IMG/VR virus record: IMGVR_UViG_3300011871_000003
DNA: 64,000 nucleotides
Source of the DNA: an uncultured virus (IMG/VR IMGVR_UViG_3300011871_000003)
Lineage: Duplodnaviria; Heunggongvirae; Uroviricota; Caudoviricetes
Direction: 5' to 3' (one strand)
Shown here: one piece after another, positions 1 through 64,000 of the stretch
Numbering within the stretch: position 1 is the first letter of the stretch
Layout: the number at the start of each line of letters is the position of its first letter
Translations under genes and position numbers: made by a program
The notes under the pieces: model-generated
What the model was told of the DNA's origin: nothing
What the model saw: the letters and a program-made list of their open reading frames with translations, nothing else
The model's database searches: none

Positions 1-380
1 TTATTAGCAAATTCTGAGATATCAACCTTTTCATAACCATCCTTATCTATTAAATAAACAAATTCTGTATCGCCATAATACATACGAGAAAGTTGATCTA
101 CAATAAGATTTAAGGAATCGTCATGATAATAATAAGGAAGATATTCTAATCTAGATAAATCAATCATACGTTTGCCATATTGATAAGCGACATAGTATAG
201 GCATTGATATAAAGAGGCGTATTGTTCACTAGCCATAGAGGAATATACTGCAATAATTCCTGAATCAAAAGTATCAAATCGAATACAGAAATCAAAATCT
301 TTAAATTGTTCTTCTAATGTTATTAAAATCTTTTCTTTTGGGGCATCTGCTTTAAGCTCAAGTTTTAATTCATATGACAT
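1..380 (-). CDS. hypothetical protein, runs off the window start (partial)
   Basis: Manual translation from ATG at 380 (MSYELKLELKADAPKEK...) stays open to base 1. Confidence 0.6.
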   Translation of the reverse strand, partial: MSYELKLELKADAPKEKILITLEEQFKDFDFCIRFDTFDSGIIAVYSSMASEQYASLYQCLYYVAYQYGKRMIDLSRLEYLPYYYHDDSLNLIVDQLSRMYYGDTEFVYLIDKDGYEKVDISEFAN

Positions 381-509
381 AAGGCATCCTTAAATTGTTT
401 TATAATATGATATCATAAGAGTTATGATAAAATCGAAAATATATATAAAGTATTTGTGCAAAACAGAGAATTTTGATATACTATCTCATATAATTTAAAG
501 GAGTCTATA

Positions 510-1268
510 ATGAAGATTAACAATCCTGTAAACCATCAAAGTAAAAACAATGTATCACCATTTGTATTGAATGGTTATGTAGAAGTATCGAATATTTCTC
601 CCTGCATAGATTCTCTTTTCTTATCATCAAAAAATCTTATCAGTATTTATTATTTGGATAAGGAATGCGGTTTAAATATTAATTTTAAAAAATGGTTGAG
701 TGTAATTGAAAAACAGGAAAAATTAGAACTAATTAATGAAGCAATAAAAGTATTTTCAAATTTTGTTAATCGTGAATGTTTTTTTGATAATAAAAAATGT
801 GACCTTTTACATCTTACATTTTGGAAGGCTAAAACTAAAGAAGAGCATATTGCTTTAATTGATAATCATTTGAAAGATTTAAATAAAAGCGGTGAACAAA
901 GGCTTCGTTCTTTTAGTGAACAACGCTATAAGACTGGTTGGGCATTAATAGATGGTTCCTTGGTAAGTATCGAAGGTGAAGTTAGTGTAATCATTACTCA
1001 AGATTTTACCTCTAAAATTTTCAAAGTGATTTCAGATCATGTTAAAGAGCATTTAGATAATGCTGAAAAAGAACTTGATGAAGTGCTTTCTAATATTGAA
1101 GGTTTTAAAAAGTTCTATAATACCGAAGATACTAAAAAATTCTTAACAGATGTTGTAAATGAGCTTTTTACTTTAGAACGTGATTCTGATAGTGAAAGTT
1201 ATGATCTCAAGAAATTAGAAAACCTAGTTGAAGATTATCTACTGTTGAAAAAAGTCAAAGTATGGTGA
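510..1268 (+). CDS. hypothetical protein, paralog family A (copy 1)
   Basis: 252 aa, SD AAGGAG, upstream TTGTGC promoter; shares VS.I.P.IDSL and IF..I.DHV..HLD.A motifs with 1355 and 17745 ORFs. Confidence 0.8.
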   Translation: MKINNPVNHQSKNNVSPFVLNGYVEVSNISPCIDSLFLSSKNLISIYYLDKECGLNINFKKWLSVIEKQEKLELINEAIKVFSNFVNRECFFDNKKCDLLHLTFWKAKTKEEHIALIDNHLKDLNKSGEQRLRSFSEQRYKTGWALIDGSLVSIEGEVSVIITQDFTSKIFKVISDHVKEHLDNAEKELDEVLSNIEGFKKFYNTEDTKKFLTDVVNELFTLERDSDSESYDLKKLENLVEDYLLLKKVKVW

Positions 1269-1354
1269 TTTAAGCTCCTGCGGGAGCTTTTTCATTGTAC
1301 TTCATTAGTGAATAAGTTATAATGAGACAACAAACTAACTACTATGGTAAAAAT

Positions 1355-2086
1355 ATGATTATTTATGAATCTTTTGGTTTTGGTGATCCGAAGAAGGTGT
1401 CAACAAAGGTGACAGAAGGTCTGATTCTTGTTTCCGATGTTGCTCCTTTTATTGATTCTCTTAAGTTTAGTTGGATGGATCTTCATTTATTGAAAGAGAT
1501 AAGAGGGCAAGAAATCAATATTGATTTTGATAAATGGTTAACACTGCTAAAAAAAGAGCAAGATCTTGGTTATATTTTCGCTGCTGTCCGAGCTTTAAAA
1601 AATTCATTAGCTTACGAAGCTTATATTGATGATAATAATGAATTGGTTTTTTCTTTTGATATTAAGTTTCATGATGGAGAAAAAGATTCTGTGGCAGAGT
1701 TTTATTCTTTGTTGAATAAAGGAAAATCACAAGAAGTTAAATCAATGAAGTTTGATAAAAATAATGAATGGAAAGTTAAGGATGACGAACTTGTTACTTC
1801 TGTAGAAGGTTTGGAGCTTAAAATTTCTAAAGATAAAAAAGATGAACTGTTTAAAATGATTGCCGATCATGTTAATCAGCATTTAGATAATGCTATCGAA
1901 AATGTTGAAGAATCTTTAAAACGTAATAAATTCTGGTCAGCTTTATACAAAAAAGCGAACCAAGAAAAGATTATTGAATTGTTCAACAAAGAAAAAGAAA
2001 GTAATAGTGATAACGTAAAAGAATTCATAGAAGAAGCATCAGAAGCTCTTAGCGAAATCTTTGGTTTAACCGTGAAGGTTTGGTAA
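1355..2086 (+). CDS. hypothetical protein, paralog family A (copy 2)
   Basis: Homologous to the 510 ORF, same KVW C-terminus; start moved from 1322 because that ATG overlaps a TATAAT -10 box. Confidence 0.8.
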   Translation: MIIYESFGFGDPKKVSTKVTEGLILVSDVAPFIDSLKFSWMDLHLLKEIRGQEINIDFDKWLTLLKKEQDLGYIFAAVRALKNSLAYEAYIDDNNELVFSFDIKFHDGEKDSVAEFYSLLNKGKSQEVKSMKFDKNNEWKVKDDELVTSVEGLELKISKDKKDELFKMIADHVNQHLDNAIENVEESLKRNKFWSALYKKANQEKIIELFNKEKESNSDNVKEFIEEASEALSEIFGLTVKVW

Positions 2087-2154
2087 ATAGTTGTTGTGCA
2101 CAAGTTAAGGGTATGCTAAAATACCCTTACTTTGAAACAGTAAGAGAAAATAAA

Positions 2155-2418
2155 ATGAATACAACATTACTTGATGGCGAACTTTTTGAAAAACAAAAAG
2201 TACAAAAACAGGAACGTATTGGTACATGGGGTATGGAATACAATGTTTTAAAAAATTCAGGTTTTCAATCACTGATTGAAAAAGTAGCAAAGCATTTTGA
2301 TTTAGAGTTAGATTTTAAAATCAAAAAAGGTTGGTTTTTTGAGTATGGGATTTTCAAAGTAAGAGGTAAGGAAAGTCAATTATTAGCGTTTAAAAAAGAA
2401 GTAGAAAATCTTATTTAA
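2155..2418 (+). CDS. hypothetical protein
   Basis: ATG after GAGA SD; KG.FFEYG..V.G motif also seen at the C-terminus of the 52321 ORF. Confidence 0.7.
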   Translation: MNTTLLDGELFEKQKVQKQERIGTWGMEYNVLKNSGFQSLIEKVAKHFDLELDFKIKKGWFFEYGIFKVRGKESQLLAFKKEVENLI

Positions 2419-2433
2419 TGAATGAGGAATAAA

Positions 2434-2670
2434 ATGAAAAGATTAATGACTTTACTTACCCTGATGCTTGTTATTTTTAGCTTTAATGTCACCGCTGAAA
2501 CCACAAGTGGTCAAATACAAGTAAGTTTAACTATTTTGCCATCAGAAGGCTGTAGCCAGCAATACTGTGCTATTAAACCAGAGAAAATTATCAAAGATTT
2601 AAAAAATAACAGCAATAAAGAAAATTACAAAATCAGTCAAAATAACGGTGTTATCACAGTTGAATTTTAA
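2434..2670 (+). CDS. small secreted protein
   Basis: Signal-peptide-like N-terminus MKRLMTLLTLMLVIFSFNVTA; GAGG SD. Confidence 0.65.
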   Translation: MKRLMTLLTLMLVIFSFNVTAETTSGQIQVSLTILPSEGCSQQYCAIKPEKIIKDLKNNSNKENYKISQNNGVITVEF

Positions 2671-2691
2671 ATCAAAAAGGAATCAAATCAT

Positions 2692-2964
2692 ATGAAAAAA
2701 TATATTATTGCTTTTCTAGTATTCTTTTCTTTTGTTGGAATGTCTCATGCTGATAGTAAATTTGAGGTAAAATATTACAATAAAGGAGCACGTTATTATA
2801 TTACCTGTCTGACTGAAAGAGGTCAGCATATTACCAATGAGCCAGTTAAAGAAATTGTTGAGGTTAAAGATGGTATAGTAAAATATAAACAAATGAATGA
2901 TGCTTATGGATTTTCTACTGCGGAACGATGTAATATTAAAGGTCTGTCAGGACAATTAGATTAA
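2692..2964 (+). CDS. small secreted protein
   Basis: Signal peptide ending SHA; AAGGA SD. Confidence 0.7.
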   Translation: MKKYIIAFLVFFSFVGMSHADSKFEVKYYNKGARYYITCLTERGQHITNEPVKEIVEVKDGIVKYKQMNDAYGFSTAERCNIKGLSGQLD

Positions 2965-2966
2965 GT

Positions 2967-2990
2967 AAAAAAGCCTCTTGCGAGGCTTTT
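2967..2990. terminator. bidirectional intrinsic terminator
   Basis: AAAAAAGCCTC-TTGC-GAGGCTTTT between convergent genes; same hairpin type at 8392, 16741, 30276. Confidence 0.8.
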
Positions 2991-3744
2991 ATTTTTTATA
3001 AAGAATTTCTTTGGCTTCAAACTCTTTTTTCATTTTATTGAGTTCTATATTCTTAATATCTCGTATAGATATAACAGGTTTAGAAATAATATCACTGATT
3101 AATACTTTTTCAGTAGATGAATAATCCATTGTATCTATTGCTTTTTCAAGATGTATTTTTTCTTCTTCTGTTAGCTTTTTATTAATAACTCTCTCTGTTA
3201 ATGAAAAGTTATCTTTAATATATTTGTTGTATACTTTAAGTTTTTCATTATTCATACACTCTTCATTAAATAAAGTATCAAATAAGGATGCATCTTTTCC
3301 AATTTTAAAAAAGAGAATAAATGAACGAAATAAAAACCAAAAGAAAAATAACATAAATACAGTAGAAAATAAAACTTCTGATTTAGAAACTATTTCATCG
3401 GAGACTACATGATTTATATAAGCAGAAAATAACTTAGATACTAAATACAATAGGGACAATAATATTCCTGTATCAAGCAAGGCGGAAATATTAGAAGACT
3501 TACCTGATTTTATTTTTATTTCTGTTAAATTGTTAGTCATTAATACAACAATTTTTTTACCCCATAATATAGATGAACGCTTATAAACTAAATATACATT
3601 ATCTTTATAGTTGAAATCATATTGAGGTTCTTGAGGGCAATATACGGTATAAATTCTATCTTTATGAGCTATTTTATATTCATACTCATTACCTACAACT
3701 TCTTTTGACAATATTTGTCCATGAATATTTTTTCTTATTAACAT
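2989..3744 (-). CDS. hypothetical membrane protein
   Basis: 251 aa with two hydrophobic segments. Confidence 0.7.
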   Translation of the reverse strand: MLIRKNIHGQILSKEVVGNEYEYKIAHKDRIYTVYCPQEPQYDFNYKDNVYLVYKRSSILWGKKIVVLMTNNLTEIKIKSGKSSNISALLDTGILLSLLYLVSKLFSAYINHVVSDEIVSKSEVLFSTVFMLFFFWFLFRSFILFFKIGKDASLFDTLFNEECMNNEKLKVYNKYIKDNFSLTERVINKKLTEEEKIHLEKAIDTMDYSSTEKVLISDIISKPVISIRDIKNIELNKMKKEFEAKEILYKK

Positions 3745-3818
3745 TTTTACATCCTATATTTTATTTAATGTTATTATTAAAACATATCCGGCTATAAATT
3801 CAATAATGTAAAAAAAGA

Positions 3819-3847
3819 TTGTGCAAGATAAAGCTAAATGCTATAAT
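3819..3847 (+). promoter_or_regulatory. sigma70-like phage promoter (TTGTGC-N17-TATAAT)
   Basis: Exact 17-nt spacing with extended -10 TG; same -35 motif and spacing at 6604, 16140, 19809, 31749, 32953, 49373, 57649. Confidence 0.75.
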
Positions 3848-3875
3848 GATTGAAAATTAACATAGAGGATAAAAA

Positions 3876-4124
3876 ATGAAAACAGCATTCCAGATCACTG
3901 AAATCACATCAGGTAAAGTGCTTGGCTGTATTAGTAAAATGCAGTTAAAAATGATTAAAGAACTTATTCATGATATGAGTAAGGATGATGAAATGCACCT
4001 TGACTCTTTGCTTGATGGTTATAATAACACTAAGCATCTGTCTCTCGAAGATGTTGTAGCTTTTGGAGCAGGTGATAATACTTACAATTTCGAACAGGTT
4101 CCTTATGTTGAGGTAATTGAATAA
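3876..4124 (+). CDS. hypothetical protein
   Basis: 82 aa, GAGG SD, downstream of promoter. Confidence 0.7.
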   Translation: MKTAFQITEITSGKVLGCISKMQLKMIKELIHDMSKDDEMHLDSLLDGYNNTKHLSLEDVVAFGAGDNTYNFEQVPYVEVIE

Positions 4125-4408
4125 TGAAAAAAGTTATTGCTATTGTTTTTTTAATGATGTCCTTTCAGTCTTGGGCTTCAGCAATTATTTTAAGTGCCGC
4201 TGCAGATGCTGCTTCTTCATCAAATGAAGAAAAAAGAAAAGTGTGTGAGGTGGTTGTTTCAAACGATAAATCCACTTTTTATGATTGTGGCAATTATGTA
4301 TTGAGTTACACTCCTCAAGCAGAAGGAAGTAAATCAGATAATCCACAATATTACAGATATTGCCAGAAAAAAAGTGATGGTTCTTTAGCTGGTTGCACTT
4401 ATTTATAA
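4124..4408 (+). CDS. small secreted Cys-containing protein
   Basis: Signal peptide; TAATG overlap with the previous gene. Confidence 0.7.
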   Translation: MKKVIAIVFLMMSFQSWASAIILSAAADAASSSNEEKRKVCEVVVSNDKSTFYDCGNYVLSYTPQAEGSKSDNPQYYRYCQKKSDGSLAGCTYL

Positions 4409-4416
4409 GGTTAAAA

Positions 4417-5322
4417 ATGAATATTAAATCTGATTTTATTGAAAAGCTTAAAGAACTCATAAAAGAATATAATCTACAAAAAGGTATATCTTTAAAAGAA
4501 GTTGCAGAAAAAGAAGGGGTAATAGAAAAACTTAAAGATATTTCCTTAGAGCTTAAATCGAAAATAGAATCCATATTAGCTAAAAATAATATCTTTTTCG
4601 ATGATAGATATTATACTCTTGAAGAGCTTGAGAATATGTGTATTTTAAATAAAGAGCTTTTTTCTTTAGATATTATACGTTTTAAAGTTACTCAATGCCT
4701 TTTTAGTATTATAAATAATGAAAGTGATGAGTATATCAAACTTATTGGTAATAATGATATTCTTTGTAGCATGAAAACTAAAACATGCCGGGAATGTGGT
4801 AGTGTATATTATTATGGTTTGGATTTAAAAGAATCAAAAATAGTTCCATTTAATGGTAAGCATAAATGCGTAGAAGTTCCAGAAATTATAAAAACAAAAG
4901 TAAGAGTAAATGGGAAAATTGGTTTTTCTAATGTTATGAGAAGTTTTTCTCCAGAAGTTGATGTTAATGCTCCAATCATAAGCTCTAAACTTGGGAAGGT
5001 ATTAGAAATAAAACAATGGGCGAAACATAATATATCCAGATGTTTTGTAGGACATCAAGATCTTCATGTTTGGATGAAGGATGATGAAATCGTAGTGGGA
5101 AATATTTATAAAGATAATGATTACGAAAAAGAAATAAAAATGATGAAAGATAATGGTTATAGTGATATGGGTTATGTTATTATTGATGCATGGACTATCC
5201 ATATTTTTAATGGTAAGGCGAAAGAGGATGAGGCAAGTCTTATTATTGATACACCCTATAAAACGGTTATGGTTGAGCACAATCTGAAAATAGGCTCAAT
5301 AAAAATTACAGGATTAAAATAG
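4417..5322 (+). CDS. hypothetical protein
   Basis: ~301 aa ORF containing a CxxC motif. Confidence 0.7.
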   Translation: MNIKSDFIEKLKELIKEYNLQKGISLKEVAEKEGVIEKLKDISLELKSKIESILAKNNIFFDDRYYTLEELENMCILNKELFSLDIIRFKVTQCLFSIINNESDEYIKLIGNNDILCSMKTKTCRECGSVYYYGLDLKESKIVPFNGKHKCVEVPEIIKTKVRVNGKIGFSNVMRSFSPEVDVNAPIISSKLGKVLEIKQWAKHNISRCFVGHQDLHVWMKDDEIVVGNIYKDNDYEKEIKMMKDNGYSDMGYVIIDAWTIHIFNGKAKEDEASLIIDTPYKTVMVEHNLKIGSIKITGLK

Positions 5323-5330
5323 GAGTCATT

Positions 5331-5912
5331 ATGACAGATATTTTGAAAAAAGAAGTTGTTTACATTACTGATGAAGAAATGTTAGAAACTGTTCCTCGTA
5401 TTGGGGATAAGGTTAAGTTTACTACTAAAAAAGACGATTTGATTGTTGCGGGTGTTGGTAAGGTAAGGGATGTAAAAATAGTAGAACCCGGAAAAAATTT
5501 ATTTAGAAGCCACAGGCTTTATGCTATAGAATGTGAAAATGGTGAGTATTATCCGGTTCATAGTTTTTATGGAAAGAAACCAGAAGATACAATTTTTCTT
5601 TTAGACAATAAAAGAGTGAGTAAAAATGCTCAAATTGCCAATATGGGAAATATTAAAAGAAATCATATTTACACAAATCTGTATCATGAGCAGGAAGCAA
5701 AAAGGAACCTTCCTGATATAGGTCATAAAGTTAAATACACAATAAAGGATAATAATACTGTAGTTCATGGAACAGGAGAAGTAATAAGCAGAAAAATCAG
5801 GAATGCTATAAAACAGGAAGCTCTTTACAGTATAAAGACTAGCGATGGGAATGAGATTCAGGTTTATCATAACAGTCCACGAGCAACTGATGAAAGCGTA
5901 GTAAAATTTTAA
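5331..5912 (+). CDS. hypothetical protein with two tandem SH3/KOW-like repeats
   Basis: P.IGDKVKFT.K...GVG.V...LYAIE and P.IGHKVKYT.K...GTG.V...LYSIK repeats. Confidence 0.7.
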   Translation: MTDILKKEVVYITDEEMLETVPRIGDKVKFTTKKDDLIVAGVGKVRDVKIVEPGKNLFRSHRLYAIECENGEYYPVHSFYGKKPEDTIFLLDNKRVSKNAQIANMGNIKRNHIYTNLYHEQEAKRNLPDIGHKVKYTIKDNNTVVHGTGEVISRKIRNAIKQEALYSIKTSDGNEIQVYHNSPRATDESVVKF

Positions 5913-6013
5913 GCACCTCTTCGGAGGTGTTTTTATTTTTAAATAATAATGCTATGCAAGAACAAAGATTTATACTATAATCACTAAACACGAAAAGTTA
6001 AGAGGATTGCAAA

Positions 6014-6508
6014 ATGTCAGGTCAAGCATACGACAGATTGAAAAAAATTAGCATTGAAGAAACCATGAGTGCAATCGGTGTTCAGGTTGATTATCTGAAA
6101 GAAAGGGGGTTTTTTGAAGCTCTTAAAAACGGGCATAAAAGCAAAAGACAAATTTTAGATGGTGTGGAAGTTCACTTAACCTCTCTTCGTTTGTTAACCT
6201 TTTTCCAAAAAGGAACTACTTGCTCATGTTGCGGTCTGAAAGCTTCTTATTTTGCTTTTGAACGAAATGCTGGTAAAAAGGGAAAACAAGCAGAAGGAAG
6301 TTATCACTTAAATCTTTGGGGAGTAAACGAAGAAGGTGAAGAAATACTTTTTACTCATGATCATACCCTTGCCCGTGTGTTGGGTGGAGCGGATGATGGT
6401 ACCAATACAACAACGATGTGTACTAAGTGTAACTGCGAGAAATCTAAGTTAGAAAAAGTATTAGCTCAAGAAAAAAGAGCAAAGGAAAGAGAAAACATTG
6501 CTGCATAA
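6014..6508 (+). CDS. HNH endonuclease
   Basis: CSCC ... THDHTLARVLGGADDGTNTTTMCTKCNCEK HNH/zinc motif. Confidence 0.8.
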   Translation: MSGQAYDRLKKISIEETMSAIGVQVDYLKERGFFEALKNGHKSKRQILDGVEVHLTSLRLLTFFQKGTTCSCCGLKASYFAFERNAGKKGKQAEGSYHLNLWGVNEEGEEILFTHDHTLARVLGGADDGTNTTTMCTKCNCEKSKLEKVLAQEKRAKERENIAA

Positions 6509-6630
6509 TAATTAAAGGGGCTTAGGCCCCTTTAAAATAACAAAATTCCATAGTTAGTCTATTATCTATGTTCCCTTTTATATCTTCCCTAGAGTAAAAA
6601 AAGTTGTGCATAATATAAAAATGAAGTATA

Positions 6631-7302
6631 ATGATTGTCTTAATAAATTTATTAGCTTATTTTATAAGGAATAGGATATTGAGTAAAATCTTTTTATTTT
6701 TAATGATTATCTCTTTTGGTGTGTTAGCAGATAATGATTATCTAAAAATAGAAGCTTCTCATTTAGTTGAAGAAAATGGGAATAGTTTTACTGTTAATCA
6801 ATACGGAAGTGCTGTAAGATGGAATGATGATTATATTGTTACAGCTAAGCACCTTGATTTTGTTCAAGGGAGCAAATATAAATGCTCTGAAAATTGTGAT
6901 TTACAGTTCGTGAAATATAAAGGTAAAAGCATTACTCCCAAATGGAGAGAACGTGTTCCTTATGAAGATATCACGATTGTTGGAAATAGTCCGGGAAGTA
7001 AAACGATTATTTCTAAAGGGCAAGATTTAAATTTAAAGTATTATGTATCAAACACTAAAATAGAAAGTGTGCCATACAAAAAAGAACAAGTTAATGCTCT
7101 CGTATATGCCTCTAATGCTAAAGTTATACAAGGGCAATCTGGAGGTCCTGTATTTGGAAATAATGGTAATGTTATAGGTATGGTTATTGGGAATACTATT
7201 TTAACATCAGCAAAAACAGGGCAAGAGTTTGAAGTTTCTTTATACATTCCTTATTCAGTGATTGAAAAGGAATGGCTAAAATTCCAAAAGAGGATAAAAT
7301 AA
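6631..7302 (+). CDS. secreted trypsin-like serine protease
   Basis: VTAKH, CDLQF and GQSGGPV triad motifs; hydrophobic leader; exact start uncertain. Confidence 0.85.
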   Translation: MIVLINLLAYFIRNRILSKIFLFLMIISFGVLADNDYLKIEASHLVEENGNSFTVNQYGSAVRWNDDYIVTAKHLDFVQGSKYKCSENCDLQFVKYKGKSITPKWRERVPYEDITIVGNSPGSKTIISKGQDLNLKYYVSNTKIESVPYKKEQVNALVYASNAKVIQGQSGGPVFGNNGNVIGMVIGNTILTSAKTGQEFEVSLYIPYSVIEKEWLKFQKRIK

Positions 7303-7303
7303 T

Positions 7304-7474
7304 ATGAAAGCATATGGTCATTCTCGTCGAGATAAAATCGAATGTAAATATGGTTGCTGCACAACTAAATCTGGCCCTAAAAAGAACTGCCGTGCTGTAG
7401 TAGACAAGAGCAATCGTAAAACTGCTCGTCAATCTGCTTTCAAAGAAGTTAAGCATATTATTGAAGAAATTTAA
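7304..7474 (+). CDS. small basic Cys-containing protein (56 aa)
   Basis: Manual translation MKAYGHSRRDKIECKYGCCTTK...; AGGA SD; below the ORF-track cutoff. Confidence 0.65.
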   Translation: MKAYGHSRRDKIECKYGCCTTKSGPKKNCRAVVDKSNRKTARQSAFKEVKHIIEEI

Positions 7475-7483
7475 GGAGGACTA

Positions 7484-7687
7484 ATGAAAAACGAATTTAA
7501 AGCTGGTGATTCTGTTTTATTTAAATCTACTGATTCTGAAAGAAATGGTGCTGTAGTAAGTGCTATTGTAAAAGATGAACTGAGTAGAGATCTTTATGAT
7601 AAAGAAGATGTTGGACCAATGTATGTTATTACTACTGTAGATGGTAAGGATGAACATGCATTTGAAGATGAGCTAACTCTACAATAA
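7484..7687 (+). CDS. small SH3-like hypothetical protein
   Basis: AGGAGG SD; FKAGDSV...AFEDEL. Confidence 0.7.
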   Translation: MKNEFKAGDSVLFKSTDSERNGAVVSAIVKDELSRDLYDKEDVGPMYVITTVDGKDEHAFEDELTLQ

Positions 7688-7705
7688 ATTTAAAAGAAGG
7701 GAAAA

Positions 7706-8404
7706 ATGAAAATTATTTCTAAATTTCACGATCATTATGATTCAGCAAGTGCTTTTTATGATGATAGTATTTTATTAAAAAGACAGTCAGAGGTTATTGA
7801 GCAATCGAACTTAAAAACCGAGCTTCCTTATAAAACAATTCAAGTGGCAGCTTCATATGGTCGAAGTGTCGTAGATTCAATGAATCGTATTGCAGCCATA
7901 GATTTTCTTTACTTTTGTGGTAAGGTATATCCTCTTTTTTCTATTTTCAACTCCAGTTATCATTTTAAACAAGTCGGTAATGGAAGTGTTAGGATAGAGA
8001 ATCGTTCAGATGCTATTTATTTTAGTAGTATTCAAGAGCTTATTAATGAGGCAGAAAAAAGAGATATTAGATTTGGTTCTGGCAAGTATGCAGAAGATAA
8101 AATTAAAAAGTATGAACAGTTAGTGAAAGATTGTTTATCTGTAGAAATTAAAGCGGATATTTTTAGTGAAATTGGTGTGCCTTACTTTATGACAGAAGGT
8201 TGTTCCATTATTACTTATCCTGTATTAAAGAACTTGACGAAATCATTTAAGCTTGATGCTTATGGAATCTATCAAGAGATTGAAATGTATATTGGTGGTG
8301 TTCTTGGTTCACAAGAAAAAGAAACGATAGAAATTTCAGATAAAGATAAACGAGATAGTAAAGGATTTGATAACTACTCTTTCAAAAAAAGAAAAGCCTC
8401 ATGA
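7706..8404 (+). CDS. phage hypothetical protein
   Basis: 232 aa; MKIISKFHDHYD...FCGK.YP...KGFD..SF. Confidence 0.8.
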   Translation: MKIISKFHDHYDSASAFYDDSILLKRQSEVIEQSNLKTELPYKTIQVAASYGRSVVDSMNRIAAIDFLYFCGKVYPLFSIFNSSYHFKQVGNGSVRIENRSDAIYFSSIQELINEAEKRDIRFGSGKYAEDKIKKYEQLVKDCLSVEIKADIFSEIGVPYFMTEGCSIITYPVLKNLTKSFKLDAYGIYQEIEMYIGGVLGSQEKETIEISDKDKRDSKGFDNYSFKKRKAS

Positions 8405-8419
8405 GAGGCTTTTTTATCA

Positions 8420-8878
8420 TTAATGAACTTCGTTTTGCTCTTTGATTAACTGAATAACATTTTTAAACATTGGTTCAATACCGTAAGGTCTAAAAAATAT
8501 ATTATCTCGAATAACTACATTGAAATCATCTTTCGTTTCACTATCCATCATACTTGAAAGTCCAATAGTTTCATAATCCATTTCAAAAATAGGTTTAGCT
8601 GTCATAAAACCGCTAACTTTAGGATATCCTTGTTCAGCTTTATCCATTTTATTAGCCAACAAAAGCATAACAATCTGAATATTTTGCAGGTTTTTATTTG
8701 TTTGCTCTACATCACTACTCATAGAAAATGCGATTTTGTTTGTATTTTCATTTGGGTCTTTACCTGCTGCAGCAAGCCCAAAAGATTGTTTTAAGAGATT
8801 ACAGAAGATAATAGCGCTTTCTTCGTTATCATGATTAACGGTGAGGTTAATATCGTATCTCATTTTAAATCCAAACAT
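8420..8878 (-). CDS. hypothetical protein
   Basis: 152 aa, AGGAG SD. Confidence 0.7.
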   Translation of the reverse strand: MFGFKMRYDINLTVNHDNEESAIIFCNLLKQSFGLAAAGKDPNENTNKIAFSMSSDVEQTNKNLQNIQIVMLLLANKMDKAEQGYPKVSGFMTAKPIFEMDYETIGLSSMMDSETKDDFNVVIRDNIFFRPYGIEPMFKNVIQLIKEQNEVH

Positions 8879-9110
8879 AATCTAACTCCTATGATGTTTT
8901 TGATGATTCATTATACTATAAATGCAGGTAAAATCAAAGGTGTTTTATGCTTTTATAATAAATATAGTTAGTGCAATCTTTTATAAAATAAAATATAGGT
9001 AAAACTTAATATATAAAATAGTCATGAAAACGGATTTTTATACCTATAAAACGATTGATTCCAATCTATGATAAATGGTAAAATACTACTTTAAACAAGA
9101 GGAAGAATGA

Positions 9111-9428
9111 ATGACGAATATGATTGTTTCGATGAGCTTGGATTATGGTCGTTGTGGTAAAGTGAAAGGTGTTTTTCTTGTAAGCAAAGAGGATTTTGAG
9201 CTTGCTAAAAAACTGAATCCACAAGTCTATTTTGGTGAGATTCTTGGTAAACATTCAGAAGTTTATTGTGATTTTAATGAAATTTCATTTGAGGTAAAAA
9301 CAGAAGATCAGGAAAAAGTTAACGCACTGATTGAAATGGATATGCATTCTAGTGGTTACGATCCGTTTGAATACCTTGAAATGCATTCGCCTGAATGGAG
9401 GGAAGGTGAAGTAAATAAAGTAGGATAA
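9111..9428 (+). CDS. phage hypothetical protein
   Basis: 105 aa; YFGEILGKHSEV motif. Confidence 0.75.
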   Translation: MTNMIVSMSLDYGRCGKVKGVFLVSKEDFELAKKLNPQVYFGEILGKHSEVYCDFNEISFEVKTEDQEKVNALIEMDMHSSGYDPFEYLEMHSPEWREGEVNKVG

Positions 9429-9603
9429 TGTATAAAATATTACTCATTATCTCTTAAAATCATAGTTAATGTGTAAAATATTACACATTAGCTTGTTTCT
9501 CTCCGAAAGATAAAATAAATAAAAAAACAGTTGCAAGTGACAACATGGAATGTTATATTATGTTTATTGAAGCAATATACTAAACTTTTCTTTGGAGAAT
9601 AAA

Positions 9604-9738
9604 ATGAACGAAGTAAAACTGAACGGTGCTAAGTCTATGGTTATGCAGACTCTGTTTGCTTCTAAGACACAAGTAGACCGTAAGAAAAACGCAAAGCTCA
9701 TGCGTAAAGATAAGCACAAAGGCAAGTCCTTTGAGTGA
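9604..9738 (+). CDS. ArfA-like small basic protein (44 aa)
   Basis: Manual translation ...TLFASKTQVDRKKNAKLMRKDKHKGK; LF-x14-MRKxKH spacing as in E. coli ArfA; GGAG SD, own terminator. Confidence 0.5.
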   Translation: MNEVKLNGAKSMVMQTLFASKTQVDRKKNAKLMRKDKHKGKSFE

Positions 9739-9746
9739 TGAATGAG

Positions 9747-9770
9747 AAGGCGGCGCGAGTCGCCTTTTTT
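9747..9770 (+). terminator. intrinsic terminator
   Basis: AAGGCGGC-GCGA-GTCGCCTT followed by a T run. Confidence 0.8.
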
Positions 9771-9793
9771 ATTGCATAAAAAAGAGAATAAAA

Positions 9794-10434
9794 ATGATTA
9801 CACAAGAAGAATTTTTAACCGAAGAGTATATCAGTGAAATTTTTAAAACAGGTCAATGGAGTGAGCATGGAGCCTGTATTGAGCAATACATAGATGATAA
9901 TCATGAAAATGATGATTTTCCAGAAGAGTTCAGAGAATATGATGTTCATTTTTTTGATGTTTTAAAGAGTGAGTCATTCCAGAAACATGGCTTCCTGTTC
10001 GTTTCAGATATGCTAAAGAATGGTTAGAAAAGGATCTGTTAAGTTGTCGTTCAGATGATGGATTATATATTATAAAAAGAAAGATTTTCTGCAGTAATGA
10101 AACATTAACTCAATGTCAGGAGAAAGATATTGATATTGGTCGTTTTTGGACTACTTTACAGCCAGAGGCATACAATGGCTCGTTATCAGAAAGCAATCCA
10201 GTTGACTTGGTTGTTTACGCTAAAGTATCTTTAGATGATATTGATTTTACTGAAACAATGCGTTCTCGTATGGATTACACCAATGGTGATATGGAAAGTG
10301 AGATATATGTTAAAAAAGAATCCATTCCTATTTTTATAAAGCTATCGTGGATTGTTGATAATGAAATAAGAGATGTTGATTGTATAACAGAAGAGAGAGA
10401 ACTCAGATTAAAAGAAAAAGCGAGCAATGTTTGA
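9794..10434 (+). pseudogene. hypothetical gene split by a frameshift near 9980 (or an assembly error)
   Basis: A second frame from ~9982 (TWLPVRFRYAKEWLEKD...) is open into the 10207..10434 ORF. Confidence 0.6.
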
Positions 10435-10489
10435 TTGTCATTATAAAGTGGTGTTATAATATTTCATAAATTCAATCAGGATAAATATT

Positions 10490-10759
10490 ATGTCAGATAA
10501 TAATACTATGAATAAGATTTTAGTAATTGGAAGTGGTTCTAGAGATGGAATTATTGGTAAAAATCTCATAAAATCACTACAAGAGAAAAATATAAAAGTT
10601 GAAAAAATGATGGGTTTTGATTTTGAAACTCTTTCTGATGTTAATTTCTTTAATATTAAAGGAAAATATAGTATAGAGCCGCCTTTTTATCCCGGTCGAT
10701 CTCGAAAAGATTATAAAGATTTTACGAAAAACTCAAAGCGCTTTCTAAAAGGACGCTAA
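10490..10759 (+). CDS. hypothetical protein
   Basis: 89 aa, AGGA SD, terminator follows. Confidence 0.6.
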   Translation: MSDNNTMNKILVIGSGSRDGIIGKNLIKSLQEKNIKVEKMMGFDFETLSDVNFFNIKGKYSIEPPFYPGRSRKDYKDFTKNSKRFLKGR

Positions 10760-11048
10760 TCATATAAGCTCTGCTAATGCAGAGCTTTTTATTAAATTAA
10801 TATATAGGAAAATATATGGGATTTTCTAATAAAATGTGCATGTTATCAAACACGCCAATAGCAGAAGGTAGTAAGGTTAAGTTATTCTTTTTAGTTGCTG
10901 AAGGAAAATATGGGGCACCTATTTTTAATTACATTTTTGAAAGAATATATTGAAGATCCAGATATAGAACTCACTATTTTCTTTTAAATGACAATAGAAG
11001 CTGTTATACTAGCTCTTATTCGTAAGGGCTTTTTTATTTTGAGGATTT

Positions 11049-11357
11049 ATGAATTTATACCACATTACCAGTAAAAAGAATGCTGACAAAATAGCTGTAG
11101 AAGGTTTTAAACCTCTGATTGGTAAAAATTCTATGGCATTAGGAGAGCCTCAACCAGCAATTTATTTTTTCCCAAGTATAAAAGAAGCAGAAGAAGGGCT
11201 ATCTAATTGGCTTGGAGAACTGTTTGAGGAAGATGAAGAAATCCAGTTGATAACCGTAAATGGTTCTGGATTAACTTTATATTCTGTTATTAGTTTTGAG
11301 GTATTTTGTTTAGAGCCTGTATCAAAAGATAGAATCATCAGTATTCAGGGGGTATGA
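11049..11357 (+). CDS. putative ADP-ribosyltransferase-fold protein
   Basis: LYHITS...I..EGFKP...IYF pattern typical of small ART-like phage proteins. Confidence 0.45.
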   Translation: MNLYHITSKKNADKIAVEGFKPLIGKNSMALGEPQPAIYFFPSIKEAEEGLSNWLGELFEEDEEIQLITVNGSGLTLYSVISFEVFCLEPVSKDRIISIQGV

Positions 11358-11366
11358 GGATATAGT

Positions 11367-11738
11367 ATGCTAATGCAAATTCTACGCTTAGAAATGCCGA
11401 ATGGTGATGGTATTTATAGGAATGCCGAAAAAAGCATATGGAAACGTGTAACAAAAGATTTTGAAGATACCTCTCTTCATCCATTACCTCATCTTGATCC
11501 TAAGTTGCGTTTTGATGATTTATCAGATTATCACTATATTTTCGGATTTGAGAGTGTAGAACATTACCATAAATGGGTCTTCAATCCTTATTGGCGCATT
11601 CAGCTTGGAAAACTTGGAGCTGTTTTATCTACTTATGAAATTGATTCTTCAAATGTAAGGCAAGGATTGTCTCAACTGATTTTTAAAAGAGATAAAGCTA
11701 AATTATTATCCCAAGTAGATCCATTTTTCTTTAAATAA
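11367..11738 (+). CDS. phage hypothetical protein
   Basis: 123 aa, GAGG SD. Confidence 0.7.
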   Translation: MLMQILRLEMPNGDGIYRNAEKSIWKRVTKDFEDTSLHPLPHLDPKLRFDDLSDYHYIFGFESVEHYHKWVFNPYWRIQLGKLGAVLSTYEIDSSNVRQGLSQLIFKRDKAKLLSQVDPFFFK

Positions 11739-11851
11739 AAGGATATCAAATGAGTATTAAACAAGAAATCGCAAACAAATTAAGTGTTTTGATAAAAGAT
11801 AATGATTAAAAAAAATATTCTGGTAAAGATCAGTTTATCCAAAAATATCGT

Positions 11852-11883
11852 AAAACCTCGTTCTTCAGGGCGTGGAGTTGTCA
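11852..11883 (+). mobile_element. possible IS200/IS605-family end remnant
   Basis: AAACCTCGTTCTTCAGGGCGTGGAGTTGTCA resembles the subterminal hairpin of TnpB-carrying IS ends; no transposase nearby. Confidence 0.3.
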
Positions 11884-11990
11884 ATAAGATTAGCGGAATA
11901 AAATAAAATAATAAGGCTATGCTTTAAAATAATTGTATAAAGATAAATCATATATTATACTGACATAATAATATGGGTAGGTGGAATAAT

Positions 11991-13149
11991 ATGTTAAAAA
12001 CAAAAAATAAAGTAGAGTTTGAAACCAAATCTAGAAGTTTGAATAAGACACTTAAGAAAAAAAGTATACTGAAAACAATAGCTATGGGATTTGCTATGAT
12101 TGTTGGATCTATCGCTGCCTACGATGTCGCTATAACTGCTTCCAATATAAAACATACAACATTTATAGTAGATTATAAAGTAGCAAATGATGCGAAATTA
12201 AATGATTACAGCACATTTAAAAAAATGATATCTGCTGTTCCGTATTCTGATGCTGATTTTAAAAGAGATCTGTTAACTTTTGAATATATTTATGGTTATA
12301 AAGGTGGTGATAATCCAGCATTTCAAAAAGCCTTTATGTTCAATAAAGGAAACGGAGTTAGTTTAAATAGAATAATGTCAGTTAATATGAAGATAAATAA
12401 TCCTATAGCATATTATAGTGAACTAGAATTATTAACCAGAAATCACTCTGAAAAAGAAGTATTCGATAATAATAAGTATCCAGAGTTTAATAAAAAAATC
12501 CAAGAAGTTTATAAGAAAAATACAAAACATAAAGCAGATTTGAATGATGTTAGATTAATGAAAAGTGTGTACAGTAATTTTATTTTAAATGATACTTTTT
12601 ATTATAAAAGTGACAAAAAGATGTATGATAATTTAAAGCAAATATTAATTGAAAATGGATTTGATGGACAAACTTTTTTTATAGATAAGAGTTATATAAA
12701 AAATATAAATGATGTTATTAAGAAAACGAATTATGATTATAATAGTCCAGAAATAAAAAAAGTTTACAAGCAAAATGATGAAGTCGTTAATTCAATAAAT
12801 CAGAGAGTAAAAACTTATTATGAGAATGGAAATTATGATAAACTAAAAGAAAATGCTCAGAACATCATCGGGATGAGATTAGTTACGCCTCAAACTTCAG
12901 CAGAAGGCAAATTNNNNNNNNNNAGAAGATCCAGTGAGAAAAATGGCAGGTAACTATGTTTTAGGAACTCCGATTTATATGACTATAGATTATATGATGA
13001 ATAAAAAAGATGTTGATGAAGAAGATGTTAATGAAGAAGATAATCCAATAATAAATCAGGCAAAATTTTATGAAAAATATTTTGGAAATCTAACACCAGA
13101 AAAGGAAAAGTATTACAAAGAGGGTTATGATTATATATTGTTTATGTAA
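11991..13149 (+). CDS. membrane-anchored hypothetical protein, paralog family B (copy 1), split by N gap at 12914-12923
   Basis: Both pieces align colinearly with the intact 13201 ORF (VPYSDADFKRDLLTFEY; GNLT.EKE.YY..GY). Confidence 0.75.
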
Positions 13150-13200
13150 AAAATATAGCAATATTGAATATTAAGTTATTTAAAAAATAGGTAAAATAAT

Positions 13201-14295
13201 ATGCTAAAAACCAAAAATAAAGTAGAGTTTGAAAGTCGATCTAAAACTTTAAATCAAAATATAAGAAAAAGAAGCAAACTAAAAAAAATGGCTATAGGTT
13301 TTGCTATGGTGATTAGTTCTATTGCTGCATATGATGTAGCTGTTACTGCGACTAATATTCACCATATCAACTCGACCATAAACTATAAAGTAGAAAATAA
13401 TGCTAAACTGGATAATTATAATTATTTTAAAGAGCAAATGTCTACGGTTCCCTATTCTGATGCCGATTTCAAAAGAGATTTGTTAACATTCGAATATATG
13501 TATGGCTATAAAGGTGGTGATAATCCAGCTTTTCAAAAAGCTTCAAACTTTAAGAAAGATAGTGGGATAATGTTAAAAGCCATGCTATCTCTAAATAGTC
13601 AGTATGCCAATCCCGGATTAGTATATAGTGAGTTAAATAACATTACAAAAAATCATTCTGAAAAAGAAGTGTTTGATTATGATAAATATCCAGAATTGAA
13701 TCAAAAAATATCTCAAGTATACGAAAAAGATAAAATATATAAAAAAACATTCGATGATGTTAACATGAGAAAACAAATGTCTACCTACTTTATGATTTCA
13801 ACAGATTATAATGCACAAACTGAAAGGCATGTATATGATAATTTAGGGAAGTTATTAGTTGAAAATGGATTTAATAAAGATATTTATTTCCCTGATAAAG
13901 ATTATTTAAAGAAAAAGAATGACGCATATAAGCAATATGGATATAATAGTAAAGAAGAAAAAAGAGTAGATGAAGAAAACATAGAAATAATTAATACGCT
14001 AAATGCAGATATAAAACATTACTATGAGACTGGAAATTATGATAAACTAAGGGAATTGTTTAAAATTGGTAATAGCTTCATGCATGTAGTAGCTATAGAT
14101 CCAATCAATGAAGTAGGAAATAATTATAATATAGGACTTCCTGTTTATACAATATTAGACTACGCTATAAATAAAAATGATCCTATGGATAAAGTAATTT
14201 CTCAGGCTCAATACGTTGAAAAAAATTGGGGCAATCTAACAAAAGAGAAAGAAGAATATTATAATAAAGGTTATTTTGAAATTTTATTCAGATAA
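13201..14295 (+). CDS. membrane-anchored hypothetical protein, paralog family B (copy 2)
   Basis: 364 aa; single N-terminal hydrophobic helix; tandem paralog of the 11991 gene. Confidence 0.8.
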   Translation: MLKTKNKVEFESRSKTLNQNIRKRSKLKKMAIGFAMVISSIAAYDVAVTATNIHHINSTINYKVENNAKLDNYNYFKEQMSTVPYSDADFKRDLLTFEYMYGYKGGDNPAFQKASNFKKDSGIMLKAMLSLNSQYANPGLVYSELNNITKNHSEKEVFDYDKYPELNQKISQVYEKDKIYKKTFDDVNMRKQMSTYFMISTDYNAQTERHVYDNLGKLLVENGFNKDIYFPDKDYLKKKNDAYKQYGYNSKEEKRVDEENIEIINTLNADIKHYYETGNYDKLRELFKIGNSFMHVVAIDPINEVGNNYNIGLPVYTILDYAINKNDPMDKVISQAQYVEKNWGNLTKEKEEYYNKGYFEILFR

Positions 14296-14557
14296 AAAAT
14301 GAGGAAAAATAATGAAAGAAGATAAAATGGTAAGCAACGAAACAAAAGTTGATGTAAGGATTGCTGTAAAAACAGGGAAAACGGGAAGAGGTAAAGTGCT
14401 CGAAGCTAAAGTTTTAAAAGAAAGGCTTGAGGAAAGGAAGAGATTAGGTTTATCATAATAATCAGTATAAAAGACACATTCCGATGTGTCTTTTTGCTTG
14501 TTCAGGACTAAGTTTTTTGCTACAATGTTGACATATTAACGATGACGAGAAACCAAA

Positions 14558-15076
14558 ATGTCTAAGCTTAAAGCAAAACTTTTTTCTTTAGTAAAATCCT
14601 TCTTTAATGAAGAAATTAATGCTGAAAAATCTATGTCTTTCCGTTTAGGTATGGAAGAACAAAGAGAAACAAGTTTTAAAAGACGTTCTGAAATTAAACG
14701 TATAGAAATAGAAATGATGGTGGGTAAGCCAGTTATCTATATTTCAAATGAATGGAATGATCCTGTTGTGGGATTTGGTATTAATACATTTGATATAGGA
14801 TCTTCATGTGTATTAGTGATTAAAGATTACATCACTGGCAAAGATTTAACAGTTATGTCTACAGCTCATAATTATAGTGACACCTTGTTAAATGCTGTTT
14901 TAAAGCTTAATCCATTTGAAGCTGGATCTATGATTTACCATAATCATGATTGGTCATATGAACATGAAAAATATGGTGAATACAGTGGTGAAGAATATCT
15001 GAGAGAAAAACTTAAATCATCTGGATTCTTTGAAGACCTTAAAAAGTATAAGGAAACAAAAAATAGCAACAGTTGA
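14558..15076 (+). CDS. hypothetical protein
   Basis: 172 aa ORF. Confidence 0.75.
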   Translation: MSKLKAKLFSLVKSFFNEEINAEKSMSFRLGMEEQRETSFKRRSEIKRIEIEMMVGKPVIYISNEWNDPVVGFGINTFDIGSSCVLVIKDYITGKDLTVMSTAHNYSDTLLNAVLKLNPFEAGSMIYHNHDWSYEHEKYGEYSGEEYLREKLKSSGFFEDLKKYKETKNSNS

Positions 15077-15219
15077 AAAGTTTAATTTAAATTTTAATGG
15101 TGAAGTGTTTCAGATTGAACGTGGTGATTTCAACGAAATTAAAACTAAAAGTAATGATGCTTCATATATTAAACTTTTAAACAAAATCAATAACATTATT
15201 AGCCAATAAGGATAATTAA

Positions 15220-15585
15220 ATGAAAGTTTGGATCGATGATGAACGCAACCCTAAAGATTATCTTTCAGAAAAAGATGCTGAAAGTGTTATTTGGATTAAA
15301 GAAATTCGTGAAGCATTGAATTTATTTCTAAAGAAATCAGAAGAAATTGAAGTTTTGTATCTAGATTATTACATGGATAGTCCTGTTATTTTTGGTTCTG
15401 AATTTGTTTTCTATGCAAAACGCGGTGGAAAGAAAATGTTTCCTAACCTAAAATCTATTTATCTTCATTCAAACGATGATGATGCTATTGATGAACTAAT
15501 GGAATTAGCTCCAAATTTAGAAAATCAAGGGATTAGTCTCGAAGTTGCGCCTTATCGTAATAAAAAAGGAAATTGCCGTGGATAA
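15220..15585 (+). CDS. cyclic-phosphate-processing receiver-domain protein (copy 1)
   Basis: KVWIDDERNP, LYLDYYMD, IYLHSND motifs. Confidence 0.6.
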   Translation: MKVWIDDERNPKDYLSEKDAESVIWIKEIREALNLFLKKSEEIEVLYLDYYMDSPVIFGSEFVFYAKRGGKKMFPNLKSIYLHSNDDDAIDELMELAPNLENQGISLEVAPYRNKKGNCRG

Positions 15586-15937
15586 TAAAAATATCTGGAT
15601 TGATGATACACGTAATCCTCATCATTTTTTGCCAAAAACAGAAGCAGAAAATGTTTTGTGGTTGAAAAATATTCGCCAAGCTATTCAGTATGTATCAGAG
15701 CATTCAAAAGAAATTGAAGTATTATATCTTGATTATTATATGGATGATAACTTTCTTTTTGGTTCTGAATTCGTTTACGAGGTTTTATACAGTGGACGAG
15801 AAGGATATCCTCTGCTGAAAACTATCTATCTACATTCCAGTGACGACAATGTTATTGAAGATTTAATGCAACATGAAGAAGAATTTAAAGAAATGGATAT
15901 TTCTTTAGTTATTGCCCCTTATCGCAGAGATTATTAA
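15578..15937 (+). CDS. cyclic-phosphate-processing receiver-domain protein (copy 2)
   Basis: IWIDDTRNP, LYLDYYMD, IYLHSSD; GTG start after AAGGA. Confidence 0.6.
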   Translation: MDNKNIWIDDTRNPHHFLPKTEAENVLWLKNIRQAIQYVSEHSKEIEVLYLDYYMDDNFLFGSEFVYEVLYSGREGYPLLKTIYLHSSDDNVIEDLMQHEEEFKEMDISLVIAPYRRDY

Positions 15938-16197
15938 TCAGGAGTCATAATGAGAAAAGTATATGGTAATACAACCAAAGATATTGAANNNNNNNNNNNN
16001 NNNNNNNNNNNNNNNNNNNNNNNNNNNNNNNNNNNNNNNNNNNNNNNNNNNNNNNNNNNNNNNNTAGAAAAAAGAAAGAGACTCCCGTTACCTTTATGTT
16101 TTATAAGAACTTTTAGTTTATTTTTTCATGATTTTTTGCTTGTGCATGACCACGTTTTTTGATAAAATAAGTCATCTAAACGAATGAGGATTAACGA

Positions 16198-16734
16198 ATG
16201 AACATGAAAGTAACAGAGTCAGATGCTATTGCTCTTAAACGTGCTGAAGCAGCTCGCGCTATTGATGGTCATAATGCTGTTATTGCTTATTGTGAAATGA
16301 CAAAAGATCGTGTTAAGGATGTTGAATACAATGCCAAAACTCGTGATTTCGTAAAAGCTATTGCTGCTGAATTGTCTGAAAAATATCGTGATTTTCGTAG
16401 TTACATGCTGAAAAGCTGTAAAAAAGTGGATTTGATTGCAACGATTGTAAAAGTATGTGATCGTACAATTGATATTGAAAATGAAAGAATGGCAAATACT
16501 TTAGCTTCTCTGGAAAAAATTAAAGAAAGAGAAAAAGAACATGCTATTTATGAATCTCGCCGTGCTCTTGTTGATCGTGTAATGCCTTATGAAAATGAAT
16601 ACATTAAAAGTTCTGATAACGCTCGTAAAGCTATGCGTGAATGGGATTGTCTGATTGGTTGTATTGAGAGTGGTCATATCACAGAAGAAAACCTTCATGA
16701 ATATGGAATTGATTTGTCAGTTCCAGCAGAATAA
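16198..16734 (+). CDS. hypothetical coiled-coil protein
   Basis: 178 aa, GAGG SD, promoter at 16140. Confidence 0.75.
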   Translation: MNMKVTESDAIALKRAEAARAIDGHNAVIAYCEMTKDRVKDVEYNAKTRDFVKAIAAELSEKYRDFRSYMLKSCKKVDLIATIVKVCDRTIDIENERMANTLASLEKIKEREKEHAIYESRRALVDRVMPYENEYIKSSDNARKAMREWDCLIGCIESGHITEENLHEYGIDLSVPAE

Positions 16735-16765
16735 AATGAAAAAAGCCTCTTAGGAGGCTTTTTAT

Positions 16766-17155
16766 TTAAGATATTGCGGTAAATCTTTTCCCAACTGGAC
16801 TAAAATTCATTTTTCCCCAAACAGGAAAAGCAAGAAGAAATTCTTTAGCAAACTCTTCAGTGCGTTGGAAAAAGGTATCGTCATCTTTGACATCAGGAAC
16901 ATCCCAAAGCTCCCCTTCATAAAAATGATCACGAACTTCACTATTTTTGTTATGAATTAAAAATAAAACTGCACTATATTCATCAACAATTTCTGTAGTT
17001 AGATAAACTCCATATTTTTTTGCTATTTCACGACTTTTTGGTGCATCAATGTAAGTTTTTTTTACATGTTTGGCATAATCATATATATCTTCCTCTTCAT
17101 CTCCACCACCAATATTAACAAAACGATTAAGTGTTGCACTAGTCCAAAGTCCCAT
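16766..17155 (-). CDS. hypothetical protein
   Basis: 129 aa, AGGAG SD. Confidence 0.7.
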   Translation of the reverse strand: MGLWTSATLNRFVNIGGGDEEEDIYDYAKHVKKTYIDAPKSREIAKKYGVYLTTEIVDEYSAVLFLIHNKNSEVRDHFYEGELWDVPDVKDDDTFFQRTEEFAKEFLLAFPVWGKMNFSPVGKRFTAIS

Positions 17156-17343
17156 ATTTTATTCTCCTATTTATTTTATTTGAGTTATTTTTGTATAGAT
17201 ATAGTATTTTATTTTTCACAAAAAATAAAATTTAAATTTTAAACAAATTGTGATATTGAATAATGCTTATTGATAATATAAATTTACTTTTTTATTTCTA
17301 TGATGTTAGAATATATAAATTAAATAAAAAATGAGGTTTAAAT

Positions 17344-17523
17344 ATGAATAAAAGAATCGCATTAAGAGGAAAAAAGATAAATAAAATAGAATATATTGGA
17401 GTTCCATTATCTCATGATGAAATTAAAAGAAGACAAAAGATAGTGGATGAAAATAAAATAAAGGTTTTATCTAACACATCAGGTATACCATTAAATATAT
17501 TAAAAATATTTTTTCCTGATTAA
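17344..17523 (+). CDS. small basic hypothetical protein (59 aa)
   Basis: Manual translation MNKRIALRGKK...; GAGG SD. Confidence 0.5.
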   Translation: MNKRIALRGKKINKIEYIGVPLSHDEIKRRQKIVDENKIKVLSNTSGIPLNILKIFFPD

Positions 17524-17620
17524 ATAAAAAATCTATTATTGTAAAAAAACTTGTACAATATAGCATACTTTGCTATTATTCTTGTTAGGGGGTTCGATAC
17601 TCTTTCACAAACACCAAAAA

Positions 17621-17716
17621 AAGCCGTGGCAAGCTGATAGATGCGCGAATGATTCGAATAAGGGATAATAGTAGAGCGCATAATCCAGTATCCCTGAGAA
17701 ACCCGAAGCGGCTTTC
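17621..17716 (+). ncRNA. candidate structured leader RNA (possible pseudoknot)
   Basis: AAAGCCG/CGGCTTT closing stem; crossed internal pairings ATGCGC/GCGCAT and AGGGATA/TATCCCT. Confidence 0.4.
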
Positions 17717-17744
17717 ATCCATAAAAAACCTAAAAGGATATCCA

Positions 17745-18485
17745 ATGCGAATCAATAAAACCTATAACTTAGGATCAGATGAAAACATATCCAATCATAT
17801 CCTTGAAGGAAATGTAGAGGTCTCTTGCATTTCTCCATTTTTAAATAACCTCTCGTTCAGTCTGACTGAACTTAAAAATTTTCACGAAGTAGAGCCAGAA
17901 TACATTCAAGTTGATTTTGATAGATGGCAAAAAATTGTAGATAACAACAAAACTTGTTTAGTTGCTTTCTCTGCTATGCGAGAATTAAAGAATTTTGCAA
18001 AAGATGATATTTATTTTGAAGATAATGGGGTGTTAAGCATTTCTTTCCAAAAAGAAAAGCAGGGTAAAGATAAAGCGTTAGCTGTGGCATTGATGATGCC
18101 TTTTGGTATTATTGAACAAAAAGAAAAGGTAGAAGCAGAAGATAAATCAAAAGTAAATTCTGGATGGGTGCTTGAAGAAGGAGCTTTAATAGCAACAAGT
18201 TTTGGAATGAAAATTATTATTGAAGAACCTTTAAAGATTAAGATTTTTTCAATGATTTCAGAACACGTCAATCAGTATATCGATGCTGTTGAAGAAAACG
18301 TAGAAAGAACATTAAATAAATATTCTCCATTCCTTCGCTTGATGAAAGTCCAAGAACACATGCCAATAATCAGGGAGATTGTTGAGGAAGTTTATAAGGA
18401 AGAAGCTGGTTATTATTATGATGAGAATAAAGTTGGTGATTTAATGAAAGATGTATTAGGTATGAAAAATATCCGATGCATTTAA
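17745..18485 (+). CDS. hypothetical protein, paralog family A (copy 3)
   Basis: GNVEVSCISPFLNNL and IFSMISEHVNQYID match the 510 and 1355 ORFs; AAGGA SD supports start 17745. Confidence 0.8.
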   Translation: MRINKTYNLGSDENISNHILEGNVEVSCISPFLNNLSFSLTELKNFHEVEPEYIQVDFDRWQKIVDNNKTCLVAFSAMRELKNFAKDDIYFEDNGVLSISFQKEKQGKDKALAVALMMPFGIIEQKEKVEAEDKSKVNSGWVLEEGALIATSFGMKIIIEEPLKIKIFSMISEHVNQYIDAVEENVERTLNKYSPFLRLMKVQEHMPIIREIVEEVYKEEAGYYYDENKVGDLMKDVLGMKNIRCI

Positions 18486-18521
18486 CTTTTTTCTATAATA
18501 ATAATAATAATAAGGTTTATC

Positions 18522-18914
18522 ATGACTAATACCAGACAAGATAATATATATATGCATGCTCATGGATTTTGTAATATTTTTGCTATCTATGCTTCAAAAA
18601 TCAAAAAGCTAGAATGTCATGCTATTATTCGATATAGTGATGAGACCATTGACGATATAGGAGAAGGATTTCCTATACTGATTCATGCTTTTCTCAAAGT
18701 AAATGATAAGTTAGGATTTGATGCTTATGGTTTTAGATCTATAGAAAAAATTTACAACGACTATGGTGAGCCAGATGATTACACTTATCATTTGATCGAA
18801 GATGCTTATGACTTTCTATGCGAAAAGAGCACAAGAGATTGTTTTGGAACTCTTTCACCATATCAGATTAACAAGCTGACAATACCTTTAATAAAGTCTT
18901 ATTTTCTTAAATGA
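18522..18914 (+). CDS. phage hypothetical protein
   Basis: 130 aa; G.C.IFA...HAF...DAYG motif. Confidence 0.7.
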   Translation: MTNTRQDNIYMHAHGFCNIFAIYASKIKKLECHAIIRYSDETIDDIGEGFPILIHAFLKVNDKLGFDAYGFRSIEKIYNDYGEPDDYTYHLIEDAYDFLCEKSTRDCFGTLSPYQINKLTIPLIKSYFLK

Positions 18915-18978
18915 AATGATAAAATTAGAAAAGCCAATACTAGTGTATTGGCTTTTATGTTAGATATAACGTTTTAAG

Positions 18979-19266
18979 TTATACTTCTTGCATTTTTGAC
19001 TCAAAAATATTTAAAAAGGCACGACGTTCAGAAGGACGATATAAATCAAACTCGTATTCTTGTGAGTTAGCCCAACGATCAAAATCAGATTTTGAACAAC
19101 TAAATTGAGCAGAACCATTATCAAGAAAACGAATCAAACAACTTCCAAAATCAAGTGAATAACGTTCTTCTTCGCTAATACCTAACCATTGAAAAAGTTC
19201 TTCTAATGGCATTTTAATATTTTTACGACAAATCTCAAAAACACTCATTTCAATTTCATTTTTCAT
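18979..19266 (-). CDS. hypothetical protein
   Basis: 95 aa, GGAG SD. Confidence 0.7.
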   Translation of the reverse strand: MKNEIEMSVFEICRKNIKMPLEELFQWLGISEEERYSLDFGSCLIRFLDNGSAQFSCSKSDFDRWANSQEYEFDLYRPSERRAFLNIFESKMQEV

Positions 19267-19472
19267 ACACGATTCTCCAATTAAAGTTTAATTAAAGAGT
19301 CGTTAGCTCAGTATGATTTTTTACATCAGAGCTATAATAAAATAGATGAGGTGTGAGAGTCAATAGATTTTTATAGTTTAATAAAACAAATAGTTGTTGT
19401 ACATCTGACACATTCTTGTTATACTATTTTTTGATTTTATGTTTCTAACTATAACTTTTATCAGGAGTTTTT

Positions 19473-19790
19473 ATGAAAAAAATATTTATGGCTTGTCTTA
19501 TCTGTGCATCAATTTTTGCTTTATCTGGTTGTGAAAAGAGAACCGAAGAAGCAAGCAGTAACTTCATTTTGCCCGAAGGTATGAAAGATTGTGTTATTTA
19601 TAAAATGAATAATGAAAGTGGTATTGTAATCTATGCTATCCGCTGCCCTCTTTCAACTACAACTACAACGATGTTAGGTAAAGTAAATAGTCAGGTAGTA
19701 GTAACAGAAGAAAAAACTAAAGTAGAAACAGCTCCAGTAAAACCTAAAGAAGAAATTGTTGTTAATGGCAAGCATTTTATTGAGAAATAA
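19473..19790 (+). CDS. lipoprotein
   Basis: Lipobox LSGC after a hydrophobic leader. Confidence 0.75.
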   Translation: MKKIFMACLICASIFALSGCEKRTEEASSNFILPEGMKDCVIYKMNNESGIVIYAIRCPLSTTTTTMLGKVNSQVVVTEEKTKVETAPVKPKEEIVVNGKHFIEK

Positions 19791-19883
19791 GAAATAGCAT
19801 AAAAAGAGTTGTGCATAATAATAGAATCAGCTATAGTGGTTTTATAGAGATATCTAATAAAATCTGATTTTGAGGAAAAATAA

Positions 19884-20261
19884 ATGATTAGTATTCATGA
19901 GTTTAAAAATGTAAAACAGTTTGAAGAAGCTATAGAAAAAGAATTTAAAAAGAAAATCTTTCCAATTTCCAAAAAATGGGTCGTAGGTGGTCAAGAAGGA
20001 GGTTCTTGTTGGAATGCAGATCATCATCATTCAGTTTCAGCCGAACCAGAGCCAGAAGATCCAATGGTATTTATTGAATTACTTGAAATGGTTTGTCCAA
20101 ACTTAACATTTTTACAATTTAAAAAGCTTGAGCAGAAATCATTATGGGATATCAGTGAAAAAACTAATTATGAATATTATGGTAACTCCACTGATTATAT
20201 GATTAAAAAGTTGAATACTCAAAATCTGTTTGATGGTTTAAAAGAAATTATACCAGAATAA
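19884..20261 (+). CDS. phage hypothetical protein
   Basis: 125 aa; GG..GGSCW and EYYGN motifs. Confidence 0.75.
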   Translation: MISIHEFKNVKQFEEAIEKEFKKKIFPISKKWVVGGQEGGSCWNADHHHSVSAEPEPEDPMVFIELLEMVCPNLTFLQFKKLEQKSLWDISEKTNYEYYGNSTDYMIKKLNTQNLFDGLKEIIPE

Positions 20262-20273
20262 AAAGGGTTTAAT

Positions 20274-20684
20274 ATGAGAAATATTAAAGTTGTTTTCTAT
20301 GTTGGTTTACCCGGATCAGGGAAAACAACTTTATTATCAAAAATAAAAAAAGGTTTTGTCATTGATGATTTTTCTTTAAATATTGACAAGTTAAATGCTT
20401 TCAAAGCTTCAGAAGAAGAAACCCTATATATTGCTGATCCAATGTTGTGTACGGTAACTATGGAAAAAGCAGAAAGTTCTTTAAATAAAATGTTATTGGG
20501 ATTAATGATAAAAGAAACAGAATGGATTTTTTTCGAAAATAATTTAGAAAATTGTTGGTATAACGTTGAAAACCGTAACGACAATAGAGAAATTAATAAA
20601 GGTTTTATGGAGTATTTATCTAAAAAATATAAAGAAAATTATAGTTTAGAAAATACAATTGCTGTATATAAAAAGGATAATTGA
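20274..20684 (+). CDS. P-loop kinase-like protein (polynucleotide kinase/AAA_33-like)
   Basis: VGLPGSGKT Walker A at the N-terminus; C...V..R lid-like segment. Confidence 0.6.
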   Translation: MRNIKVVFYVGLPGSGKTTLLSKIKKGFVIDDFSLNIDKLNAFKASEEETLYIADPMLCTVTMEKAESSLNKMLLGLMIKETEWIFFENNLENCWYNVENRNDNREINKGFMEYLSKKYKENYSLENTIAVYKKDN

Positions 20685-20692
20685 AAAAGTTC

Positions 20693-20721
20693 TTGCACTA
20701 CAGATAGTGTTTTGCTAGAAT
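20693..20721 (+). promoter_or_regulatory. promoter at the start of the RNA cluster
   Basis: TTGCAC-N17-TAGAAT with extended -10; further promoters at 21129 and 21434. Confidence 0.65.
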
Positions 20722-20747
20722 CATTTCTGTAGTGACAAGTAAAACGT

Positions 20748-20821
20748 GTCTTTGTAGCTTAACGGTAGAGCAGGAGTCTCTAAAACTCTGGATGTGGGTT
20801 CGATTCCCTCCATTGACACCA
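20748..20821 (+). tRNA. tRNA with CUA anticodon (amber suppressor candidate)
   Basis: Cloverleaf with GGAGT-CTCTAAA-ACTCT anticodon arm, TTCGA T-loop and encoded CCA; two U-U mismatches in the acceptor stem and one in the T stem. Confidence 0.75.
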
Positions 20822-20826
20822 AGAAT

Positions 20827-20976
20827 AGGAGAAGCATAGGCACACATTTTCTTAGCTAGCGCTGGTGAAGTTAATGTGGAAGGTAGGTATCCTTTGGTCT
20901 ATGAATAAAGAACAATGTTGAGTCGCTCTCAATAATGTTATTTATCAAGTGAGGTTCGATCCCTCTACTCCTGCCA
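20827..20976 (+). ncRNA. 150-nt tRNA-like RNA with enlarged D and anticodon arms
   Basis: AGGAGAAG/CTACTCCT acceptor-like stem, GAGG-TTCGATC-CCTC T arm, G-CCA end; CATAGGC/GTCTATG and TTGAG/CTCAA stems. Confidence 0.6.
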
Positions 20977-20980
20977 TATT

Positions 20981-21065
20981 GCTCTGATGGTGGAATCGGT
21001 AGACGCGGCAGACTCAAAATCTGTTACCGAAAGGTGTGAGGGTTCAAGTCCCTCTTGGAGCACCA
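20981..21065 (+). tRNA. tRNA-Leu(CAA)
   Basis: Class II cloverleaf, GCAGA-CTCAAAA-TCTGT anticodon arm, long variable arm, CCA. Confidence 0.95.
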
Positions 21066-21078
21066 AATTATGTATTTA

Positions 21079-21113
21079 ACTTCCGGGGTACATCTAGGGT
21101 GACTTCCGGGGTA
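21079..21113. repeat. 12-nt direct repeat ACTTCCGGGGTA x2
   Basis: Copies at 21079 and 21102, just upstream of the 21129 promoter. Confidence 0.7.
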
Positions 21114-21211
21114 AAGTAGAAAAAGTTGTTGATTTTAAGCAGTTAAGTTGGTATATTGTAGTTCTTGAAGTAAAGAAGACTGGTTAAAACTCTAGCTTTT
21201 TATTATTAAGT

Positions 21212-21404
21212 GGATGAAGTCCCGGACTGACGGGAAAGTGTAAGACCTGATGGGAAGTAGATATCGCTGGACGTAATCGGTTAAGTAAGCACGTTGTAAT
21301 CCAGCACTGTCCCAATAAAGCTCCTGTGAAATCTTCGCCCCGGTGAGACTCCGGTGTTAACTAGCAGGTGTTATAGACAAGCTGGAGATCAGTGCCAGCC
21401 ATCC
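21212..21404 (+). ncRNA. structured ncRNA with tmRNA-like termini
   Basis: GGATG/CATCC terminal stem, 5' GGACTGACGGG, 3' GAC followed by GCTGG-loop-CCAGC T-arm-like hairpin; no CCA. Confidence 0.4.
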
Positions 21405-21666
21405 TAAAAAATAAGAAAATAGTAAAAAAGTAGTTGATTATGAGTTTGGGTTTTGGTAAGATGTAGTTCTTGAGGCGGCAATGAGTAGTAATGAAATTCC
21501 ACTACATTGTCTGTAAAGAGCAGAACTTTGAAGCCTCCTTTAATAAAATAGAAAACCTGACCGCTCTGCGATGCCGTAGGGCGAGTGATTAGGATAAGGC
21601 ATACTGCGTTTCGTGGGTGTTTTGTTTAAAGGCGAGAGAGGAATAATCATAAGCTCTCAAAACAAT

Positions 21667-21812
21667 GTCGTATTAGTTTAGTGGTAAAACAGAAGGCGTA
21701 GTCCGAAAACGTAGGTTTAATTCCTGCACTGTCCCAAAAGGAGAGTTGGCTGAGTGTTATAGCGCGGATAGTAGTTCTTCAAGTCTCAGGTTCGATTCCT
21801 GAAACGACACCA
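21667..21812 (+). ncRNA. double-tRNA RNA: a tRNA frame enclosing a circularly permuted second tRNA
   Basis: Outer GTCGT/ACGAC-A-CCA, D arm, GAAG/CTTC, T arm; inner TCCG/CGGA, GTAGG/CCTGC T arm, ACTGTCC/GGAGAGT acceptor, GCT/AGC D arm. Confidence 0.65.
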
Positions 21813-21860
21813 GATATTAGTAGCTAATACTATTATCAAAAAGAAGTAAGGTATTAAAAA

Positions 21861-22055
21861 GCTATTCAAGAGCACCCTCGTTTTAACATCAGTCTCGTAA
21901 ACTGATTAGAGTTAAGCGATTCTGTCGAAATACGTGAGATAGAGTTAACTGGTAGCCCTTCATTGACGCGGATTCGCCTCTGCTGAGAAGATTATAAGTA
22001 TTATTGCGTGATACGATGACTAAACTACCTATATGTTAACAAAGCTTGAATAGTT
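21861..22055 (+). ncRNA. candidate structured ncRNA
   Basis: GCTATTCAAG/CTTGAATAGT long closing stem; ORF-free. Confidence 0.4.
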
Positions 22056-22068
22056 TTAAATTAAAAAA

Positions 22069-22158
22069 TATCAGCAGTTGTTGGAACCAGTGAGGCGTTC
22101 TCCGAGTAATCAGGAGCGTAAACCTTACACCAGTCAGGTTCAAATCCTGATGCTGATA
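22069..22158 (+). ncRNA. tRNA-like RNA lacking a canonical D arm
   Basis: 8-bp TATCAGCA/TGCTGATA stem plus TCAGG-TTCAAAT-CCTGA T arm. Confidence 0.55.
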
Positions 22159-22676
22159 CAAGAATGCGTTCGCGTGTTCAGTTTCTGACTAAGGAGCGAT
22201 GACTCCAACCTAATTGCCAGTTAAATGTTCTGGTAGCTGGTGGAACAGCAAACAAAAAGTTACGTTTCTAAATAAAATAGACGGGGACGGGAAACTTAAA
22301 GCTAATGTCTAGATGGGGCCAGTTTTAGAATCTGGCATGTAGGTAAATCAGATTTCTTCCAAAGTAATTGGATTTACCAATCAAAAATACCTGATGTTGC
22401 GATCAGGGGCATTTTTATAAAAACGAGAGAAATCGCTGAGTGTTTGAGATATTTAAAGCCTCAAACTTCCTCGAACGCCACAAAATTTAAGTTGTGGTCC
22501 TTGCGTTAGAAATATCTGCGGGATAGCTTTTCCAAAGTGAAGTTTCTCAGCCGTCCAACTTGATAGCCCGAATGTGTACGCTTTGCTCGATCCAAAAGGA
22601 TTCTTGTTTAAAGATAATCATTCATTATGGGCAAATGATAGGGATACTGTCGTTTCGACGGGAGTTATTCAAGAAT

Positions 22677-22924
22677 TAGTGCTGTTCTTTAAACTAGCAC
22701 TCGCTTATAGGGTACTCACTATAAGTGTAAATTAATGAGTATAGCTTATAACTGTAGCATAAAAGGTTATAAGCGAATATTATCTGAATGCAGGTTGATT
22801 GCTATAGCGCTTGACGTAATCAATAACAAAGTTGGGGTGAGACTCCCCTTCTTTTCAAAAGGAGGTATAGTGTCTTGCTTCTTTAAATCGACACTCTTGC
22901 CATAGAAAGGTTACTCGCTATGGA
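22677..22924 (+). ncRNA. two copies of a double-hairpin RNA motif
   Basis: 22677-22727 and 22868-22924; shared TTCTTTAAA and GGT(T)ACTC loops with covarying stems. Confidence 0.5.
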
Positions 22925-23157
22925 ATAACAAGAAAAGAGGATGTCTTAGCCGGACTGAAGGCTTAGCGCCAGCCTGTTAGCCTATTAGGGCTGGATTGCG
23001 AAGTAGGAAAAGGCAGGTTGTCTTCAAACCGGTGTAGAAGGCAATATCGGCTCCTTTTCTAATTGGAAAGGAGTTTTATTTTACAAATACATAGACGTTA
23101 ATCAGTTGTTTTGTGGGAAGCCCGTAGCTGCTTCTGATCAGAAGCTCCCACTAAAAA

Positions 23158-23250
23158 GATTGTAAAAGTTGTAAGTTAAGATGGTCCAGACCTACGGGAG
23201 TGTTGCCCTTGATCAGGCATTAATGGTTCGAATCCAACGCTTTTACAATC
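23158..23250 (+). ncRNA. tRNA-like RNA with long terminal stem
   Basis: GATTGTAAAAG/CTTTTACAATC stem enclosing a TGG-TTCGAAT-CCA T-loop hairpin. Confidence 0.5.
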
Positions 23251-23333
23251 AAATTATAAAATTGGTTTTAAAAAGAAGAATAAATATAAAAAAGTATTGT
23301 TTTTCATAAAAGTTTTAGCTATAATGTTTTCAT

Positions 23334-23397
23334 TGGTTAGGGCGTGACGGAGTGCTTTAAGTAGCGCTGGGGTTCAAGTCCCTACATAAACTAATCA
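23334..23397 (+). ncRNA. minimal or degenerate tRNA-like RNA
   Basis: TGGTTAG/CTAATCA stem, AGTGCT/AGCGCT hairpin, GGGG-TTCAAGT-CCCT T arm. Confidence 0.4.
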
Positions 23398-23450
23398 TAG
23401 GAAAAGACTAATATACATCCCTATCAGAGATAGGCAGTGTTTTCCGCAAT

Positions 23451-23535
23451 GCTCCGGTGGCGAAATTGGTAACCGCATTAGGTTTAGGTCCTAACGCCGC
23501 AAGGTTTGTCGGTTCGAGTCCGACCCGGAGTACCA
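23451..23535 (+). tRNA. tRNA-Leu(TAG)
   Basis: Class II cloverleaf, TTAGG-TTTAGGT-CCTAA anticodon arm, CCA. Confidence 0.95.
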
Positions 23536-23539
23536 AACT

Positions 23540-24120
23540 CAAAAGAATAACAGGTGAGACTGATGCTGTTATATCTTCATTTTTCTGTCTGGTTTGAGTT
23601 CCAAAAAGACAGACGGGTATAAGTTCGCTGAAGACGAAAAGGAATGCGAATGTTGACTGGCAGCTTGAACCAGTAGGTGACAACCTTCACCGTTAACTTA
23701 GTCAGATGGTTACAGTTAGTTTAGAGTGTTTATTCGAGTGCCGTCGAGCAATCTCCAAATGCTTAAAACTAAGAGAAGAACGTAGCTATGGCTAACCACC
23801 AGATGCTATAAGCTATAGCCACAAGATAAAGGCCCACTTCAAGCCGTGGTTGAAAAATTTATTAGGGAAGTATAGGGTGGTTCCTTGTTCCCGATTTCTG
23901 TTAGCTTTATTATATGTAACTATTTCTGGTATATGTGATATAAGCTCTCAGAGCCAAGTGAATCCGTAAGCTAATACGGTATGGTTGAGCAGACATGATG
24001 CTGTTGATATTGTTATCCGCAAAACGAATTTGCAACTCGTAAGCGTCTCCATAAACGGCAGTTAAGTAGGAGAATTAGCCCCTACCACTTGTAACTTGAA
24101 ATATCTTAAAGGAACATCTA
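23540..24120 (+). ncRNA. candidate large structured ncRNA(s) downstream of tRNA-Leu
   Basis: ~580 nt without a credible ORF, GC-richer than the coding DNA, many hairpins; boundaries approximate. Confidence 0.4.
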
Positions 24121-24148
24121 CGACTTTAAGGTAAAAATGAAGTAGAAA

Positions 24149-24440
24149 AGAGGAAGTTGGTTATACCATCGTGTAAAAAATCTTGTTTATTTAGTATCAG
24201 GTCATTATAAAGCGAACAAAAAATGACTGAGAAAAGGGACTGGCCCTGACGGATTTTGCGACGAATCGTGAAGCTTCCTCTAATTTGAATATTTAAATAA
24301 ATTAATAGTTAGATAAAAATAAGTTGGCGTTAACGCGCTATCGTAAATGACTGAGGCAAGTATTTGGTAATCACAAAAGCGAACAAAAGATTACAAAGAA
24401 AAGCACACTCTACGACGAATCGTAAAATTTTATAAACTAA
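24149..24440 (+). ncRNA. tandem pair of a ~130-nt structured RNA motif
   Basis: Shared AAGTTGG, AAAGCGAACAAAA, GAAAAG, CGACGAATCGT in the same order; covarying stem GTCATT/AATGAC vs GTAATC/GATTAC. Confidence 0.6.
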
Positions 24441-24542
24441 TAGGATTTTTTAAAATGTTTAAAAATGTTTGTGTAGCTCCTGCCAACATGGGGCATTAGT
24501 CTGGAACAAGCGAAGCCGGGGATGACTATAACCCGGACCATT

Positions 24543-24643
24543 GGTTGTTGGATAGCTGGACACTATGACAGGCGATAAAACAGGTAGCAATACCCTATTG
24601 TGTAGGCTGTTAAGGGCAGGTTCAAATCCTGCGGCAACCACCA
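24543..24643 (+). ncRNA. tRNA-like RNA with CCA end and non-canonical core
   Basis: GGTTGTT/GGCAACC-A-CCA acceptor, GCAGG-TTCAAAT-CCTGC T arm; no standard D or anticodon arm. Confidence 0.6.
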
Positions 24644-24667
24644 CTTCAAAACATGAGAGGTTTTACA

Positions 24668-24892
24668 ATGAAAAAAATCACTCCACATCTGGTAAAAAAG
24701 TTATTCTCAAGAAAATCTCCTCAAAAAAGTTACAACGAGAAACGTTTATTTAAAGCTCTGAAAGAAAATCAAGGAACCTATACCATTAATAAAGATGGTA
24801 TTGTTAAGCTTGATCTAAGCAATCCATTAACTCAAGAAAGAATAATTGAGCAAATAAATAAATGTGGAAATATTAAAACAGAGAGAGCTTAG
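24668..24892 (+). CDS. small hypothetical protein
   Basis: GAGG SD; ends in TAG followed by a terminator-like hairpin. Confidence 0.6.
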   Translation: MKKITPHLVKKLFSRKSPQKSYNEKRLFKALKENQGTYTINKDGIVKLDLSNPLTQERIIEQINKCGNIKTERA

Positions 24893-24979
24893 GCTCTCTT
24901 TTTTGCGTAAATAAATAGATTGCAAGAGATAACAACAATATGTATAATAGCTCAACATTAATCTAAAAAGGTAAAAATA

Positions 24980-26344
24980 ATGACTCTGACCGTAGTAATT
25001 AAACATAATGGTAAAGTAAATAAAGCAGGTAAGTTGAGCGTTATTGATGAGCAAGGAAAAACATTGCTTTCAAAAATTCCTGTAGCAATCCCATTAAAAC
25101 TAAGCAAGAGTTCTTTAGAATATAGCTGTATGGCTAAGGTAATGTCTTTTAATCTTAATAGAGACTTACTTAAAGAAACCTTTAAAGATATCGAAAAAGA
25201 TAAAACGCAATATAAGAATGCGTTTAATGATTTTACAGAAAACGGTATCAATAATAGCTTTATTGTAGCTAATACTATTGTTATTGCTTGTGATCAAGTA
25301 TTGGTAAATGATGAAACAGCTTTCATTATTAAAGATAAAGATTTTAAAACTTTAGTATCTATTCTTTCTCAAAGTGGTAAATCTTTTAAAGTTGAAGTTA
25401 AACATTCATCGTTTATGTTCTTCTTGGAAGATGTTTCTGATTATCAGGTAAAAAATGTACAAGATTTTTACTTCAAAATGCAACAAGAAGAAGTAAATCT
25501 GTCAAACAAAGTTAAAGTTCTGAAAGAAAAAGAACAGCAAAAACAGAAGATTATTACTAAAGTTTCTCAAAAAAATGTAGTTAGTCAGAGGAATAATTTT
25601 GACACTGATCTACTAAATGACCTACTAACTTTTTATAATCCAGAGTTGGCATTAATGTTTAGACCACATTCTACTCTTGCGTGGTTCTTATACTTTAATG
25701 ATTTAGGTGATAATATTAATCAACGTATCATTGATGATAATATCCATAATATTTCTGGTTTTGAAAATGTAGCTTCGAGTGAAGTACGTCATAATCCAGA
25801 GGGTTACACTGTCAAACTTTTTGATGACGTAGATAAAACAAATGAAGTTGGTGTATTGAAGTTTGATACAGCAACTAATTCATGTGAGCTAAAAACTGAA
25901 ACAGGTGAGAAAAATATTATTGTTCCTGATGAATCAGGCAAATTGAATGTTGAGTTTATTTCCAAAAATGGAAGCTCAACAAGTCTGGAAATGGTTCAGG
26001 ATGGTGATAATTTTATTGGTAACTGGCAGACAAATCAGGTTGGAACAGCTCTTGGCGCTGGATTTACATTAGATAGTTCTTTTGATTTTTGTTCTAATGT
26101 AGGAAAAGCAAATGATCTTTCGGGTTATCTATATGTTCCTGAGAAGGAAGTAGAGCAAGAAAATTTTGTAGCTCCTGTAGAGGTGGAAAAAGAAGTTATT
26201 AATCATCAAGCAAGCGTTGTTGAAGATAATAATGTATTCAACCAAACAGTAAGCCCTAGCTATGAACCTGTATACGAAAGTCCAGTTCAAACATCAGCAA
26301 CAGATAATAGTTCTTGGGCGAGTGCTGATCCATATTCAAACTAA
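24980..26344 (+). CDS. hypothetical protein
   Basis: 454 aa, low-complexity C-terminus. Confidence 0.8.
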   Translation: MTLTVVIKHNGKVNKAGKLSVIDEQGKTLLSKIPVAIPLKLSKSSLEYSCMAKVMSFNLNRDLLKETFKDIEKDKTQYKNAFNDFTENGINNSFIVANTIVIACDQVLVNDETAFIIKDKDFKTLVSILSQSGKSFKVEVKHSSFMFFLEDVSDYQVKNVQDFYFKMQQEEVNLSNKVKVLKEKEQQKQKIITKVSQKNVVSQRNNFDTDLLNDLLTFYNPELALMFRPHSTLAWFLYFNDLGDNINQRIIDDNIHNISGFENVASSEVRHNPEGYTVKLFDDVDKTNEVGVLKFDTATNSCELKTETGEKNIIVPDESGKLNVEFISKNGSSTSLEMVQDGDNFIGNWQTNQVGTALGAGFTLDSSFDFCSNVGKANDLSGYLYVPEKEVEQENFVAPVEVEKEVINHQASVVEDNNVFNQTVSPSYEPVYESPVQTSATDNSSWASADPYSN

Positions 26345-26377
26345 AAAAAAGAAAAGGGGGCTATGCTCCCTTTTTTA

Positions 26378-26956
26378 TTATATGTTATACCTATCTTTAA
26401 CCTCATTATATTTTCTTCCCTCACTATCCAAAATATCTTTGTCCCAATATTGTTCTAATATATTTATCATTTCTTCTGGCAACGGATAGACTGAGAATAA
26501 GTTATGGGCATTATAGCAATGATGTATTAAAGGCCATTTTTCACAACGAGCTAAATGAACAAACTGAGGTGTAAATAAAATATTAGGATCAGAGCCTTTT
26601 CCCAATAAAAGTTTCAGACCTGATATTCCATGCTCTAAATGACTTTGCCATACTCCGGGACAATAAATAAAATTAGTTAATGCAGTTCTTCCATATTTGT
26701 CTTGAACATTAACATTAATGTTTTTATGCGTTAAAACATACGCTATTAAATCATTTGAGATGGACAAGTCATAATGATATGGATTTAAAGTAAGTAGATG
26801 AAGTATGGTGCTACCTAAATCTGTTAATGGTTTATTCGGATCAAGAGAACTCCAATTAAGATAGGAACATCCCGCATCTAATAGTATTTCTCTAATGAAA
26901 TCTTCTTCTGTCCATTTAGATTTTTTACGTGCCAGCTCTAATGATATTGTATTCAT
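26378..26956 (-). CDS. ankyrin-repeat protein
   Basis: GSTILHLL, NVNVQDKYGRTAL, LKLLLGKGSDPN motifs. Confidence 0.75.
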   Translation of the reverse strand: MNTISLELARKKSKWTEEDFIREILLDAGCSYLNWSSLDPNKPLTDLGSTILHLLTLNPYHYDLSISNDLIAYVLTHKNINVNVQDKYGRTALTNFIYCPGVWQSHLEHGISGLKLLLGKGSDPNILFTPQFVHLARCEKWPLIHHCYNAHNLFSVYPLPEEMINILEQYWDKDILDSEGRKYNEVKDRYNI

Positions 26957-27111
26957 AATAACCTCTTGTATTTTATTTCATCATTTTATAATAAAGTTTT
27001 TAGTTAAATCAAAAATAGAAAAAACAACATTTTATTTTGTGATAATGGATGGGAAAATGCCTGAAAGAGTTGCAATAAAAAAGCCTGCTTCAGCAGGCTT
27101 TGAAAATAACA

Positions 27112-29461
27112 TTAAGAATAAATAACTTTAAGATAACGCTCAAGCATAAGTTTCATAGAGAAGTTTTCTATAATATGCTTATATGCGCTCTCTGCTCTTT
27201 CTGAGACTGTTTTGTAGTTATAAACAGTAAAAGACATGGCTTCATGTAATAACATCGCATCAGGCTTTTCAGGAAGCAGAATACCTGTCTCATTATTGAT
27301 TACTTCTTTGGTGCCACCACTGTCATTTGTAATACATGGCAGTTTACAAGAAGCACTTTCTAAAACCATATTAGGAGAACCTTGATGAGTTCCTAAAATA
27401 ATAATAGAGTGGTAATCTTTCATGATGCTGCGAGGATCATCAATATTCCCCTTAAATTTAACAACTTCATTTTTAATCAAATCTGAATAATCAGAGCATA
27501 GCTTTTCGTAATAAGAAATATTATAGGGTTCAACACTACCATAAAAATCAATACAAACATTTTTATTTACCTCATACAGCTTTCTAAAAGCTTGTAGGAT
27601 AGTCTCAATATGTTTGCTTTCAGTAATACGTCCACATACTAAGAATTTAAATACACCATCAACACCGGAGAGTGTTTTTACATATTCAGGCATAACAGGA
27701 ACACCATTAGGAATAATAACAGTATCTTGTTTAAGATGTTTTTTATAATCTTGGTCTAAATGAGAGTTATCAAATTTAGAAACAAAAGTCTTAATGTTTT
27801 CAAAATACGGTTCTTTATTGAAGTAAATAGNNNNNNNNNNAAATAGCTTCTTGGAAAGCAATTTGATTATCCATTTCATTAAAACAATAATCACCGGGAC
27901 TAACATCGATAATATCTACATAATGTCCAGCCAGTTTGCTTAACAGGAGTTTAACTTTAGAATCGACATTCCAAATAATAATACGATTGATTTCATTTTC
28001 AAAGATGTATTTAAGAAGGTTTGAGCCAATAGTAAAAACATCGATATGAGAATGACACAAATAATGCTCAATTTTTTTATCAATAATCTGCTTGTAAAAA
28101 CCAGTATAGTTAGACTGATTAAGTAGGATTAATGGGATATGGATATCATTATCCTTCATTTCTGAAAGAAGGTTAACTAAAGAGCGTTGAGCACCACCTA
28201 AGTTTAAATTCGATGTCAAAAAAGCGGGCTTGATTTCTTTATTTTTCGGTTTATTTGGAATAAAGTTAAACAAAGACCAAACATTATGACTACCATATGT
28301 AATGTGATTGATAAGGTTTTTATTTTCATCATTCATTGTGACACGTTTAGAATGATTTTCTTCAATAAGCGTAGCAATATGCTCTACAAGTTTTTTATAC
28401 TCGTAAAGTTCTTGAGATTTATCATAATCAACATCATCAGAAGTTAAATCAATACTAAGATTTTTGGTATCAATGTTATTTAAAGCTTCTGGAATATCAA
28501 AAAAGTGAAGTTGTTTATTATTATCAAAAATTTCTGACTGACCAGAAACATTTGATACCACCATTTGTAATCCGTTCATAATAAACTCTTGTGTTGCCAT
28601 AGATAGACCTTCAAAATGGCTAACATTAAGGCCAATATCAAACATATTTAACCATTCAACAGCATTATCTTTGAACCCCGGTAATGTAATATTTTTTTGA
28701 ACATTAAGAGTGTTTGCTTTTTTAAGGATATCAAAGTAAACAGGCATGTTGGATTGTTCAAATCCACCAAGAATAACCAGTTTATAACGTGGATCTTTTC
28801 TTGATAAGTGAGCAATAACATCCAGAGCTAAGAAGTAGTTTTTTTGTAAACAAATGCGCCCTGTCATACCAATAACAATATCGTCATTTTTAAACTTAAA
28901 ATGATGGCGATAAGTATCACGAGTTTTAGGGTTAAATTGAAAATGCTTATAAATAATCTGATGACGAACAGTGAAGATTGTTTTATCAGTTACTTCTTTG
29001 AGTTGTTTTGTTACATATTTGCAAACGGAAATCAAAGAAATAACTTGAGGATGATTAAATACTTCTTCTGTATTACTCCAGCCTTTTTTATCATTATGAA
29101 TAACAATATGAAGGTTTAGACCTAAGCTAAAAAGATAATGAGAAATCTTATCATTGATTAAATGGCAAACAAGAGGCTTGCCATCAAAAGCAACCTGTTT
29201 TAATAACATTTCACCATTCTCAATTTTATTGTTCAGCCGAACAATATTCACATTTGGAGGAATGGAATGTTCTTGATTTTTATCATAGATAACAAAAAGT
29301 GTGACTTTATGTGGTGCTTTCTGATAAAAGTTAGCCCACAATTGGTCAGATACGATTTTCTCTGCGCCACCAAGATTAAGGCTTGTCAAAAGAATGTAGA
29401 TATGGTCTTTTTCTTCTTTGAAAGCTGGAAGCCAAGATTCTTGATTGATAATGTTATTCAT
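27112..29461 (-). CDS. glycosyltransferase with two tandem GT4 (GT-B) modules, split by N gap at 27831-27840
   Basis: Two LNLGGA(E/Q) starts; GRICLQKN and GRITESKH; EGLSMATQE and QGSPNMVLE; the two track ORFs join across the gap. Confidence 0.85.
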
Positions 29462-29609
29462 TTTTCCCGTTTACCGTATGTAAGAATGAGTAGCTATTAT
29501 AACAACATAGAAACTATAAAGCTATGTTTTTTTATGACGTTCTAATATTTTTCTTCACTATAATATGAAAAAGTGATACGATATTGTCATCTATTAAGAA
29601 GGAGATAAA

Positions 29610-30272
29610 ATGTCCAAAACCAATTATGAATTAAAAGAAAATATATCTATAGGAGCTGGTGGCAAACATGTAGAACTATCTTTTTTCTTTAAAGATGAGC
29701 ATGTTGTTACAGCCTCAAAGTTATTCGATCCATCAAATGAAAATAACAATCATGAATGGGATATGTTTTTCCGTGGAGAGTTAAGATTAACAAGAAAAGA
29801 ACAGCAGGATCTTAACTTTGCTTTAATGAGATTGAGTGATGCTATGGGGGATTTTGATTATAATATCCAAAAAGAAATCGAGATAGAGAATATTAAAAAG
29901 ATTGGTGTAGATAATAGCCAATGTTATTTTCCTGATGGAATAGAAGGATATTGGAGAAGCAATCCCAAAAAAGATGAAACAGGATTACCTTTCCCGGTGG
30001 TAAATGAAGTAAATGTGCCAGAATATTCTAAAGAAGAGTTTTTAAAAGCTCTAGCTAAAAAAGAATCAAATGCCTCAAAGGTTCAGTTTAAAGGTTGGTC
30101 TAATTGTAGATTAACAGGAGAACCTAATGGAAGTGCCGAATATCGTAAAAATGGTTGGTCTTGGCCTAGTGGATACATGAGTTATATTGAAAAAGGCGTA
30201 TTGCCAAGTCGTAAGTTTTACCAGTTCGTAATGGGCAAGGATTTAGAAGAACTTATAGATTATCATAATTGA
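29610..30272 (+). CDS. phage hypothetical protein
   Basis: 220 aa; KGWSNCRL..EPNGSAEY...WPSGY..YI motif. Confidence 0.75.
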   Translation: MSKTNYELKENISIGAGGKHVELSFFFKDEHVVTASKLFDPSNENNNHEWDMFFRGELRLTRKEQQDLNFALMRLSDAMGDFDYNIQKEIEIENIKKIGVDNSQCYFPDGIEGYWRSNPKKDETGLPFPVVNEVNVPEYSKEEFLKALAKKESNASKVQFKGWSNCRLTGEPNGSAEYRKNGWSWPSGYMSYIEKGVLPSRKFYQFVMGKDLEELIDYHN

Positions 30273-30299
30273 AAGAAAGCCTCTGACGAGGCTTTTTTG

Positions 30300-31058
30300 T
30301 TATTTGGTATTTAAGAATGTTAATTTATTTGTTTTTTCATCAAAATTAGCAAGAGTAAAAGTATCATCCAAGAACATTGTATCAATCCATACCATATTAT
30401 GATGAATAAAAGGTTCAGTAACACCTACATGACCGTGGAAAATATAGTCAATCCCTTTAATAGCTTTAAATGTATTAAGAACATTTTCTTTTTCTTGTCC
30501 TCCTTCATTATGCGCATTTCTTAACTTACGATGCAGATCTACATCTTGATATAGCTGTTCTCTATAATCAGGATCTTTTTTAGCAAGTTTAATAATATCA
30601 TTCCAATTTTCCGTATTCTCATACAAAAGAGGAGCACAAGCATGAATAACACCAAACGTCTTACCACGATGATGAACTTCAAGAATAATAGGAAATTTTT
30701 TAACAATAAGGTCAGTAAAGTATTTCACGCCTTCCCAACCCAACTGTTCAAGTGTTTTATCTCCACCATTACCCATGTAAAGCCATAAATCTCTGTTATA
30801 AGGTTCATGAACATTAATCATCATTTCTTCATGATTACCAATAACAGCATGGTAATTAGGTTTATGAAGGAAATCAAAAAGCAAAGGAGCTACCCCGTTG
30901 CCACGGTCAATAAGATCTCCAACAGCAATAATGTAATCGCCTTCCACAACTCCAGCAATTCCTATAGCGTCATTAAAGTTTTTATAGTCTCCATGAATAT
31001 CTCCAATAAAAAAGAGATTAACGTCATCTGGAACAACTATTTTTTTATGTATAATCAT
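30300..31058 (-). CDS. serine/threonine protein phosphatase-like metallophosphoesterase (NinI/PphA-like)
   Basis: GDIHG, GDLIDRG, GNHE, HGH and IDT motifs. Confidence 0.9.
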   Translation of the reverse strand: MIIHKKIVVPDDVNLFFIGDIHGDYKNFNDAIGIAGVVEGDYIIAVGDLIDRGNGVAPLLFDFLHKPNYHAVIGNHEEMMINVHEPYNRDLWLYMGNGGDKTLEQLGWEGVKYFTDLIVKKFPIILEVHHRGKTFGVIHACAPLLYENTENWNDIIKLAKKDPDYREQLYQDVDLHRKLRNAHNEGGQEKENVLNTFKAIKGIDYIFHGHVGVTEPFIHHNMVWIDTMFLDDTFTLANFDEKTNKLTFLNTK

Positions 31059-31202
31059 AGAATTTCCCCATTAAAATATAAGTGTATAGTATCATATAGT
31101 CTATTTGTTATCTACTCTTTTTTTATTATTATAAAGACATCTTTTTATTGACTATTTAATAAAAAAAGGTTAAAATGAGAAAAATTTAAAAAAGGCTAAA
31201 AA

Positions 31203-31742
31203 ATGATTATTTTATTTGAGCAAGCAAAAGAACAAGGATTATCGAAATATTTTACAGGTAAACCATGTAGGAATGGTCATATTGCTGAACGCTATGTTTG
31301 TTCTAAAGGTTGTGTTGTTTGTTCTTATGAAAATGAGAAACGTTATAAAAAATCTGATCCCGAAAGAACGACAGCCCGCCGTCAGGCTTATCGCAAAAAG
31401 AATCATACAAGTATTTTGGAGAAAGATCGTAAATACAGAGAAAATAATAGGGAAAAAAGAGCTTTTCATAGAAGAAATTATAAAAAAGTGAATAAAGAAA
31501 GAACGCCGAAATGGTTTGGTGAATTTGACGAGCTTGTTTTGGAAGAGGCTATTGTTTTGTGTAGAGTTAGAGAAAATGAAACAGGTATTGAGTGGCATGT
31601 TGATCATATGTATCCACTACAAGCAAAAAAAGTAAGTGGTTTACATTGTGCTGAAAATTTTCAGGTAATCCCCGGTATAATCAATGTTTCAAAGCAAAAC
31701 AAAATGATTTTAACGCAAAGAAATGAATGGTTAAAATCATGA
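31203..31742 (+). CDS. HNH homing endonuclease
   Basis: YFTGKPCRNGH...C..C N-terminus; WHVDHMYPLQ...GLHCAENFQVI...N.SK.N. Confidence 0.85.
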   Translation: MIILFEQAKEQGLSKYFTGKPCRNGHIAERYVCSKGCVVCSYENEKRYKKSDPERTTARRQAYRKKNHTSILEKDRKYRENNREKRAFHRRNYKKVNKERTPKWFGEFDELVLEEAIVLCRVRENETGIEWHVDHMYPLQAKKVSGLHCAENFQVIPGIINVSKQNKMILTQRNEWLKS

Positions 31743-31810
31743 AAATAGTTGTGCATCATTGATAATAAGTATATAATAGCGACATTATTGATTAAGACGA
31801 GGTGTTAAAA

Positions 31811-32071
31811 ATGTTCGTATTCGTTAACAAGAAAACAGGTAAAATCTTAGGCATTGAGGTTCAGAGCAATGATGGTGCTGAATTCTGCAATTCTATTGAA
31901 GTTTCTTTTGACGAATATTCAGATACACCTTTTGTTGGTTCATCTATTGATGAAATGAATAGCGTGATTAATCATGATCCAGACTGGTATGATTCTGGTC
32001 TCAAAACCCCCCGTCATGGTAGTGTGAAACTGGAAGACTATGAAATTAAAAAATTACAACTGGTGAGCTAA
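31811..32071 (+). CDS. hypothetical protein
   Basis: GAGGTG SD; promoter at 31749. Confidence 0.7.
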   Translation: MFVFVNKKTGKILGIEVQSNDGAEFCNSIEVSFDEYSDTPFVGSSIDEMNSVINHDPDWYDSGLKTPRHGSVKLEDYEIKKLQLVS

Positions 32072-32072
32072 T

Positions 32073-32300
32073 ATGATTTGTTATCAAGAAAAAGATATTG
32101 AAAAACATGGGCTATTCAAGGTAGGAGAATGTCCTGATGGTGATAGTGCTTCTTATTGGTTTAAGAATAAGTTTGCATTAGAAAACAATATTGATTTAGG
32201 TAGTATTCATGGTTTAAGAACAGAGCCAAATAAATGGATGCTTTTTGTTGTTGAAGGGCCACATAAGCCATACCAAAATCAACCACTACTTAATTTTTAA
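32073..32300 (+). CDS. hypothetical protein
   Basis: 75 aa, operonic spacing. Confidence 0.65.
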   Translation: MICYQEKDIEKHGLFKVGECPDGDSASYWFKNKFALENNIDLGSIHGLRTEPNKWMLFVVEGPHKPYQNQPLLNF

Positions 32301-32309
32301 GGTGATAAA

Positions 32310-32543
32310 ATGTCTATCGAAATTCATGGTGATGTAACAGAAGAACAATTTGAGCATTATTGCAAAAATCATACGCATGTAATCATTAATGGTAATATTA
32401 TTACGAAAGCTGAACGAGAACGGAAAGAAAAAGAAGAACAAGATCGGATTAGCAAAGAAAAGCGAAAAAAGAAAATTGCTAATTGGACATTGGCTATCGT
32501 TATTGTTGTAGCGTTGGTTGTATTATCCAGTCTGCCTAATTAA
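32310..32543 (+). CDS. small membrane protein
   Basis: C-terminal hydrophobic helix. Confidence 0.65.
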   Translation: MSIEIHGDVTEEQFEHYCKNHTHVIINGNIITKAERERKEKEEQDRISKEKRKKKIANWTLAIVIVVALVVLSSLPN

Positions 32544-32613
32544 AAATAAGAAATATTAAGTAGTTCAAATAAAGAATATTGTAATGTTATATCAATGATT
32601 AAGGGGTTATAAA

Positions 32614-32865
32614 ATGACAATGAAAGGTAAAATTACACTAAACTATGAATGGTTCAACGCTCAAAATCCAAATGCTGAAATTAAATCCTCTCACCAAGAG
32701 GCATTAAAAGAAACAGCCGAAGATCATATCATTAAGATGTTAGGTAAAGGCAAGACCGAAGGTAGTCTTGTTGATAATGTGCGTTTTGATGATAGCGATG
32801 GTGATGAAGGTATTGAATATCGTGGTTCATGGAGTATGAGAACGGAAAACGGGACTGAATCATAA
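32614..32865 (+). CDS. hypothetical protein
   Basis: 83 aa ORF with SD. Confidence 0.7.
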   Translation: MTMKGKITLNYEWFNAQNPNAEIKSSHQEALKETAEDHIIKMLGKGKTEGSLVDNVRFDDSDGDEGIEYRGSWSMRTENGTES

Positions 32866-33013
32866 AATATTTGTCCATTTGCGTCAGTTGAAAAGATAAT
32901 CATCTTATTGTTAAATAAGGTGATTTTTATTTTATTTTTATTGATGTTGTTCTTGTGCAGGATAACAGTAAGTGATATAATAGCTTCATAAATTTGATTG
33001 AGAGGATTTTAAA

Positions 33014-33253
33014 ATGAATACATCGCATGATCTTGTAACTATCGAGTGTTCTATTGAAGAAGTGCGAAATGGTTTGGTAGCTCAGGAAGCTTCTAAATAT
33101 TTCAATATAGAGCACGATTTGACAGAAAATATTTTAAATGGTTTTGCTGATAATATCGGTAATGATGATGATGGGATCGTTTTACTTAGTTTGATTATGG
33201 ATACTGACAAATCTGACAATGATCGCACTCTGAATCTGGCTATCAGCTATTAA
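33014..33253 (+). CDS. hypothetical acidic protein
   Basis: GAGG SD; promoter at 32953. Confidence 0.7.
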   Translation: MNTSHDLVTIECSIEEVRNGLVAQEASKYFNIEHDLTENILNGFADNIGNDDDGIVLLSLIMDTDKSDNDRTLNLAISY

Positions 33254-33273
33254 AGATAAAATTAAGGAGACTT

Positions 33274-33552
33274 ATGAAACTTCATCCTATGGTTTTAAAA
33301 GTTTTTTGTGATGTAGATGAGTTGGAAAATGGTTCTGTTGCTGAGAGAGTCGCAGAGCATTTTAAAGATTTTTCAAAGTTAAATACTAAAGATTTAACCG
33401 ATGAGTTACTTGATTGCTATCATGAAGCTGATGTGGAGCGTTATGCACTACATAACGAAGGTTCTCAAAGAAGCAAAAATGTAGAGTTTAGTATGTATAT
33501 GGGCTGTGATGATGATCGTAATAGTCTTGTTCTTAACGTAGTTGTTGAATAA
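33274..33552 (+). CDS. hypothetical acidic protein
   Basis: AAGGAG SD. Confidence 0.7.
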   Translation: MKLHPMVLKVFCDVDELENGSVAERVAEHFKDFSKLNTKDLTDELLDCYHEADVERYALHNEGSQRSKNVEFSMYMGCDDDRNSLVLNVVVE

Positions 33553-33562
33553 CGAGGTTAAC

Positions 33563-33868
33563 ATGAAATTAGACATTCAAGTATCTGGTCAGAAAATCAG
33601 CGGTGGATGGGTTAGTTGGAATTATAAAAAACTGGAATCAGATAAGGATACTGATTATATTACTATTAGGGATGAACTAATTAAGAAACTCGATTTAAAA
33701 GTTGGTCCGAAAACTGGACGTATCAAAAAAGTTTCTAAAAGTATCACTCTTGGTGAGTTAGCCTCTCTTGAGCTAAGTATTTTTATGCCAGATAACTTCT
33801 CTTTTGGTAGAAATAGTTTTCCTGATACAAAAATCTTGAATATCAAAATCAATGAATGGGATAATTAA
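33563..33868 (+). CDS. hypothetical protein
   Basis: GAGG SD before MKLDIQ. Confidence 0.65.
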   Translation: MKLDIQVSGQKISGGWVSWNYKKLESDKDTDYITIRDELIKKLDLKVGPKTGRIKKVSKSITLGELASLELSIFMPDNFSFGRNSFPDTKILNIKINEWDN

Positions 33869-33909
33869 GGTCACTATGTGGCCTTTTTACTATCTGAAAT
33901 AGGTGAGAT

Positions 33910-34128
33910 ATGGGAAAATCAATAGAAGATTACTGTGTTGAAGCAAATAAAAGAAGTGCTCAATACCTCAAAGAAGCTAATGAAAGAAGTGATGCATATT
34001 TAAAAGCTGTAAATGAGAGAACAAATAAGTATATTAGTTCTTTAAATCGAACAGGTATGCTTCTATTGACCTTATGTGTATTAGATATTGGCTTCATTTT
34101 CTATGTTGTTTGGTTTAAACCTTTCTAA
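33910..34128 (+). CDS. small membrane protein with three 11-aa repeats
   Basis: Y..EANKRS, YLKEANERS, YLKAVNERT repeats; C-terminal TM helix. Confidence 0.65.
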   Translation: MGKSIEDYCVEANKRSAQYLKEANERSDAYLKAVNERTNKYISSLNRTGMLLLTLCVLDIGFIFYVVWFKPF

Positions 34129-34144
34129 AATAAGAGGTAAAAAA

Positions 34145-34312
34145 ATGTTAAGTTTTGAAGAACGAAAAGCACTTCTTAATAAAGCGCTATCAGAATATAC
34201 ACCAGAAGAGTTAGCTAAAAAGTTAGACTCATATCCAAAAGGTGGTCCAACGATTGAAGAATTTGGAAAACAGCTACAAAAACAGATTGGAATATTACAA
34301 AAAAAGCCCTGA
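34145..34312 (+). CDS. small hypothetical protein
   Basis: GAGG SD before MLSFEERK. Confidence 0.6.
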   Translation: MLSFEERKALLNKALSEYTPEELAKKLDSYPKGGPTIEEFGKQLQKQIGILQKKP

Positions 34313-34331
34313 TGGGCTTTTTTAATAACAT

Positions 34332-34760
34332 TTATATTTTATCCAATATAATATTAAATGTATATCCATCACGTTGATATACTCCAAAGAAGTTTTCATT
34401 ATCGGATAATAAAACCTTATCCTTTAAAATGATATTTCTGAAGGTTAACTCTTTACAATCTAATACTTTATATACACCTTCAAAATTATAAACATTGTCT
34501 GTTTCAGTTTTTTTCAATGAGCTTTGTAGCAACAAAGAATCTCCCTGAAAAGAGCTATCAAAACCTTCACATTTTCTTGAAACCGGATATGAACTTAAAT
34601 TTTCTACAAGCTCTCCATCGTCCGATAAATAACTAGATGAACTAATATTATTAACTAAAGATATAGTAGATTTATAATTATTTGATGCAGCAAAGGAAGG
34701 GATAGATAAAGAACCAAGAAAAAAAGAAAAAAACATTACGCCTAAAATTTTATTTTTCAT
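34332..34760 (-). CDS. secreted hypothetical protein
   Basis: Signal peptide ending SFA; AGGAG SD. Confidence 0.7.
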   Translation of the reverse strand: MKNKILGVMFFSFFLGSLSIPSFAASNNYKSTISLVNNISSSSYLSDDGELVENLSSYPVSRKCEGFDSSFQGDSLLLQSSLKKTETDNVYNFEGVYKVLDCKELTFRNIILKDKVLLSDNENFFGVYQRDGYTFNIILDKI

Positions 34761-34819
34761 ATTATTCTCCTATATTTTGCGATATAATAAGAGAATAATA
34801 GAAAAAAATCAAAAAATAA

Positions 34820-35008
34820 TCAGTACCAGTCCCCCGGCGTTAGCATTGAAGCAAGTTGGATGCGCATTGATTGATATTTGCCAAAGAAAATCCAACGATA
34901 TAAAAAGTTCTTCTTTTTAAAATCATCCATTCGTTTCGCTAAATCATTATAAACATCAACTTTTTCATTATAAGAAGCATTTTCGCTTCCCGGAAGTTTC
35001 ATCATCAT
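34820..35008 (-). CDS. small hypothetical protein
   Basis: AGGAG SD. Confidence 0.6.
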   Translation of the reverse strand: MMMKLPGSENASYNEKVDVYNDLAKRMDDFKKKNFLYRWIFFGKYQSMRIQLASMLTPGDWY

Positions 35009-35075
35009 ATAAAAATCTCCTATTGTAATAATGAAAAAGCCACCTTGCGGTGGCTTATTTTAAATCTAAAAAGCA

Positions 35076-35291
35076 TTACTTAGTTACAGCGATGATACCA
35101 AGTGTCAGACCAGCTACAGCAGCAGCACCTGCTGCAACAGCGCCAGCAGTAGTCCAACGATCAGCATTGGTAGCTTCTGCAGACGGATGATAAACACCCT
35201 GCTCATCATAATAACCTTTTTCTGGACCAGACGCACAACCAGCCAGAGTCAGAGCAATAAGAGTAGCAGCAATCATTTTTTTCATCTTCAA
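35076..35291 (-). CDS. small lipoprotein with C-terminal Gly/Ala-rich membrane helix
   Basis: Lipobox LAGC; AGAVAAGAAAVAGLTLGIIA. Confidence 0.75.
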   Translation of the reverse strand: MKMKKMIAATLIALTLAGCASGPEKGYYDEQGVYHPSAEATNADRWTTAGAVAAGAAAVAGLTLGIIAVTK

Positions 35292-35477
35292 GTTCCTATT
35301 TAAGTTAATGTTCTTTGTCGTTTCAATAAGATAAGTATAGTCTTTTACGTGATGTAATACAAGTCTTTTTTGTCAATACACGTAAATAACGAAAAGAAAA
35401 AATCAAATAAAAAACTGTACTGTTAAAATGATTTTTGTTATAATCCTATCTATAATCCATGAATTTAAGAGAAAGTC

Positions 35478-35687
35478 ATGAATAAAAAAGAAGCATTAAA
35501 AATTGTAAGAGAAAGAAGAACTCTCCAAAAAGAGAGAAAAAGATTAGCCGACAGAATGTGGAAAGGAAAGTTATCCTTATCAGAAAGAGAACTATATCAA
35601 AAAAGATTGAAAGAAACTGATAAGGGAATTGAGGAGCAATATCCTCGTTATGTTGAGGCTTTTAAATTTTTACTTGTTCCTAACTAA
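35478..35687 (+). CDS. small basic hypothetical protein
   Basis: 69 aa. Confidence 0.6.
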   Translation: MNKKEALKIVRERRTLQKERKRLADRMWKGKLSLSERELYQKRLKETDKGIEEQYPRYVEAFKFLLVPN

Positions 35688-35704
35688 TAAAAGAGAAAGA
35701 GAAT

Positions 35705-36016
35705 ATGACTATAAATAAAATTCAACAAGCATTTGAAGAAACTGTATTGAAAAATGATGAAGACGAACTTGGTCTTGAAAAATTTGATGACGGTACGATG
35801 TGGGGTAGTGAAGATTTAACCAATTGTTATGAAGATACTACAACAGAAATGTGTTTTTCTTTTTATCAAATGGGGGTAGATAGTAAAGAGCGAGACTTTT
35901 TTGAAAGTAAGTTAAAAGAAGCAACAGGGAATGACGAAGAAGATTTAAGCAGAGTTGGCGATGGATATGCTGACTCCTTTGTGAATCTAATGTGGAAATA
36001 CTTTAAACTTTCTTAA
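35705..36016 (+). CDS. hypothetical acidic protein
   Basis: 103 aa. Confidence 0.7.
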   Translation: MTINKIQQAFEETVLKNDEDELGLEKFDDGTMWGSEDLTNCYEDTTTEMCFSFYQMGVDSKERDFFESKLKEATGNDEEDLSRVGDGYADSFVNLMWKYFKLS

Positions 36017-36026
36017 AAGAGGTATT

Positions 36027-36398
36027 ATGAAAATATATAAAGAGTTTTATTTTGAAAATTGTTCTCCTCAATATTTCTCTATGTTGAGCAAAACAGAAGA
36101 AATGGTGTTAAATAGAAAAGCGCCTTTGCTTGCTGATTATATTAGTAAGCATTTTTTAGATATATTAAATTTCATGTCTGATTATACCAGATGTAAATAT
36201 GAAGATTGGAGAGACGGATTTTTTAATCAAGAGTTTGGTGTAGGTAAGTCTATTGGATGTATGAAAATTCTAAATCCTAAGCTTTATGCTGATGTAAATA
36301 AATCTTTTGTAGATTATGATGGTGGCTGTAAACCTTTGAATTTGTTTTTGGCTGAAAATATGATCGATATGTTAAATAATGATTTTGAAAAGTATTAA
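36027..36398 (+). CDS. hypothetical protein
   Basis: 123 aa, GAGG SD. Confidence 0.7.
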   Translation: MKIYKEFYFENCSPQYFSMLSKTEEMVLNRKAPLLADYISKHFLDILNFMSDYTRCKYEDWRDGFFNQEFGVGKSIGCMKILNPKLYADVNKSFVDYDGGCKPLNLFLAENMIDMLNNDFEKY

Positions 36399-36498
36399 GT
36401 AGTAAATTTTAAAAGATAGTCGGGAGGCTATCTTTTTTGTTTTTGTTCCAAAAATATTATAAAATATAACTCATATAAAATATAATAAGGAATAAAAA

Positions 36499-37419
36499 AT
36501 GTATTATTCATCAAATGAAGTATATGCGGGATTTATTAGATCTGTAGGTGGATGGGATAGATTTAAAAATATATTGGATAATCAACTTTTACTTGCGAAT
36601 AACAACGAAGAAAAACTATTAACATTTAAGAAAAACTTTATAAGAGTTAATGATAGTTATGTTATAGATGAGTTTATATCTCATAATAAAAAAGAAATAG
36701 AGAAATATACAGTTAGCCGTTTTGAAGAAAGGATAGAAAAAACGTTAGCTATAGAAAAATTTAATACTATGAATATATATAAAGATTTTTTTATTTTAGG
36801 AATAGTAATGGATTATGAGCAAAATAAAAATATATTCGATAATGCTAAAAATAAAGAAGAAGATTTAGATCCACTACTTGAAGGTATAACACATATAAAC
36901 GTATATACTAAGTCGAAGTTTTCTTTAGGGAAAGGATTAAGTAATTTAGCGAATATTGGATTTGATATTGATGAACAGCATTTTCAATCACTAGAAGGTT
37001 TTTGGTATTGGAATATTACTGGAAAAAGATATGATTCTTTCAAAAATATGACAGGGTTCGAAGCAAAGAAAAAAGGCTTAGTACTATGTGAAGAAGGAAG
37101 TGCTGTAACAAACAGTGATGATCCAGCTTTCCAAGAAGAAATAAAAAGAGCTATAAGAGCTAAAATAAAACAAAATCCAGAATTGTTAACAGATTTGATT
37201 AAAAGCACGTTGCCTTTAAAGCATTATTATTACCATCAAGGAACTAAAAACATTTTAGCTTTTAAGATAACGGATAAATCAAAATATCAATGGCAGTTGG
37301 ATGAAATGGAAAGGATAAGAGAACTTTGTCAGAAGAAAATGCATGAAGTAGGTCAACTAAGCTCATATCCACCATTAGAAAACGAACTTGCTAAAATAAC
37401 TAGGCCACGATTTAAATAA
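36499..37419 (+). CDS. NADAR-like domain protein
   Basis: THINVYTKS...LG..LSN, FQSLEGFWYW, AIRAKIKQNPEL...L..S.LPL.HYY. Confidence 0.55.
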   Translation: MYYSSNEVYAGFIRSVGGWDRFKNILDNQLLLANNNEEKLLTFKKNFIRVNDSYVIDEFISHNKKEIEKYTVSRFEERIEKTLAIEKFNTMNIYKDFFILGIVMDYEQNKNIFDNAKNKEEDLDPLLEGITHINVYTKSKFSLGKGLSNLANIGFDIDEQHFQSLEGFWYWNITGKRYDSFKNMTGFEAKKKGLVLCEEGSAVTNSDDPAFQEEIKRAIRAKIKQNPELLTDLIKSTLPLKHYYYHQGTKNILAFKITDKSKYQWQLDEMERIRELCQKKMHEVGQLSSYPPLENELAKITRPRFK

Positions 37420-37432
37420 TAGAGGAAATAAA

Positions 37433-37960
37433 ATGAATATACCAGCATCAATTAAAACATCTTTAAAAGTGCGTGATAGATTTTCTTGTGTTATTTTAGA
37501 CAATAATAGAGATATTATTGGACAATACGAAGGTTACGTTCCTTCATTCTTCCCCGGAAATCATTATGGTGATTATCTTGAACTAAAAATTGATTTAGAA
37601 ACGGGACAAATTTTAAATTGGGGAGAAGAAATAACTAAACTTGATCTTATAGAACTAATTACTAAAGATATTAATTATGATGAGTTCGAAGATGAACGAG
37701 AAGATAAAGAATTATTGGATTTTGCTAATAAAGTTGATGTTTTGAAAATATCGGCAAAAGTATCCGATTCTTTTTTCTGCATTATTTATGATAAAGATTA
37801 TCATAGTATTGGAGAATATAGTGGTTATGTTCCTTCATTTTTCCCCGGAAATCATTATGGTGACTATGTGATGTTAGATATTGAGTTAAAAACAAGAAAA
37901 ATATTAAACTGGAAAAAGGTTACTCCAGAAGATCTTGAGAGTTTTGGAGAACTGGAATAA
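37433..37960 (+). CDS. hypothetical protein with an internal tandem duplication
   Basis: GYVPSFFPGNHYGDY...ILNW occurs twice. Confidence 0.8.
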   Translation: MNIPASIKTSLKVRDRFSCVILDNNRDIIGQYEGYVPSFFPGNHYGDYLELKIDLETGQILNWGEEITKLDLIELITKDINYDEFEDEREDKELLDFANKVDVLKISAKVSDSFFCIIYDKDYHSIGEYSGYVPSFFPGNHYGDYVMLDIELKTRKILNWKKVTPEDLESFGELE

Positions 37961-37962
37961 AA

Positions 37963-38283
37963 ATGTCTAAAATAATTATAGACTTTAATAAGATTTCAGA
38001 AGAAACAGGAAAAAGATTATTTGCTGGAAGAGAAAATGGCAAACAAGGCCAAATTCTTTTTGGTCTTAATAGCATAGAAAAAGATGTTATATTTGACATA
38101 ACAATAGGAACAGGAATAGTTGTTTCAAGTTCTTATTATTTTGGTTTATTGAAAGAGCATGTCATTATTTTCAATAATGGAAATGAGTTTTTAGAAAAAG
38201 TATATTTTAACGGCGAAAAATATCAAAAAAGTATTCTTCCAGAGCTTGATAGAGCTGTTAGAAGAGTTTTCAGAAATTATTAA
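37963..38283 (+). CDS. STAS-like (DUF4325-type) protein
   Basis: GRENGK...VSSSYYFGL pattern. Confidence 0.45.
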   Translation: MSKIIIDFNKISEETGKRLFAGRENGKQGQILFGLNSIEKDVIFDITIGTGIVVSSSYYFGLLKEHVIIFNNGNEFLEKVYFNGEKYQKSILPELDRAVRRVFRNY

Positions 38284-38297
38284 AAAAGGCGGTTGAT

Positions 38298-38666
38298 ATG
38301 AGTTGTGGTTATCAAGGTTACGAATTTGGAGCGCATTATTTAGACAGTATATGTAGCGATGGCTATCTATGGGATGCGGATAGTGGAGATGGTAATTATC
38401 TCGATAATGGTGGTGATATTCCTTGTCCAAAATGTAATAAGAAAGCATGGTTGGATTATTATAGAGATGAAATTATCGACTGTGGTAGAGAAGATGGATA
38501 CGAAAAGAAAAAATTTAAAGTAGTAAAATATGGCGGATATCCAGAAGAAATAAGAGCAGATGCGATTTCAATGGGTAAATGTTCAAGATGGTTTAAGCGT
38601 GGATATTATCAAGGTTTAGCAGAAAGAGCTAAAGATATTAAAAATAATGAATATACTCCCTTATAA
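38298..38666 (+). CDS. phage hypothetical protein with putative zinc site
   Basis: SCGY...C.DGYLWD...PCPKCN. Confidence 0.7.
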   Translation: MSCGYQGYEFGAHYLDSICSDGYLWDADSGDGNYLDNGGDIPCPKCNKKAWLDYYRDEIIDCGREDGYEKKKFKVVKYGGYPEEIRADAISMGKCSRWFKRGYYQGLAERAKDIKNNEYTPL

Positions 38667-39525
38667 AATGGAAAGCAAAGAGATGAATAAAATAAAAAAG
38701 ATATTAGATAAATATAATATAATAAAAGGAACAGAGCTTGATCAATACTTATCTTTTCAAAAACAGATGTTAGATTCAGGTTTATTTAGTGCTATAAAAC
38801 ATTTAGAGGAATCTGATAGTAATATAGCAAAGTTAGCTATTTATAAACTAACATTCAGTGGTTTTGAAGATTTTAAAAAAATAATAAAATCAGAGCTTCT
38901 TACACAAGATCAAAGAGACGCTATAGCGAAAAGATTATTAACATATGATGGATGCCAACAAATTTTAAGCTTCAACGCTTATTGGGATGGTTATGATGAT
39001 GCATTAACTAATAATTATTATAAAAACATACTTTTTTGTAATAATACAGATCTTTATATAAGTTCTATGTTAGAAAATATGAAAAAGTTAATAAAAGATA
39101 TTAAAGAAACTGATATAAAAGAAGAAGATTTAGTAAATCATATCATTACAGAATATAATAAAGCTGTAATGTTTTTATTAAAAAATGGGTATGTGCATTT
39201 CCCAAGTCTTTATAATGATAGATATTCTGTAAAACCTAATGAATTTGAAGAAGAGTATGATAAATATTGTAGAAGGCGTTTTATTTTATCGGAAAGAATG
39301 GTAAGTGAAGAAGATGATAATGATAATATACATATAAATCACTCACTATTAAATAGAATTCTACAATTTATTATTGATGAAAAAGTTTATTTTTATGAAC
39401 TAAAAGAAGATTTACATAATCTTATTAAGGTTTTTAATAATGTTAATTATATGAATAAATATGATACTTTAGAATGTGTAAAAATGATTAGAAAGATAAA
39501 ATCTGACATGGAAAATAATATATGA
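38647..39525 (+). CDS. hypothetical protein
   Basis: ~290 aa, extremely AT-rich; start uncertain. Confidence 0.7.
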   Translation: MNILPYKMESKEMNKIKKILDKYNIIKGTELDQYLSFQKQMLDSGLFSAIKHLEESDSNIAKLAIYKLTFSGFEDFKKIIKSELLTQDQRDAIAKRLLTYDGCQQILSFNAYWDGYDDALTNNYYKNILFCNNTDLYISSMLENMKKLIKDIKETDIKEEDLVNHIITEYNKAVMFLLKNGYVHFPSLYNDRYSVKPNEFEEEYDKYCRRRFILSERMVSEEDDNDNIHINHSLLNRILQFIIDEKVYFYELKEDLHNLIKVFNNVNYMNKYDTLECVKMIRKIKSDMENNI

Positions 39526-40424
39526 AAAACAATAAAAAATATAAGAAATCTTTAGATTCTAATAATAAAAACGATAATAAGTTTGATTTCAGTGTATTAA
39601 AAAAAGAAAAATATAATAATTTAATCAATGTAAAGAGAAAATGTAATCTTACATTATTAAATATTGTATTTAAATATGTAGTTATGTTGGCTTCTAATAT
39701 AAGCTATAAAGAATTCTATCCAATAAAACATCTAGGTAGAAGAGATTTAATAAACAATTATAATTTATCTTTAGAAGAAGATATGCATGGTAATTCAAAT
39801 GGTGATTATTCAAGAGTTACTGAAAATTATTTAGAAAGAAAATATAATTTAAAAAGGCTAAATAAAATATCTCAAATATCACAATGCATAGATGAAATAT
39901 TTTATATAGCATTACTTGAGTTAAAAATTAATGAAAATTATAATGTGGTTAAAAAAGATCTATTTGAAGTTGAACAGGAAGTAAAATGTTTAGATTATGA
40001 AAAAAACATTGTAAAAGAATTATTAGATTATGTTATAAAGGATATATCACCTAAAATAAAAGGAAAAAAAATAATATTCGATCCAGAATTTTCGAATATT
40101 TGTTATAAAAATAGAAAAAGGTCTATAGATTTCATTGTTGATGATACTATTTTTAAAGTAATAATAAGTAGAAACGGAATGATTCAAAAAAGAGATATTT
40201 CAAGTTTATTGATATGTAATAAAGAAAATCATGTTTTAGAAGATTTATTGGTAGCTGAAGATATAAAGAAAGTAGGTATATATTTGCCTTTACAAAATAA
40301 AATATGTAAATGGAATTTAGAATGTTTTCATAATAATTATAATGAAGACGAAATCAAAATTCTTGATCGTTCATTTATAAAAATTATAGATATGATATTA
40401 AAAGATTTAGAAGAAGATGATTGA
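39522..40424 (+). CDS. hypothetical protein, possibly a degenerate PD-(D/E)xK fold
   Basis: FDPEF...IDFIVDDTIF...KVGIYLP; ATGA overlap with the previous gene. Confidence 0.6.
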   Translation: MKNNKKYKKSLDSNNKNDNKFDFSVLKKEKYNNLINVKRKCNLTLLNIVFKYVVMLASNISYKEFYPIKHLGRRDLINNYNLSLEEDMHGNSNGDYSRVTENYLERKYNLKRLNKISQISQCIDEIFYIALLELKINENYNVVKKDLFEVEQEVKCLDYEKNIVKELLDYVIKDISPKIKGKKIIFDPEFSNICYKNRKRSIDFIVDDTIFKVIISRNGMIQKRDISSLLICNKENHVLEDLLVAEDIKKVGIYLPLQNKICKWNLECFHNNYNEDEIKILDRSFIKIIDMILKDLEEDD

Positions 40425-40474
40425 TTTCTATCTAAAAGCGTCTTAGGGCGCTTTTATTATAAAAAGGATAAAAA

Positions 40475-40768
40475 ATGAAAGAAAAACCTATATTAAGATT
40501 ATTTGCTGACTATTGTTGTGGTTTTGCTTTATGGAACAACTTTGATCATGAGATTCTTGATGGTTCAGAGGAACAGCTAATAGAGTTAGGTATATCTCCT
40601 ACTACTCTTGTTTTATTAAAAGCAATAGTACAGGTTCATGATTGGGAGCCACCAGATGAAGATCCAACAGAAGAGTCTATAGTAGCGTATTCGTATTTAA
40701 TAAATATGGCTAAAGTACGTTTAGAGCACGAAATTGGTGATAGATTTACGATAGTTGTTGTGGACTAA
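40475..40768 (+). CDS. hypothetical protein
   Basis: LRLFADY...LW motif; AAGGA SD. Confidence 0.7.
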   Translation: MKEKPILRLFADYCCGFALWNNFDHEILDGSEEQLIELGISPTTLVLLKAIVQVHDWEPPDEDPTEESIVAYSYLINMAKVRLEHEIGDRFTIVVVD

Positions 40769-40772
40769 AATT

Positions 40773-41216
40773 ATGACAAGAATAAATCTTGTTTCACCAG
40801 AAGAGTTAACAGATCAACATCTGATGAGAGAGTATCAAGAGCTTCCACGTATTGTTGGTCTTGTAAGAAAAGCGATTCATAGGGGAAAAAAGCCTTCTGA
40901 TTTTAAAATAGCTCATGATTATATTCTTGGTTCTGGACACGTCACCTTTTTCTATAATAAACTTGAGTTTCTACAAAAAAGACAACTATTATTGATAGAA
41001 GAATTGCTGAAAAGAGAATACAAAATTATACATCAAAATGGGCTTAACCTTATTGATATTCCAGATGAATGGAAAAGAGATTATATCCCGACCACTAATG
41101 GATTAATGCTATCCAGAGAACGTATAAGAGAAAAAATTTTAATGAAGCCTCATTGGTATAAATATAAAGGTAAGCCAATAGATATTTCTCAATATATAAA
41201 TAAAAATAGGAGTTAA
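40773..41216 (+). CDS. denV: pyrimidine-dimer DNA glycosylase / endonuclease V
   Basis: MTRINLV...LTDQHLMREYQELPRI, LGSGHVTFFYNKL, KP.WY as in T4 DenV. Confidence 0.95.
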   Translation: MTRINLVSPEELTDQHLMREYQELPRIVGLVRKAIHRGKKPSDFKIAHDYILGSGHVTFFYNKLEFLQKRQLLLIEELLKREYKIIHQNGLNLIDIPDEWKRDYIPTTNGLMLSRERIREKILMKPHWYKYKGKPIDISQYINKNRS

Positions 41217-41218
41217 AC

Positions 41219-51016: not shown

Positions 51017-51182
51017 AGCTTAATCTTTACGCGAACTTTGCGATAAAGTGATGGGAATGCCATAGAAGAAAGATAACTGAAATCCGACACGCCGATATCA
51101 CCATACGTCCGTATGGATGATGGAATGATAGGAGATGCTCATGATGAATATCGGAGCCTGTTATCCACTTAAAGATTAAGCT
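51017..51182 (+). ncRNA. structured RNA motif C, copy 2
   Basis: AGCTTAATCTTTA/TAAAGATTAAGCT closing stem; AAATCCGA...TATCGGAGCCTG core. Confidence 0.55.
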
Positions 51183-51326
51183 ATTTTTGTCTCCCTTTTA
51201 GCCCCCTTCGTGGGGCTTTATTTTTGCATAAAACTCTATATTTTTATATCAATATTATGATAAAATATTTCTACTTACTGCTACTTTAAAGTGTATTCTT
51301 ATCAATCAATAACAAAGGGTTATAAA

Positions 51327-51863
51327 ATGAAAAGCAAGATTACAAAATTTGGTATGATGTTAGTGTGTATTGCAACAACCATTATGTTTTGGTGTTCCTC
51401 TGCTCAATCATCAACAACATATAATTCAACCTGTTACTCAAATTGTAAAGAAAAAGATGTAACCAAAAGTTTAGGTTCAAGTAGTAATATTTGGAAGCTA
51501 AACAATAATAGATATGAAGATCTTGTTTTGTCGTATTCATCCCTATTATCAAAAAGTGGTTCTTTTGAGTTGTCTGGAACGTATACAGATTCCAATGGAG
51601 AAAAGGTTAGGTTAAGTGGAAAATCATTTGATGTTGATGATAGTGAAATTTATTGGCCTATGTTCGGTAATGTTAAAATCACATTTAAAAATGGAAAAAT
51701 CTTCTTAACAGGTGATGAGAAAATATTTAAATCGACACAAGAAGAGTTTATAAATAAAGTGGATAAAGCAGCTTATATGTTAACTATTTATGCTTCAAAT
51801 CACGATGATGATCTTAAACCTGTTAAGTTACTTGATGGTAGCGAAGTTGTTAAAAAACGTTAA
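51327..51863 (+). CDS. secreted hypothetical protein
   Basis: Signal-peptide-like N-terminus. Confidence 0.7.
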   Translation: MKSKITKFGMMLVCIATTIMFWCSSAQSSTTYNSTCYSNCKEKDVTKSLGSSSNIWKLNNNRYEDLVLSYSSLLSKSGSFELSGTYTDSNGEKVRLSGKSFDVDDSEIYWPMFGNVKITFKNGKIFLTGDEKIFKSTQEEFINKVDKAAYMLTIYASNHDDDLKPVKLLDGSEVVKKR

Positions 51864-51957
51864 TCAGAATATTGATATACGTCACATAATATTGTGTTGT
51901 GTGGCGTACAAGGCAATGTTATAATATAAATATAAGAAACCCAATGAGGAATTCATT

Positions 51958-52200
51958 ATGTTTATGGTCAAAAAAGAAGCCAAAGATATTCAAGAATTAG
52001 CTTATGAAGCTGGTATGAACGCTTACAAATATCATGCTAATGTAAGGCAATCTATTGTTTTAGCTTATCGTTCTGAAGGTATCAATCCTACGAATGAAAC
52101 AGTAAATACTTTAGCAGAAAAAATAAATAAAGAAGGCTTCAATCAGAGGCATATGTCTTCAAATAGCGGAGCATTAAGAAGTAAAATTTGGGCGATGTAA
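51958..52200 (+). CDS. hypothetical protein
   Basis: GAGG SD. Confidence 0.65.
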   Translation: MFMVKKEAKDIQELAYEAGMNAYKYHANVRQSIVLAYRSEGINPTNETVNTLAEKINKEGFNQRHMSSNSGALRSKIWAM

Positions 52201-52320
52201 AAGATAAAGATTTCTAAGGTGCGGCTTTGTGGTCGCGCTTTTCTTTTGTATAAATTACTTGTGCAGCATAAGTTGTTTGTGTTAAAATAGCATCATGCTT
52301 ATAAATGAGGAATTTAGATC

Positions 52321-53052
52321 ATGGGATATACCACTGAATTTTCAGGTTCATTCAAACTCACTCCTGCTTTAACTCAAGAGCAAATAAACTATTTAACTGC
52401 ATTTTCAAATTCACGTCGAATGAAAAGACATGCTGATCTTTGTGAAAAAAAAGAAGATCCAGTGCGCGAAGCTGTAGGTCTATCTGTTGGTGAAGAAGGC
52501 GAGTTTTGTGTTTTTAGTGAGGGTCATTGGATGAATTCTGATGAAACTATTATTGACTACAATCAACATCCTAAAAATCAACATGGTCTTTGGTGTCACT
52601 GGATTCCATCAGAAGATGGAACAGAAATTTTATGGAATGGTGCTGAGAAATTCTATGAATATATTCAATGGATTAACTACATAAATGAAAACTTCTTAAA
52701 ACCTTGGGGAATCACTATTGATGGTGATGTGAAATGGTTTGGAGAAGATGAAGAAGATATTGGAGTTATTGTAGCCAAAGATGGTGAAATTTCATATAGA
52801 TTGAAAAAGATTACTCATCAAGAACCTATTAAGCCACAATATAACGCTAAAGCTAAATTCAAATTTAGTGGTCTGAAATTTTTACACATCCGTTCAAAGC
52901 TTGAACTATTGGCAAGAATGAATAAGCTTGAAAAAATAACGTTTGCTTCAAGTAAAGGGGTATTGTTTGAATATGGTTGGGGTGAAGTTATTGGTGATTA
53001 TGAGAATGTAGATAAATTCTTCAAAGATGCAGAAGCTTATATTAACATTTAA
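52321..53052 (+). CDS. phage hypothetical protein, paralog family C (copy 1, with C-terminal extension)
   Basis: MGYTTEF.G.F.LTP, GLWC.W.P, EKFY.Y..W. Confidence 0.8.
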   Translation: MGYTTEFSGSFKLTPALTQEQINYLTAFSNSRRMKRHADLCEKKEDPVREAVGLSVGEEGEFCVFSEGHWMNSDETIIDYNQHPKNQHGLWCHWIPSEDGTEILWNGAEKFYEYIQWINYINENFLKPWGITIDGDVKWFGEDEEDIGVIVAKDGEISYRLKKITHQEPIKPQYNAKAKFKFSGLKFLHIRSKLELLARMNKLEKITFASSKGVLFEYGWGEVIGDYENVDKFFKDAEAYINI

Positions 53053-53082
53053 TAAATATTTTTACTAAAAAGAGGAAATATT

Positions 53083-53583
53083 ATGGGATATACAACTGAA
53101 TTTAAAGGCAGTTTTACTTTAACGCCAGCATTAACAGAAGCACAGGTTGCTTATTTAAATGCTTTCTCTGGCTCTCGTAGGGTTCAGCGAGATGCCGAAG
53201 CGTGTGAAACAATCAATGATGAAGTTCGTGCTGCTGTAGGGCTTCCTGTAGGTAAAGAAGGAGGTTATTGTGTTTATTCTGCTCAAGATGGAAACTACGG
53301 TCAGAATAGTGATAAAACAGTAATTAATAATAATGAACCACCAGAAGGTCAACCGGGTTTATGGTGTCAATGGGTTCCTAATGAAACAGGAGATAAACTT
53401 AAATGGGACGGCGGTGAAAAGTTTTATTACTATGAAGAATGGTTGCATTATATTAATGAAAATTTCCTTAAACCTTGGGGCATTGTTATTGATGGCGCTG
53501 TAAAATGGCAAGGTGAAGAGATGGATGATCGCGGAGAGATCGAAGCAGATGAAGGGATTATTACAAGCAGGTCTCTAGAATAA
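53083..53583 (+). CDS. phage hypothetical protein, paralog family C (copy 2)
   Basis: Tandem paralog of the 52321 ORF. Confidence 0.8.
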   Translation: MGYTTEFKGSFTLTPALTEAQVAYLNAFSGSRRVQRDAEACETINDEVRAAVGLPVGKEGGYCVYSAQDGNYGQNSDKTVINNNEPPEGQPGLWCQWVPNETGDKLKWDGGEKFYYYEEWLHYINENFLKPWGIVIDGAVKWQGEEMDDRGEIEADEGIITSRSLE

Positions 53584-53681
53584 TAAAAGAATAAATATAA
53601 TAATATACAGGAGTGTTTCACGCTCCTGTTTTTTTAATTATAGGGAGTTCAGAATCGGATTATAGCAGTTGACCAAAAACC

Positions 53682-53816
53682 TATTAGAATGAATAGGTTT
53701 TAATAATCGGAATAGTTATGGATGGTGTCATGAAATAGCGAGGTGAAGATATAGATGACAGAGGAAAAATCATAGCCAAAGAAGGTGTAATAACCTTTAA
53801 TAAATTAGATTGGTAA
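53682..53816 (+). pseudogene. remnant third copy of family C
   Basis: Translates Y*NE*VLIIGIVMDGVMK*RGEDIDDRGKIIAKEGVIT, matching the C-terminus of the 53083 ORF. Confidence 0.65.
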
Positions 53817-53950
53817 TAAAAAAAGAGATCAGGAGATCTCTTTTTTACTTGTATTGATCAAATAAAGGCTTTCAGATTTTAAGTAATAAAAACAACTTGC
53901 ATGTTAATGCCAACATCGTTATAATGTTATCTTTAGAAGAAGAGGTCATT

Positions 53951-54208
53951 ATGCCTAAATACGAATCAAAAAACGGTTATTACCGAACTGAGGCTAAAGT
54001 TGCATTAACTGAAAACGATAATGATGCTGCTGCTTTAGTTTCATGGCTTATGGAAAAATCAGATCGCACAAGGGAAGATGTTATGGATGTGCGTAAAGAA
54101 CTTGATATGCTTATTTATAATGATGAACTTGGCCTTTCTAATGAAGCACAATGCACTCTACAAGCTTTGTCAGGTAGACTTTATAATATTATGTTTGGTA
54201 AAAAATAA
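53951..54208 (+). CDS. hypothetical protein
   Basis: GAGG SD before MPKYESK. Confidence 0.7.
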   Translation: MPKYESKNGYYRTEAKVALTENDNDAAALVSWLMEKSDRTREDVMDVRKELDMLIYNDELGLSNEAQCTLQALSGRLYNIMFGKK

Positions 54209-54216
54209 GGAAGAAA

Positions 54217-55353
54217 ATGAAAGAACAAAATGATTTCCAAAAAACACTGTTTACAGATCTAACCAATCTCGTAAAAAATAGTTCTGGTGAGTTTTTAACT
54301 AAAGATTATAACATCGAAGGTCATCCAAATCTTATTTATCGTGTATTTACATACATGATTCCTCGTTTTTCTGATTTTAAAAATCCAAACGGTCTGAACT
54401 GTCGTGGAACAATGTTCCTTGTTAATAAAGAAACAGGTGAAGCTCAACTGGTTGCTCTTCCAATGAAAAAGTTCTTCTCTCTTGGTGAAGGAGAAAAAGA
54501 AGATCTGGCTATTAAAATTGAAGACGCAAAACATGCTTATATTAAAGAAGATGGTTCTTTGCTAACAAGTTATATTTCTCCAATTGATGGGAAAGTAAAA
54601 CTCAAAAGTAAAAATGTTCCAGAATACCTAAATAAAGATGCTGTAATGAAAAGCGTTTCTGATGCTCTATTTGCTGAACTGCAGGAAATCAGCGAGAGTG
54701 GTATTTCTGTAGATCTTGAACTGACTACACCAGAAAACCGTGTAATGATGGAATATTCTGATTATAATGTCCATGTTCTTAAAGCTCGTTCTCTTGAGAC
54801 TGGAGAATATATTGATATTCGCTCTAAAGAATTCGCTGAAAAATATCCAGTAATTGCTGAACATCTTGTGAAAGAAGTTCCTGTAAGCAGTGTAGATATT
54901 AATCGTAAAGATATTGAAGGGTATGTTCTTGAGTTTGCTGATGGAAGGCTGCTCAAAATTAAAACTATTCCGTATCTGAGTATTGTAAGTGTTATTAGTA
55001 TTCAAGACCTCAATAAAGAAGGTGAAAATCTTTATCGTGCTGCTTTAGACGAAGTGCTTGATGAAGTTCGCTCTATGTTTGTTTACAAGGCTCGTAGCCC
55101 TAACTATAATCTTGATCAGCGTCTTGCTAATGTAGATAAAGTTGAAGCATATGCAAAACGAACGTATCACGATATGGTTAAAAAAGTAAATGAGCTATAC
55201 GAGAGTAATAAACATCTAGAACGTGGTGATTTTGCGCGTGCTGTTAAAGATGAAAAACAACTAATGCCTTTGCTTATGCAGCTATATACAGGTGGTAAAG
55301 CTGATTACAAACAAACAGCTATTAAAATTTATGCTAAAAATGCTCTAAAATAA
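54217..55353 (+). CDS. rnlA: T4-like RNA ligase 1
   Basis: CRGTMF, PMKKFFSLGE, motif I KEDGSL, motif IV EGYV, motif V KIK (rnlA in the T4 gp63 sense, not the RNase LS toxin). Confidence 0.9.
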   Translation: MKEQNDFQKTLFTDLTNLVKNSSGEFLTKDYNIEGHPNLIYRVFTYMIPRFSDFKNPNGLNCRGTMFLVNKETGEAQLVALPMKKFFSLGEGEKEDLAIKIEDAKHAYIKEDGSLLTSYISPIDGKVKLKSKNVPEYLNKDAVMKSVSDALFAELQEISESGISVDLELTTPENRVMMEYSDYNVHVLKARSLETGEYIDIRSKEFAEKYPVIAEHLVKEVPVSSVDINRKDIEGYVLEFADGRLLKIKTIPYLSIVSVISIQDLNKEGENLYRAALDEVLDEVRSMFVYKARSPNYNLDQRLANVDKVEAYAKRTYHDMVKKVNELYESNKHLERGDFARAVKDEKQLMPLLMQLYTGGKADYKQTAIKIYAKNALK

Positions 55354-55476
55354 CATTTATCCGCTATAGGAGGTAAACGAGATTTATCCCCTGTAGCGGA
55401 TTTTTACCTTATTATCCCCCGTAGGGGATATTTGCATTATTATCCTTTGTAAGGGATAAAAAATGAGGAAGTAATA

Positions 55477-55683
55477 ATGAATCTTGCTATAGTAATACCT
55501 ATTATTGTGTTTTGTTTATCTTCTTTATTTTTAATATTTAATAATCAAATTTGGAATTTTATTGATTGTATATTGCTTAAATACAATGAGTATCAATATT
55601 TAAGGAAGTACAATAAAAAACAAAGATTAAAAGCTTTAAAAGAATCTAAAGATAACTCTAAATTTAAGGTATATAAATCATGA
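55477..55683 (+). CDS. small membrane protein
   Basis: N-terminal TM helix, GAGG SD. Confidence 0.6.
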   Translation: MNLAIVIPIIVFCLSSLFLIFNNQIWNFIDCILLKYNEYQYLRKYNKKQRLKALKESKDNSKFKVYKS

Positions 55684-55916
55684 AAAAAATATTTGTTACT
55701 GCTTTAATATTATTTTCAAGTAGTTCATTTGCTGATAATAATGCTAAAAATATTCTCAAAGAAATCAATAGAAATGTATGTGTAACAGCGTCTAATTATG
55801 ACACTACGGTAATACAATGCATTGATGGAAATATCACTATTATTAATAAAGATAAAACAGATATTTGCACAAGATCACTTGGCGATATAAACTGCAGAAC
55901 TATAGAAAATAAGTAA
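55680..55916 (+). CDS. small secreted Cys-containing protein
   Basis: Signal peptide ending SFA. Confidence 0.65.
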   Translation: MKKIFVTALILFSSSSFADNNAKNILKEINRNVCVTASNYDTTVIQCIDGNITIINKDKTDICTRSLGDINCRTIENK

Positions 55917-55971
55917 GCTTTCTTATTTTCATAAATATGATACACTGAATTAGTCAATCAGGAGGTGTATC

Positions 55972-56382
55972 ATGTTTTTTTATTTAATTATTGTTAACTT
56001 TTTAGTCGCTGCCTCAGTATCTTTGGTAGTGATATCTTTCTTTTCCAAATCCATAAATAATATATTGCAACGAATCATTAATGATCCGATTAATACATCA
56101 TGGGCAAAATATACCAAATTTGCTGGAATGGTAGTAGGGATATCATCAGGTATAAGAGTATATGATGTGGAGAAATATATAACGCCTGTAACATACAGTA
56201 AAGATGGTAATAAGATAATAGAACTTACATCAGAGCGTTGGTTTCTTGAAGTATACAGAACAGTAATAGAAACTCTGCAAGGACTTGCTTGGATGATGTT
56301 GCTGTTTTTTGTTATTGCTTTATTGGCTTATGTTATAGTGAGATGGGCTGAAATGAAATATCCAAACTCTAAAAAAGAATAG
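55972..56382 (+). CDS. membrane protein
   Basis: Three hydrophobic segments; AGGAGG SD. Confidence 0.75.
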   Translation: MFFYLIIVNFLVAASVSLVVISFFSKSINNILQRIINDPINTSWAKYTKFAGMVVGISSGIRVYDVEKYITPVTYSKDGNKIIELTSERWFLEVYRTVIETLQGLAWMMLLFFVIALLAYVIVRWAEMKYPNSKKE

Positions 56383-56441
56383 AAAACAAACTGTAAATAT
56401 GCTATAATGCCTCTTTAAAACTCCATTAAAGAGGCTTTTTT

Positions 56442-57536
56442 ATGACTCAATATAATCCCCGTTATGACACGAAAATTCAACCATTTAATATTGGTATTAT
56501 CAGAAAATGGGTGCGAGACAAGGACCTTAAAGAACTCAAGCAATGGCTTGATGAAGGTGAGCCACATAAGCGTCTTATGAAAGAGGCTATTTCTGAAGCA
56601 ACCATATCTGAATGGCCTGATGGGGTAAAAGCTTTATTTGAGAAAGACTGGATTAATCTGGAAGCCAAAATAAAACAGGTGGTTGGTTGGGTCCATTTTT
56701 GTAAAAAAGATGATGTCTGGATTTTTGCCAGAGATTATGTGTTTGCGGATAAAAAGTTAATTAAAAAGTTCAGTTTTAAATTATTTTGGGAAGCTAAAGA
56801 AAAAGGGAAAGAATCACTTTTTGATGAGAGTAAAGTTGATTTCACGGATGATGAAGCTTCTTCATTATTAACATATCGTTATATGTTTCCTGATAAACAT
56901 GTTAGTGAAGAAGGGAGGGCTGAATATAAGACAAAGCGTGATTATTTATTAAGTAAGCCTGTTCTTTTTATTCCTTATCAGCTAATAGATCTATTAGATT
57001 TTGAACATGCCTCTTATGTCGTTGAGATGTTAGAAAAACATGGAAAAAATCCCATTTTTAAAACAAAAGAAGAACTTTTTGTTTTTGCTTGTGCCGTAGG
57101 AGTTTATTACCAAGCAGCTATAAATCATGCTAATAAATGTAATAAAAGTGATACGGAGAAAGATAGTCTCAAGAAAGAGCAAGCTTTCATGTTGAAATTT
57201 TTAAAAGAACAAGATTGCATGATGGAAATGGATTTAACGCCTAAATTCTTAGAAAAAAATACATGGATTAACTATAATCTTGAGGAAAATTATGGTGATT
57301 TGTGTGCTATGAATCAATATAGATTAACGTTTGGAACATTGAAGTTAAAATATTTTAGAACAGATTATAACAAGGAAAATCAAAAACTACCTGAAAGCCA
57401 AAAGGTCAAGTTAGCTTGGTATTGGATAGGAGGGATGAATCCTGAAAAGAGGGATTTTCAAGGTGAAAAATATGTTATGACGGATGATGATAAGAAGTAT
57501 GCTGAAAAAGAGTTTGAGAAACTTTTAAAAGTATAA
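56442..57536 (+). CDS. hypothetical protein
   Basis: 364 aa; no Cas motif recognised. Confidence 0.8.
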   Translation: MTQYNPRYDTKIQPFNIGIIRKWVRDKDLKELKQWLDEGEPHKRLMKEAISEATISEWPDGVKALFEKDWINLEAKIKQVVGWVHFCKKDDVWIFARDYVFADKKLIKKFSFKLFWEAKEKGKESLFDESKVDFTDDEASSLLTYRYMFPDKHVSEEGRAEYKTKRDYLLSKPVLFIPYQLIDLLDFEHASYVVEMLEKHGKNPIFKTKEELFVFACAVGVYYQAAINHANKCNKSDTEKDSLKKEQAFMLKFLKEQDCMMEMDLTPKFLEKNTWINYNLEENYGDLCAMNQYRLTFGTLKLKYFRTDYNKENQKLPESQKVKLAWYWIGGMNPEKRDFQGEKYVMTDDDKKYAEKEFEKLLKV

Positions 57537-57706
57537 ACAAAAAAGAGGCCCCGGTCTCTTTTTTATGAATAGATTTGTGAATAGATAAAAATATTAATAT
57601 TTTATTATTTTTCATACACTTAAGTAAAAACATGAATAGATAAAATACTTGTGCAGGCTCGTCTTTTTTGCTATAATAAACGTATCTTAAAAAAGAGGAT
57701 TAAAAC

Positions 57707-58075
57707 ATGTTTAACACAATCGAAGCGCCGAAAGTTGACCTCACTATCTTTTCTGGTGAAACATTAGATATTGTAAAACAAGTTTTTAAAAATGATGGTA
57801 GTCTTTACAAGTCTAAACCAACCAAAGCTTCTGGAGAAGCTAAATACGTTTGGCGTATGCTTGCTTTTTATATGTCTACTAATCGCCAGCATCAGTGTAT
57901 GCCTGTTACAGCAGATTTTGATTTAGAAACTTACGATGAAAACGGTAAGTGGTCTGCTAACCTTGCTCATAAGAAAGCAAAAGAACTAGATGAAGTAGTT
58001 AACAATGTTTTAAAAACAATCCCAAACAATAATCTTCCGGGGTTAAAGCGCTGGAAAAAAGCTTTTGGTTATTAA
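57707..58075 (+). CDS. phage hypothetical protein
   Basis: GEAKYVWRM.AF...HQCMP; promoter at 57649. Confidence 0.75.
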   Translation: MFNTIEAPKVDLTIFSGETLDIVKQVFKNDGSLYKSKPTKASGEAKYVWRMLAFYMSTNRQHQCMPVTADFDLETYDENGKWSANLAHKKAKELDEVVNNVLKTIPNNNLPGLKRWKKAFGY

Positions 58076-58095
58076 TTAAATAAAAAGAGGATCAT

Positions 58096-58266
58096 ATGGG
58101 AATTGCTAAGAAAAAAATTACTATTTCAGAAGAACGTTATTTTGAATTGCTAAACAAAGAATCAAAGTTAACAGCTCTAGAAAATGCTGGTGTGGATAAC
58201 TGGAGCGGTTATAGTGAAGCAATGGAAGATCATGACGAATACGATAAGTATAAAAAAGAAGAATAA
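58096..58266 (+). CDS. small phage protein (56 aa)
   Basis: Manual translation with L.ALE.AGVDNW.GY..A motif; GAGG SD. Confidence 0.7.
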   Translation: MGIAKKKITISEERYFELLNKESKLTALENAGVDNWSGYSEAMEDHDEYDKYKKEE

Positions 58267-58320
58267 ATAATAAAATCGAATTATAAAGCCTATAACATTG
58301 ACTTGTTATAGGCTTTTTTT

Positions 58321-58498
58321 TATTCTTAAAATATATTTGCGCTCTTTAACAATTTGGATTATAGTAACCCTAATTATTTTTATTAATATTTTATTTCTTA
58401 TAAATCAATAAGTTATAAGTATATAAAATTAATTAGGTAATTATAGGTTTTATTATATATCTTATTGAAAAATAAGAATATTTATAAAATTTATTCTT
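58321..58498 (+). promoter_or_regulatory. type I-F-like CRISPR leader
   Basis: AT-rich; IHF consensus AATCAATAAGTTA at 58403-58415 flanked by inverted repeat CCTAATTA (58369) / TAATTAGG (58430). Confidence 0.75.
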
Positions 58499-60266
58499 AT
58501 TTGCCCCATACATGGGGCTTAAAAGCAATTTCAGAATCACTGAATGCGTAATCTAAAAATTTGCCCCATACATGGGGCTTAAAAGCTTGATTTATAAAGC
58601 TTTTTTTTTGGTCACTATATTTGCCCCATACATGGGGCTTAAAAGTCACCATGAACGCTCAGTTAGCATCAGAAAGCAATTTGCCCCATACATGGGGCTT
58701 AAAAGTGCAAGATGGTCATAACACGTCCGGGCAACTCGATTTGCCCCATACATGGGGCTTAAAAGGCTTTATCGGCTACTGTCGGTGCAGAAGATGCAAT
58801 TTGCCCCATACATGGGGCTTAAAAGAGAGCCAGTGTTTACCGAAGGTCTTATTCGTTTATTTGCCCCATACATGGGGCTTAAAAGCGGAGTAAATGATGA
58901 ACTAACATGGACGGGAGCATTTGCCCCATACATGGGGCTTAAAAGAAACGATGAGGAAACAGATTAATGAAAGCAACAATTTGCCCCATACATGGGGCTT
59001 AAAAGTCTCTACCAGTTCTTTTATACCGCGATAAAAAAATTTGCCCCATACATGGGGCTTAAAAGTAGATCTGGTGAGAAAATTTTTACCTATGGAGCAT
59101 TTGCCCCATACATGGGGCTTAAAAGCTTAAAGGTGATCAATGGCCTACGGACGTTAGAAATTTGCCCCATACATGGGGCTTAAAAGTAGAAAACTTTCCC
59201 AATATGCACTTAACTCTCCATTTGCCCCATACATGGGGCTTAAAAGTTCAATATTATCATCGATATTTTCGCGTATATCATTTGCCCCATACATGGGGCT
59301 TAAAAGAACTCTTTAACTTGTTCTTTTTTAGCCATCTTTATTTGCCCCATACATGGGGCTTAAAAGAACTGATGTAATTCAAGTTTCTGATATTAGAAAA
59401 TTTGCCCCATACATGGGGCTTAAAAGGCGAACAAATAAAGTCCTGATTTATCAGGGCTTATTTGCCCCATACATGGGGCTTAAAAGAAAAATTGTTTTAC
59501 AAAGTATAGATTCTCTTATATTTGCCCCATACATGGGGCTTAAAAGTTAACTGCTGTATTTCTTCCATAATACAGAACCATTTGCCCCATACATGGGGCT
59601 TAAAAGTTGAGGTGTTCCGATCTTAATTGGATCTGGATTATTTGCCCCATACATGGGGCTTAAAAGTGTTTTTGCTTTTTCTCCCCAAATATACGTATTA
59701 TTTGCCCCATACATGGGGCTTAAAAGGTCAAAATCAAGTCTATCAGCAGACTGGTCAGAATTTGCCCCATACATGGGGCTTAAAAGATTGACCAATTACC
59801 TATTATTGCGTGTCCTGCTATTTGCCCCATACATGGGGCTTAAAAGCTAAAATTTACTGGTGTTATATCCAAAACAATTATTTGCCCCATACATGGGGCT
59901 TAAAAGAGTGTCAACAATTGCCCCGCCTCCTTCAGGGTTATTTGCCCCATACATGGGGCTTAAAAGTGTAGTTAACGTTAAGCGTTCAGATTACGCAGGA
60001 TTTGCCCCATACATGGGGCTTAAAAGTACTAATCTGTTATTTTCTTCTTGCCTTATTGCATTTGCCCCATACATGGGGCTTAAAAGAATAACCGCACCTG
60101 TCAAAATCCTGTCAGCAACATTTGCCCCATACATGGGGCTTAAAAGTTTCTTTTAATGGTTTTCCACCAACCCAATACCATTTGCCCCATACATGGGGCT
60201 TAAAAGGTTCTTTGGGTTTTGAGTTATAAAGTTTGGTATATTTGCCCCATACATGGGGCTTAAAAG
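58499..60266 (+). CRISPR. CRISPR array, 30 repeats / 29 spacers, type I-F-like
   Basis: Identical 27-nt repeat ATTTGCCCCATACATGGGGCTTAAAAG; 33-nt spacers (one 34 nt); hairpin followed by an 8-nt CTTAAAAG handle. Confidence 0.98.
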
Positions 60267-60404
60267 ATCTTGAATTTTATTTAAAAATGGTTAAAAAAGA
60301 AAAAACCTGCTAATTTCTCAAAAAATGAGTCATTAAGCAGGTATTAGAATAATCATAATAGTTCAGAGATGTTTTGGTGTCAAATTTTATGATTTTTTTA
60401 AAAA

Positions 60405-60602
60405 TCAAGAACAAAACAAAACAGAAGAAGTAATGATTAAAATAATAAATCCTAATGTATACGCCCAATCACCTTTTGGTTCATAAAAACTATGCCTATC
60501 TTTCAAGCTATTAAGAAATTTAGCATCTCTCATTTGAATCCATCCACCAATAATGAGGAAAAAGGCAAGACAATAAAAGAAAACATAAAGAAAAGTACTC
60601 AT
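60405..60602 (-). CDS. small two-TM membrane protein
   Basis: GGAGG SD; two hydrophobic helices. Confidence 0.65.
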   Translation of the reverse strand: MSTFLYVFFYCLAFFLIIGGWIQMRDAKFLNSLKDRHSFYEPKGDWAYTLGFIILIITSSVLFCS

Positions 60603-60673
60603 TTAATACCTCCAATAAAAGTTGTTGTTTATATGAACTATCCGGTCCCACCGGATAGTTGAAAAATAGTTTA

Positions 60674-64000: not shown

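Follow-up and report, generated by a model that had tools for sequence, protein, structure and literature searches.

A region of about 3.9 kb (20748..24643) in the genome of a giant phage of about 340 kb, contained in the 64,000-nucleotide stretch analysed here (the window), constitutes an RNA island with three true tRNAs, about six tRNA-shaped RNAs without decoding capacity and no fewer than two long non-coding RNAs, and its RNA is present in strong excess over that of the neighbouring genes in environmental libraries. The island is devoid of ORFs of 100 aa or more: translation of 20700-24700 with the standard code gave none, and allowing readthrough of TAG, TGA or TAA yielded no convincing ORF in the same interval. 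GC content is 0.37-0.44 in the island, as compared to 0.26-0.31 (about 29%) in the flanks. An RNA island of non-coding DNA with no credible ORF had been proposed in a first-pass annotation, a description which the ORF scans, the T-arm cluster and the RNA depth have all upheld. Downstream, a 79-aa ORF (phrog_9843) and a terminator-like hairpin at 24880-24899 close the unit on the plus strand (24653..24899).

The claim of only three cloverleaf tRNAs in the window agrees with both ARAGORN in its default mode and Rfam, and all three lie on the plus strand. The first, at 20748..20821 (Rfam tRNA, 59 bits), carries the anticodon CUA (amber suppressor type), an encoded CCA and two non-canonical acceptor pairs. 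The others are a tRNA-Leu (CAA) at 20981..21065 (51.1 bits) and a tRNA-Leu (UAG) at 23451..23535 (53.9 bits), the latter with 12 of 85 positions changed in the sister strains L039 and L040, where some changes in the D stem and the anticodon stem are paired. Three permissive Rfam scans of the whole island at E up to 10 returned no family but tRNA. No tmRNA was found in the window by ARAGORN or Rfam (RF00023), and for a YrlA-type Y RNA there was neither an Rfam match nor, in a Pfam scan of 67 window ORFs, a TROVE/Ro domain.

The existence of the tRNA-shaped elements is borne out. The T-loop word GGTTYRANTCC has nine matches in the 64 kb, all on the plus strand and within 20797-24629, where shuffles predict 0.24 and none of 100 shuffles reached nine; a looser T-arm scan added a single site, at 20950, and found no T-arms on the minus strand. 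At least six extra elements joining a T-arm and an acceptor-like stem to a non-standard core, three of them with CCA, had been noticed at first pass, and this has been confirmed: an acceptor-like stem (6-7 of 7 pairs) adjoins the T-arm in TLE-1, -2, -3, -4 and -6, T-stems are fully paired (5/5) in TLE-2, -3 and -6, and TLE-1, TLE-2 and TLE-6 have a CCA 3' end. All six fall below the Rfam RF00005 tRNA gathering threshold of 29 bits, which applies to a complete cloverleaf with its 7-nt anticodon loop; the best scores (23.7 and 20.1 bits) both belong to TLE-2, and the remaining elements have no RF00005 match at E up to 10.

Each of these elements, all on the plus strand, has its own architecture. 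TLE-1 (20827..20976) has a 6/7 acceptor-like stem, two long internal hairpins and a T-hairpin, and ends in G-CCA; its minimum free energy (MFE) fold closes with the acceptor and T-hairpin (z -2.2), and neither Rfam nor ARAGORN called it. TLE-2 (21666..21812) consists of two degenerate tRNA bodies, with two T-arms, inside one outer acceptor-like stem (6/7) ending in CCA, and its two sub-threshold matches, at 21673-21728 and 21746-21803 in the order of the scores above, both cover model positions 7-64. In TLE-3 (22070..22158; z -2.3) a 7/7 acceptor, a small D-like hairpin with GG and a 5-bp T-arm accompany an anticodon arm that is extended to about 43 nt and has a loop of 9 nt. TLE-4 (23162..23246) pairs a 7/7 acceptor stem, extendable to 9, with a T-loop on a 3-bp stem, and has a sub-threshold tRNA-Sec match of 17.4 bits, the gathering score being 47. 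TLE-5 (23334..23397) is the weakest of the six: its T-hairpin and closing stem are present as had been described, but since this stem lies 6 nt from the T-hairpin, it is not a tRNA-type acceptor/T minihelix. Lastly, TLE-6 (24543..24643) possesses a 7/7 acceptor, a D-arm with GG, a 5-bp T-arm and an A-CCA end, and in place of the anticodon arm it has a 43-nt arm carrying a GCAA-capped hairpin.

Between these modules lie longer RNA segments, also on the plus strand. RNA C (22161..23085, about 0.9 kb) ends in an 11-bp terminator hairpin followed by a T-run (23049-23085). RNA D, of about 0.8 kb with ends estimated at 23630..24430, has an A-rich 3' half in which repeat analysis identified two copies of the module AAAGCGAACAAAA...CGACGAATCGT; it has no Rfam match above 11 bits and is preceded by a putative promoter, TTGAGT-18-TATAAG, at 23594-23623. 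Three smaller segments have been delimited: a dispensable module E (21165..21405) with the hairpin CCGG-TGAGACT-CCGG at 21340-21354; segment F (21470..21665), between P2 and TLE-2, which is covered by RNA contigs and differs from L039 at 3 of 196 positions; and segment G (21813..22069), which differs at 1 of 257 and where the window is without 16 nt present in the other three strains. The word GGTGAGACT occurs exactly three times in the window (21342, 22836 and 23553), always on the plus strand and in the island. The first two copies form 4-bp hairpins, in agreement with the hairpins reported near 21343 and 22837, and the third lies in the loop of a hairpin at 23549..23570 that is followed by a T-rich run.

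As to transcription, several internal promoters had been proposed, and three sigma-70-like sites of the common form AAAAAGT..TTGwTT-N17-TAnnnT can indeed be recognised: P1 (21120..21157; an A-tract and TTGATT-17-TATATT), P2 (21424..21462; TTGATT-17-TAAGAT) and P3 (23288..23325; TTGTTT-17-TATAAT), all on the plus strand, with P1 and P2 also followed by the word GTAGTTCTTGA. A fourth candidate, P0 (20681..20708, plus strand; TTGAAA-16-GATAGT, 9/12), upstream of the first tRNA, is weak, given that the consensus scan from which it derives gave no more promoter-like sites than shuffles. Together with the strong terminator, the three putative promoters suggest a division of the island into units.

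The presence of RNA has been followed in four metatranscriptome runs (X15, X17, X19 and X20), chosen for holding island words, in terms of contig depth, a measure which carries no RNA ends, strand or true levels. In three of the four runs, from three studies, depth across 22.2-24.7 kb is 10 to more than 1000 times that of the flanking genes, peaking at about 23.63-24.43 kb, over RNA D. In X17 the depth increases stepwise from 99-113 (21.0-22.1 kb) to 2,888-5,121 (22.1-23.6 kb) and 180,004-208,790 (23.6-24.3 kb), and in X20 and X19 the steps follow the same order. For RNA C the range is 341-5121, with flanks at 0-38 (X17), 7-32 (X20) and 2-130 (X19); the RNA D bins (23606-24339) give the highest X17 values just quoted, 1,413-14,994 in X20 and 1,732-3,655 in X19. 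In X15, the remaining run, depth stays level at 13-96 and resembles that of DNA. Since island RNA so far exceeds that of neighbouring genes in RNA libraries, a lack of stable transcripts, which the first-pass annotation had named as counting against its proposal, does not apply. Among the longest contig pieces, the ones from X17, X19 and X20 break off at 22078-22133 and resume at 22198-22298, around TLE-3, and those of the DNA-like X15 continue across it; this break is a weak hint and may be incomplete, as it is drawn from the longest pieces of a set with 667 more.

Taking these data together, we tentatively favour, at somewhat short of an even chance, an operon cluster that encodes tRNAs together with non-coding RNAs and whose transcripts are cut at the TLE modules by tRNA-processing enzymes, with release of RNAs C and D. 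Plus-strand transcription units of the phage would make RNA instead of protein, and the modules would retain the parts seen by processing enzymes, namely an acceptor stem stacked on a T-arm, a T-loop, often the D-loop GG and sometimes CCA. Host RNase P on the 5' side and RNase Z or exonucleases on the 3' side would then cut at the modules and the true tRNAs, releasing and capping the RNAs that lie between them, C (about 22161-23085) and D (about 23630-24430); both would accumulate, D to very high levels. RNA D may need no 5' tRNA-like signal, owing to what seems to be its own promoter and an upstream hairpin. The tRNA-derived modules are best read as cutting or stabilising signals, or as products themselves. 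Directly shown are the sequence anatomy, the want of coding capacity and the RNA with its excess over the neighbours, and the promoters, the cleavage, the precise RNA ends and any role of RNAs C and D or of the excised modules are inferred. Also in favour of this reading are the pair-keeping substitutions, the low divergence of the block 21470-22160 and the RNA-repair and anti-RNase genes described below; the ordinary folding energies, the G002 operon and the lack of homologues in G002 count against it.

That the modules are themselves the functional products is the reading which comes second, and we regard it as rather unlikely. Under this decoy idea, put forward at first pass, stable tRNA mimics would occupy or mislead proteins that recognise the elbow or the acceptor, with host tRNA-targeting defence nucleases, acceptor-end toxins and processing or modification enzymes as proposed targets. 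Elbow parts, acceptor stems and CCA have been kept in the modules, and in TLE-3 and TLE-6 the anticodon arms have given way to longer stable helices, which does not resemble random decay. The relatives point in the same direction. A distant relative, G002, has its own operon dedicated to three tRNA-like RNAs, paralogues with compensating changes in the acceptor stem and a D-loop insert; these fill a unit from promoter to terminator, which argues that such modules are products and not punctuation only. In the close relative G001, 21 T-arms occur in addition to those of the 34 called tRNAs, every one on the same strand as the tRNAs. The window also encodes an Rnl1-like ligase, an RnlB-like antitoxin and two cREC_REC proteins according to a Pfam scan, RNA-repair and anti-RNase functions which indicate that RNA-level conflict is part of the biology of this phage, and passages in PMC11464382, PMC11555353 and PMC10264068 describe phage tRNAs that counter tRNA-cleaving defences. 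However, the known cases involve tRNAs that are competent in decoding and have anticodon loops which evade cleavage; a module without an anticodon loop cannot substitute a cleaved tRNA and would be a poor decoy for nucleases that read that loop. Each window module is, moreover, unique, in that G001 has no paralogue of it and G002 no homologue, and the module-rich interval of 21.0-22.1 kb has the lowest depth in the island, although the libraries capture small structured RNAs poorly.

Unlikely as well, and placed below the decoy idea, is a pseudogene origin, in which tRNA genes of a plastic accessory region would have been decaying or rearranged to give the modules, with the RNAs as by-products of strong promoters and without selected function. 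The lineage does duplicate tRNA genes heavily (10 CAU, 7 Leu-UAA and 6 Arg-UCU in G001), TLE-2 resembles a fusion of two tRNA bodies, and modules have been gained or lost between near-identical strains. Module E is absent from L040 and partly replaced in the strains of runs X19 and X20, and an internal module of RNA C (22662-22862) is missing in L039 and L040; of the 'GTGAGACTCC' modules proposed earlier, the hairpins are present, with two of the modules dispensable in sister strains. Insertions in the islands of relatives comprise a 109-aa ORF and an IscB/HEARO element, the latter found at the 5' edge of module E in L002. Folding energies are also not unusual, with most sliding-window z-scores ranging from -3 to +1 and those over RNA D lying close to 0, and RNAalifold counted no pairs changed on both sides in RNAs C and D. 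The island is carried by near-identical strains only: its elements are conserved among these, and in G002, the single distant relative found, neither the island RNAs and modules nor the flanking ORFs have a homologue. Against decay stand the acceptor stems and T-stems, still paired as given above, and the small number of substitutions, with 1 of 147 positions differing from L039 in TLE-2 and 0 of 91 differing in three other strains in TLE-3. TLE-5 and TLE-6 differ from L039 at 0 of 63 and 2 of 100 positions, respectively. In the block 21470-22160, to which TLE-2 and TLE-3 belong, 5 of 691 positions are changed relative to L039, as compared to 47 of 1365 in the neighbouring 454-aa gene. The conservation argument covers two lineages only and is confounded by mosaic recombination, L002 differing from the window at 3 of 801 positions in RNA D but at 49 of 1365 in the next gene. 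Where window/L039 substitutions hit single-sequence MFE pairs, pairing is kept in 17 of 24 cases on the plus strand and in 11 of 25 on the minus strand, and the hairpin at 22966-22993 shows one G-C to A-U double change between strains. Half or more of the sampled island words occur in 20 runs from 13 studies, and all strains seen in these runs have kept the block; RNA levels that exceed those of neighbouring genes by orders of magnitude in three studies likewise speak against decay.

That some modules decode, as tRNAs with an intron or with 8/4 or 9/3 geometry, is highly improbable: ARAGORN models TLE-2 as a tRNA(UUA) with a 72-nt intron in its intron mode and TLE-6 as a tRNA(GUA) with a 24-nt intron at a lowered threshold, six genes of 119-135 nt in G001 and G002 exceed the Rfam tRNA threshold (33-56 bits) and carry inserts of 36-61 nt whose excision leaves plausible anticodon loops (e.g., UCC), and the 9-bp-capable acceptor and 3-bp T-stem of TLE-4 recall the 9/3 tRNAs of PMC5389517, but the modelled TLE-2 loop has G and not U at position 33, simple excisions from TLE-3 never yield a 7-nt loop, Rfam returned neither a group I intron nor any other match, and the only three joints in the four RNA runs are all strain deletions or replacements, with no splice-like joint inside the modules, although contigs can miss rare or small spliced forms.

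Among known systems, RNAC and RNAD of phage T4 have tRNA-like ends at which RNase P cuts. As in the island, which is compared here by description, they occur in a phage tRNA cluster alongside true tRNAs, and passages in PMC3014915 and PMC9697503 present these species 1 and 2 RNAs as stable small RNAs derived from a tRNA gene cluster. The island differs in having five or six modules and RNAs of 0.8-0.9 kb, and in belonging to a phage of 340 kb that has no relationship to T4 at the DNA level, and Rfam scans returned no T4 RNAC/RNAD family. GOLLD and ROOL are treated in PMC5737381 (see also bioRxiv 10.1101/2024.12.08.627333) as large non-coding RNAs often located near tRNA genes and in prophages, and large non-coding RNAs near tRNA genes are equally a feature of the island. 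An identity with either was considered and rejected, as three scans over the whole island, permissive to an E of 10, matched neither covariance model. Nor can RNA D be termed 'ornate', in view of the little structure predicted beyond shuffles and its repetitive A-rich 3' half.

Plant-mitochondrial t-elements and the mascRNA at the 3' end of MALAT1 are tRNA-like processing signals bordering longer RNAs. They share with the island a non-decoding acceptor/T-arm module at the border of a long RNA, TLE-6 being situated between RNA D and the small ORF and TLE-3 preceding RNA C; they are eukaryotic or organellar, whereas the island belongs to a phage and its cleavage is putative. Phage tRNAs that counter defences (PARIS, retron effectors and PrrC) resemble the island in tRNA shape and in RNA-repair genes in the genome, but they decode and have altered anticodon loops, whereas the island modules are without such a loop. 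The HEARO/IscB (OMEGA) system lies inside the island of the close relative L002, where HEARO (RF02033; 137.3 bits) occurs next to an ORF for a 431-aa IscB with RRXRR and HNH domains; the window does not contain it. It identifies the island as a place where insertions are tolerated and lies outside the present finding. What is new here is the excess of island RNA over the flanking genes, with its peak at RNA D, which is not a tRNA mimic.

The island at 20748-24643 contains only three cloverleaf tRNAs, as had been noted in the first-pass annotation, with ARAGORN and Rfam concurring on a tRNA with anticodon CUA (20748-20821), a tRNA-Leu(CAA) (20981-21065) and a tRNA-Leu(UAG) (23451-23535). The first of these is of the amber-suppressor type and reaches 59 bits despite two U-U mismatches in the acceptor stem; a second CUA tRNA has been observed in the near-identical relative, at G001:174814-174888. 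No sign of TAG recoding was detected in the window, where the 67 ORFs end in TAA (53), TGA (11) or TAG (3). Directly after tRNA-Leu(CAA), the 12-nt word ACTTCCGGGGTA occurs twice (21079-21090 and 21102-21113), and a third, nearly identical copy is inserted behind 21078 in the strain of the public metatranscriptome run X19. The T-loop word GGTTYRANTCC is found nine times in the 64 kb, always on the + strand and between 20797 and 24629, against an expected 0.24 and with 0 of 100 shuffles reaching nine; a looser T-arm scan added 20950 and none on the - strand. The island has a GC content of 0.37-0.44, compared to 0.26-0.31 in its flanks. Under the standard code it holds no ORF of at least 100 aa, in keeping with the earlier claim that no credible ORF occurs there, and alternative genetic codes in which TAG, TGA or TAA is read through gave no convincing island ORF. 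The hairpin-loop word GGTGAGACT, which had also been singled out, has exactly three occurrences in the window, each of them within the island. Taken as a whole, the ARAGORN, Rfam, T-loop word count, ORF and GC checks confirm what had been seen in the sequence.

Six further elements with a T-arm, an acceptor-like stem and a non-standard core had been described, and each was re-examined by seeking, for orphan T-arms, a 5' strand that could base-pair with the 7 nt after the T-arm and then folding the element. In five of these tRNA-like elements (TLE), 6 or 7 of the 7 acceptor-like positions pair, and the cores differ from those of tRNAs. TLE-1 (20827-20976) has 6/7 acceptor-like pairs, a G-CCA end and two long hairpins in its core, while TLE-2 (21666-21812) has 6/7 pairs, a CCA end and two degenerate tRNA bodies, seen as partial Rfam matches of 23.7 and 20.1 bits over model positions 7-64. 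Full 7/7 pairing is found in TLE-3 (22070-22158), with an anticodon arm lengthened to ~43 nt, in TLE-4 (23162-23246), where the T-stem has merely 3 bp, and in TLE-6 (24543-24643), which combines an A-CCA end with an anticodon arm likewise lengthened to ~43 nt. The stem-closed TLE-5 (23334-23397) is the weakest element, because its T-hairpin lies 6 nt from the closing stem. Local alignment among the modules revealed likeness at the T-arm level only.

All listed island features lie on the + strand. The internal promoters that had been proposed were recovered as three promoter-like sites of common form (A-tract, TTGwTT, 17-nt spacer, TAnnnT) at 21120-21157, 21424-21462 and 23288-23325, the first two being followed by the word GTAGTTCTTGA. 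By sequence reading, a possible promoter (TTGAGT-18-TATAAG, 23594-23623) is located upstream of the most abundant RNA, termed RNA D. Terminator-like hairpins occur at 23049-23085 (11 bp and a T-run) and at 24880-24899, and the region contains 13 terminator-like sites versus 3.3 expected. RNA D is ~0.8 kb long, with an A-rich 3' half and a ~50-60-nt module present twice, and has no match in Rfam. It is predicted to be weakly structured, and sliding-window folding of the island gave no strong signal. A role as a CsrA sponge was considered and rejected, with ~13 GGA motifs per kb counted by eye versus ~17 expected from base composition. Small ORFs in RNA D (a 39-aa TTG ORF at 23850-23969 and MTE ORFs of 7-8 codons) showed no ribosome-binding site or conservation signal.

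The phage is present in many public runs, isolate-labelled ones included, and the sampled words of the island were found in 20 of the 24 runs listed (13 studies), six of the 20 being recorded as RNA. Four of these six, one per study, were compared over the region 17000-28000 as mean word depth of contigs, a measure without power for RNA ends, strand or exact levels, in runs selected for containing island words. Run X15 shows a DNA-like profile, flat at 13-96 over the bins with coverage. Depth in X17 is 0-38 in the flanks, 99-113 at 21.0-22.1 kb and 2,888-5,121 at 22.1-23.6 kb, peaking at 208,790 in bin 23606-23972 and 180,004 in bin 23973-24339, and then falling to 2,335 at 24340-24706 and to 0 at 24707-25440, with no value above 19 beyond. 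Flanks in X20 are mostly 7-32 (a few bins are zero to low), followed by 264-341 at 22.1-23.2 kb, a peak of 1,413 and 14,994, and 14 past the peak; uncovered parts of the runs, such as 23239-23605 in X20, do not constitute evidence of absence. Values of 563-697, then 3,655 and 1,732, and 13 further downstream were obtained for X19. Within a run, separate contigs differ very strongly in depth, a pattern repeated in three studies. Among the pieces listed, with 667 more outside the listing, contigs of X17, X19 and X20 stop at 22078-22133 and resume at 22198-22298, around TLE-3, with X15 being continuous, which is a weak hint at an RNA border. Loose contig ends at 21835 and 22221 (X20) and at 23499 (X19), one contig each, carry what we take to be library adapter; if so, they would represent fixed fragment ends, from a single contig per site. 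No splice-like joints inside modules were found in the four runs, and the three contig joints reported are strain deletions or replacements.

Three other copies of the locus (L002, which is part of G001, L039 and L040), falling into two lineages, allowed a strain comparison. Relative to L039, the differing positions number 3/196 in segment F (21470-21665), 1/147 in TLE-2, 1/257 in segment G (21813-22069), 0/91 in TLE-3, 12/400 and 10/222 in the 5' and 3' parts of RNA C (~22161-23085), 2/87 in TLE-4, 0/63 in TLE-5, 12/85 in tRNA-Leu(UAG), 16/801 in RNA D and 2/100 in TLE-6. In tRNA-Leu(UAG), most of the changes come as pairs within the D and anticodon stems. Coding neighbours differ at 47/1365 (the 454-aa gene) and 20/242 positions (the 79-aa ORF), a comparison confounded by mosaicism among the strains, since L002 differs from the window at 3/801 positions in RNA D but at 49/1365 in the next gene. 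With the window sequence folded alone, L039 substitutions in predicted pairs preserve 17 and disrupt 7 on the + strand, versus 11 and 14 on the - strand, a + strand excess which is suggestive, not decisive. In a hairpin at 22966-22993, one G-C pair has become A-U through a double change and one A-U pair has become G-U, and RNAalifold on RNAs C and D reported 0 pairs altered on both sides.

The locus is also plastic. Module E (~21116-21404) is missing from L040, and 22662-22862 from both L039 and L040. These two dispensable modules have in common, at 21261-21354 and 22804-22848, ATAkCGCTkGACGTAATC followed by a TGAGACT-loop hairpin, with the order kept, and a small RNA cassette of mobile or modular nature may have given rise to both. 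At window ~21143, L002 carries a 1.7 kb IscB/HEARO element (L002:10869-12579), absent from the window, comprising a HEARO RNA (137.3 bits) and then a 431-aa IscB-type protein with RRXRR and HNH domains. All three relatives have ~0.5 kb extra at window 23252-23288, which in L002 corresponds to 14704-15207 and a 109-aa ORF with no Pfam family; a loose end of X19 at 23251 fits a strain carrying this insert. In contigs of X19 and X20, position 19790 is linked to 20684 through a 35-letter stretch of other sequence, which indicates a strain without the two island-bordering ORFs (19884-20261 and 20274-20684).

The window is AT-rich (31% GC) and densely filled with short ORFs, mostly outside known families. 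Searches of IMG/VR retrieved one near-identical contig of 341,648 bp (G001, equal to G003) and one distant contig of 388,594 bp (G002), the latter with 37% amino-acid identity across a 702-aa protein, and both place the window in a giant phage. A metagenome scan gave 2 loci, each 97% identical, a phage collection gave matches at the tRNA level only, and two GTDB scans gave no match. Six other contigs matching a repeat-motif pattern were chance matches according to BLAST. Two proteins, P0004 and P0007, share 75% and 40% identity with the 454-aa neighbour. A PDB search with the 136-aa P-loop protein adjoining the island gave P-loop-level matches only (E of at least 0.07). Genes of RNA conflict are found at window 54217-55353, 43095-43487, 15220-15937 and 30300-31058, namely an Rnl1-like RNA ligase, an RnlB-like antitoxin domain, two cREC_REC (cyclic-phosphate processing) proteins and a metallophosphoesterase.

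In G001, no other ORF-free block of raised GC is as large as the island. ARAGORN called 34 tRNAs in this genome, in a very skewed set (10 CAU, 7 Leu-UAA, 6 Arg-UCU, 2 CUA and a few others) that fits the AUA, UUA and AGA codon use of the phage. A further 21 T-arms lie outside called tRNAs, all 55 T-arms being on one strand. A sub-threshold tRNA-like match (23.5 bits) was noted at G001:58179-58236, about window 50.8 kb by offset, in an ORF-poor stretch of 36% GC. Six genes of 119-135 nt in G001 and G002 score above the Rfam tRNA threshold with 36-61-nt inserts in the anticodon loop (L016:1040-1173, L015:3368-3497, L017:799-929, L018:1507-1625, L015:2939-3057 and L018:2532-2666, all on the - strand). 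Removal of the insert leaves plausible anticodon loops, e.g., Gly-UCC, and the inserts may be small tRNA introns of an unknown type. The G002 motif GGCTATG-N6/7-CTTCCTTCTA lies within the insert of each of two Gly tRNA-like genes (L016:1040-1173 and L015:3368-3497, - strand) and again directly after a G002 tRNA mimic (L032:4860-4885, - strand). At 264.5-265.1 kb of G002 (L032:4568-5120, - strand), three tRNA-like RNAs of ~100 nt, each lacking an anticodon and having a hairpin inserted in its D-loop, make up a unit that runs from a promoter to a terminator. Both the acceptor stem and the inserted hairpin vary among these paralogues, and the changes compensate one another. For the island RNAs, modules and flanking ORFs, nhmmer and tblastn found nothing homologous in G002. 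Mimics of tRNA are thus recurrent and under selection in these phages, each one being young or fast-evolving.

The locus had been interpreted as a set of RNA decoys or scaffolds protecting translation. This stands in part: the RNA nature and the expression of the island are well supported by the lack of a large ORF and by contig depth far above the flanks, whereas the decoy role is one of several readings. The likeliest mechanism, put forward tentatively, is that tRNA/ncRNA operons are cut by host enzymes, with true tRNAs and tRNA-derived modules serving as cut sites for the tRNA-processing machinery; cutting at both would free RNAs C and D. Cutting at modules is suggested by the preserved acceptor/T-arm minihelices, the CCA ends, the module positions at RNA borders and the weak hint from contig breaks. 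It is possible, with clearly lower probability, that the modules are themselves the products, as mimics or decoys, as favoured by the mimic operon of G002, and the two readings are not mutually exclusive. Decay of the modules into pseudogenes would fit the plasticity and the absence of deep conservation, but intact stems, low divergence and expression do not fit it, making it unlikely. That the modules are unconventional decoding tRNAs is highly improbable. A more novel reading, of low probability, takes RNA D as the first of a class of extremely abundant phage RNAs that titrate a host RNA-binding factor or nuclease. On this reading, the modules that lack an anticodon and have a lengthened arm in its place would be dedicated, fast-evolving tRNA mimics against tRNA-directed host defences, a family to which the 21 orphan T-arms of the close relative and the stand-alone mimic operon of the distant one point. 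The two would together make up an RNA-only counter-defence locus.

Phage tRNA clusters have held unexplained stable RNAs since T4 RNAC and RNAD, and tRNA-shaped RNAs without anticodons recur in large phages. The present locus is an unusually rich case. Around six mimic designs sit alongside three genuine tRNAs, which provide built-in controls, and in at least three studies the RNA data contain one of its long RNAs in extreme abundance. With the host identified, the locus could reveal whether tRNA mimics serve as signals for cutting, as decoys or as both, as well as what a very abundant phage RNA does. Among the systems closest in kind to the modules are t-elements and mascRNA, which are tRNA-like processing signals. 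Phage tRNAs that defeat tRNA-cleaving defences are also close in kind but are decoding tRNAs, unlike the island modules. Also among the closest in kind to the island are T4 RNAC and RNAD, described as small RNAs of the tRNA region with an undefined role (PMC3014915, PMC9697503), and GOLLD and ROOL, described as large RNAs often close to tRNAs and in prophages (PMC5737381), yet Rfam scans did not place the island in either family. Phage tRNA clusters are already known to carry stable RNAs and mimics of tRNAs; what stands out here is the number of mimic designs and the very high abundance of RNA D.

Follow-up and report, generated by a model that had tools for sequence, protein, structure and literature searches.

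A two-headed tRNA-like RNA gene of a jumbo phage, in which two tRNA bodies with swapped halves are joined through their anticodon-type stems

The window, that is, the whole 64,000-nt stretch of uncultured-virus DNA analysed here, carries on its plus strand a 146-nt gene (positions 21667–21812) for a two-headed tRNA-like RNA in which two tRNA bodies, here called X and Y, are cross-paired and joined through their anticodon-type stems. We consider it somewhat better than an even bet (a probability of about 0.55) that the product is a stable, non-decoding RNA in which one tRNA body scaffolds a head like that of the YrlA-type Y RNAs and which works as a Y RNA does.

The window is phage DNA of about 30% G+C. 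A near-identical relative, a 341,648-bp IMG/VR contig (G002, the same as G001), carries a copy of the element at 87673–87818 on its minus strand, and the window is thus placed in a jumbo phage. The element lies in a gene-poor stretch of 3.8 kb (about 20700–24500) that is richer in G+C than the window, and neither strand of 21316–22036 holds an ORF of at least 40 aa. Three ordinary tRNA genes are found inside the stretch, namely one with the anticodon CUA (20748–20821), which is of the amber-suppressor type and has two U·U mismatches in its acceptor stem, tRNA Leu-CAA (20981–21065) and tRNA Leu-UAG (23451–23535). A second CUA tRNA is present in a cluster of G002 (L044), and the genes of the window read normally under table 11.

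From 5' to 3' the element runs X 5' half, Y 3' half, CAAAA, Y 5' half and X 3' half ending in ACCA, all on the plus strand. The X 5' half (21667–21696), as delimited from the sequence, comprises the acceptor strand GTCGTAT, U8 and A9, the D arm GTTT-AGTGGTA-AAAC, A26 and the stem strand GAAGG. Its D loop has the canonical A14, G15, G18 G19 and A21, and a blastn search against phages returned a 20-nt identity between this D arm and tRNA-Asp genes of Bacillus phages. The top strand of the central internal loop, CGTA (21697–21700), is invariant in four of four sequences and leads into the Y 3' half (21701–21734), which is made up of the stem strand GTCCG, a variable region AAAAC, the T arm GTAGG-TTTAATT-CCTGC, with U replacing C56 in its loop, and the acceptor 3' strand ACTGTCC. 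A 5-nt linker, CAAAA (21735–21739), closes the Y acceptor stem and has no encoded CCA. The Y 5' half (21740–21769) then supplies the acceptor strand GGAGAGT, U8 and G9, the D arm GCT(G)-AGTGTTA-(T)AGC, with a single G where GG is usual, G26 and the stem strand CGGAT; in the same kind of blastn search the 21 nt from 21736 to 21756 proved identical to a tRNA-Ser gene in a Bohxovirus record. The bottom strand of the central loop, AGTAGT (21770–21775; placed from fold and sequence), is followed by the X 3' half (21776–21812), with the stem strand TCTTC, a variable region AAGTC, the T arm TCAGG-TTCGATT-CCTGA, the acceptor strand AACGAC, the discriminator A and an encoded CCA, a feature commonly shared by G002's ordinary tRNA genes. 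In X, C48 is present for the G15:C48 Levitt pair and the T loop carries UUCGA.

Two tRNAs with swapped halves had been proposed in an earlier, sequence-only reading, whose strings and coordinates all proved correct, and the pairing confirms this structure. When each 5' half is paired with the 3' half of its own body across the other body, the X acceptor (GTCGT at 21667 with ACGAC-A-CCA at 21804–21812) forms 6 of 7 pairs and the X anticodon-type stem (GAAGG at 21692 with TCTTC at 21776) all five. The Y acceptor (GGAGAGT at 21740 with ACTGTCC at 21728) likewise forms 6 of 7, the remaining position being G·G, and the Y anticodon-type stem (CGGAT at 21765 with GTCCG at 21701) 5 of 5. This gives 22 of 24 paired stem positions, whereas the tandem reading gives 8 of 24 (acceptors 2/7 and 3/7, anticodon stems 1/5 and 2/5). 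The joint chance of the cross-pairing is 2.5 × 10⁻⁸ given the element's own base composition, and 2 × 10⁻⁶ if three registers are allowed for each helix.

The dumbbell is reproduced by an unconstrained MFE fold, and the ensemble agrees, with base-pair probabilities of 0.85–0.97 for the X acceptor, 0.52–0.82 for the X stem, 0.88–0.98 for the X T arm, 0.78–0.85 for the Y stem, 0.85–0.99 for the Y acceptor and 0.96 for the Y T arm. The A-U-rich D stem of X is weak (0.23–0.30), and the folding energy of the element as a whole is unremarkable (z = −1.13, with 26 of 200 shuffles folding equally well). Both stems open into the same central loop of 4 × 6 nt, which has a G·U closing pair on each side and could stack through C31-G108, G·A, U·U and A·G, with A104 and U109 bulged.

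The element is represented in RNA libraries. Contigs from three of four RNA runs, drawn from libraries of three studies, cross it intact (X15, 21246–22190; X17, 21083–22099; X19, 21450–22078), and in X17 the depth over 21170–21970 is 113, above the 0–37 found in bins of the flanking genes and the 0 found over 24374–25441. In the adjacent non-coding DNA of the same run it reaches 5,120 (22298–23667) and 125,000–223,420 (23573–24373). Such uneven depth argues for RNA over DNA carry-over; contigs of this kind are blind to the ends, the strand and the level of the element's RNA. Among the contigs listed, those of X20 leave the part between 21640 and 21835 uncovered and have adapter sequence at this place, and we count this gap in cover as no finding. 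Our promoter scan did no better than shuffled sequences (8 found, 9.4 expected), and a terminator-like hairpin (21604–21616) lies just upstream of the element. The Y 5' half resembles the units at 21115 and 21420, for which reason an internal promoter was considered there; with a spacer 4 nt short, we judged it unlikely.

We scanned viral, metagenome and genome contigs for the pattern of the element, and the only homologues found were three near-identical copies, L002/G002 (also L009, L017 and L067), L033 and L040. The other 18 of 20 metagenome matches were tandem tRNAs or unrelated insert-bearing tRNAs. The model CM R1, built on the 146-nt element, scored 190.3 bits on the G002 copy; it found no second two-headed copy in G002 and no full-length relative in 14 further loci. 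A 150-nt hit of this model in a Parcubacteria MAG (L071) was rejected, as it consists of two ordinary tandem tRNAs with identical acceptor stems; with such stems a swapped fold would be equally possible there. A synteny search with two flanking proteins led only to the same relative, tblastn of a 454-aa neighbour protein against phage records gave nothing, and blastn of the element against phages gave only tRNA-arm matches of 19–36 nt.

The sequence-only reading had looked to homologues and their covariation for a check, and this came out in part. Homologues exist, and none of them shows two independent canonical tRNAs, but all are near-identical strains, in which 37 of 38 pairs are invariant, one varies one-sidedly and none changes in a compensatory way. 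Two of the 146 columns vary among the four sequences and both changes are structure-neutral: in L002 a G to A change in the Y T stem (CCTGC to CCTAC) turns U·G into U-A, and in L033 and L040 the linker is CGAAA (A to G) as against CAAAA. As far as these close relatives can speak, comparative support for the fold is absent, not negative. Compared with L033, the element has one change in 146 nt and its flanks 24 mismatches and 8 gap openings in 935 nt; compared with L009, the figures are 1/146 and 7/1964. By these counts, conservation of the element does not clearly exceed that of its flanks, which are equally non-coding.

Found in a single phage lineage, with neither covariation nor excess conservation, the element might instead be a functionless relic of recombination among tRNA genes, or of a tandem duplication followed by loss, transcribed only by way of a busy RNA operon. 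The elbow and acceptor positions of Y are indeed degenerate, and this body looks weaker than a real tRNA (G·G in the acceptor stem and U/U at the G19:C56 positions). Y-like and X 3'-half-like pieces recur nearby (21293–21315; GTAGTTCTT at 21158, 21463 and 21771), as fits local duplication, and the region is littered with other tRNA-fragment-like hairpins. Nevertheless, we regard a relic as rather unlikely, if a serious rival. In each body the halves are set apart, so that complementarity had to be kept up across the other body, and random rearrangement would not keep four inter-half helices at 22/24. Moreover, X keeps every canonical tertiary nucleotide as well as the encoded CCA, the two strain differences leave the structure intact, G002 contains no canonical Y-like tRNA that could be a recent donor, and the same phage keeps several other insert-bearing tRNA bodies.

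The reading that we prefer, a stable non-decoding RNA that works like a Y RNA, draws on the comparison with YrlA. The heads of YrlA-type Y RNAs, which partner Ro60/Rsr, mimic tRNA in circularly permuted order, with the T arm first, then a loop-closed acceptor stem and then the D arm (PMC4201824; 10.1101/312249). The Y module of the element (21701–21769) has its T arm, closed acceptor stem-loop and D arm in this same order, and the Rfam YrlA model (RF02553) aligns in register, laying its T arm, acceptor stem-loop and D arm onto those of Y. As in YrlA (RF02553; Chen et al. 2014, PMC4201824), the permuted head is entered through an anticodon-type stem and has no anticodon. Its closed acceptor stem has seven positions like those of M. 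smegmatis YrlA, a 7-bp stem reported to be cut by RNase P and to receive CCA (PMC4201824), and of a candidate from Bacillus phage G described below. The anticodon-less, bivalent tRNA mimic with two elbows put forward in the sequence-only reading agrees with the sequence and the fold, and with the YrlA-type Y RNAs as the nearest known class.

The differences from YrlA are equally plain. As described in PMC4201824, the 5'-3' stem of YrlA contains GNCGAAN0-1G, the Ro60 site, and the D- and T-stem sequences are nearly invariant. In the element, by contrast, a complete second tRNA body, equipped with an acceptor stem and CCA, takes the place of the Ro60-binding 5'-3' stem. The motif as defined is absent, and there is only CGAA/GUCCGA at 21701–21708, a 4-mer expected by chance. 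The YrlA model scores 12.0 bits at the element (E 9.5, cut-off 69) with the D and T stems unmatched, and the element is not among the 13 weak YrlA hits in G002. Because it scores 12 bits against 69 and lacks both the conserved stem sequences and GNCGAAN0-1G, the element is by these measures not a member of the YrlA family.

A tRNA body that confers stability, as well as RNase P and CCA-type processing, on a cargo replacing the anticodon arm is also familiar from the tRNA-like domain of tmRNA, from mascRNA and from viral TLS, and the element resembles them in this respect. Engineered tRNA scaffolds likewise use the tRNA body for processing and stability of a cargo in the anticodon arm. The element differs from all of these in that its cargo is a second tRNA-shaped body. 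Our literature search, which ran outside subscription journals, found no description of a tRNA body with a permuted tRNA replacing its anticodon loop.

Some jumbo phages carry TROVE, a protein that in cells works with a tRNA-like partner (PMC7824862), and a phage Ro60 has been reported to bind Y-like RNAs with a CGAA motif and to damp PNPase (PMC12135203). As in YrlA systems, a Ro60/TROVE gene is present, in this case in the near-identical genome G002 and outside the window. Its ORF, at about 28.0–29.7 kb on the minus strand, encodes a protein of 559 aa with a Pfam score of 26.8 bits (cut-off 23), an E-value of 6e-17 to the solved Ro60 of Thermus phage phiLo and a DNSGS MIDAS-like motif, and its closest relative in phage records is gp540 of Bacillus phage G (42% identity). 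We tentatively take Ro60/TROVE to be the partner of the element, a possible assignment that falls short of being probable. The known YrlA genes treated in PMC4201824 lie within about 4 kb of Ro60, whereas the element is about 58 kb from the TROVE gene of G002, on the same strand, and no YrlA or tRNA hit was found nearer than about 8 kb to that gene. The upstream leader of the TROVE gene, about 250 nt long, has a CGAA hairpin of its own, and the leader RNA could be the real Ro60 partner rather than the element.

YrlA-like candidates were found beside other phage TROVE genes. In phage G, a permuted YrlA-like hit of 36.2 bits, below the cut-off, is located 2.1 kb upstream of gp540 on the same strand (L054 3757–3843); in this unannotated candidate the acceptor stem is 7 bp long, ACCA is present and the closing loop measures 21 nt. 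Three unannotated YrlA-like hits lie just upstream of the TROVE gene of Caulobacter phage CcrPW (L058 3802–4409), also below the cut-off at 33.4, 30.5 and 29.9 bits. The TROVE loci of HGTV-1, SRB7757, phiKT1024 and cr111_1, four of the six other phage loci, gave no YrlA hit at E ≤0.5.

If the element does work like a Y RNA, X would be the tRNA scaffold, and RNase P together with the tRNA 3'-end machinery would excise the RNA from its precursor and protect it. The working part would be Y plus the central rod of about 14 layers with GUCCGA/CGAA. The element would dock on a protein, most plausibly the Ro60/TROVE homologue of the near-identical phage, and its tRNA-like elbows would, in the course of infection, be offered to a further partner, such as PNPase or some other protein that binds tRNA. 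A second RNase P cut, at 21739/21740, would yield two base-paired 73-nt chains and is conceivable because the Y acceptor has seven pairs, as in M. smegmatis YrlA (PMC4201824). In a bolder version, which we think decidedly improbable, the bivalent Y RNA would become a 'domain-swapped double tRNA'. RNase P would cut at the G+1 sites 21667 and 21740, and the 73-nt chains X5'-Y3' and Y5'-X3' would remain paired and form two L-shaped bodies whose acceptor ends are both free. One end would bear the encoded CCA, and the other would acquire CCA once trimmed, as is the case for M. smegmatis YrlA; with its central rod docked on the phage Ro60, the pair would bridge two tRNA-binding factors.

The binding partners of the tRNA-like head and the origin of bacterial and phage Y RNAs are treated as open questions in PMC4201824 and 10.1101/312249. 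Under the dimeric-tRNA model of Sim and Wolin (2018, as quoted in 10.1101/312249), the YrlA T arm derives from a first tRNA and the D arm from a second, and the left-over D and T arms become the outer stem. The element still has the whole set of four arms of such a dimer and, unlike in the model as quoted, the left-over parts still make up a full tRNA body. Since the sequences of X and Y differ, no fold but the swapped one is possible. With the four dimer arms preserved in this swapped arrangement, the element comes closest so far to the model's hypothetical intermediate, and if the 'domain-swapped double tRNA' were true it would be a present-day instance of the dimeric-tRNA origin proposed for Y RNAs. 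The lineage occurs in many samples in our sequencing-run search and has a near-identical relative with Ro60, which makes it a clonable test case.

A tRNA-shaped decoy or competitor unrelated to Ro60 would soak up a factor of host or phage that recognises the elbow, the acceptor or CCA, be it a toxin or defence nuclease that targets tRNA, a modification or processing enzyme or EF-Tu. It makes the same structural claim as the Y-RNA reading, and the evidence does not distinguish them. The two elbows and one free CCA end would suit a decoy, the distance to the TROVE gene weakens the link with Ro60, and the phage devotes much to supplying tRNAs and repairing RNA. In G002, 36 tRNA hits exceed the Rfam cut-off, and the window encodes an Rnl1-type RNA ligase (54217–55353), two adjacent cREC_REC domain proteins (15220–15937), an RnlB-antitoxin-like protein (43095–43487) and a T4 endonuclease V-like protein (40755–41216), among which the ligase, cREC and RnlB-like proteins fit the RNA-repair theme described for jumbo phages (PMC7824862). 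We nonetheless hold a decoy to be unlikely. The anticodon nucleases suggested as its target in the sequence-only reading have to be dropped altogether, because the element has no anticodon loop for them to recognise.

Judged from its sequence, the element is not a decoder, and neither body can have an anticodon loop. Only X has the cloverleaf of a canonical tRNA, with five clean acceptor pairs and one more and with the elbow nucleotides. A 5-bp stem with a 7-nt loop containing U33 and an anticodon is absent from both bodies, and however the two loop strands are joined into 7-base loops, for X or for Y, U33 does not occur. ARAGORN finds no tRNA at the element under default settings and calls circularly permuted Y only at 90% of threshold (-ps90). 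The Rfam tRNA model (RF00005) gives two local hits of 23.7 and 20.1 bits, both without an acceptor stem, where the cut-off is 29. A tmRNA was not reported by ARAGORN, nor is there such an Rfam family at the element. We also considered pairing of the three UAG triplets of the central loop with the phage's CUA-anticodon tRNAs, and nothing was found in support.

With introns allowed, ARAGORN calls X a tRNA(tta) with a 72-nt 'intron', the succession of 3' half, linker and 5' half is that of a permuted tRNA gene, and the phage has an Rnl1-type ligase. The element might accordingly be read as a nested pre-tRNA, from which the insert is excised, X being ligated into a working tRNA and permuted Y being circularised and opened into a second tRNA, in the manner of permuted tRNA genes of algae and archaea. 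This is very improbable. The 'UUA' loop of the ARAGORN call, CGTTAGT, has G at position 33, and no other 7-base joint provides U33. The 4 × 6 loop contains no bulge-helix-bulge (3-4-3), and G002 has no match to the tRNA-splicing endonuclease (tRNA_int_endo, PF01974) or to RtcB. Among the contigs listed from the four RNA runs, which drop rare and short forms, no splice joint spans the insert. The missing U33 joint, bulge-helix-bulge, endonuclease and RtcB, and the uncut contigs in three of the four RNA runs, also speak against the sequence-only suggestion that the RNA is processed into split tRNAs. For a group I intron, there is no Intron_gpI match and the insert has 72–74 nt where about 200 nt or more is needed. 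The permuted tRNA genes of Cyanidioschyzon merolae and Thermofilum pendens have the same order of 3' half, short linker and 5' half, but are described as yielding decoding tRNAs through a cut at a bulge-helix-bulge, circularisation and RNase P/Z (PMC3978253, PMC3218864), whereas the element has neither a bulge-helix-bulge nor a U33 loop and no splicing endonuclease was found in G002.

Two ordinary tandem tRNA genes of 73 nt each are refuted by the sequence: although a D arm and a T arm are normally spaced in both 73-nt halves (the local Rfam hits of 23.7 and 20.1 bits), the acceptors and anticodon stems of the tandem reading pair as poorly as reported above, ARAGORN fails on the first such reading even at -ps80 and gives only a truncated call on the second at -ps80, and both Rfam hits are below the cut-off with the acceptor stem missing.

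G002 holds four more tRNA bodies in which the anticodon loop is replaced, by 15, 59, 73 and 77 nt. All are on the minus strand of their loci: the body with the 73-nt insert is found at about 298.3 kb (L005 99–229), that with 59 nt at about 181.0 kb (L006 107–225), and those with 15 and 77 nt at about 182.1 kb (L007 170–250 and L007 32–166, respectively). The body at L007 170–250 folds with a closed extended arm, GAUUC-GUG-GGC-AAA-GCC-GUG-GAAUC. Together with the element, they suggest that in jumbo phages tRNA bodies serve to scaffold non-decoding RNAs.

Several other tRNA-related features were observed in these sequences. The tRNA clusters of G002 (L044–L046; 169.5–191 kb and 297.5–300.8 kb) repeat a trio of tRNA(UCU), tRNA(CAU) and tRNA(UAA), which accounts for 23 of 33 ARAGORN calls and fits the A/U-ending codons AGA, AUA/AUG and UUA. 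In the metagenome contigs L026 and L028, a tRNA body GGTTGGA.../...TCCGACC is interrupted behind its D arm by about 100 nt. Within the window, T-arm-bearing tRNA-like stretches that tRNA finders leave uncalled are located at 22071–22160, 23152–23250, 23338–23396, 24553–24645 and 20950–20966. By inspection, the first of these has a 7-bp acceptor stem, ATCAGCA/TGCTGAT, five pairs of which appear in the MFE fold, and the stretch at 24553–24645 ends in GGCAACC-A-CCA.

The sequence GTAGTTCTT has exactly three copies in the 64 kb, all on the plus strand, at 21158, 21463 and 21771, with spacings of 305 and 308 nt. The first two copies directly follow promoter-like sequences, TTGATT-N17-TATATT/TAAGAT, and the third coincides with the bottom strand of the central loop and the X stem; the three contexts align weakly. 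GTTGTAATCCAGCACTGTCCCAA (21293–21315) is 83% like 21715–21737, which runs from the Y T loop through the linker. Further short paralogues of Y pieces, some of them D-arm-like, are found at 22427–22444, 22793–22821, 21339–21355 and 22833–22849, and some in this set, 21293–21315 included, may be due to chance; a hairpin GG-TGAGACT-CC is repeated among these sites. Strains also differ around the element: an 893-nt stretch (19790–20684) is replaced by 35 nt in X19 and X20, 16 nt are inserted after 21919 in all relatives, and 10 nt are inserted after 21858 in X19 and X20.

The adjacent non-coding DNA is the source of an extremely abundant RNA in metatranscriptomes. Over 23573–24373 the depth is 125,000–223,000 in X17, up to 13,551 in X20 and 4,388 in X19, compared with 0–37 for nearby genes. 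No Rfam family is found there at E ≤10. The stretch formed by 22298–23667 and 23573–24373 contains the repeats AAAGCGAACAAAA... and CGACGAATCGT, and the RNA from 23573–24373 may be a large phage ncRNA.

Follow-up and report, generated by a model that had tools for sequence, protein, structure and literature searches.

A long CRISPR array, probably of a Cas8-less I-Fv type, stands alone within a giant phage's accessory region

The stretch of DNA analysed here (the window; 64,000 nucleotides of the uncultured virus record IMGVR_UViG_3300011871_000003) holds a real and long CRISPR array, isolated in a giant phage's accessory region. It is very probable that the array belongs to a Cas8-less I-Fv variant (I-F2-like), rather than to classical type I-F, and that its guides are directed against small plasmids and sibling phages. 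We tentatively propose that this is a working array, served by a phage-borne I-Fv operon located far away on the same giant genome. Its carrier may likewise be, taken as a whole and with similar caution, a giant phage of Enterobacteriaceae with 30% G+C that bears the array in an accessory arm, apart from its cas genes. The first-pass annotation of this DNA had described a phage-borne I-F-family array whose leader is intact and which has no cas genes beside it, a description that our results support.

RESULTS

The array (58499..60266, + strand) is transcribed from left to right and consists of 30 copies (30/30 identical) of the 27-nt unit ATTTGCCCCATACATGGGGCTTAAAAG, present on the + strand only, and 29 unique spacers, 28 of them 33 nt and one (spacer 11) 34 nt in length. 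It fits the generic description of a CRISPR array (at least three near-identical direct repeats of 23–50 nt, with unique spacers of uniform length between them). The earlier count of 30 identical repeats with no degenerate terminal copy is borne out, the distal copy being intact; the 29 spacers also stand, but their 60-nt period becomes 61 once, at spacer 11. Polarity is shown by the arrays of the sister contigs L072 and L076, in which degenerate repeats occur at the distal end only, and by the conserved leader at the other end. The start given previously, 58321, falls within the tail of the preceding gene's terminator, and the conserved leader begins at 58333.

Folded as RNA, the repeat forms a hairpin (6-bp stem, 4-nt loop) of −11.1 kcal/mol, a value equalled by 2 of 200 shuffles, confirming the predicted stem GCCCCA/TGGGGC, which is followed by (C)TTAAAAG; the 27+33 geometry described with it holds for every spacer but the 34-nt one. 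Type I-F family repeats are 28 nt long and separated by 32-nt spacers; the window array departs from both lengths (27 and 33 nt) and keeps the 60-nt period. As in the I-F family, the hairpin carries on its 3′ side an 8-nt handle of CTTAGAA(A/G) type, and this handle (CTTAAAAG) is identical at 7/8 positions to the annotated I-Fv repeat of an Acinetobacter lwoffii plasmid (L120, GTTCACTGCCGCATAGGCAGCTTAGAAG). None of the Rfam CRISPR-DR families fits the repeat, the best match reaching 18 bits where the gathering score is 39. In IMG/VR the exact repeat is absent and the 16-nt hairpin alone gives 30 single, unrelated matches, and a megablast search of positions 56000-64000 against isolate phages matched nothing.

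The 166-nt leader (58333..58498, +) is conserved, A+T-rich and located at one array end. With the leader of a cas-adjacent array on another contig (L079) it shares 162/166 positions, the 150 nt farther upstream being unrelated (85/156), and it is therefore kept across backbones. L074 and the second array of L081 have diverged leaders that still contain the block TTATAAATCA. Upstream lies a gp5.9-like RecBCD-inhibitor gene (58096-58266), to which belongs an intrinsic terminator (58285..58316, +; a 13-bp stem and a T run) that is the last sequence common to the window and its nearest, array-less relative (G002, 341,648 bp). Within the leader, an exact IHF consensus match, WATCAANNNNTTR (58403..58415, +), lies between inverted arms at 58397-58403 and 58413-58419. 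The annotation had reported such a match flanked by a perfect 8-bp inverted repeat; the match is there, but the arms are 7 bp and IHF matches are not enriched in the window (8 observed against 12.9 expected). At this chance level the site was dropped as a sign of function, and with it the argument that the site and inverted repeat speak for Cas1-Cas2/3 docking. On the distal side, the trailer (60267..60627), which includes a hairpin and a 65-aa ORF (60405-60602, −), is inherited with the array; it is found in L072, L076 and L071, is absent from G002, and in the window is without the degenerate repeat that ends the arrays of L072 and L076.

The array, its trailer and the greater part of the leader make up a 2.3-kb strain-variable insertion (58339..60627), which in G002 is replaced by 809 unrelated bases (47643-48451). 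An array occupies the corresponding site in two other assemblies, with almost wholly different spacers. The flanks of the window, L072 and L076 sites align at mostly 85-99% identity, and 1 spacer is common among their arrays, in which 30/30, 21/24 and 56/57 repeats, respectively, are perfect. Single spacers are shared by L072 and L079, by the window and L075, and by the window and L076. Arrays at this type of site in sister contigs have 24-57 repeats, and up to 89 are found in the family; the relative L080, which is without cas genes, retains 4 repeats, 3 of them mutated. The four deposited assemblies with a window-type site represent three distinct arrays, namely that of the window, one common to OJZM01 and OKIN01, and that of PPYF01; in one scan, PPYF01 was the only one of the four to hold a cas-linked contig with the window repeat. 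Part of the interval 57000-62000 was present in sequencing runs making up 20 rows from 12 studies, 6 of them RNA runs; 14 of the 20 hold at least half of its words, with labels of animal gut, wastewater, food and microbial mat. Another record, G003, was dropped as a synteny guide, since just 6/254 ORFs of G002 match there, and stop-codon recoding, an idea raised by a tRNA with a CUA anticodon, was rejected, as reading through TAG or TGA made neither coding denser nor ORFs longer.

That no cas genes adjoin the array proved correct. None of the 97 ORFs of the window matched a Cas family in Pfam, PHROGs or PADLOC, none of the 8 ORFs flanking the array did so in NCBIfam, and tblastn of the window with the Cas proteins of L079 found nothing; the sole weak item is a CARF-type match (E 0.003) in a 71-aa ORF far from the array. 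Hence the 58 kb upstream and the 3.7 kb downstream of the array are free of cas genes, including the I-Fv genes expected beside such an array; nor was any found within 10 kb of the corresponding site in L072 or L076. The whole record of G002 holds no homologue of any L079 Cas protein by tblastn and six-frame searches; a PADLOC scan of it covered 150 of the 220 ORFs of at least 140 aa outside the syntenic part, leaving out the other 70 and 10 boundary ORFs. Tail-fibre genes were found in G002, but no terminase or T4-type capsid match, so that much of such a genome is unseen; and because G002 also lacks the array, its missing cas genes do not decide between placement in cis and in trans.

A matching operon is found on the metagenome contig PPYF01370302.1 (L079), where the identical repeat and the near-identical leader flank the genes cas3-cas7fv-cas5fv-cas6-cas1. 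On L079 and L081 these five genes (the fourth being cas6-like) lie between two arrays. The L079 operon is recognized by PADLOC (Cas3fv 2e-151, Cas7fv 1e-94, Cas5fv 3e-29, Cas1 2e-31), and its Cas7fv scores 294.7 bits with the NCBIfam model cas_Cas7fv, above the equivalog cut-off of 200, and matches the Cas7fv of PDB 5o6u at 1.6e-69. Cas7fv and Cas5fv, beside arrays of the same repeat and with no Cas8f, are the mark of type I-Fv, and this combination is present on L079 and L081 and not in the window. The annotation's suggestion that a divergent Cas6f or Cascade is encoded elsewhere in the phage's genome is therefore upheld as to the existence of a matching divergent Cascade, but this was seen on another contig and not on the window's own. 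The other arrays with the window repeat and visible flanks (L066, L070, L074, L078 and L079/L081) are all cas-adjacent.

The operon has unusual components. Its Cas3 (905 aa) covers the Cas3fv profile, 951 positions long, from 108 to 940 and therefore lacks the Cas2 part, such that the Cas2/3 fusion of the I-F family is not found on L079. The best scores of Cas1 come from generic and I-E-type Cas1 models. In the cas6 position, a 223-aa ORF gives weak Cas6/Cas6e HMM matches (6.6e-5; Pfam 8.7e-4) and no BLASTP similarity to annotated Cas6f. For a 124-aa ORF, the putative Cas2, the AlphaFold2 single-sequence model was too poor for use (mean pLDDT 47.5) and a PDB sequence search returned chance matches only. 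The L079 Cas7fv has no close relative in IMG/VR or species-representative genomes and no match in isolate phages, and a 510-aa protein in the flank of L079 has no relative in IMG/VR.

Matches to plasmids or to a sibling phage were found for 5/29 window spacers, four of which point to 2-4 kb plasmids of Klebsiella, Enterobacter, Citrobacter and E. coli. Spacers 9 (59006..59038, +) and 10 (59066..59098, +) each match Klebsiella pneumoniae plasmids (2.8 kb, MobV; L001) at 33/33, with targets 465 bp apart on the same strand; the PAM position is TT for spacer 9 and 5′-CC for spacer 10. Spacer 18 (59547..59579, +) matches 2.3-kb E. coli plasmids (33/33) with a 5′-CC PAM. Spacer 29 (60207..60239, +) matches a 4.3-kb Citrobacter freundii plasmid in its replication-initiator gene (30/33), there with a 5′-CC PAM, and, at 94% identity, a 4.1-kb E. 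coli plasmid. Spacer 28 (60147..60179, +) is 32/33 identical to a 375-aa gene of the sibling phage G002 (50693-50725), also with 5′-CC. This gene is missing from the window phage, which keeps only the other tandem paralogue, where the corresponding site (57418-57450) differs from the spacer at no fewer than 9/33 positions. The remaining 24/29 spacers had no match in any collection searched; against isolate phages, the window array gave chance-level matches only (E 0.5) and the L079 array none. The CC PAM predicted for type I-F was found on the protospacer strand of 4/5 window-spacer targets and, over all related arrays, of 27/34 (binomial P ~1e-26 at a chance rate of 1/16), in agreement with the CC/GG PAM of type I-Fv. 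One spacer of L080 is 33/33 identical to the cas3 of L079, with a CC PAM. Across the array family, the identifiable targets are overwhelmingly 2-4 kb and roughly 40-kb plasmids of these bacteria, together with sibling phages.

DISCUSSION

Our direct observations comprise the array, its leader, the PAM, the targets and the association of the repeat with an operon on another contig. From sequence we infer crRNA processing, interference and the location of the window phage's cas genes. The leader would drive transcription of the array, and a Cas6-type RNase would cut each repeat at the foot of the GCCCCA/TGGGGC hairpin, on its 3′ side, yielding 60-nt crRNAs with the 8-nt 5′ handle CUUAAAAG. Cas5fv, Cas7fv and Cas6 are predicted to form a Cas8-less Cascade that finds targets with a 5′-CC PAM and recruits Cas3, and Cas1, with the putative Cas2, may insert 33-nt spacers at the leader end. 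The guides would attack host-resident small plasmids and sibling phages bearing the gene that the window phage lacks. The matching cas3-cas7fv-cas5fv-cas6-cas1 operon is probably phage-borne and not host-borne, and we would prefer to place it far off in the same giant genome, beyond the 64 kb seen.

Alternatively, the array may be a guide-only cassette served in trans, carried by a phage without any cas genes and expressed or extended only alongside a relative with an I-Fv operon; we regard this as possible but rather doubtful. Co-infection or a resident element would supply the Cas proteins, and the array may be refreshed by recombination with the relative's arrays. The leader shared with the cas-linked array amid unrelated adjoining DNA implies that the cassette moved between backbones or was kept compatible. 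Such an arrangement is also consistent with the single spacers shared between contigs, with the common assembly prefix PPYF01 of L076 (array alone) and L079 (array and cas), and with the scan of the OJZM01 and OKIN01 assemblies, which hold the L072-type array and in which no cas-linked contig was found. Moreover, since L080 has no cas genes, its spacer against cas3 can work only through the Cas proteins of another genome. However, L080 is the sole clearly cas-less relative and its array is decaying; perfect repeats and near-complete spacer turnover in arrays of 24-57 repeats point to frequent adaptation, which is hard to reconcile with occasional co-infection; and absence from fragmentary assemblies is weak evidence when most of the genome is unseen. 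The more specific notion that leader and array form a mobile, cas-less cassette among giant enterobacterial phages, which is expressed, lengthened and put to use solely by the I-Fv machinery of a relative that co-infects or is co-resident, we consider unlikely, though of consequence. If it is true, guides and nucleases are inherited separately, cas-less phages free-ride on cas-bearing ones or turn against them, as the L080 spacer does against a cousin's cas3, and the host's small plasmids are the main prey of phage-borne immunity.

Borrowing of a chromosomal or plasmid-borne type I-F system of the bacterial host, as the annotation had suggested, is very improbable. The I-F-like geometry and CC PAM would fit it, as would the huge-phage arrays with host-like repeats that perhaps use host Cas proteins (PMC7162821), and public records labelled Citrobacter koseri and Escherichia coli hold a Cas7fv 75-76% identical to that of L079. 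These records may, however, be co-assembled phage contigs of 84-187 kb, and all operons seen with the window repeat lie among phage-type accessory genes of 29-34% G+C. The 23-nt repeat core has 0 matches in 185,579 species-representative genomes, and in blastn with the whole array neither 5,426 complete E. coli genomes nor 72,556 plasmids yielded a match to the repeat, which speaks against the suggestion. Likewise very improbable is a relic stranded only recently, which would have been copied from a cas-bearing relative and would now be neither expressed nor extended; against the lack of cas genes in view, the apparent deletion of the terminal degenerate repeat with part of the last spacer, and the many unmatched spacers stand the identity of all repeats, the occupation of the same site in three assemblies with differing spacer sets, and four spacers that still match their targets at 32-33/33. 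An assembly chimera, with a foreign array joined to phage flanks, is hardly credible. Arrays of identical repeats do break or mis-join short-read assemblies, many contigs with the window repeat are pure array, and contigs of ~7.5 kb carrying the cas operon are common; but both junctions recur in the independent L072 and L076 (the trailer-side one also in L071), and ordinary reads bridge the 33-nt unique spacers between 27-nt repeats.

Placement of the operon in cis, on the window phage's own genome, is favoured because arrays at the same site differ in spacers while their repeats are near-perfect, a sign of activity, and because the cas-less array of L080 has decayed; the large unseen part of such a giant genome leaves room for the genes. 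Counted against it are the lack of cas genes over the 58 kb upstream and 3.7 kb downstream, the cas-adjacency of all other arrays with visible flanks, and the cas-linked contig found only in PPYF01. The dissimilarity of the L079 Cas6-like protein to Cas6f and a Cas2 that is only putative count against the proposal more generally.

CRISPR systems encoded by phages have been described for ICP1 and for huge phages from metagenomes; in the latter, arrays are mostly short and few systems include adaptation genes. New here are a giant-phage family tied to Klebsiella, Enterobacter, Citrobacter and E. coli with long, rapidly changing arrays of up to 89 repeats, and the very probable membership of these arrays in a Cas8-less I-Fv system that includes Cas1. 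The predominance of small or roughly 40-kb plasmids and sibling phages among the targets points to a hardly described phage-versus-plasmid conflict, and the arrays offer a natural catalogue of spacers by which uncultured phages are linked to clinically relevant hosts. As the window leader and array are far from, or without, cas genes, use of Cas proteins in trans between viruses is directly testable. The compact I-Fv variant, with its 27-nt repeat, 33-nt spacer, unfused Cas3 and unusual Cas6, may also be of interest to tool builders.

The closest known systems are the I-Fv system of Shewanella putrefaciens CN-32 (PDB 5o6u) and that annotated by PGAP on the A. lwoffii plasmid NZ_CP046295.1, which share with L079 the Cas8-less effector of Cas7fv and Cas5fv. 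The plasmid array also has a 60-nt period and is long (121 repeats), and its repeat likewise forms a hairpin followed by an 8-nt handle, CTTAGAAG in place of CTTAAAAG. In contrast to these references, with their 28-nt repeats and 32-nt spacers, the window has a 27-nt repeat with a 4-nt loop and an unrelated stem sequence, 33-nt spacers, and a giant phage as carrier of the array alone. On L079, the gene order is cas3-cas7-cas5-cas6-cas1 rather than cas1-cas3-cas7-cas5-cas6, Cas3 has no Cas2 domain (profile positions before 108 of 951 being unaligned), Cas1 fits generic or I-E-type models best and the Cas6-like protein is not similar to Cas6f.

Vibrio phage ICP1's type I-F CRISPR-Cas was reportedly first described in 2013. 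According to a later account, this phage-encoded system includes adaptation genes and arrays and is used against a mobile element in the host (PMC10161043). Both ICP1 and the window family have a phage-encoded I-F-family system used against other mobile elements; in ICP1, however, Csy1-4 and Cas2/3 lie beside the arrays and the target is a chromosomal satellite, whereas the window has an I-Fv array far from cas that targets small plasmids and a sibling phage. The huge-phage arrays of Al-Shayeb et al. (2020) are without adjacent interference or adaptation genes, carry spacers against other phages and are suggested to use Cas proteins from elsewhere; they are compact, with a median of six repeats and, where explained, host-like repeats (PMC7162821). 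The window array, with 30 repeats (24-57 in sister contigs), is far longer, as the annotation had noted, and differs also in its phage-borne operon with Cas1 and its mostly plasmid matches. Virus-borne mini-arrays are used in inter-viral conflict by archaeal viruses. In Pseudomonas aeruginosa, an isolated type I-F array is reported to have been acquired by horizontal transfer (PMC13142298). These two, like the window array, are leader-plus-array units that move without cas and depend on compatible Cas proteins elsewhere, but the archaeal mini-arrays have one to few spacers and the P. aeruginosa case is a bacterial chromosomal array, whereas that of the window is long, fast-changing and carried by a giant phage.

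Array, repeat and leader

The window array (58499–60266) is composed of 30 identical copies of ATTTGCCCCATACATGGGGCTTAAAAG, present on the + strand only, and 29 unique spacers, 28 of them 33 nt and one 34 nt long; a recount bears out the first-pass annotation, including its description of a last copy that is not degenerate. In the predicted fold of the repeat RNA (−11.1 kcal/mol), a loop of 4 nt closes a 6-bp stem and seven unpaired bases come after it; 2 of 200 shuffles fold equally well. The layout (5 nt, stem, loop, stem, 8 nt) is shared with the annotated repeat of an I-Fv locus, the Cas8-less I-F variant, on Acinetobacter lwoffii plasmid NZ_CP046295.1, and the handle CTTAAAAG differs from that annotated repeat (GTTCACTGCCGCATAGGCAGCTTAGAAG) at one of eight positions. 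The one departure in layout is a loop of 4 nt rather than 5 nt, which explains why the geometry is 27+33 although the 60-nt period is kept. The array is a genuine member of the I-Fv family with altered geometry.

The leader side is A+T-rich and non-coding and follows a strong terminator (58285–58316) that closes the gp5.9-like RecBCD-inhibitor gene upstream. The exact IHF consensus claimed earlier is present (58403–58415), but the inverted repeat around it measures 7 bp, not 8 bp, and the site does not stand up as a signal, with 8 consensus matches in the whole window against 12.9 expected. The polarity of the array follows from the conserved leader, the degenerate distal repeats of sister arrays and the side of the PAM. 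Elsewhere, the interval that separates the RNA ligase gene from the ORF after it carries 2.7 tandem copies (55384–55458) of a 28-nt unit with a CCCCTGTAGGGG hairpin inside it; they have no spacers and are not a CRISPR array, and may be a terminator or regulatory repeat.

Genomic context

The window has a G+C content of ∼30% and dense small genes, mostly in the same direction. Phage-type accessory functions include a T4-type RNA ligase 1 (54217–55353), a DenV glycosylase, endonuclease VII, a NinI-like phosphatase and HNH endonucleases, and counter-defence-like genes are represented by the T7 gp5.9-type RecBCD inhibitor immediately upstream of the leader (58096–58266), an RnlB/Dmd-like antitoxin (43095–43487), a PD-T4-9_B-like ORF (34088–34312) and two adjoining cREC_REC-domain ORFs (15220–15937). 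One of the three tRNAs, with anticodon CUA (20748–20821), was called by ARAGORN as tRNA-Pyl, of amber-suppressor type; it shares with two adjoining tRNA-Leu genes a 3.7-kb stretch (∼20.7–24.4 kb) of elevated G+C that is almost devoid of ORFs. Read-through of TAG or TGA gives no coding gain, and that of TAG no longer ORFs genome-wide, so the standard code applies. No Cas family was matched by any of the 97 window ORFs (Pfam, PHROGs, PADLOC) or, in NCBIfam, by the eight ORFs flanking the array, in agreement with the first-pass statement that no cas genes adjoin it.

The nearest relative, the array-less IMG/VR record G002 (341,648 bp), is collinear with the whole window, mostly at 89–99% identity, except for 58339–60627, whose counterpart is 809 unrelated bases; the segment that holds leader, array and trailer is thus an insertion that varies between strains. 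G002 carries two tail-fibre genes; it has no Terminase_6N or Gp23 match and, among the 192 ORFs scanned, none to the capsid, portal and terminase PHROGs. It is therefore the accessory arm of a genome that is larger still, and a great part of the window's own genome lies out of view. The complete phage genome may far exceed 341 kb. The longest ORF of G002 encodes a MutS-like protein of 837 aa, and its many paralogue families include seven PilS-like pilin matches, several GajA/PtuA-like ATPases, trypsin-like proteases and two GtrC-like translocases. It also carries tandem paralogues of 364 aa (49433–50527) and 375 aa (50607–51734), with ∼66% DNA identity, where the window has a single copy (56442–57536); no family match was obtained in Pfam, PHROGs, PADLOC or NCBIfam.

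Related arrays and a linked cas operon

IMG/VR holds no copy of the window repeat. A metagenome scan for it returned 18 loci on 17 contigs. Two of these, L072 (24 repeats) and L076 (57 repeats), occupy the site and backbone of the window, with flanks mostly 85–99% identical and degenerate distal repeats in both. A chimeric join of a host array to phage flanks, raised earlier as a possible refutation, is ruled out by the recurrence of this junction site in independent contigs. Their spacers are almost wholly different from those of the window (one in common with L076, none with L072), and same-site arrays with differing spacers and perfect repeats therefore indicate ongoing spacer turnover.

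Contig PPYF01370302.1 (L079 and L081) carries an 89-copy array of the identical repeat, whose leader matches that of the window at 162 of 166 positions, while the 150 nt upstream are unrelated. Between this array and a second one, which has 18 repeats with a loop variant, lie in order cas3 (905 aa), cas7fv, cas5fv, a cas6-like gene, cas1 and a 124-aa ORF. Cas7fv scores 294.7 bits against an NCBIfam equivalog cut-off of 200 and matches the solved Cas7fv (PDB 5o6u) at 1.6e-69; we assign the operon to type I-Fv from these matches. The Cas3 lacks a Cas2 fusion, since its alignment to the Cas3fv profile begins at position 108. Cas1 scores highest on generic and I-E-type models, the cas6-like protein is weakly Cas6-like and dissimilar to an annotated Cas6f, and a Cas2 identity for the 124-aa ORF found no confirmation in PDB sequence or NCBIfam searches. 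The flanks encode phage-type accessory proteins (NinI-like phosphatase, PilS-like pilin, radical-SAM protein of phrog_27142) that are only 22–44% identical to G002 proteins. We read this contig as a related giant-phage backbone; alternatively, it may be an unseen part of genomes like that of the window.

Operons at L066, L070, L074 and L078 are more diverged (65–72% DNA identity) yet retain the identical repeat. The array adjoins cas7fv in L070 and L078 and, in L070, whose contig covers both genes, lies between cas3 and cas7fv. The assembly of L070 and L078, ERZ808232, holds five repeat-bearing contigs of similar stated coverage (7.6–10.9). In L080 (OKEV01000093.1, ∼2159–2424), a relative of L079, the cas operon is absent and arrays 1 and 2 are collapsed to four partly mutated repeats, those near the leader being of array-1 type and the distal ones of array-2 type. 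The L080 spacer closest to the leader matches L079 cas3 (16352–16384) at 33 of 33 positions with a CC PAM. This looks like either self-targeting followed by operon deletion through array–array recombination, or an anti-cas guide.

PAM and targets

Targets were found for five of the 29 window spacers. The 2.8-kb MobV plasmids of Klebsiella pneumoniae contain sites for both spacer 9 and spacer 10 (33/33 each), on the same strand and 465 bp apart; spacer 18 matches 2.3-kb Escherichia coli plasmids (33/33), and spacer 29 matches plasmids of 4 kb from Citrobacter and E. coli (91–94%), within their replication-initiator gene. Spacer 28 matches the 375-aa gene of G002 (32/33), which is also matched by L076 spacer 55 with a CC PAM. 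The window's remaining paralogue differs at the homologous site at at least 9 of 33 positions; lacking the targeted paralogue and keeping a mismatched one, the window is spared while its sibling is struck. The anticipated CC lies directly 5′ of the protospacer in four of the five cases, the exception being spacer 9 (TT). The other 24 spacers had no match among isolate phages, plasmids, E. coli genomes, G002, the window and the fetched loci.

The window and the 18 loci together provide 582 spacers, 88 of them double-counted through the L079/L081 overlap, and 441 distinct. In 11 fetched plasmid loci, taking best matches with ≤4 mismatches and readable flanks (one 12-mismatch match was dropped), 24 of 30 spacers had CC, and two CA cases had CC one base further out; with phage or self targets (3/4), the total for all related arrays is 27/34. 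The L079 89-repeat array matched 164 plasmid records, all of Enterobacterales (Klebsiella 72, Escherichia 28, Enterobacter 27, Citrobacter 20, Serratia 7, Salmonella 5, and others), mostly of 2.5–4 kb and some of ∼40–53 kb. It had no match among isolate phages, and its spacer 22 matches G002 perfectly with a TC PAM. Several spacers of L079, L069 and L071 match hypothetical genes on the ∼40–53-kb plasmids (NZ_CP032206.1, 42 kb and linear, and relatives) of Klebsiella, Serratia, Raoultella and Salmonella, which also encode ParA and ankyrin-repeat proteins and may be phage-plasmids. Proteins 75–76% identical to the L079 Cas7fv carry the public labels Citrobacter koseri and E. coli; the proposed Enterobacteriaceae host rests on the spacer targets and these labelled relatives.

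Source of the Cas proteins

In the mechanism we propose, a Cas6-type enzyme would cleave the stem at its 3′ base, a Cascade of Cas5fv, Cas7fv and Cas6 would read CC and recruit Cas3, and Cas1 would integrate at the leader end. The first-pass suggestion that the machinery is borrowed from a bacterial host's I-F system finds no support: the repeat occurs in none of 185,579 species-representative genomes, and searches of plasmids and E. coli genomes were likewise negative.

The operon may instead lie at a distant locus of the phage's own genome, as is suggested by the perfect repeats, the fast spacer turnover and the large unseen genome, and by the contrast with the cas-less L080, whose array is decayed. 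However, L080 also demonstrates that cas-less genomes with guides exist, and the array may also be served by the Cas proteins of another genome. This is consistent with the movement of the leader cassette between backbones, seen in near-identical leaders with unrelated upstream sequence, with no cas-linked contig having been recovered from L072-type assemblies, and with the observation that all other arrays with visible flanks adjoin cas genes.

Comparison with known systems

A distantly related T4-like jumbo phage, G003 (388,594 bp, with Gp23 capsid and terminase matches), encodes a minimal cas set (8434–14489) of cas3 (740 aa), a Cas7fv-like protein (358 aa), a 327-aa unassigned protein and cas6b, adjoining 14 repeats of ∼36 nt that recur every 66 nt; the ORFs scanned included no Cas1. 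No Cas7fv relative was found in the isolate phage collection, and non-exhaustive full-text searches found no description of I-Fv on phages or of phage arrays against small plasmids. Phage-borne CRISPR-Cas is already known from ICP1 (PMC10161043) and from huge phages, in which the median array holds six repeats, adaptation genes are missing from almost all systems, and use of host Cas has been proposed for some arrays (PMC7162821). I-Fv is likewise known, from Shewanella and from plasmids of Acinetobacter and Legionella. The window array is carried by a giant enterobacterial phage, at a distance from its cas genes, and belongs to a set of long, apparently active arrays that, as far as their targets can be seen, prey mainly on small plasmids and on sibling phages.
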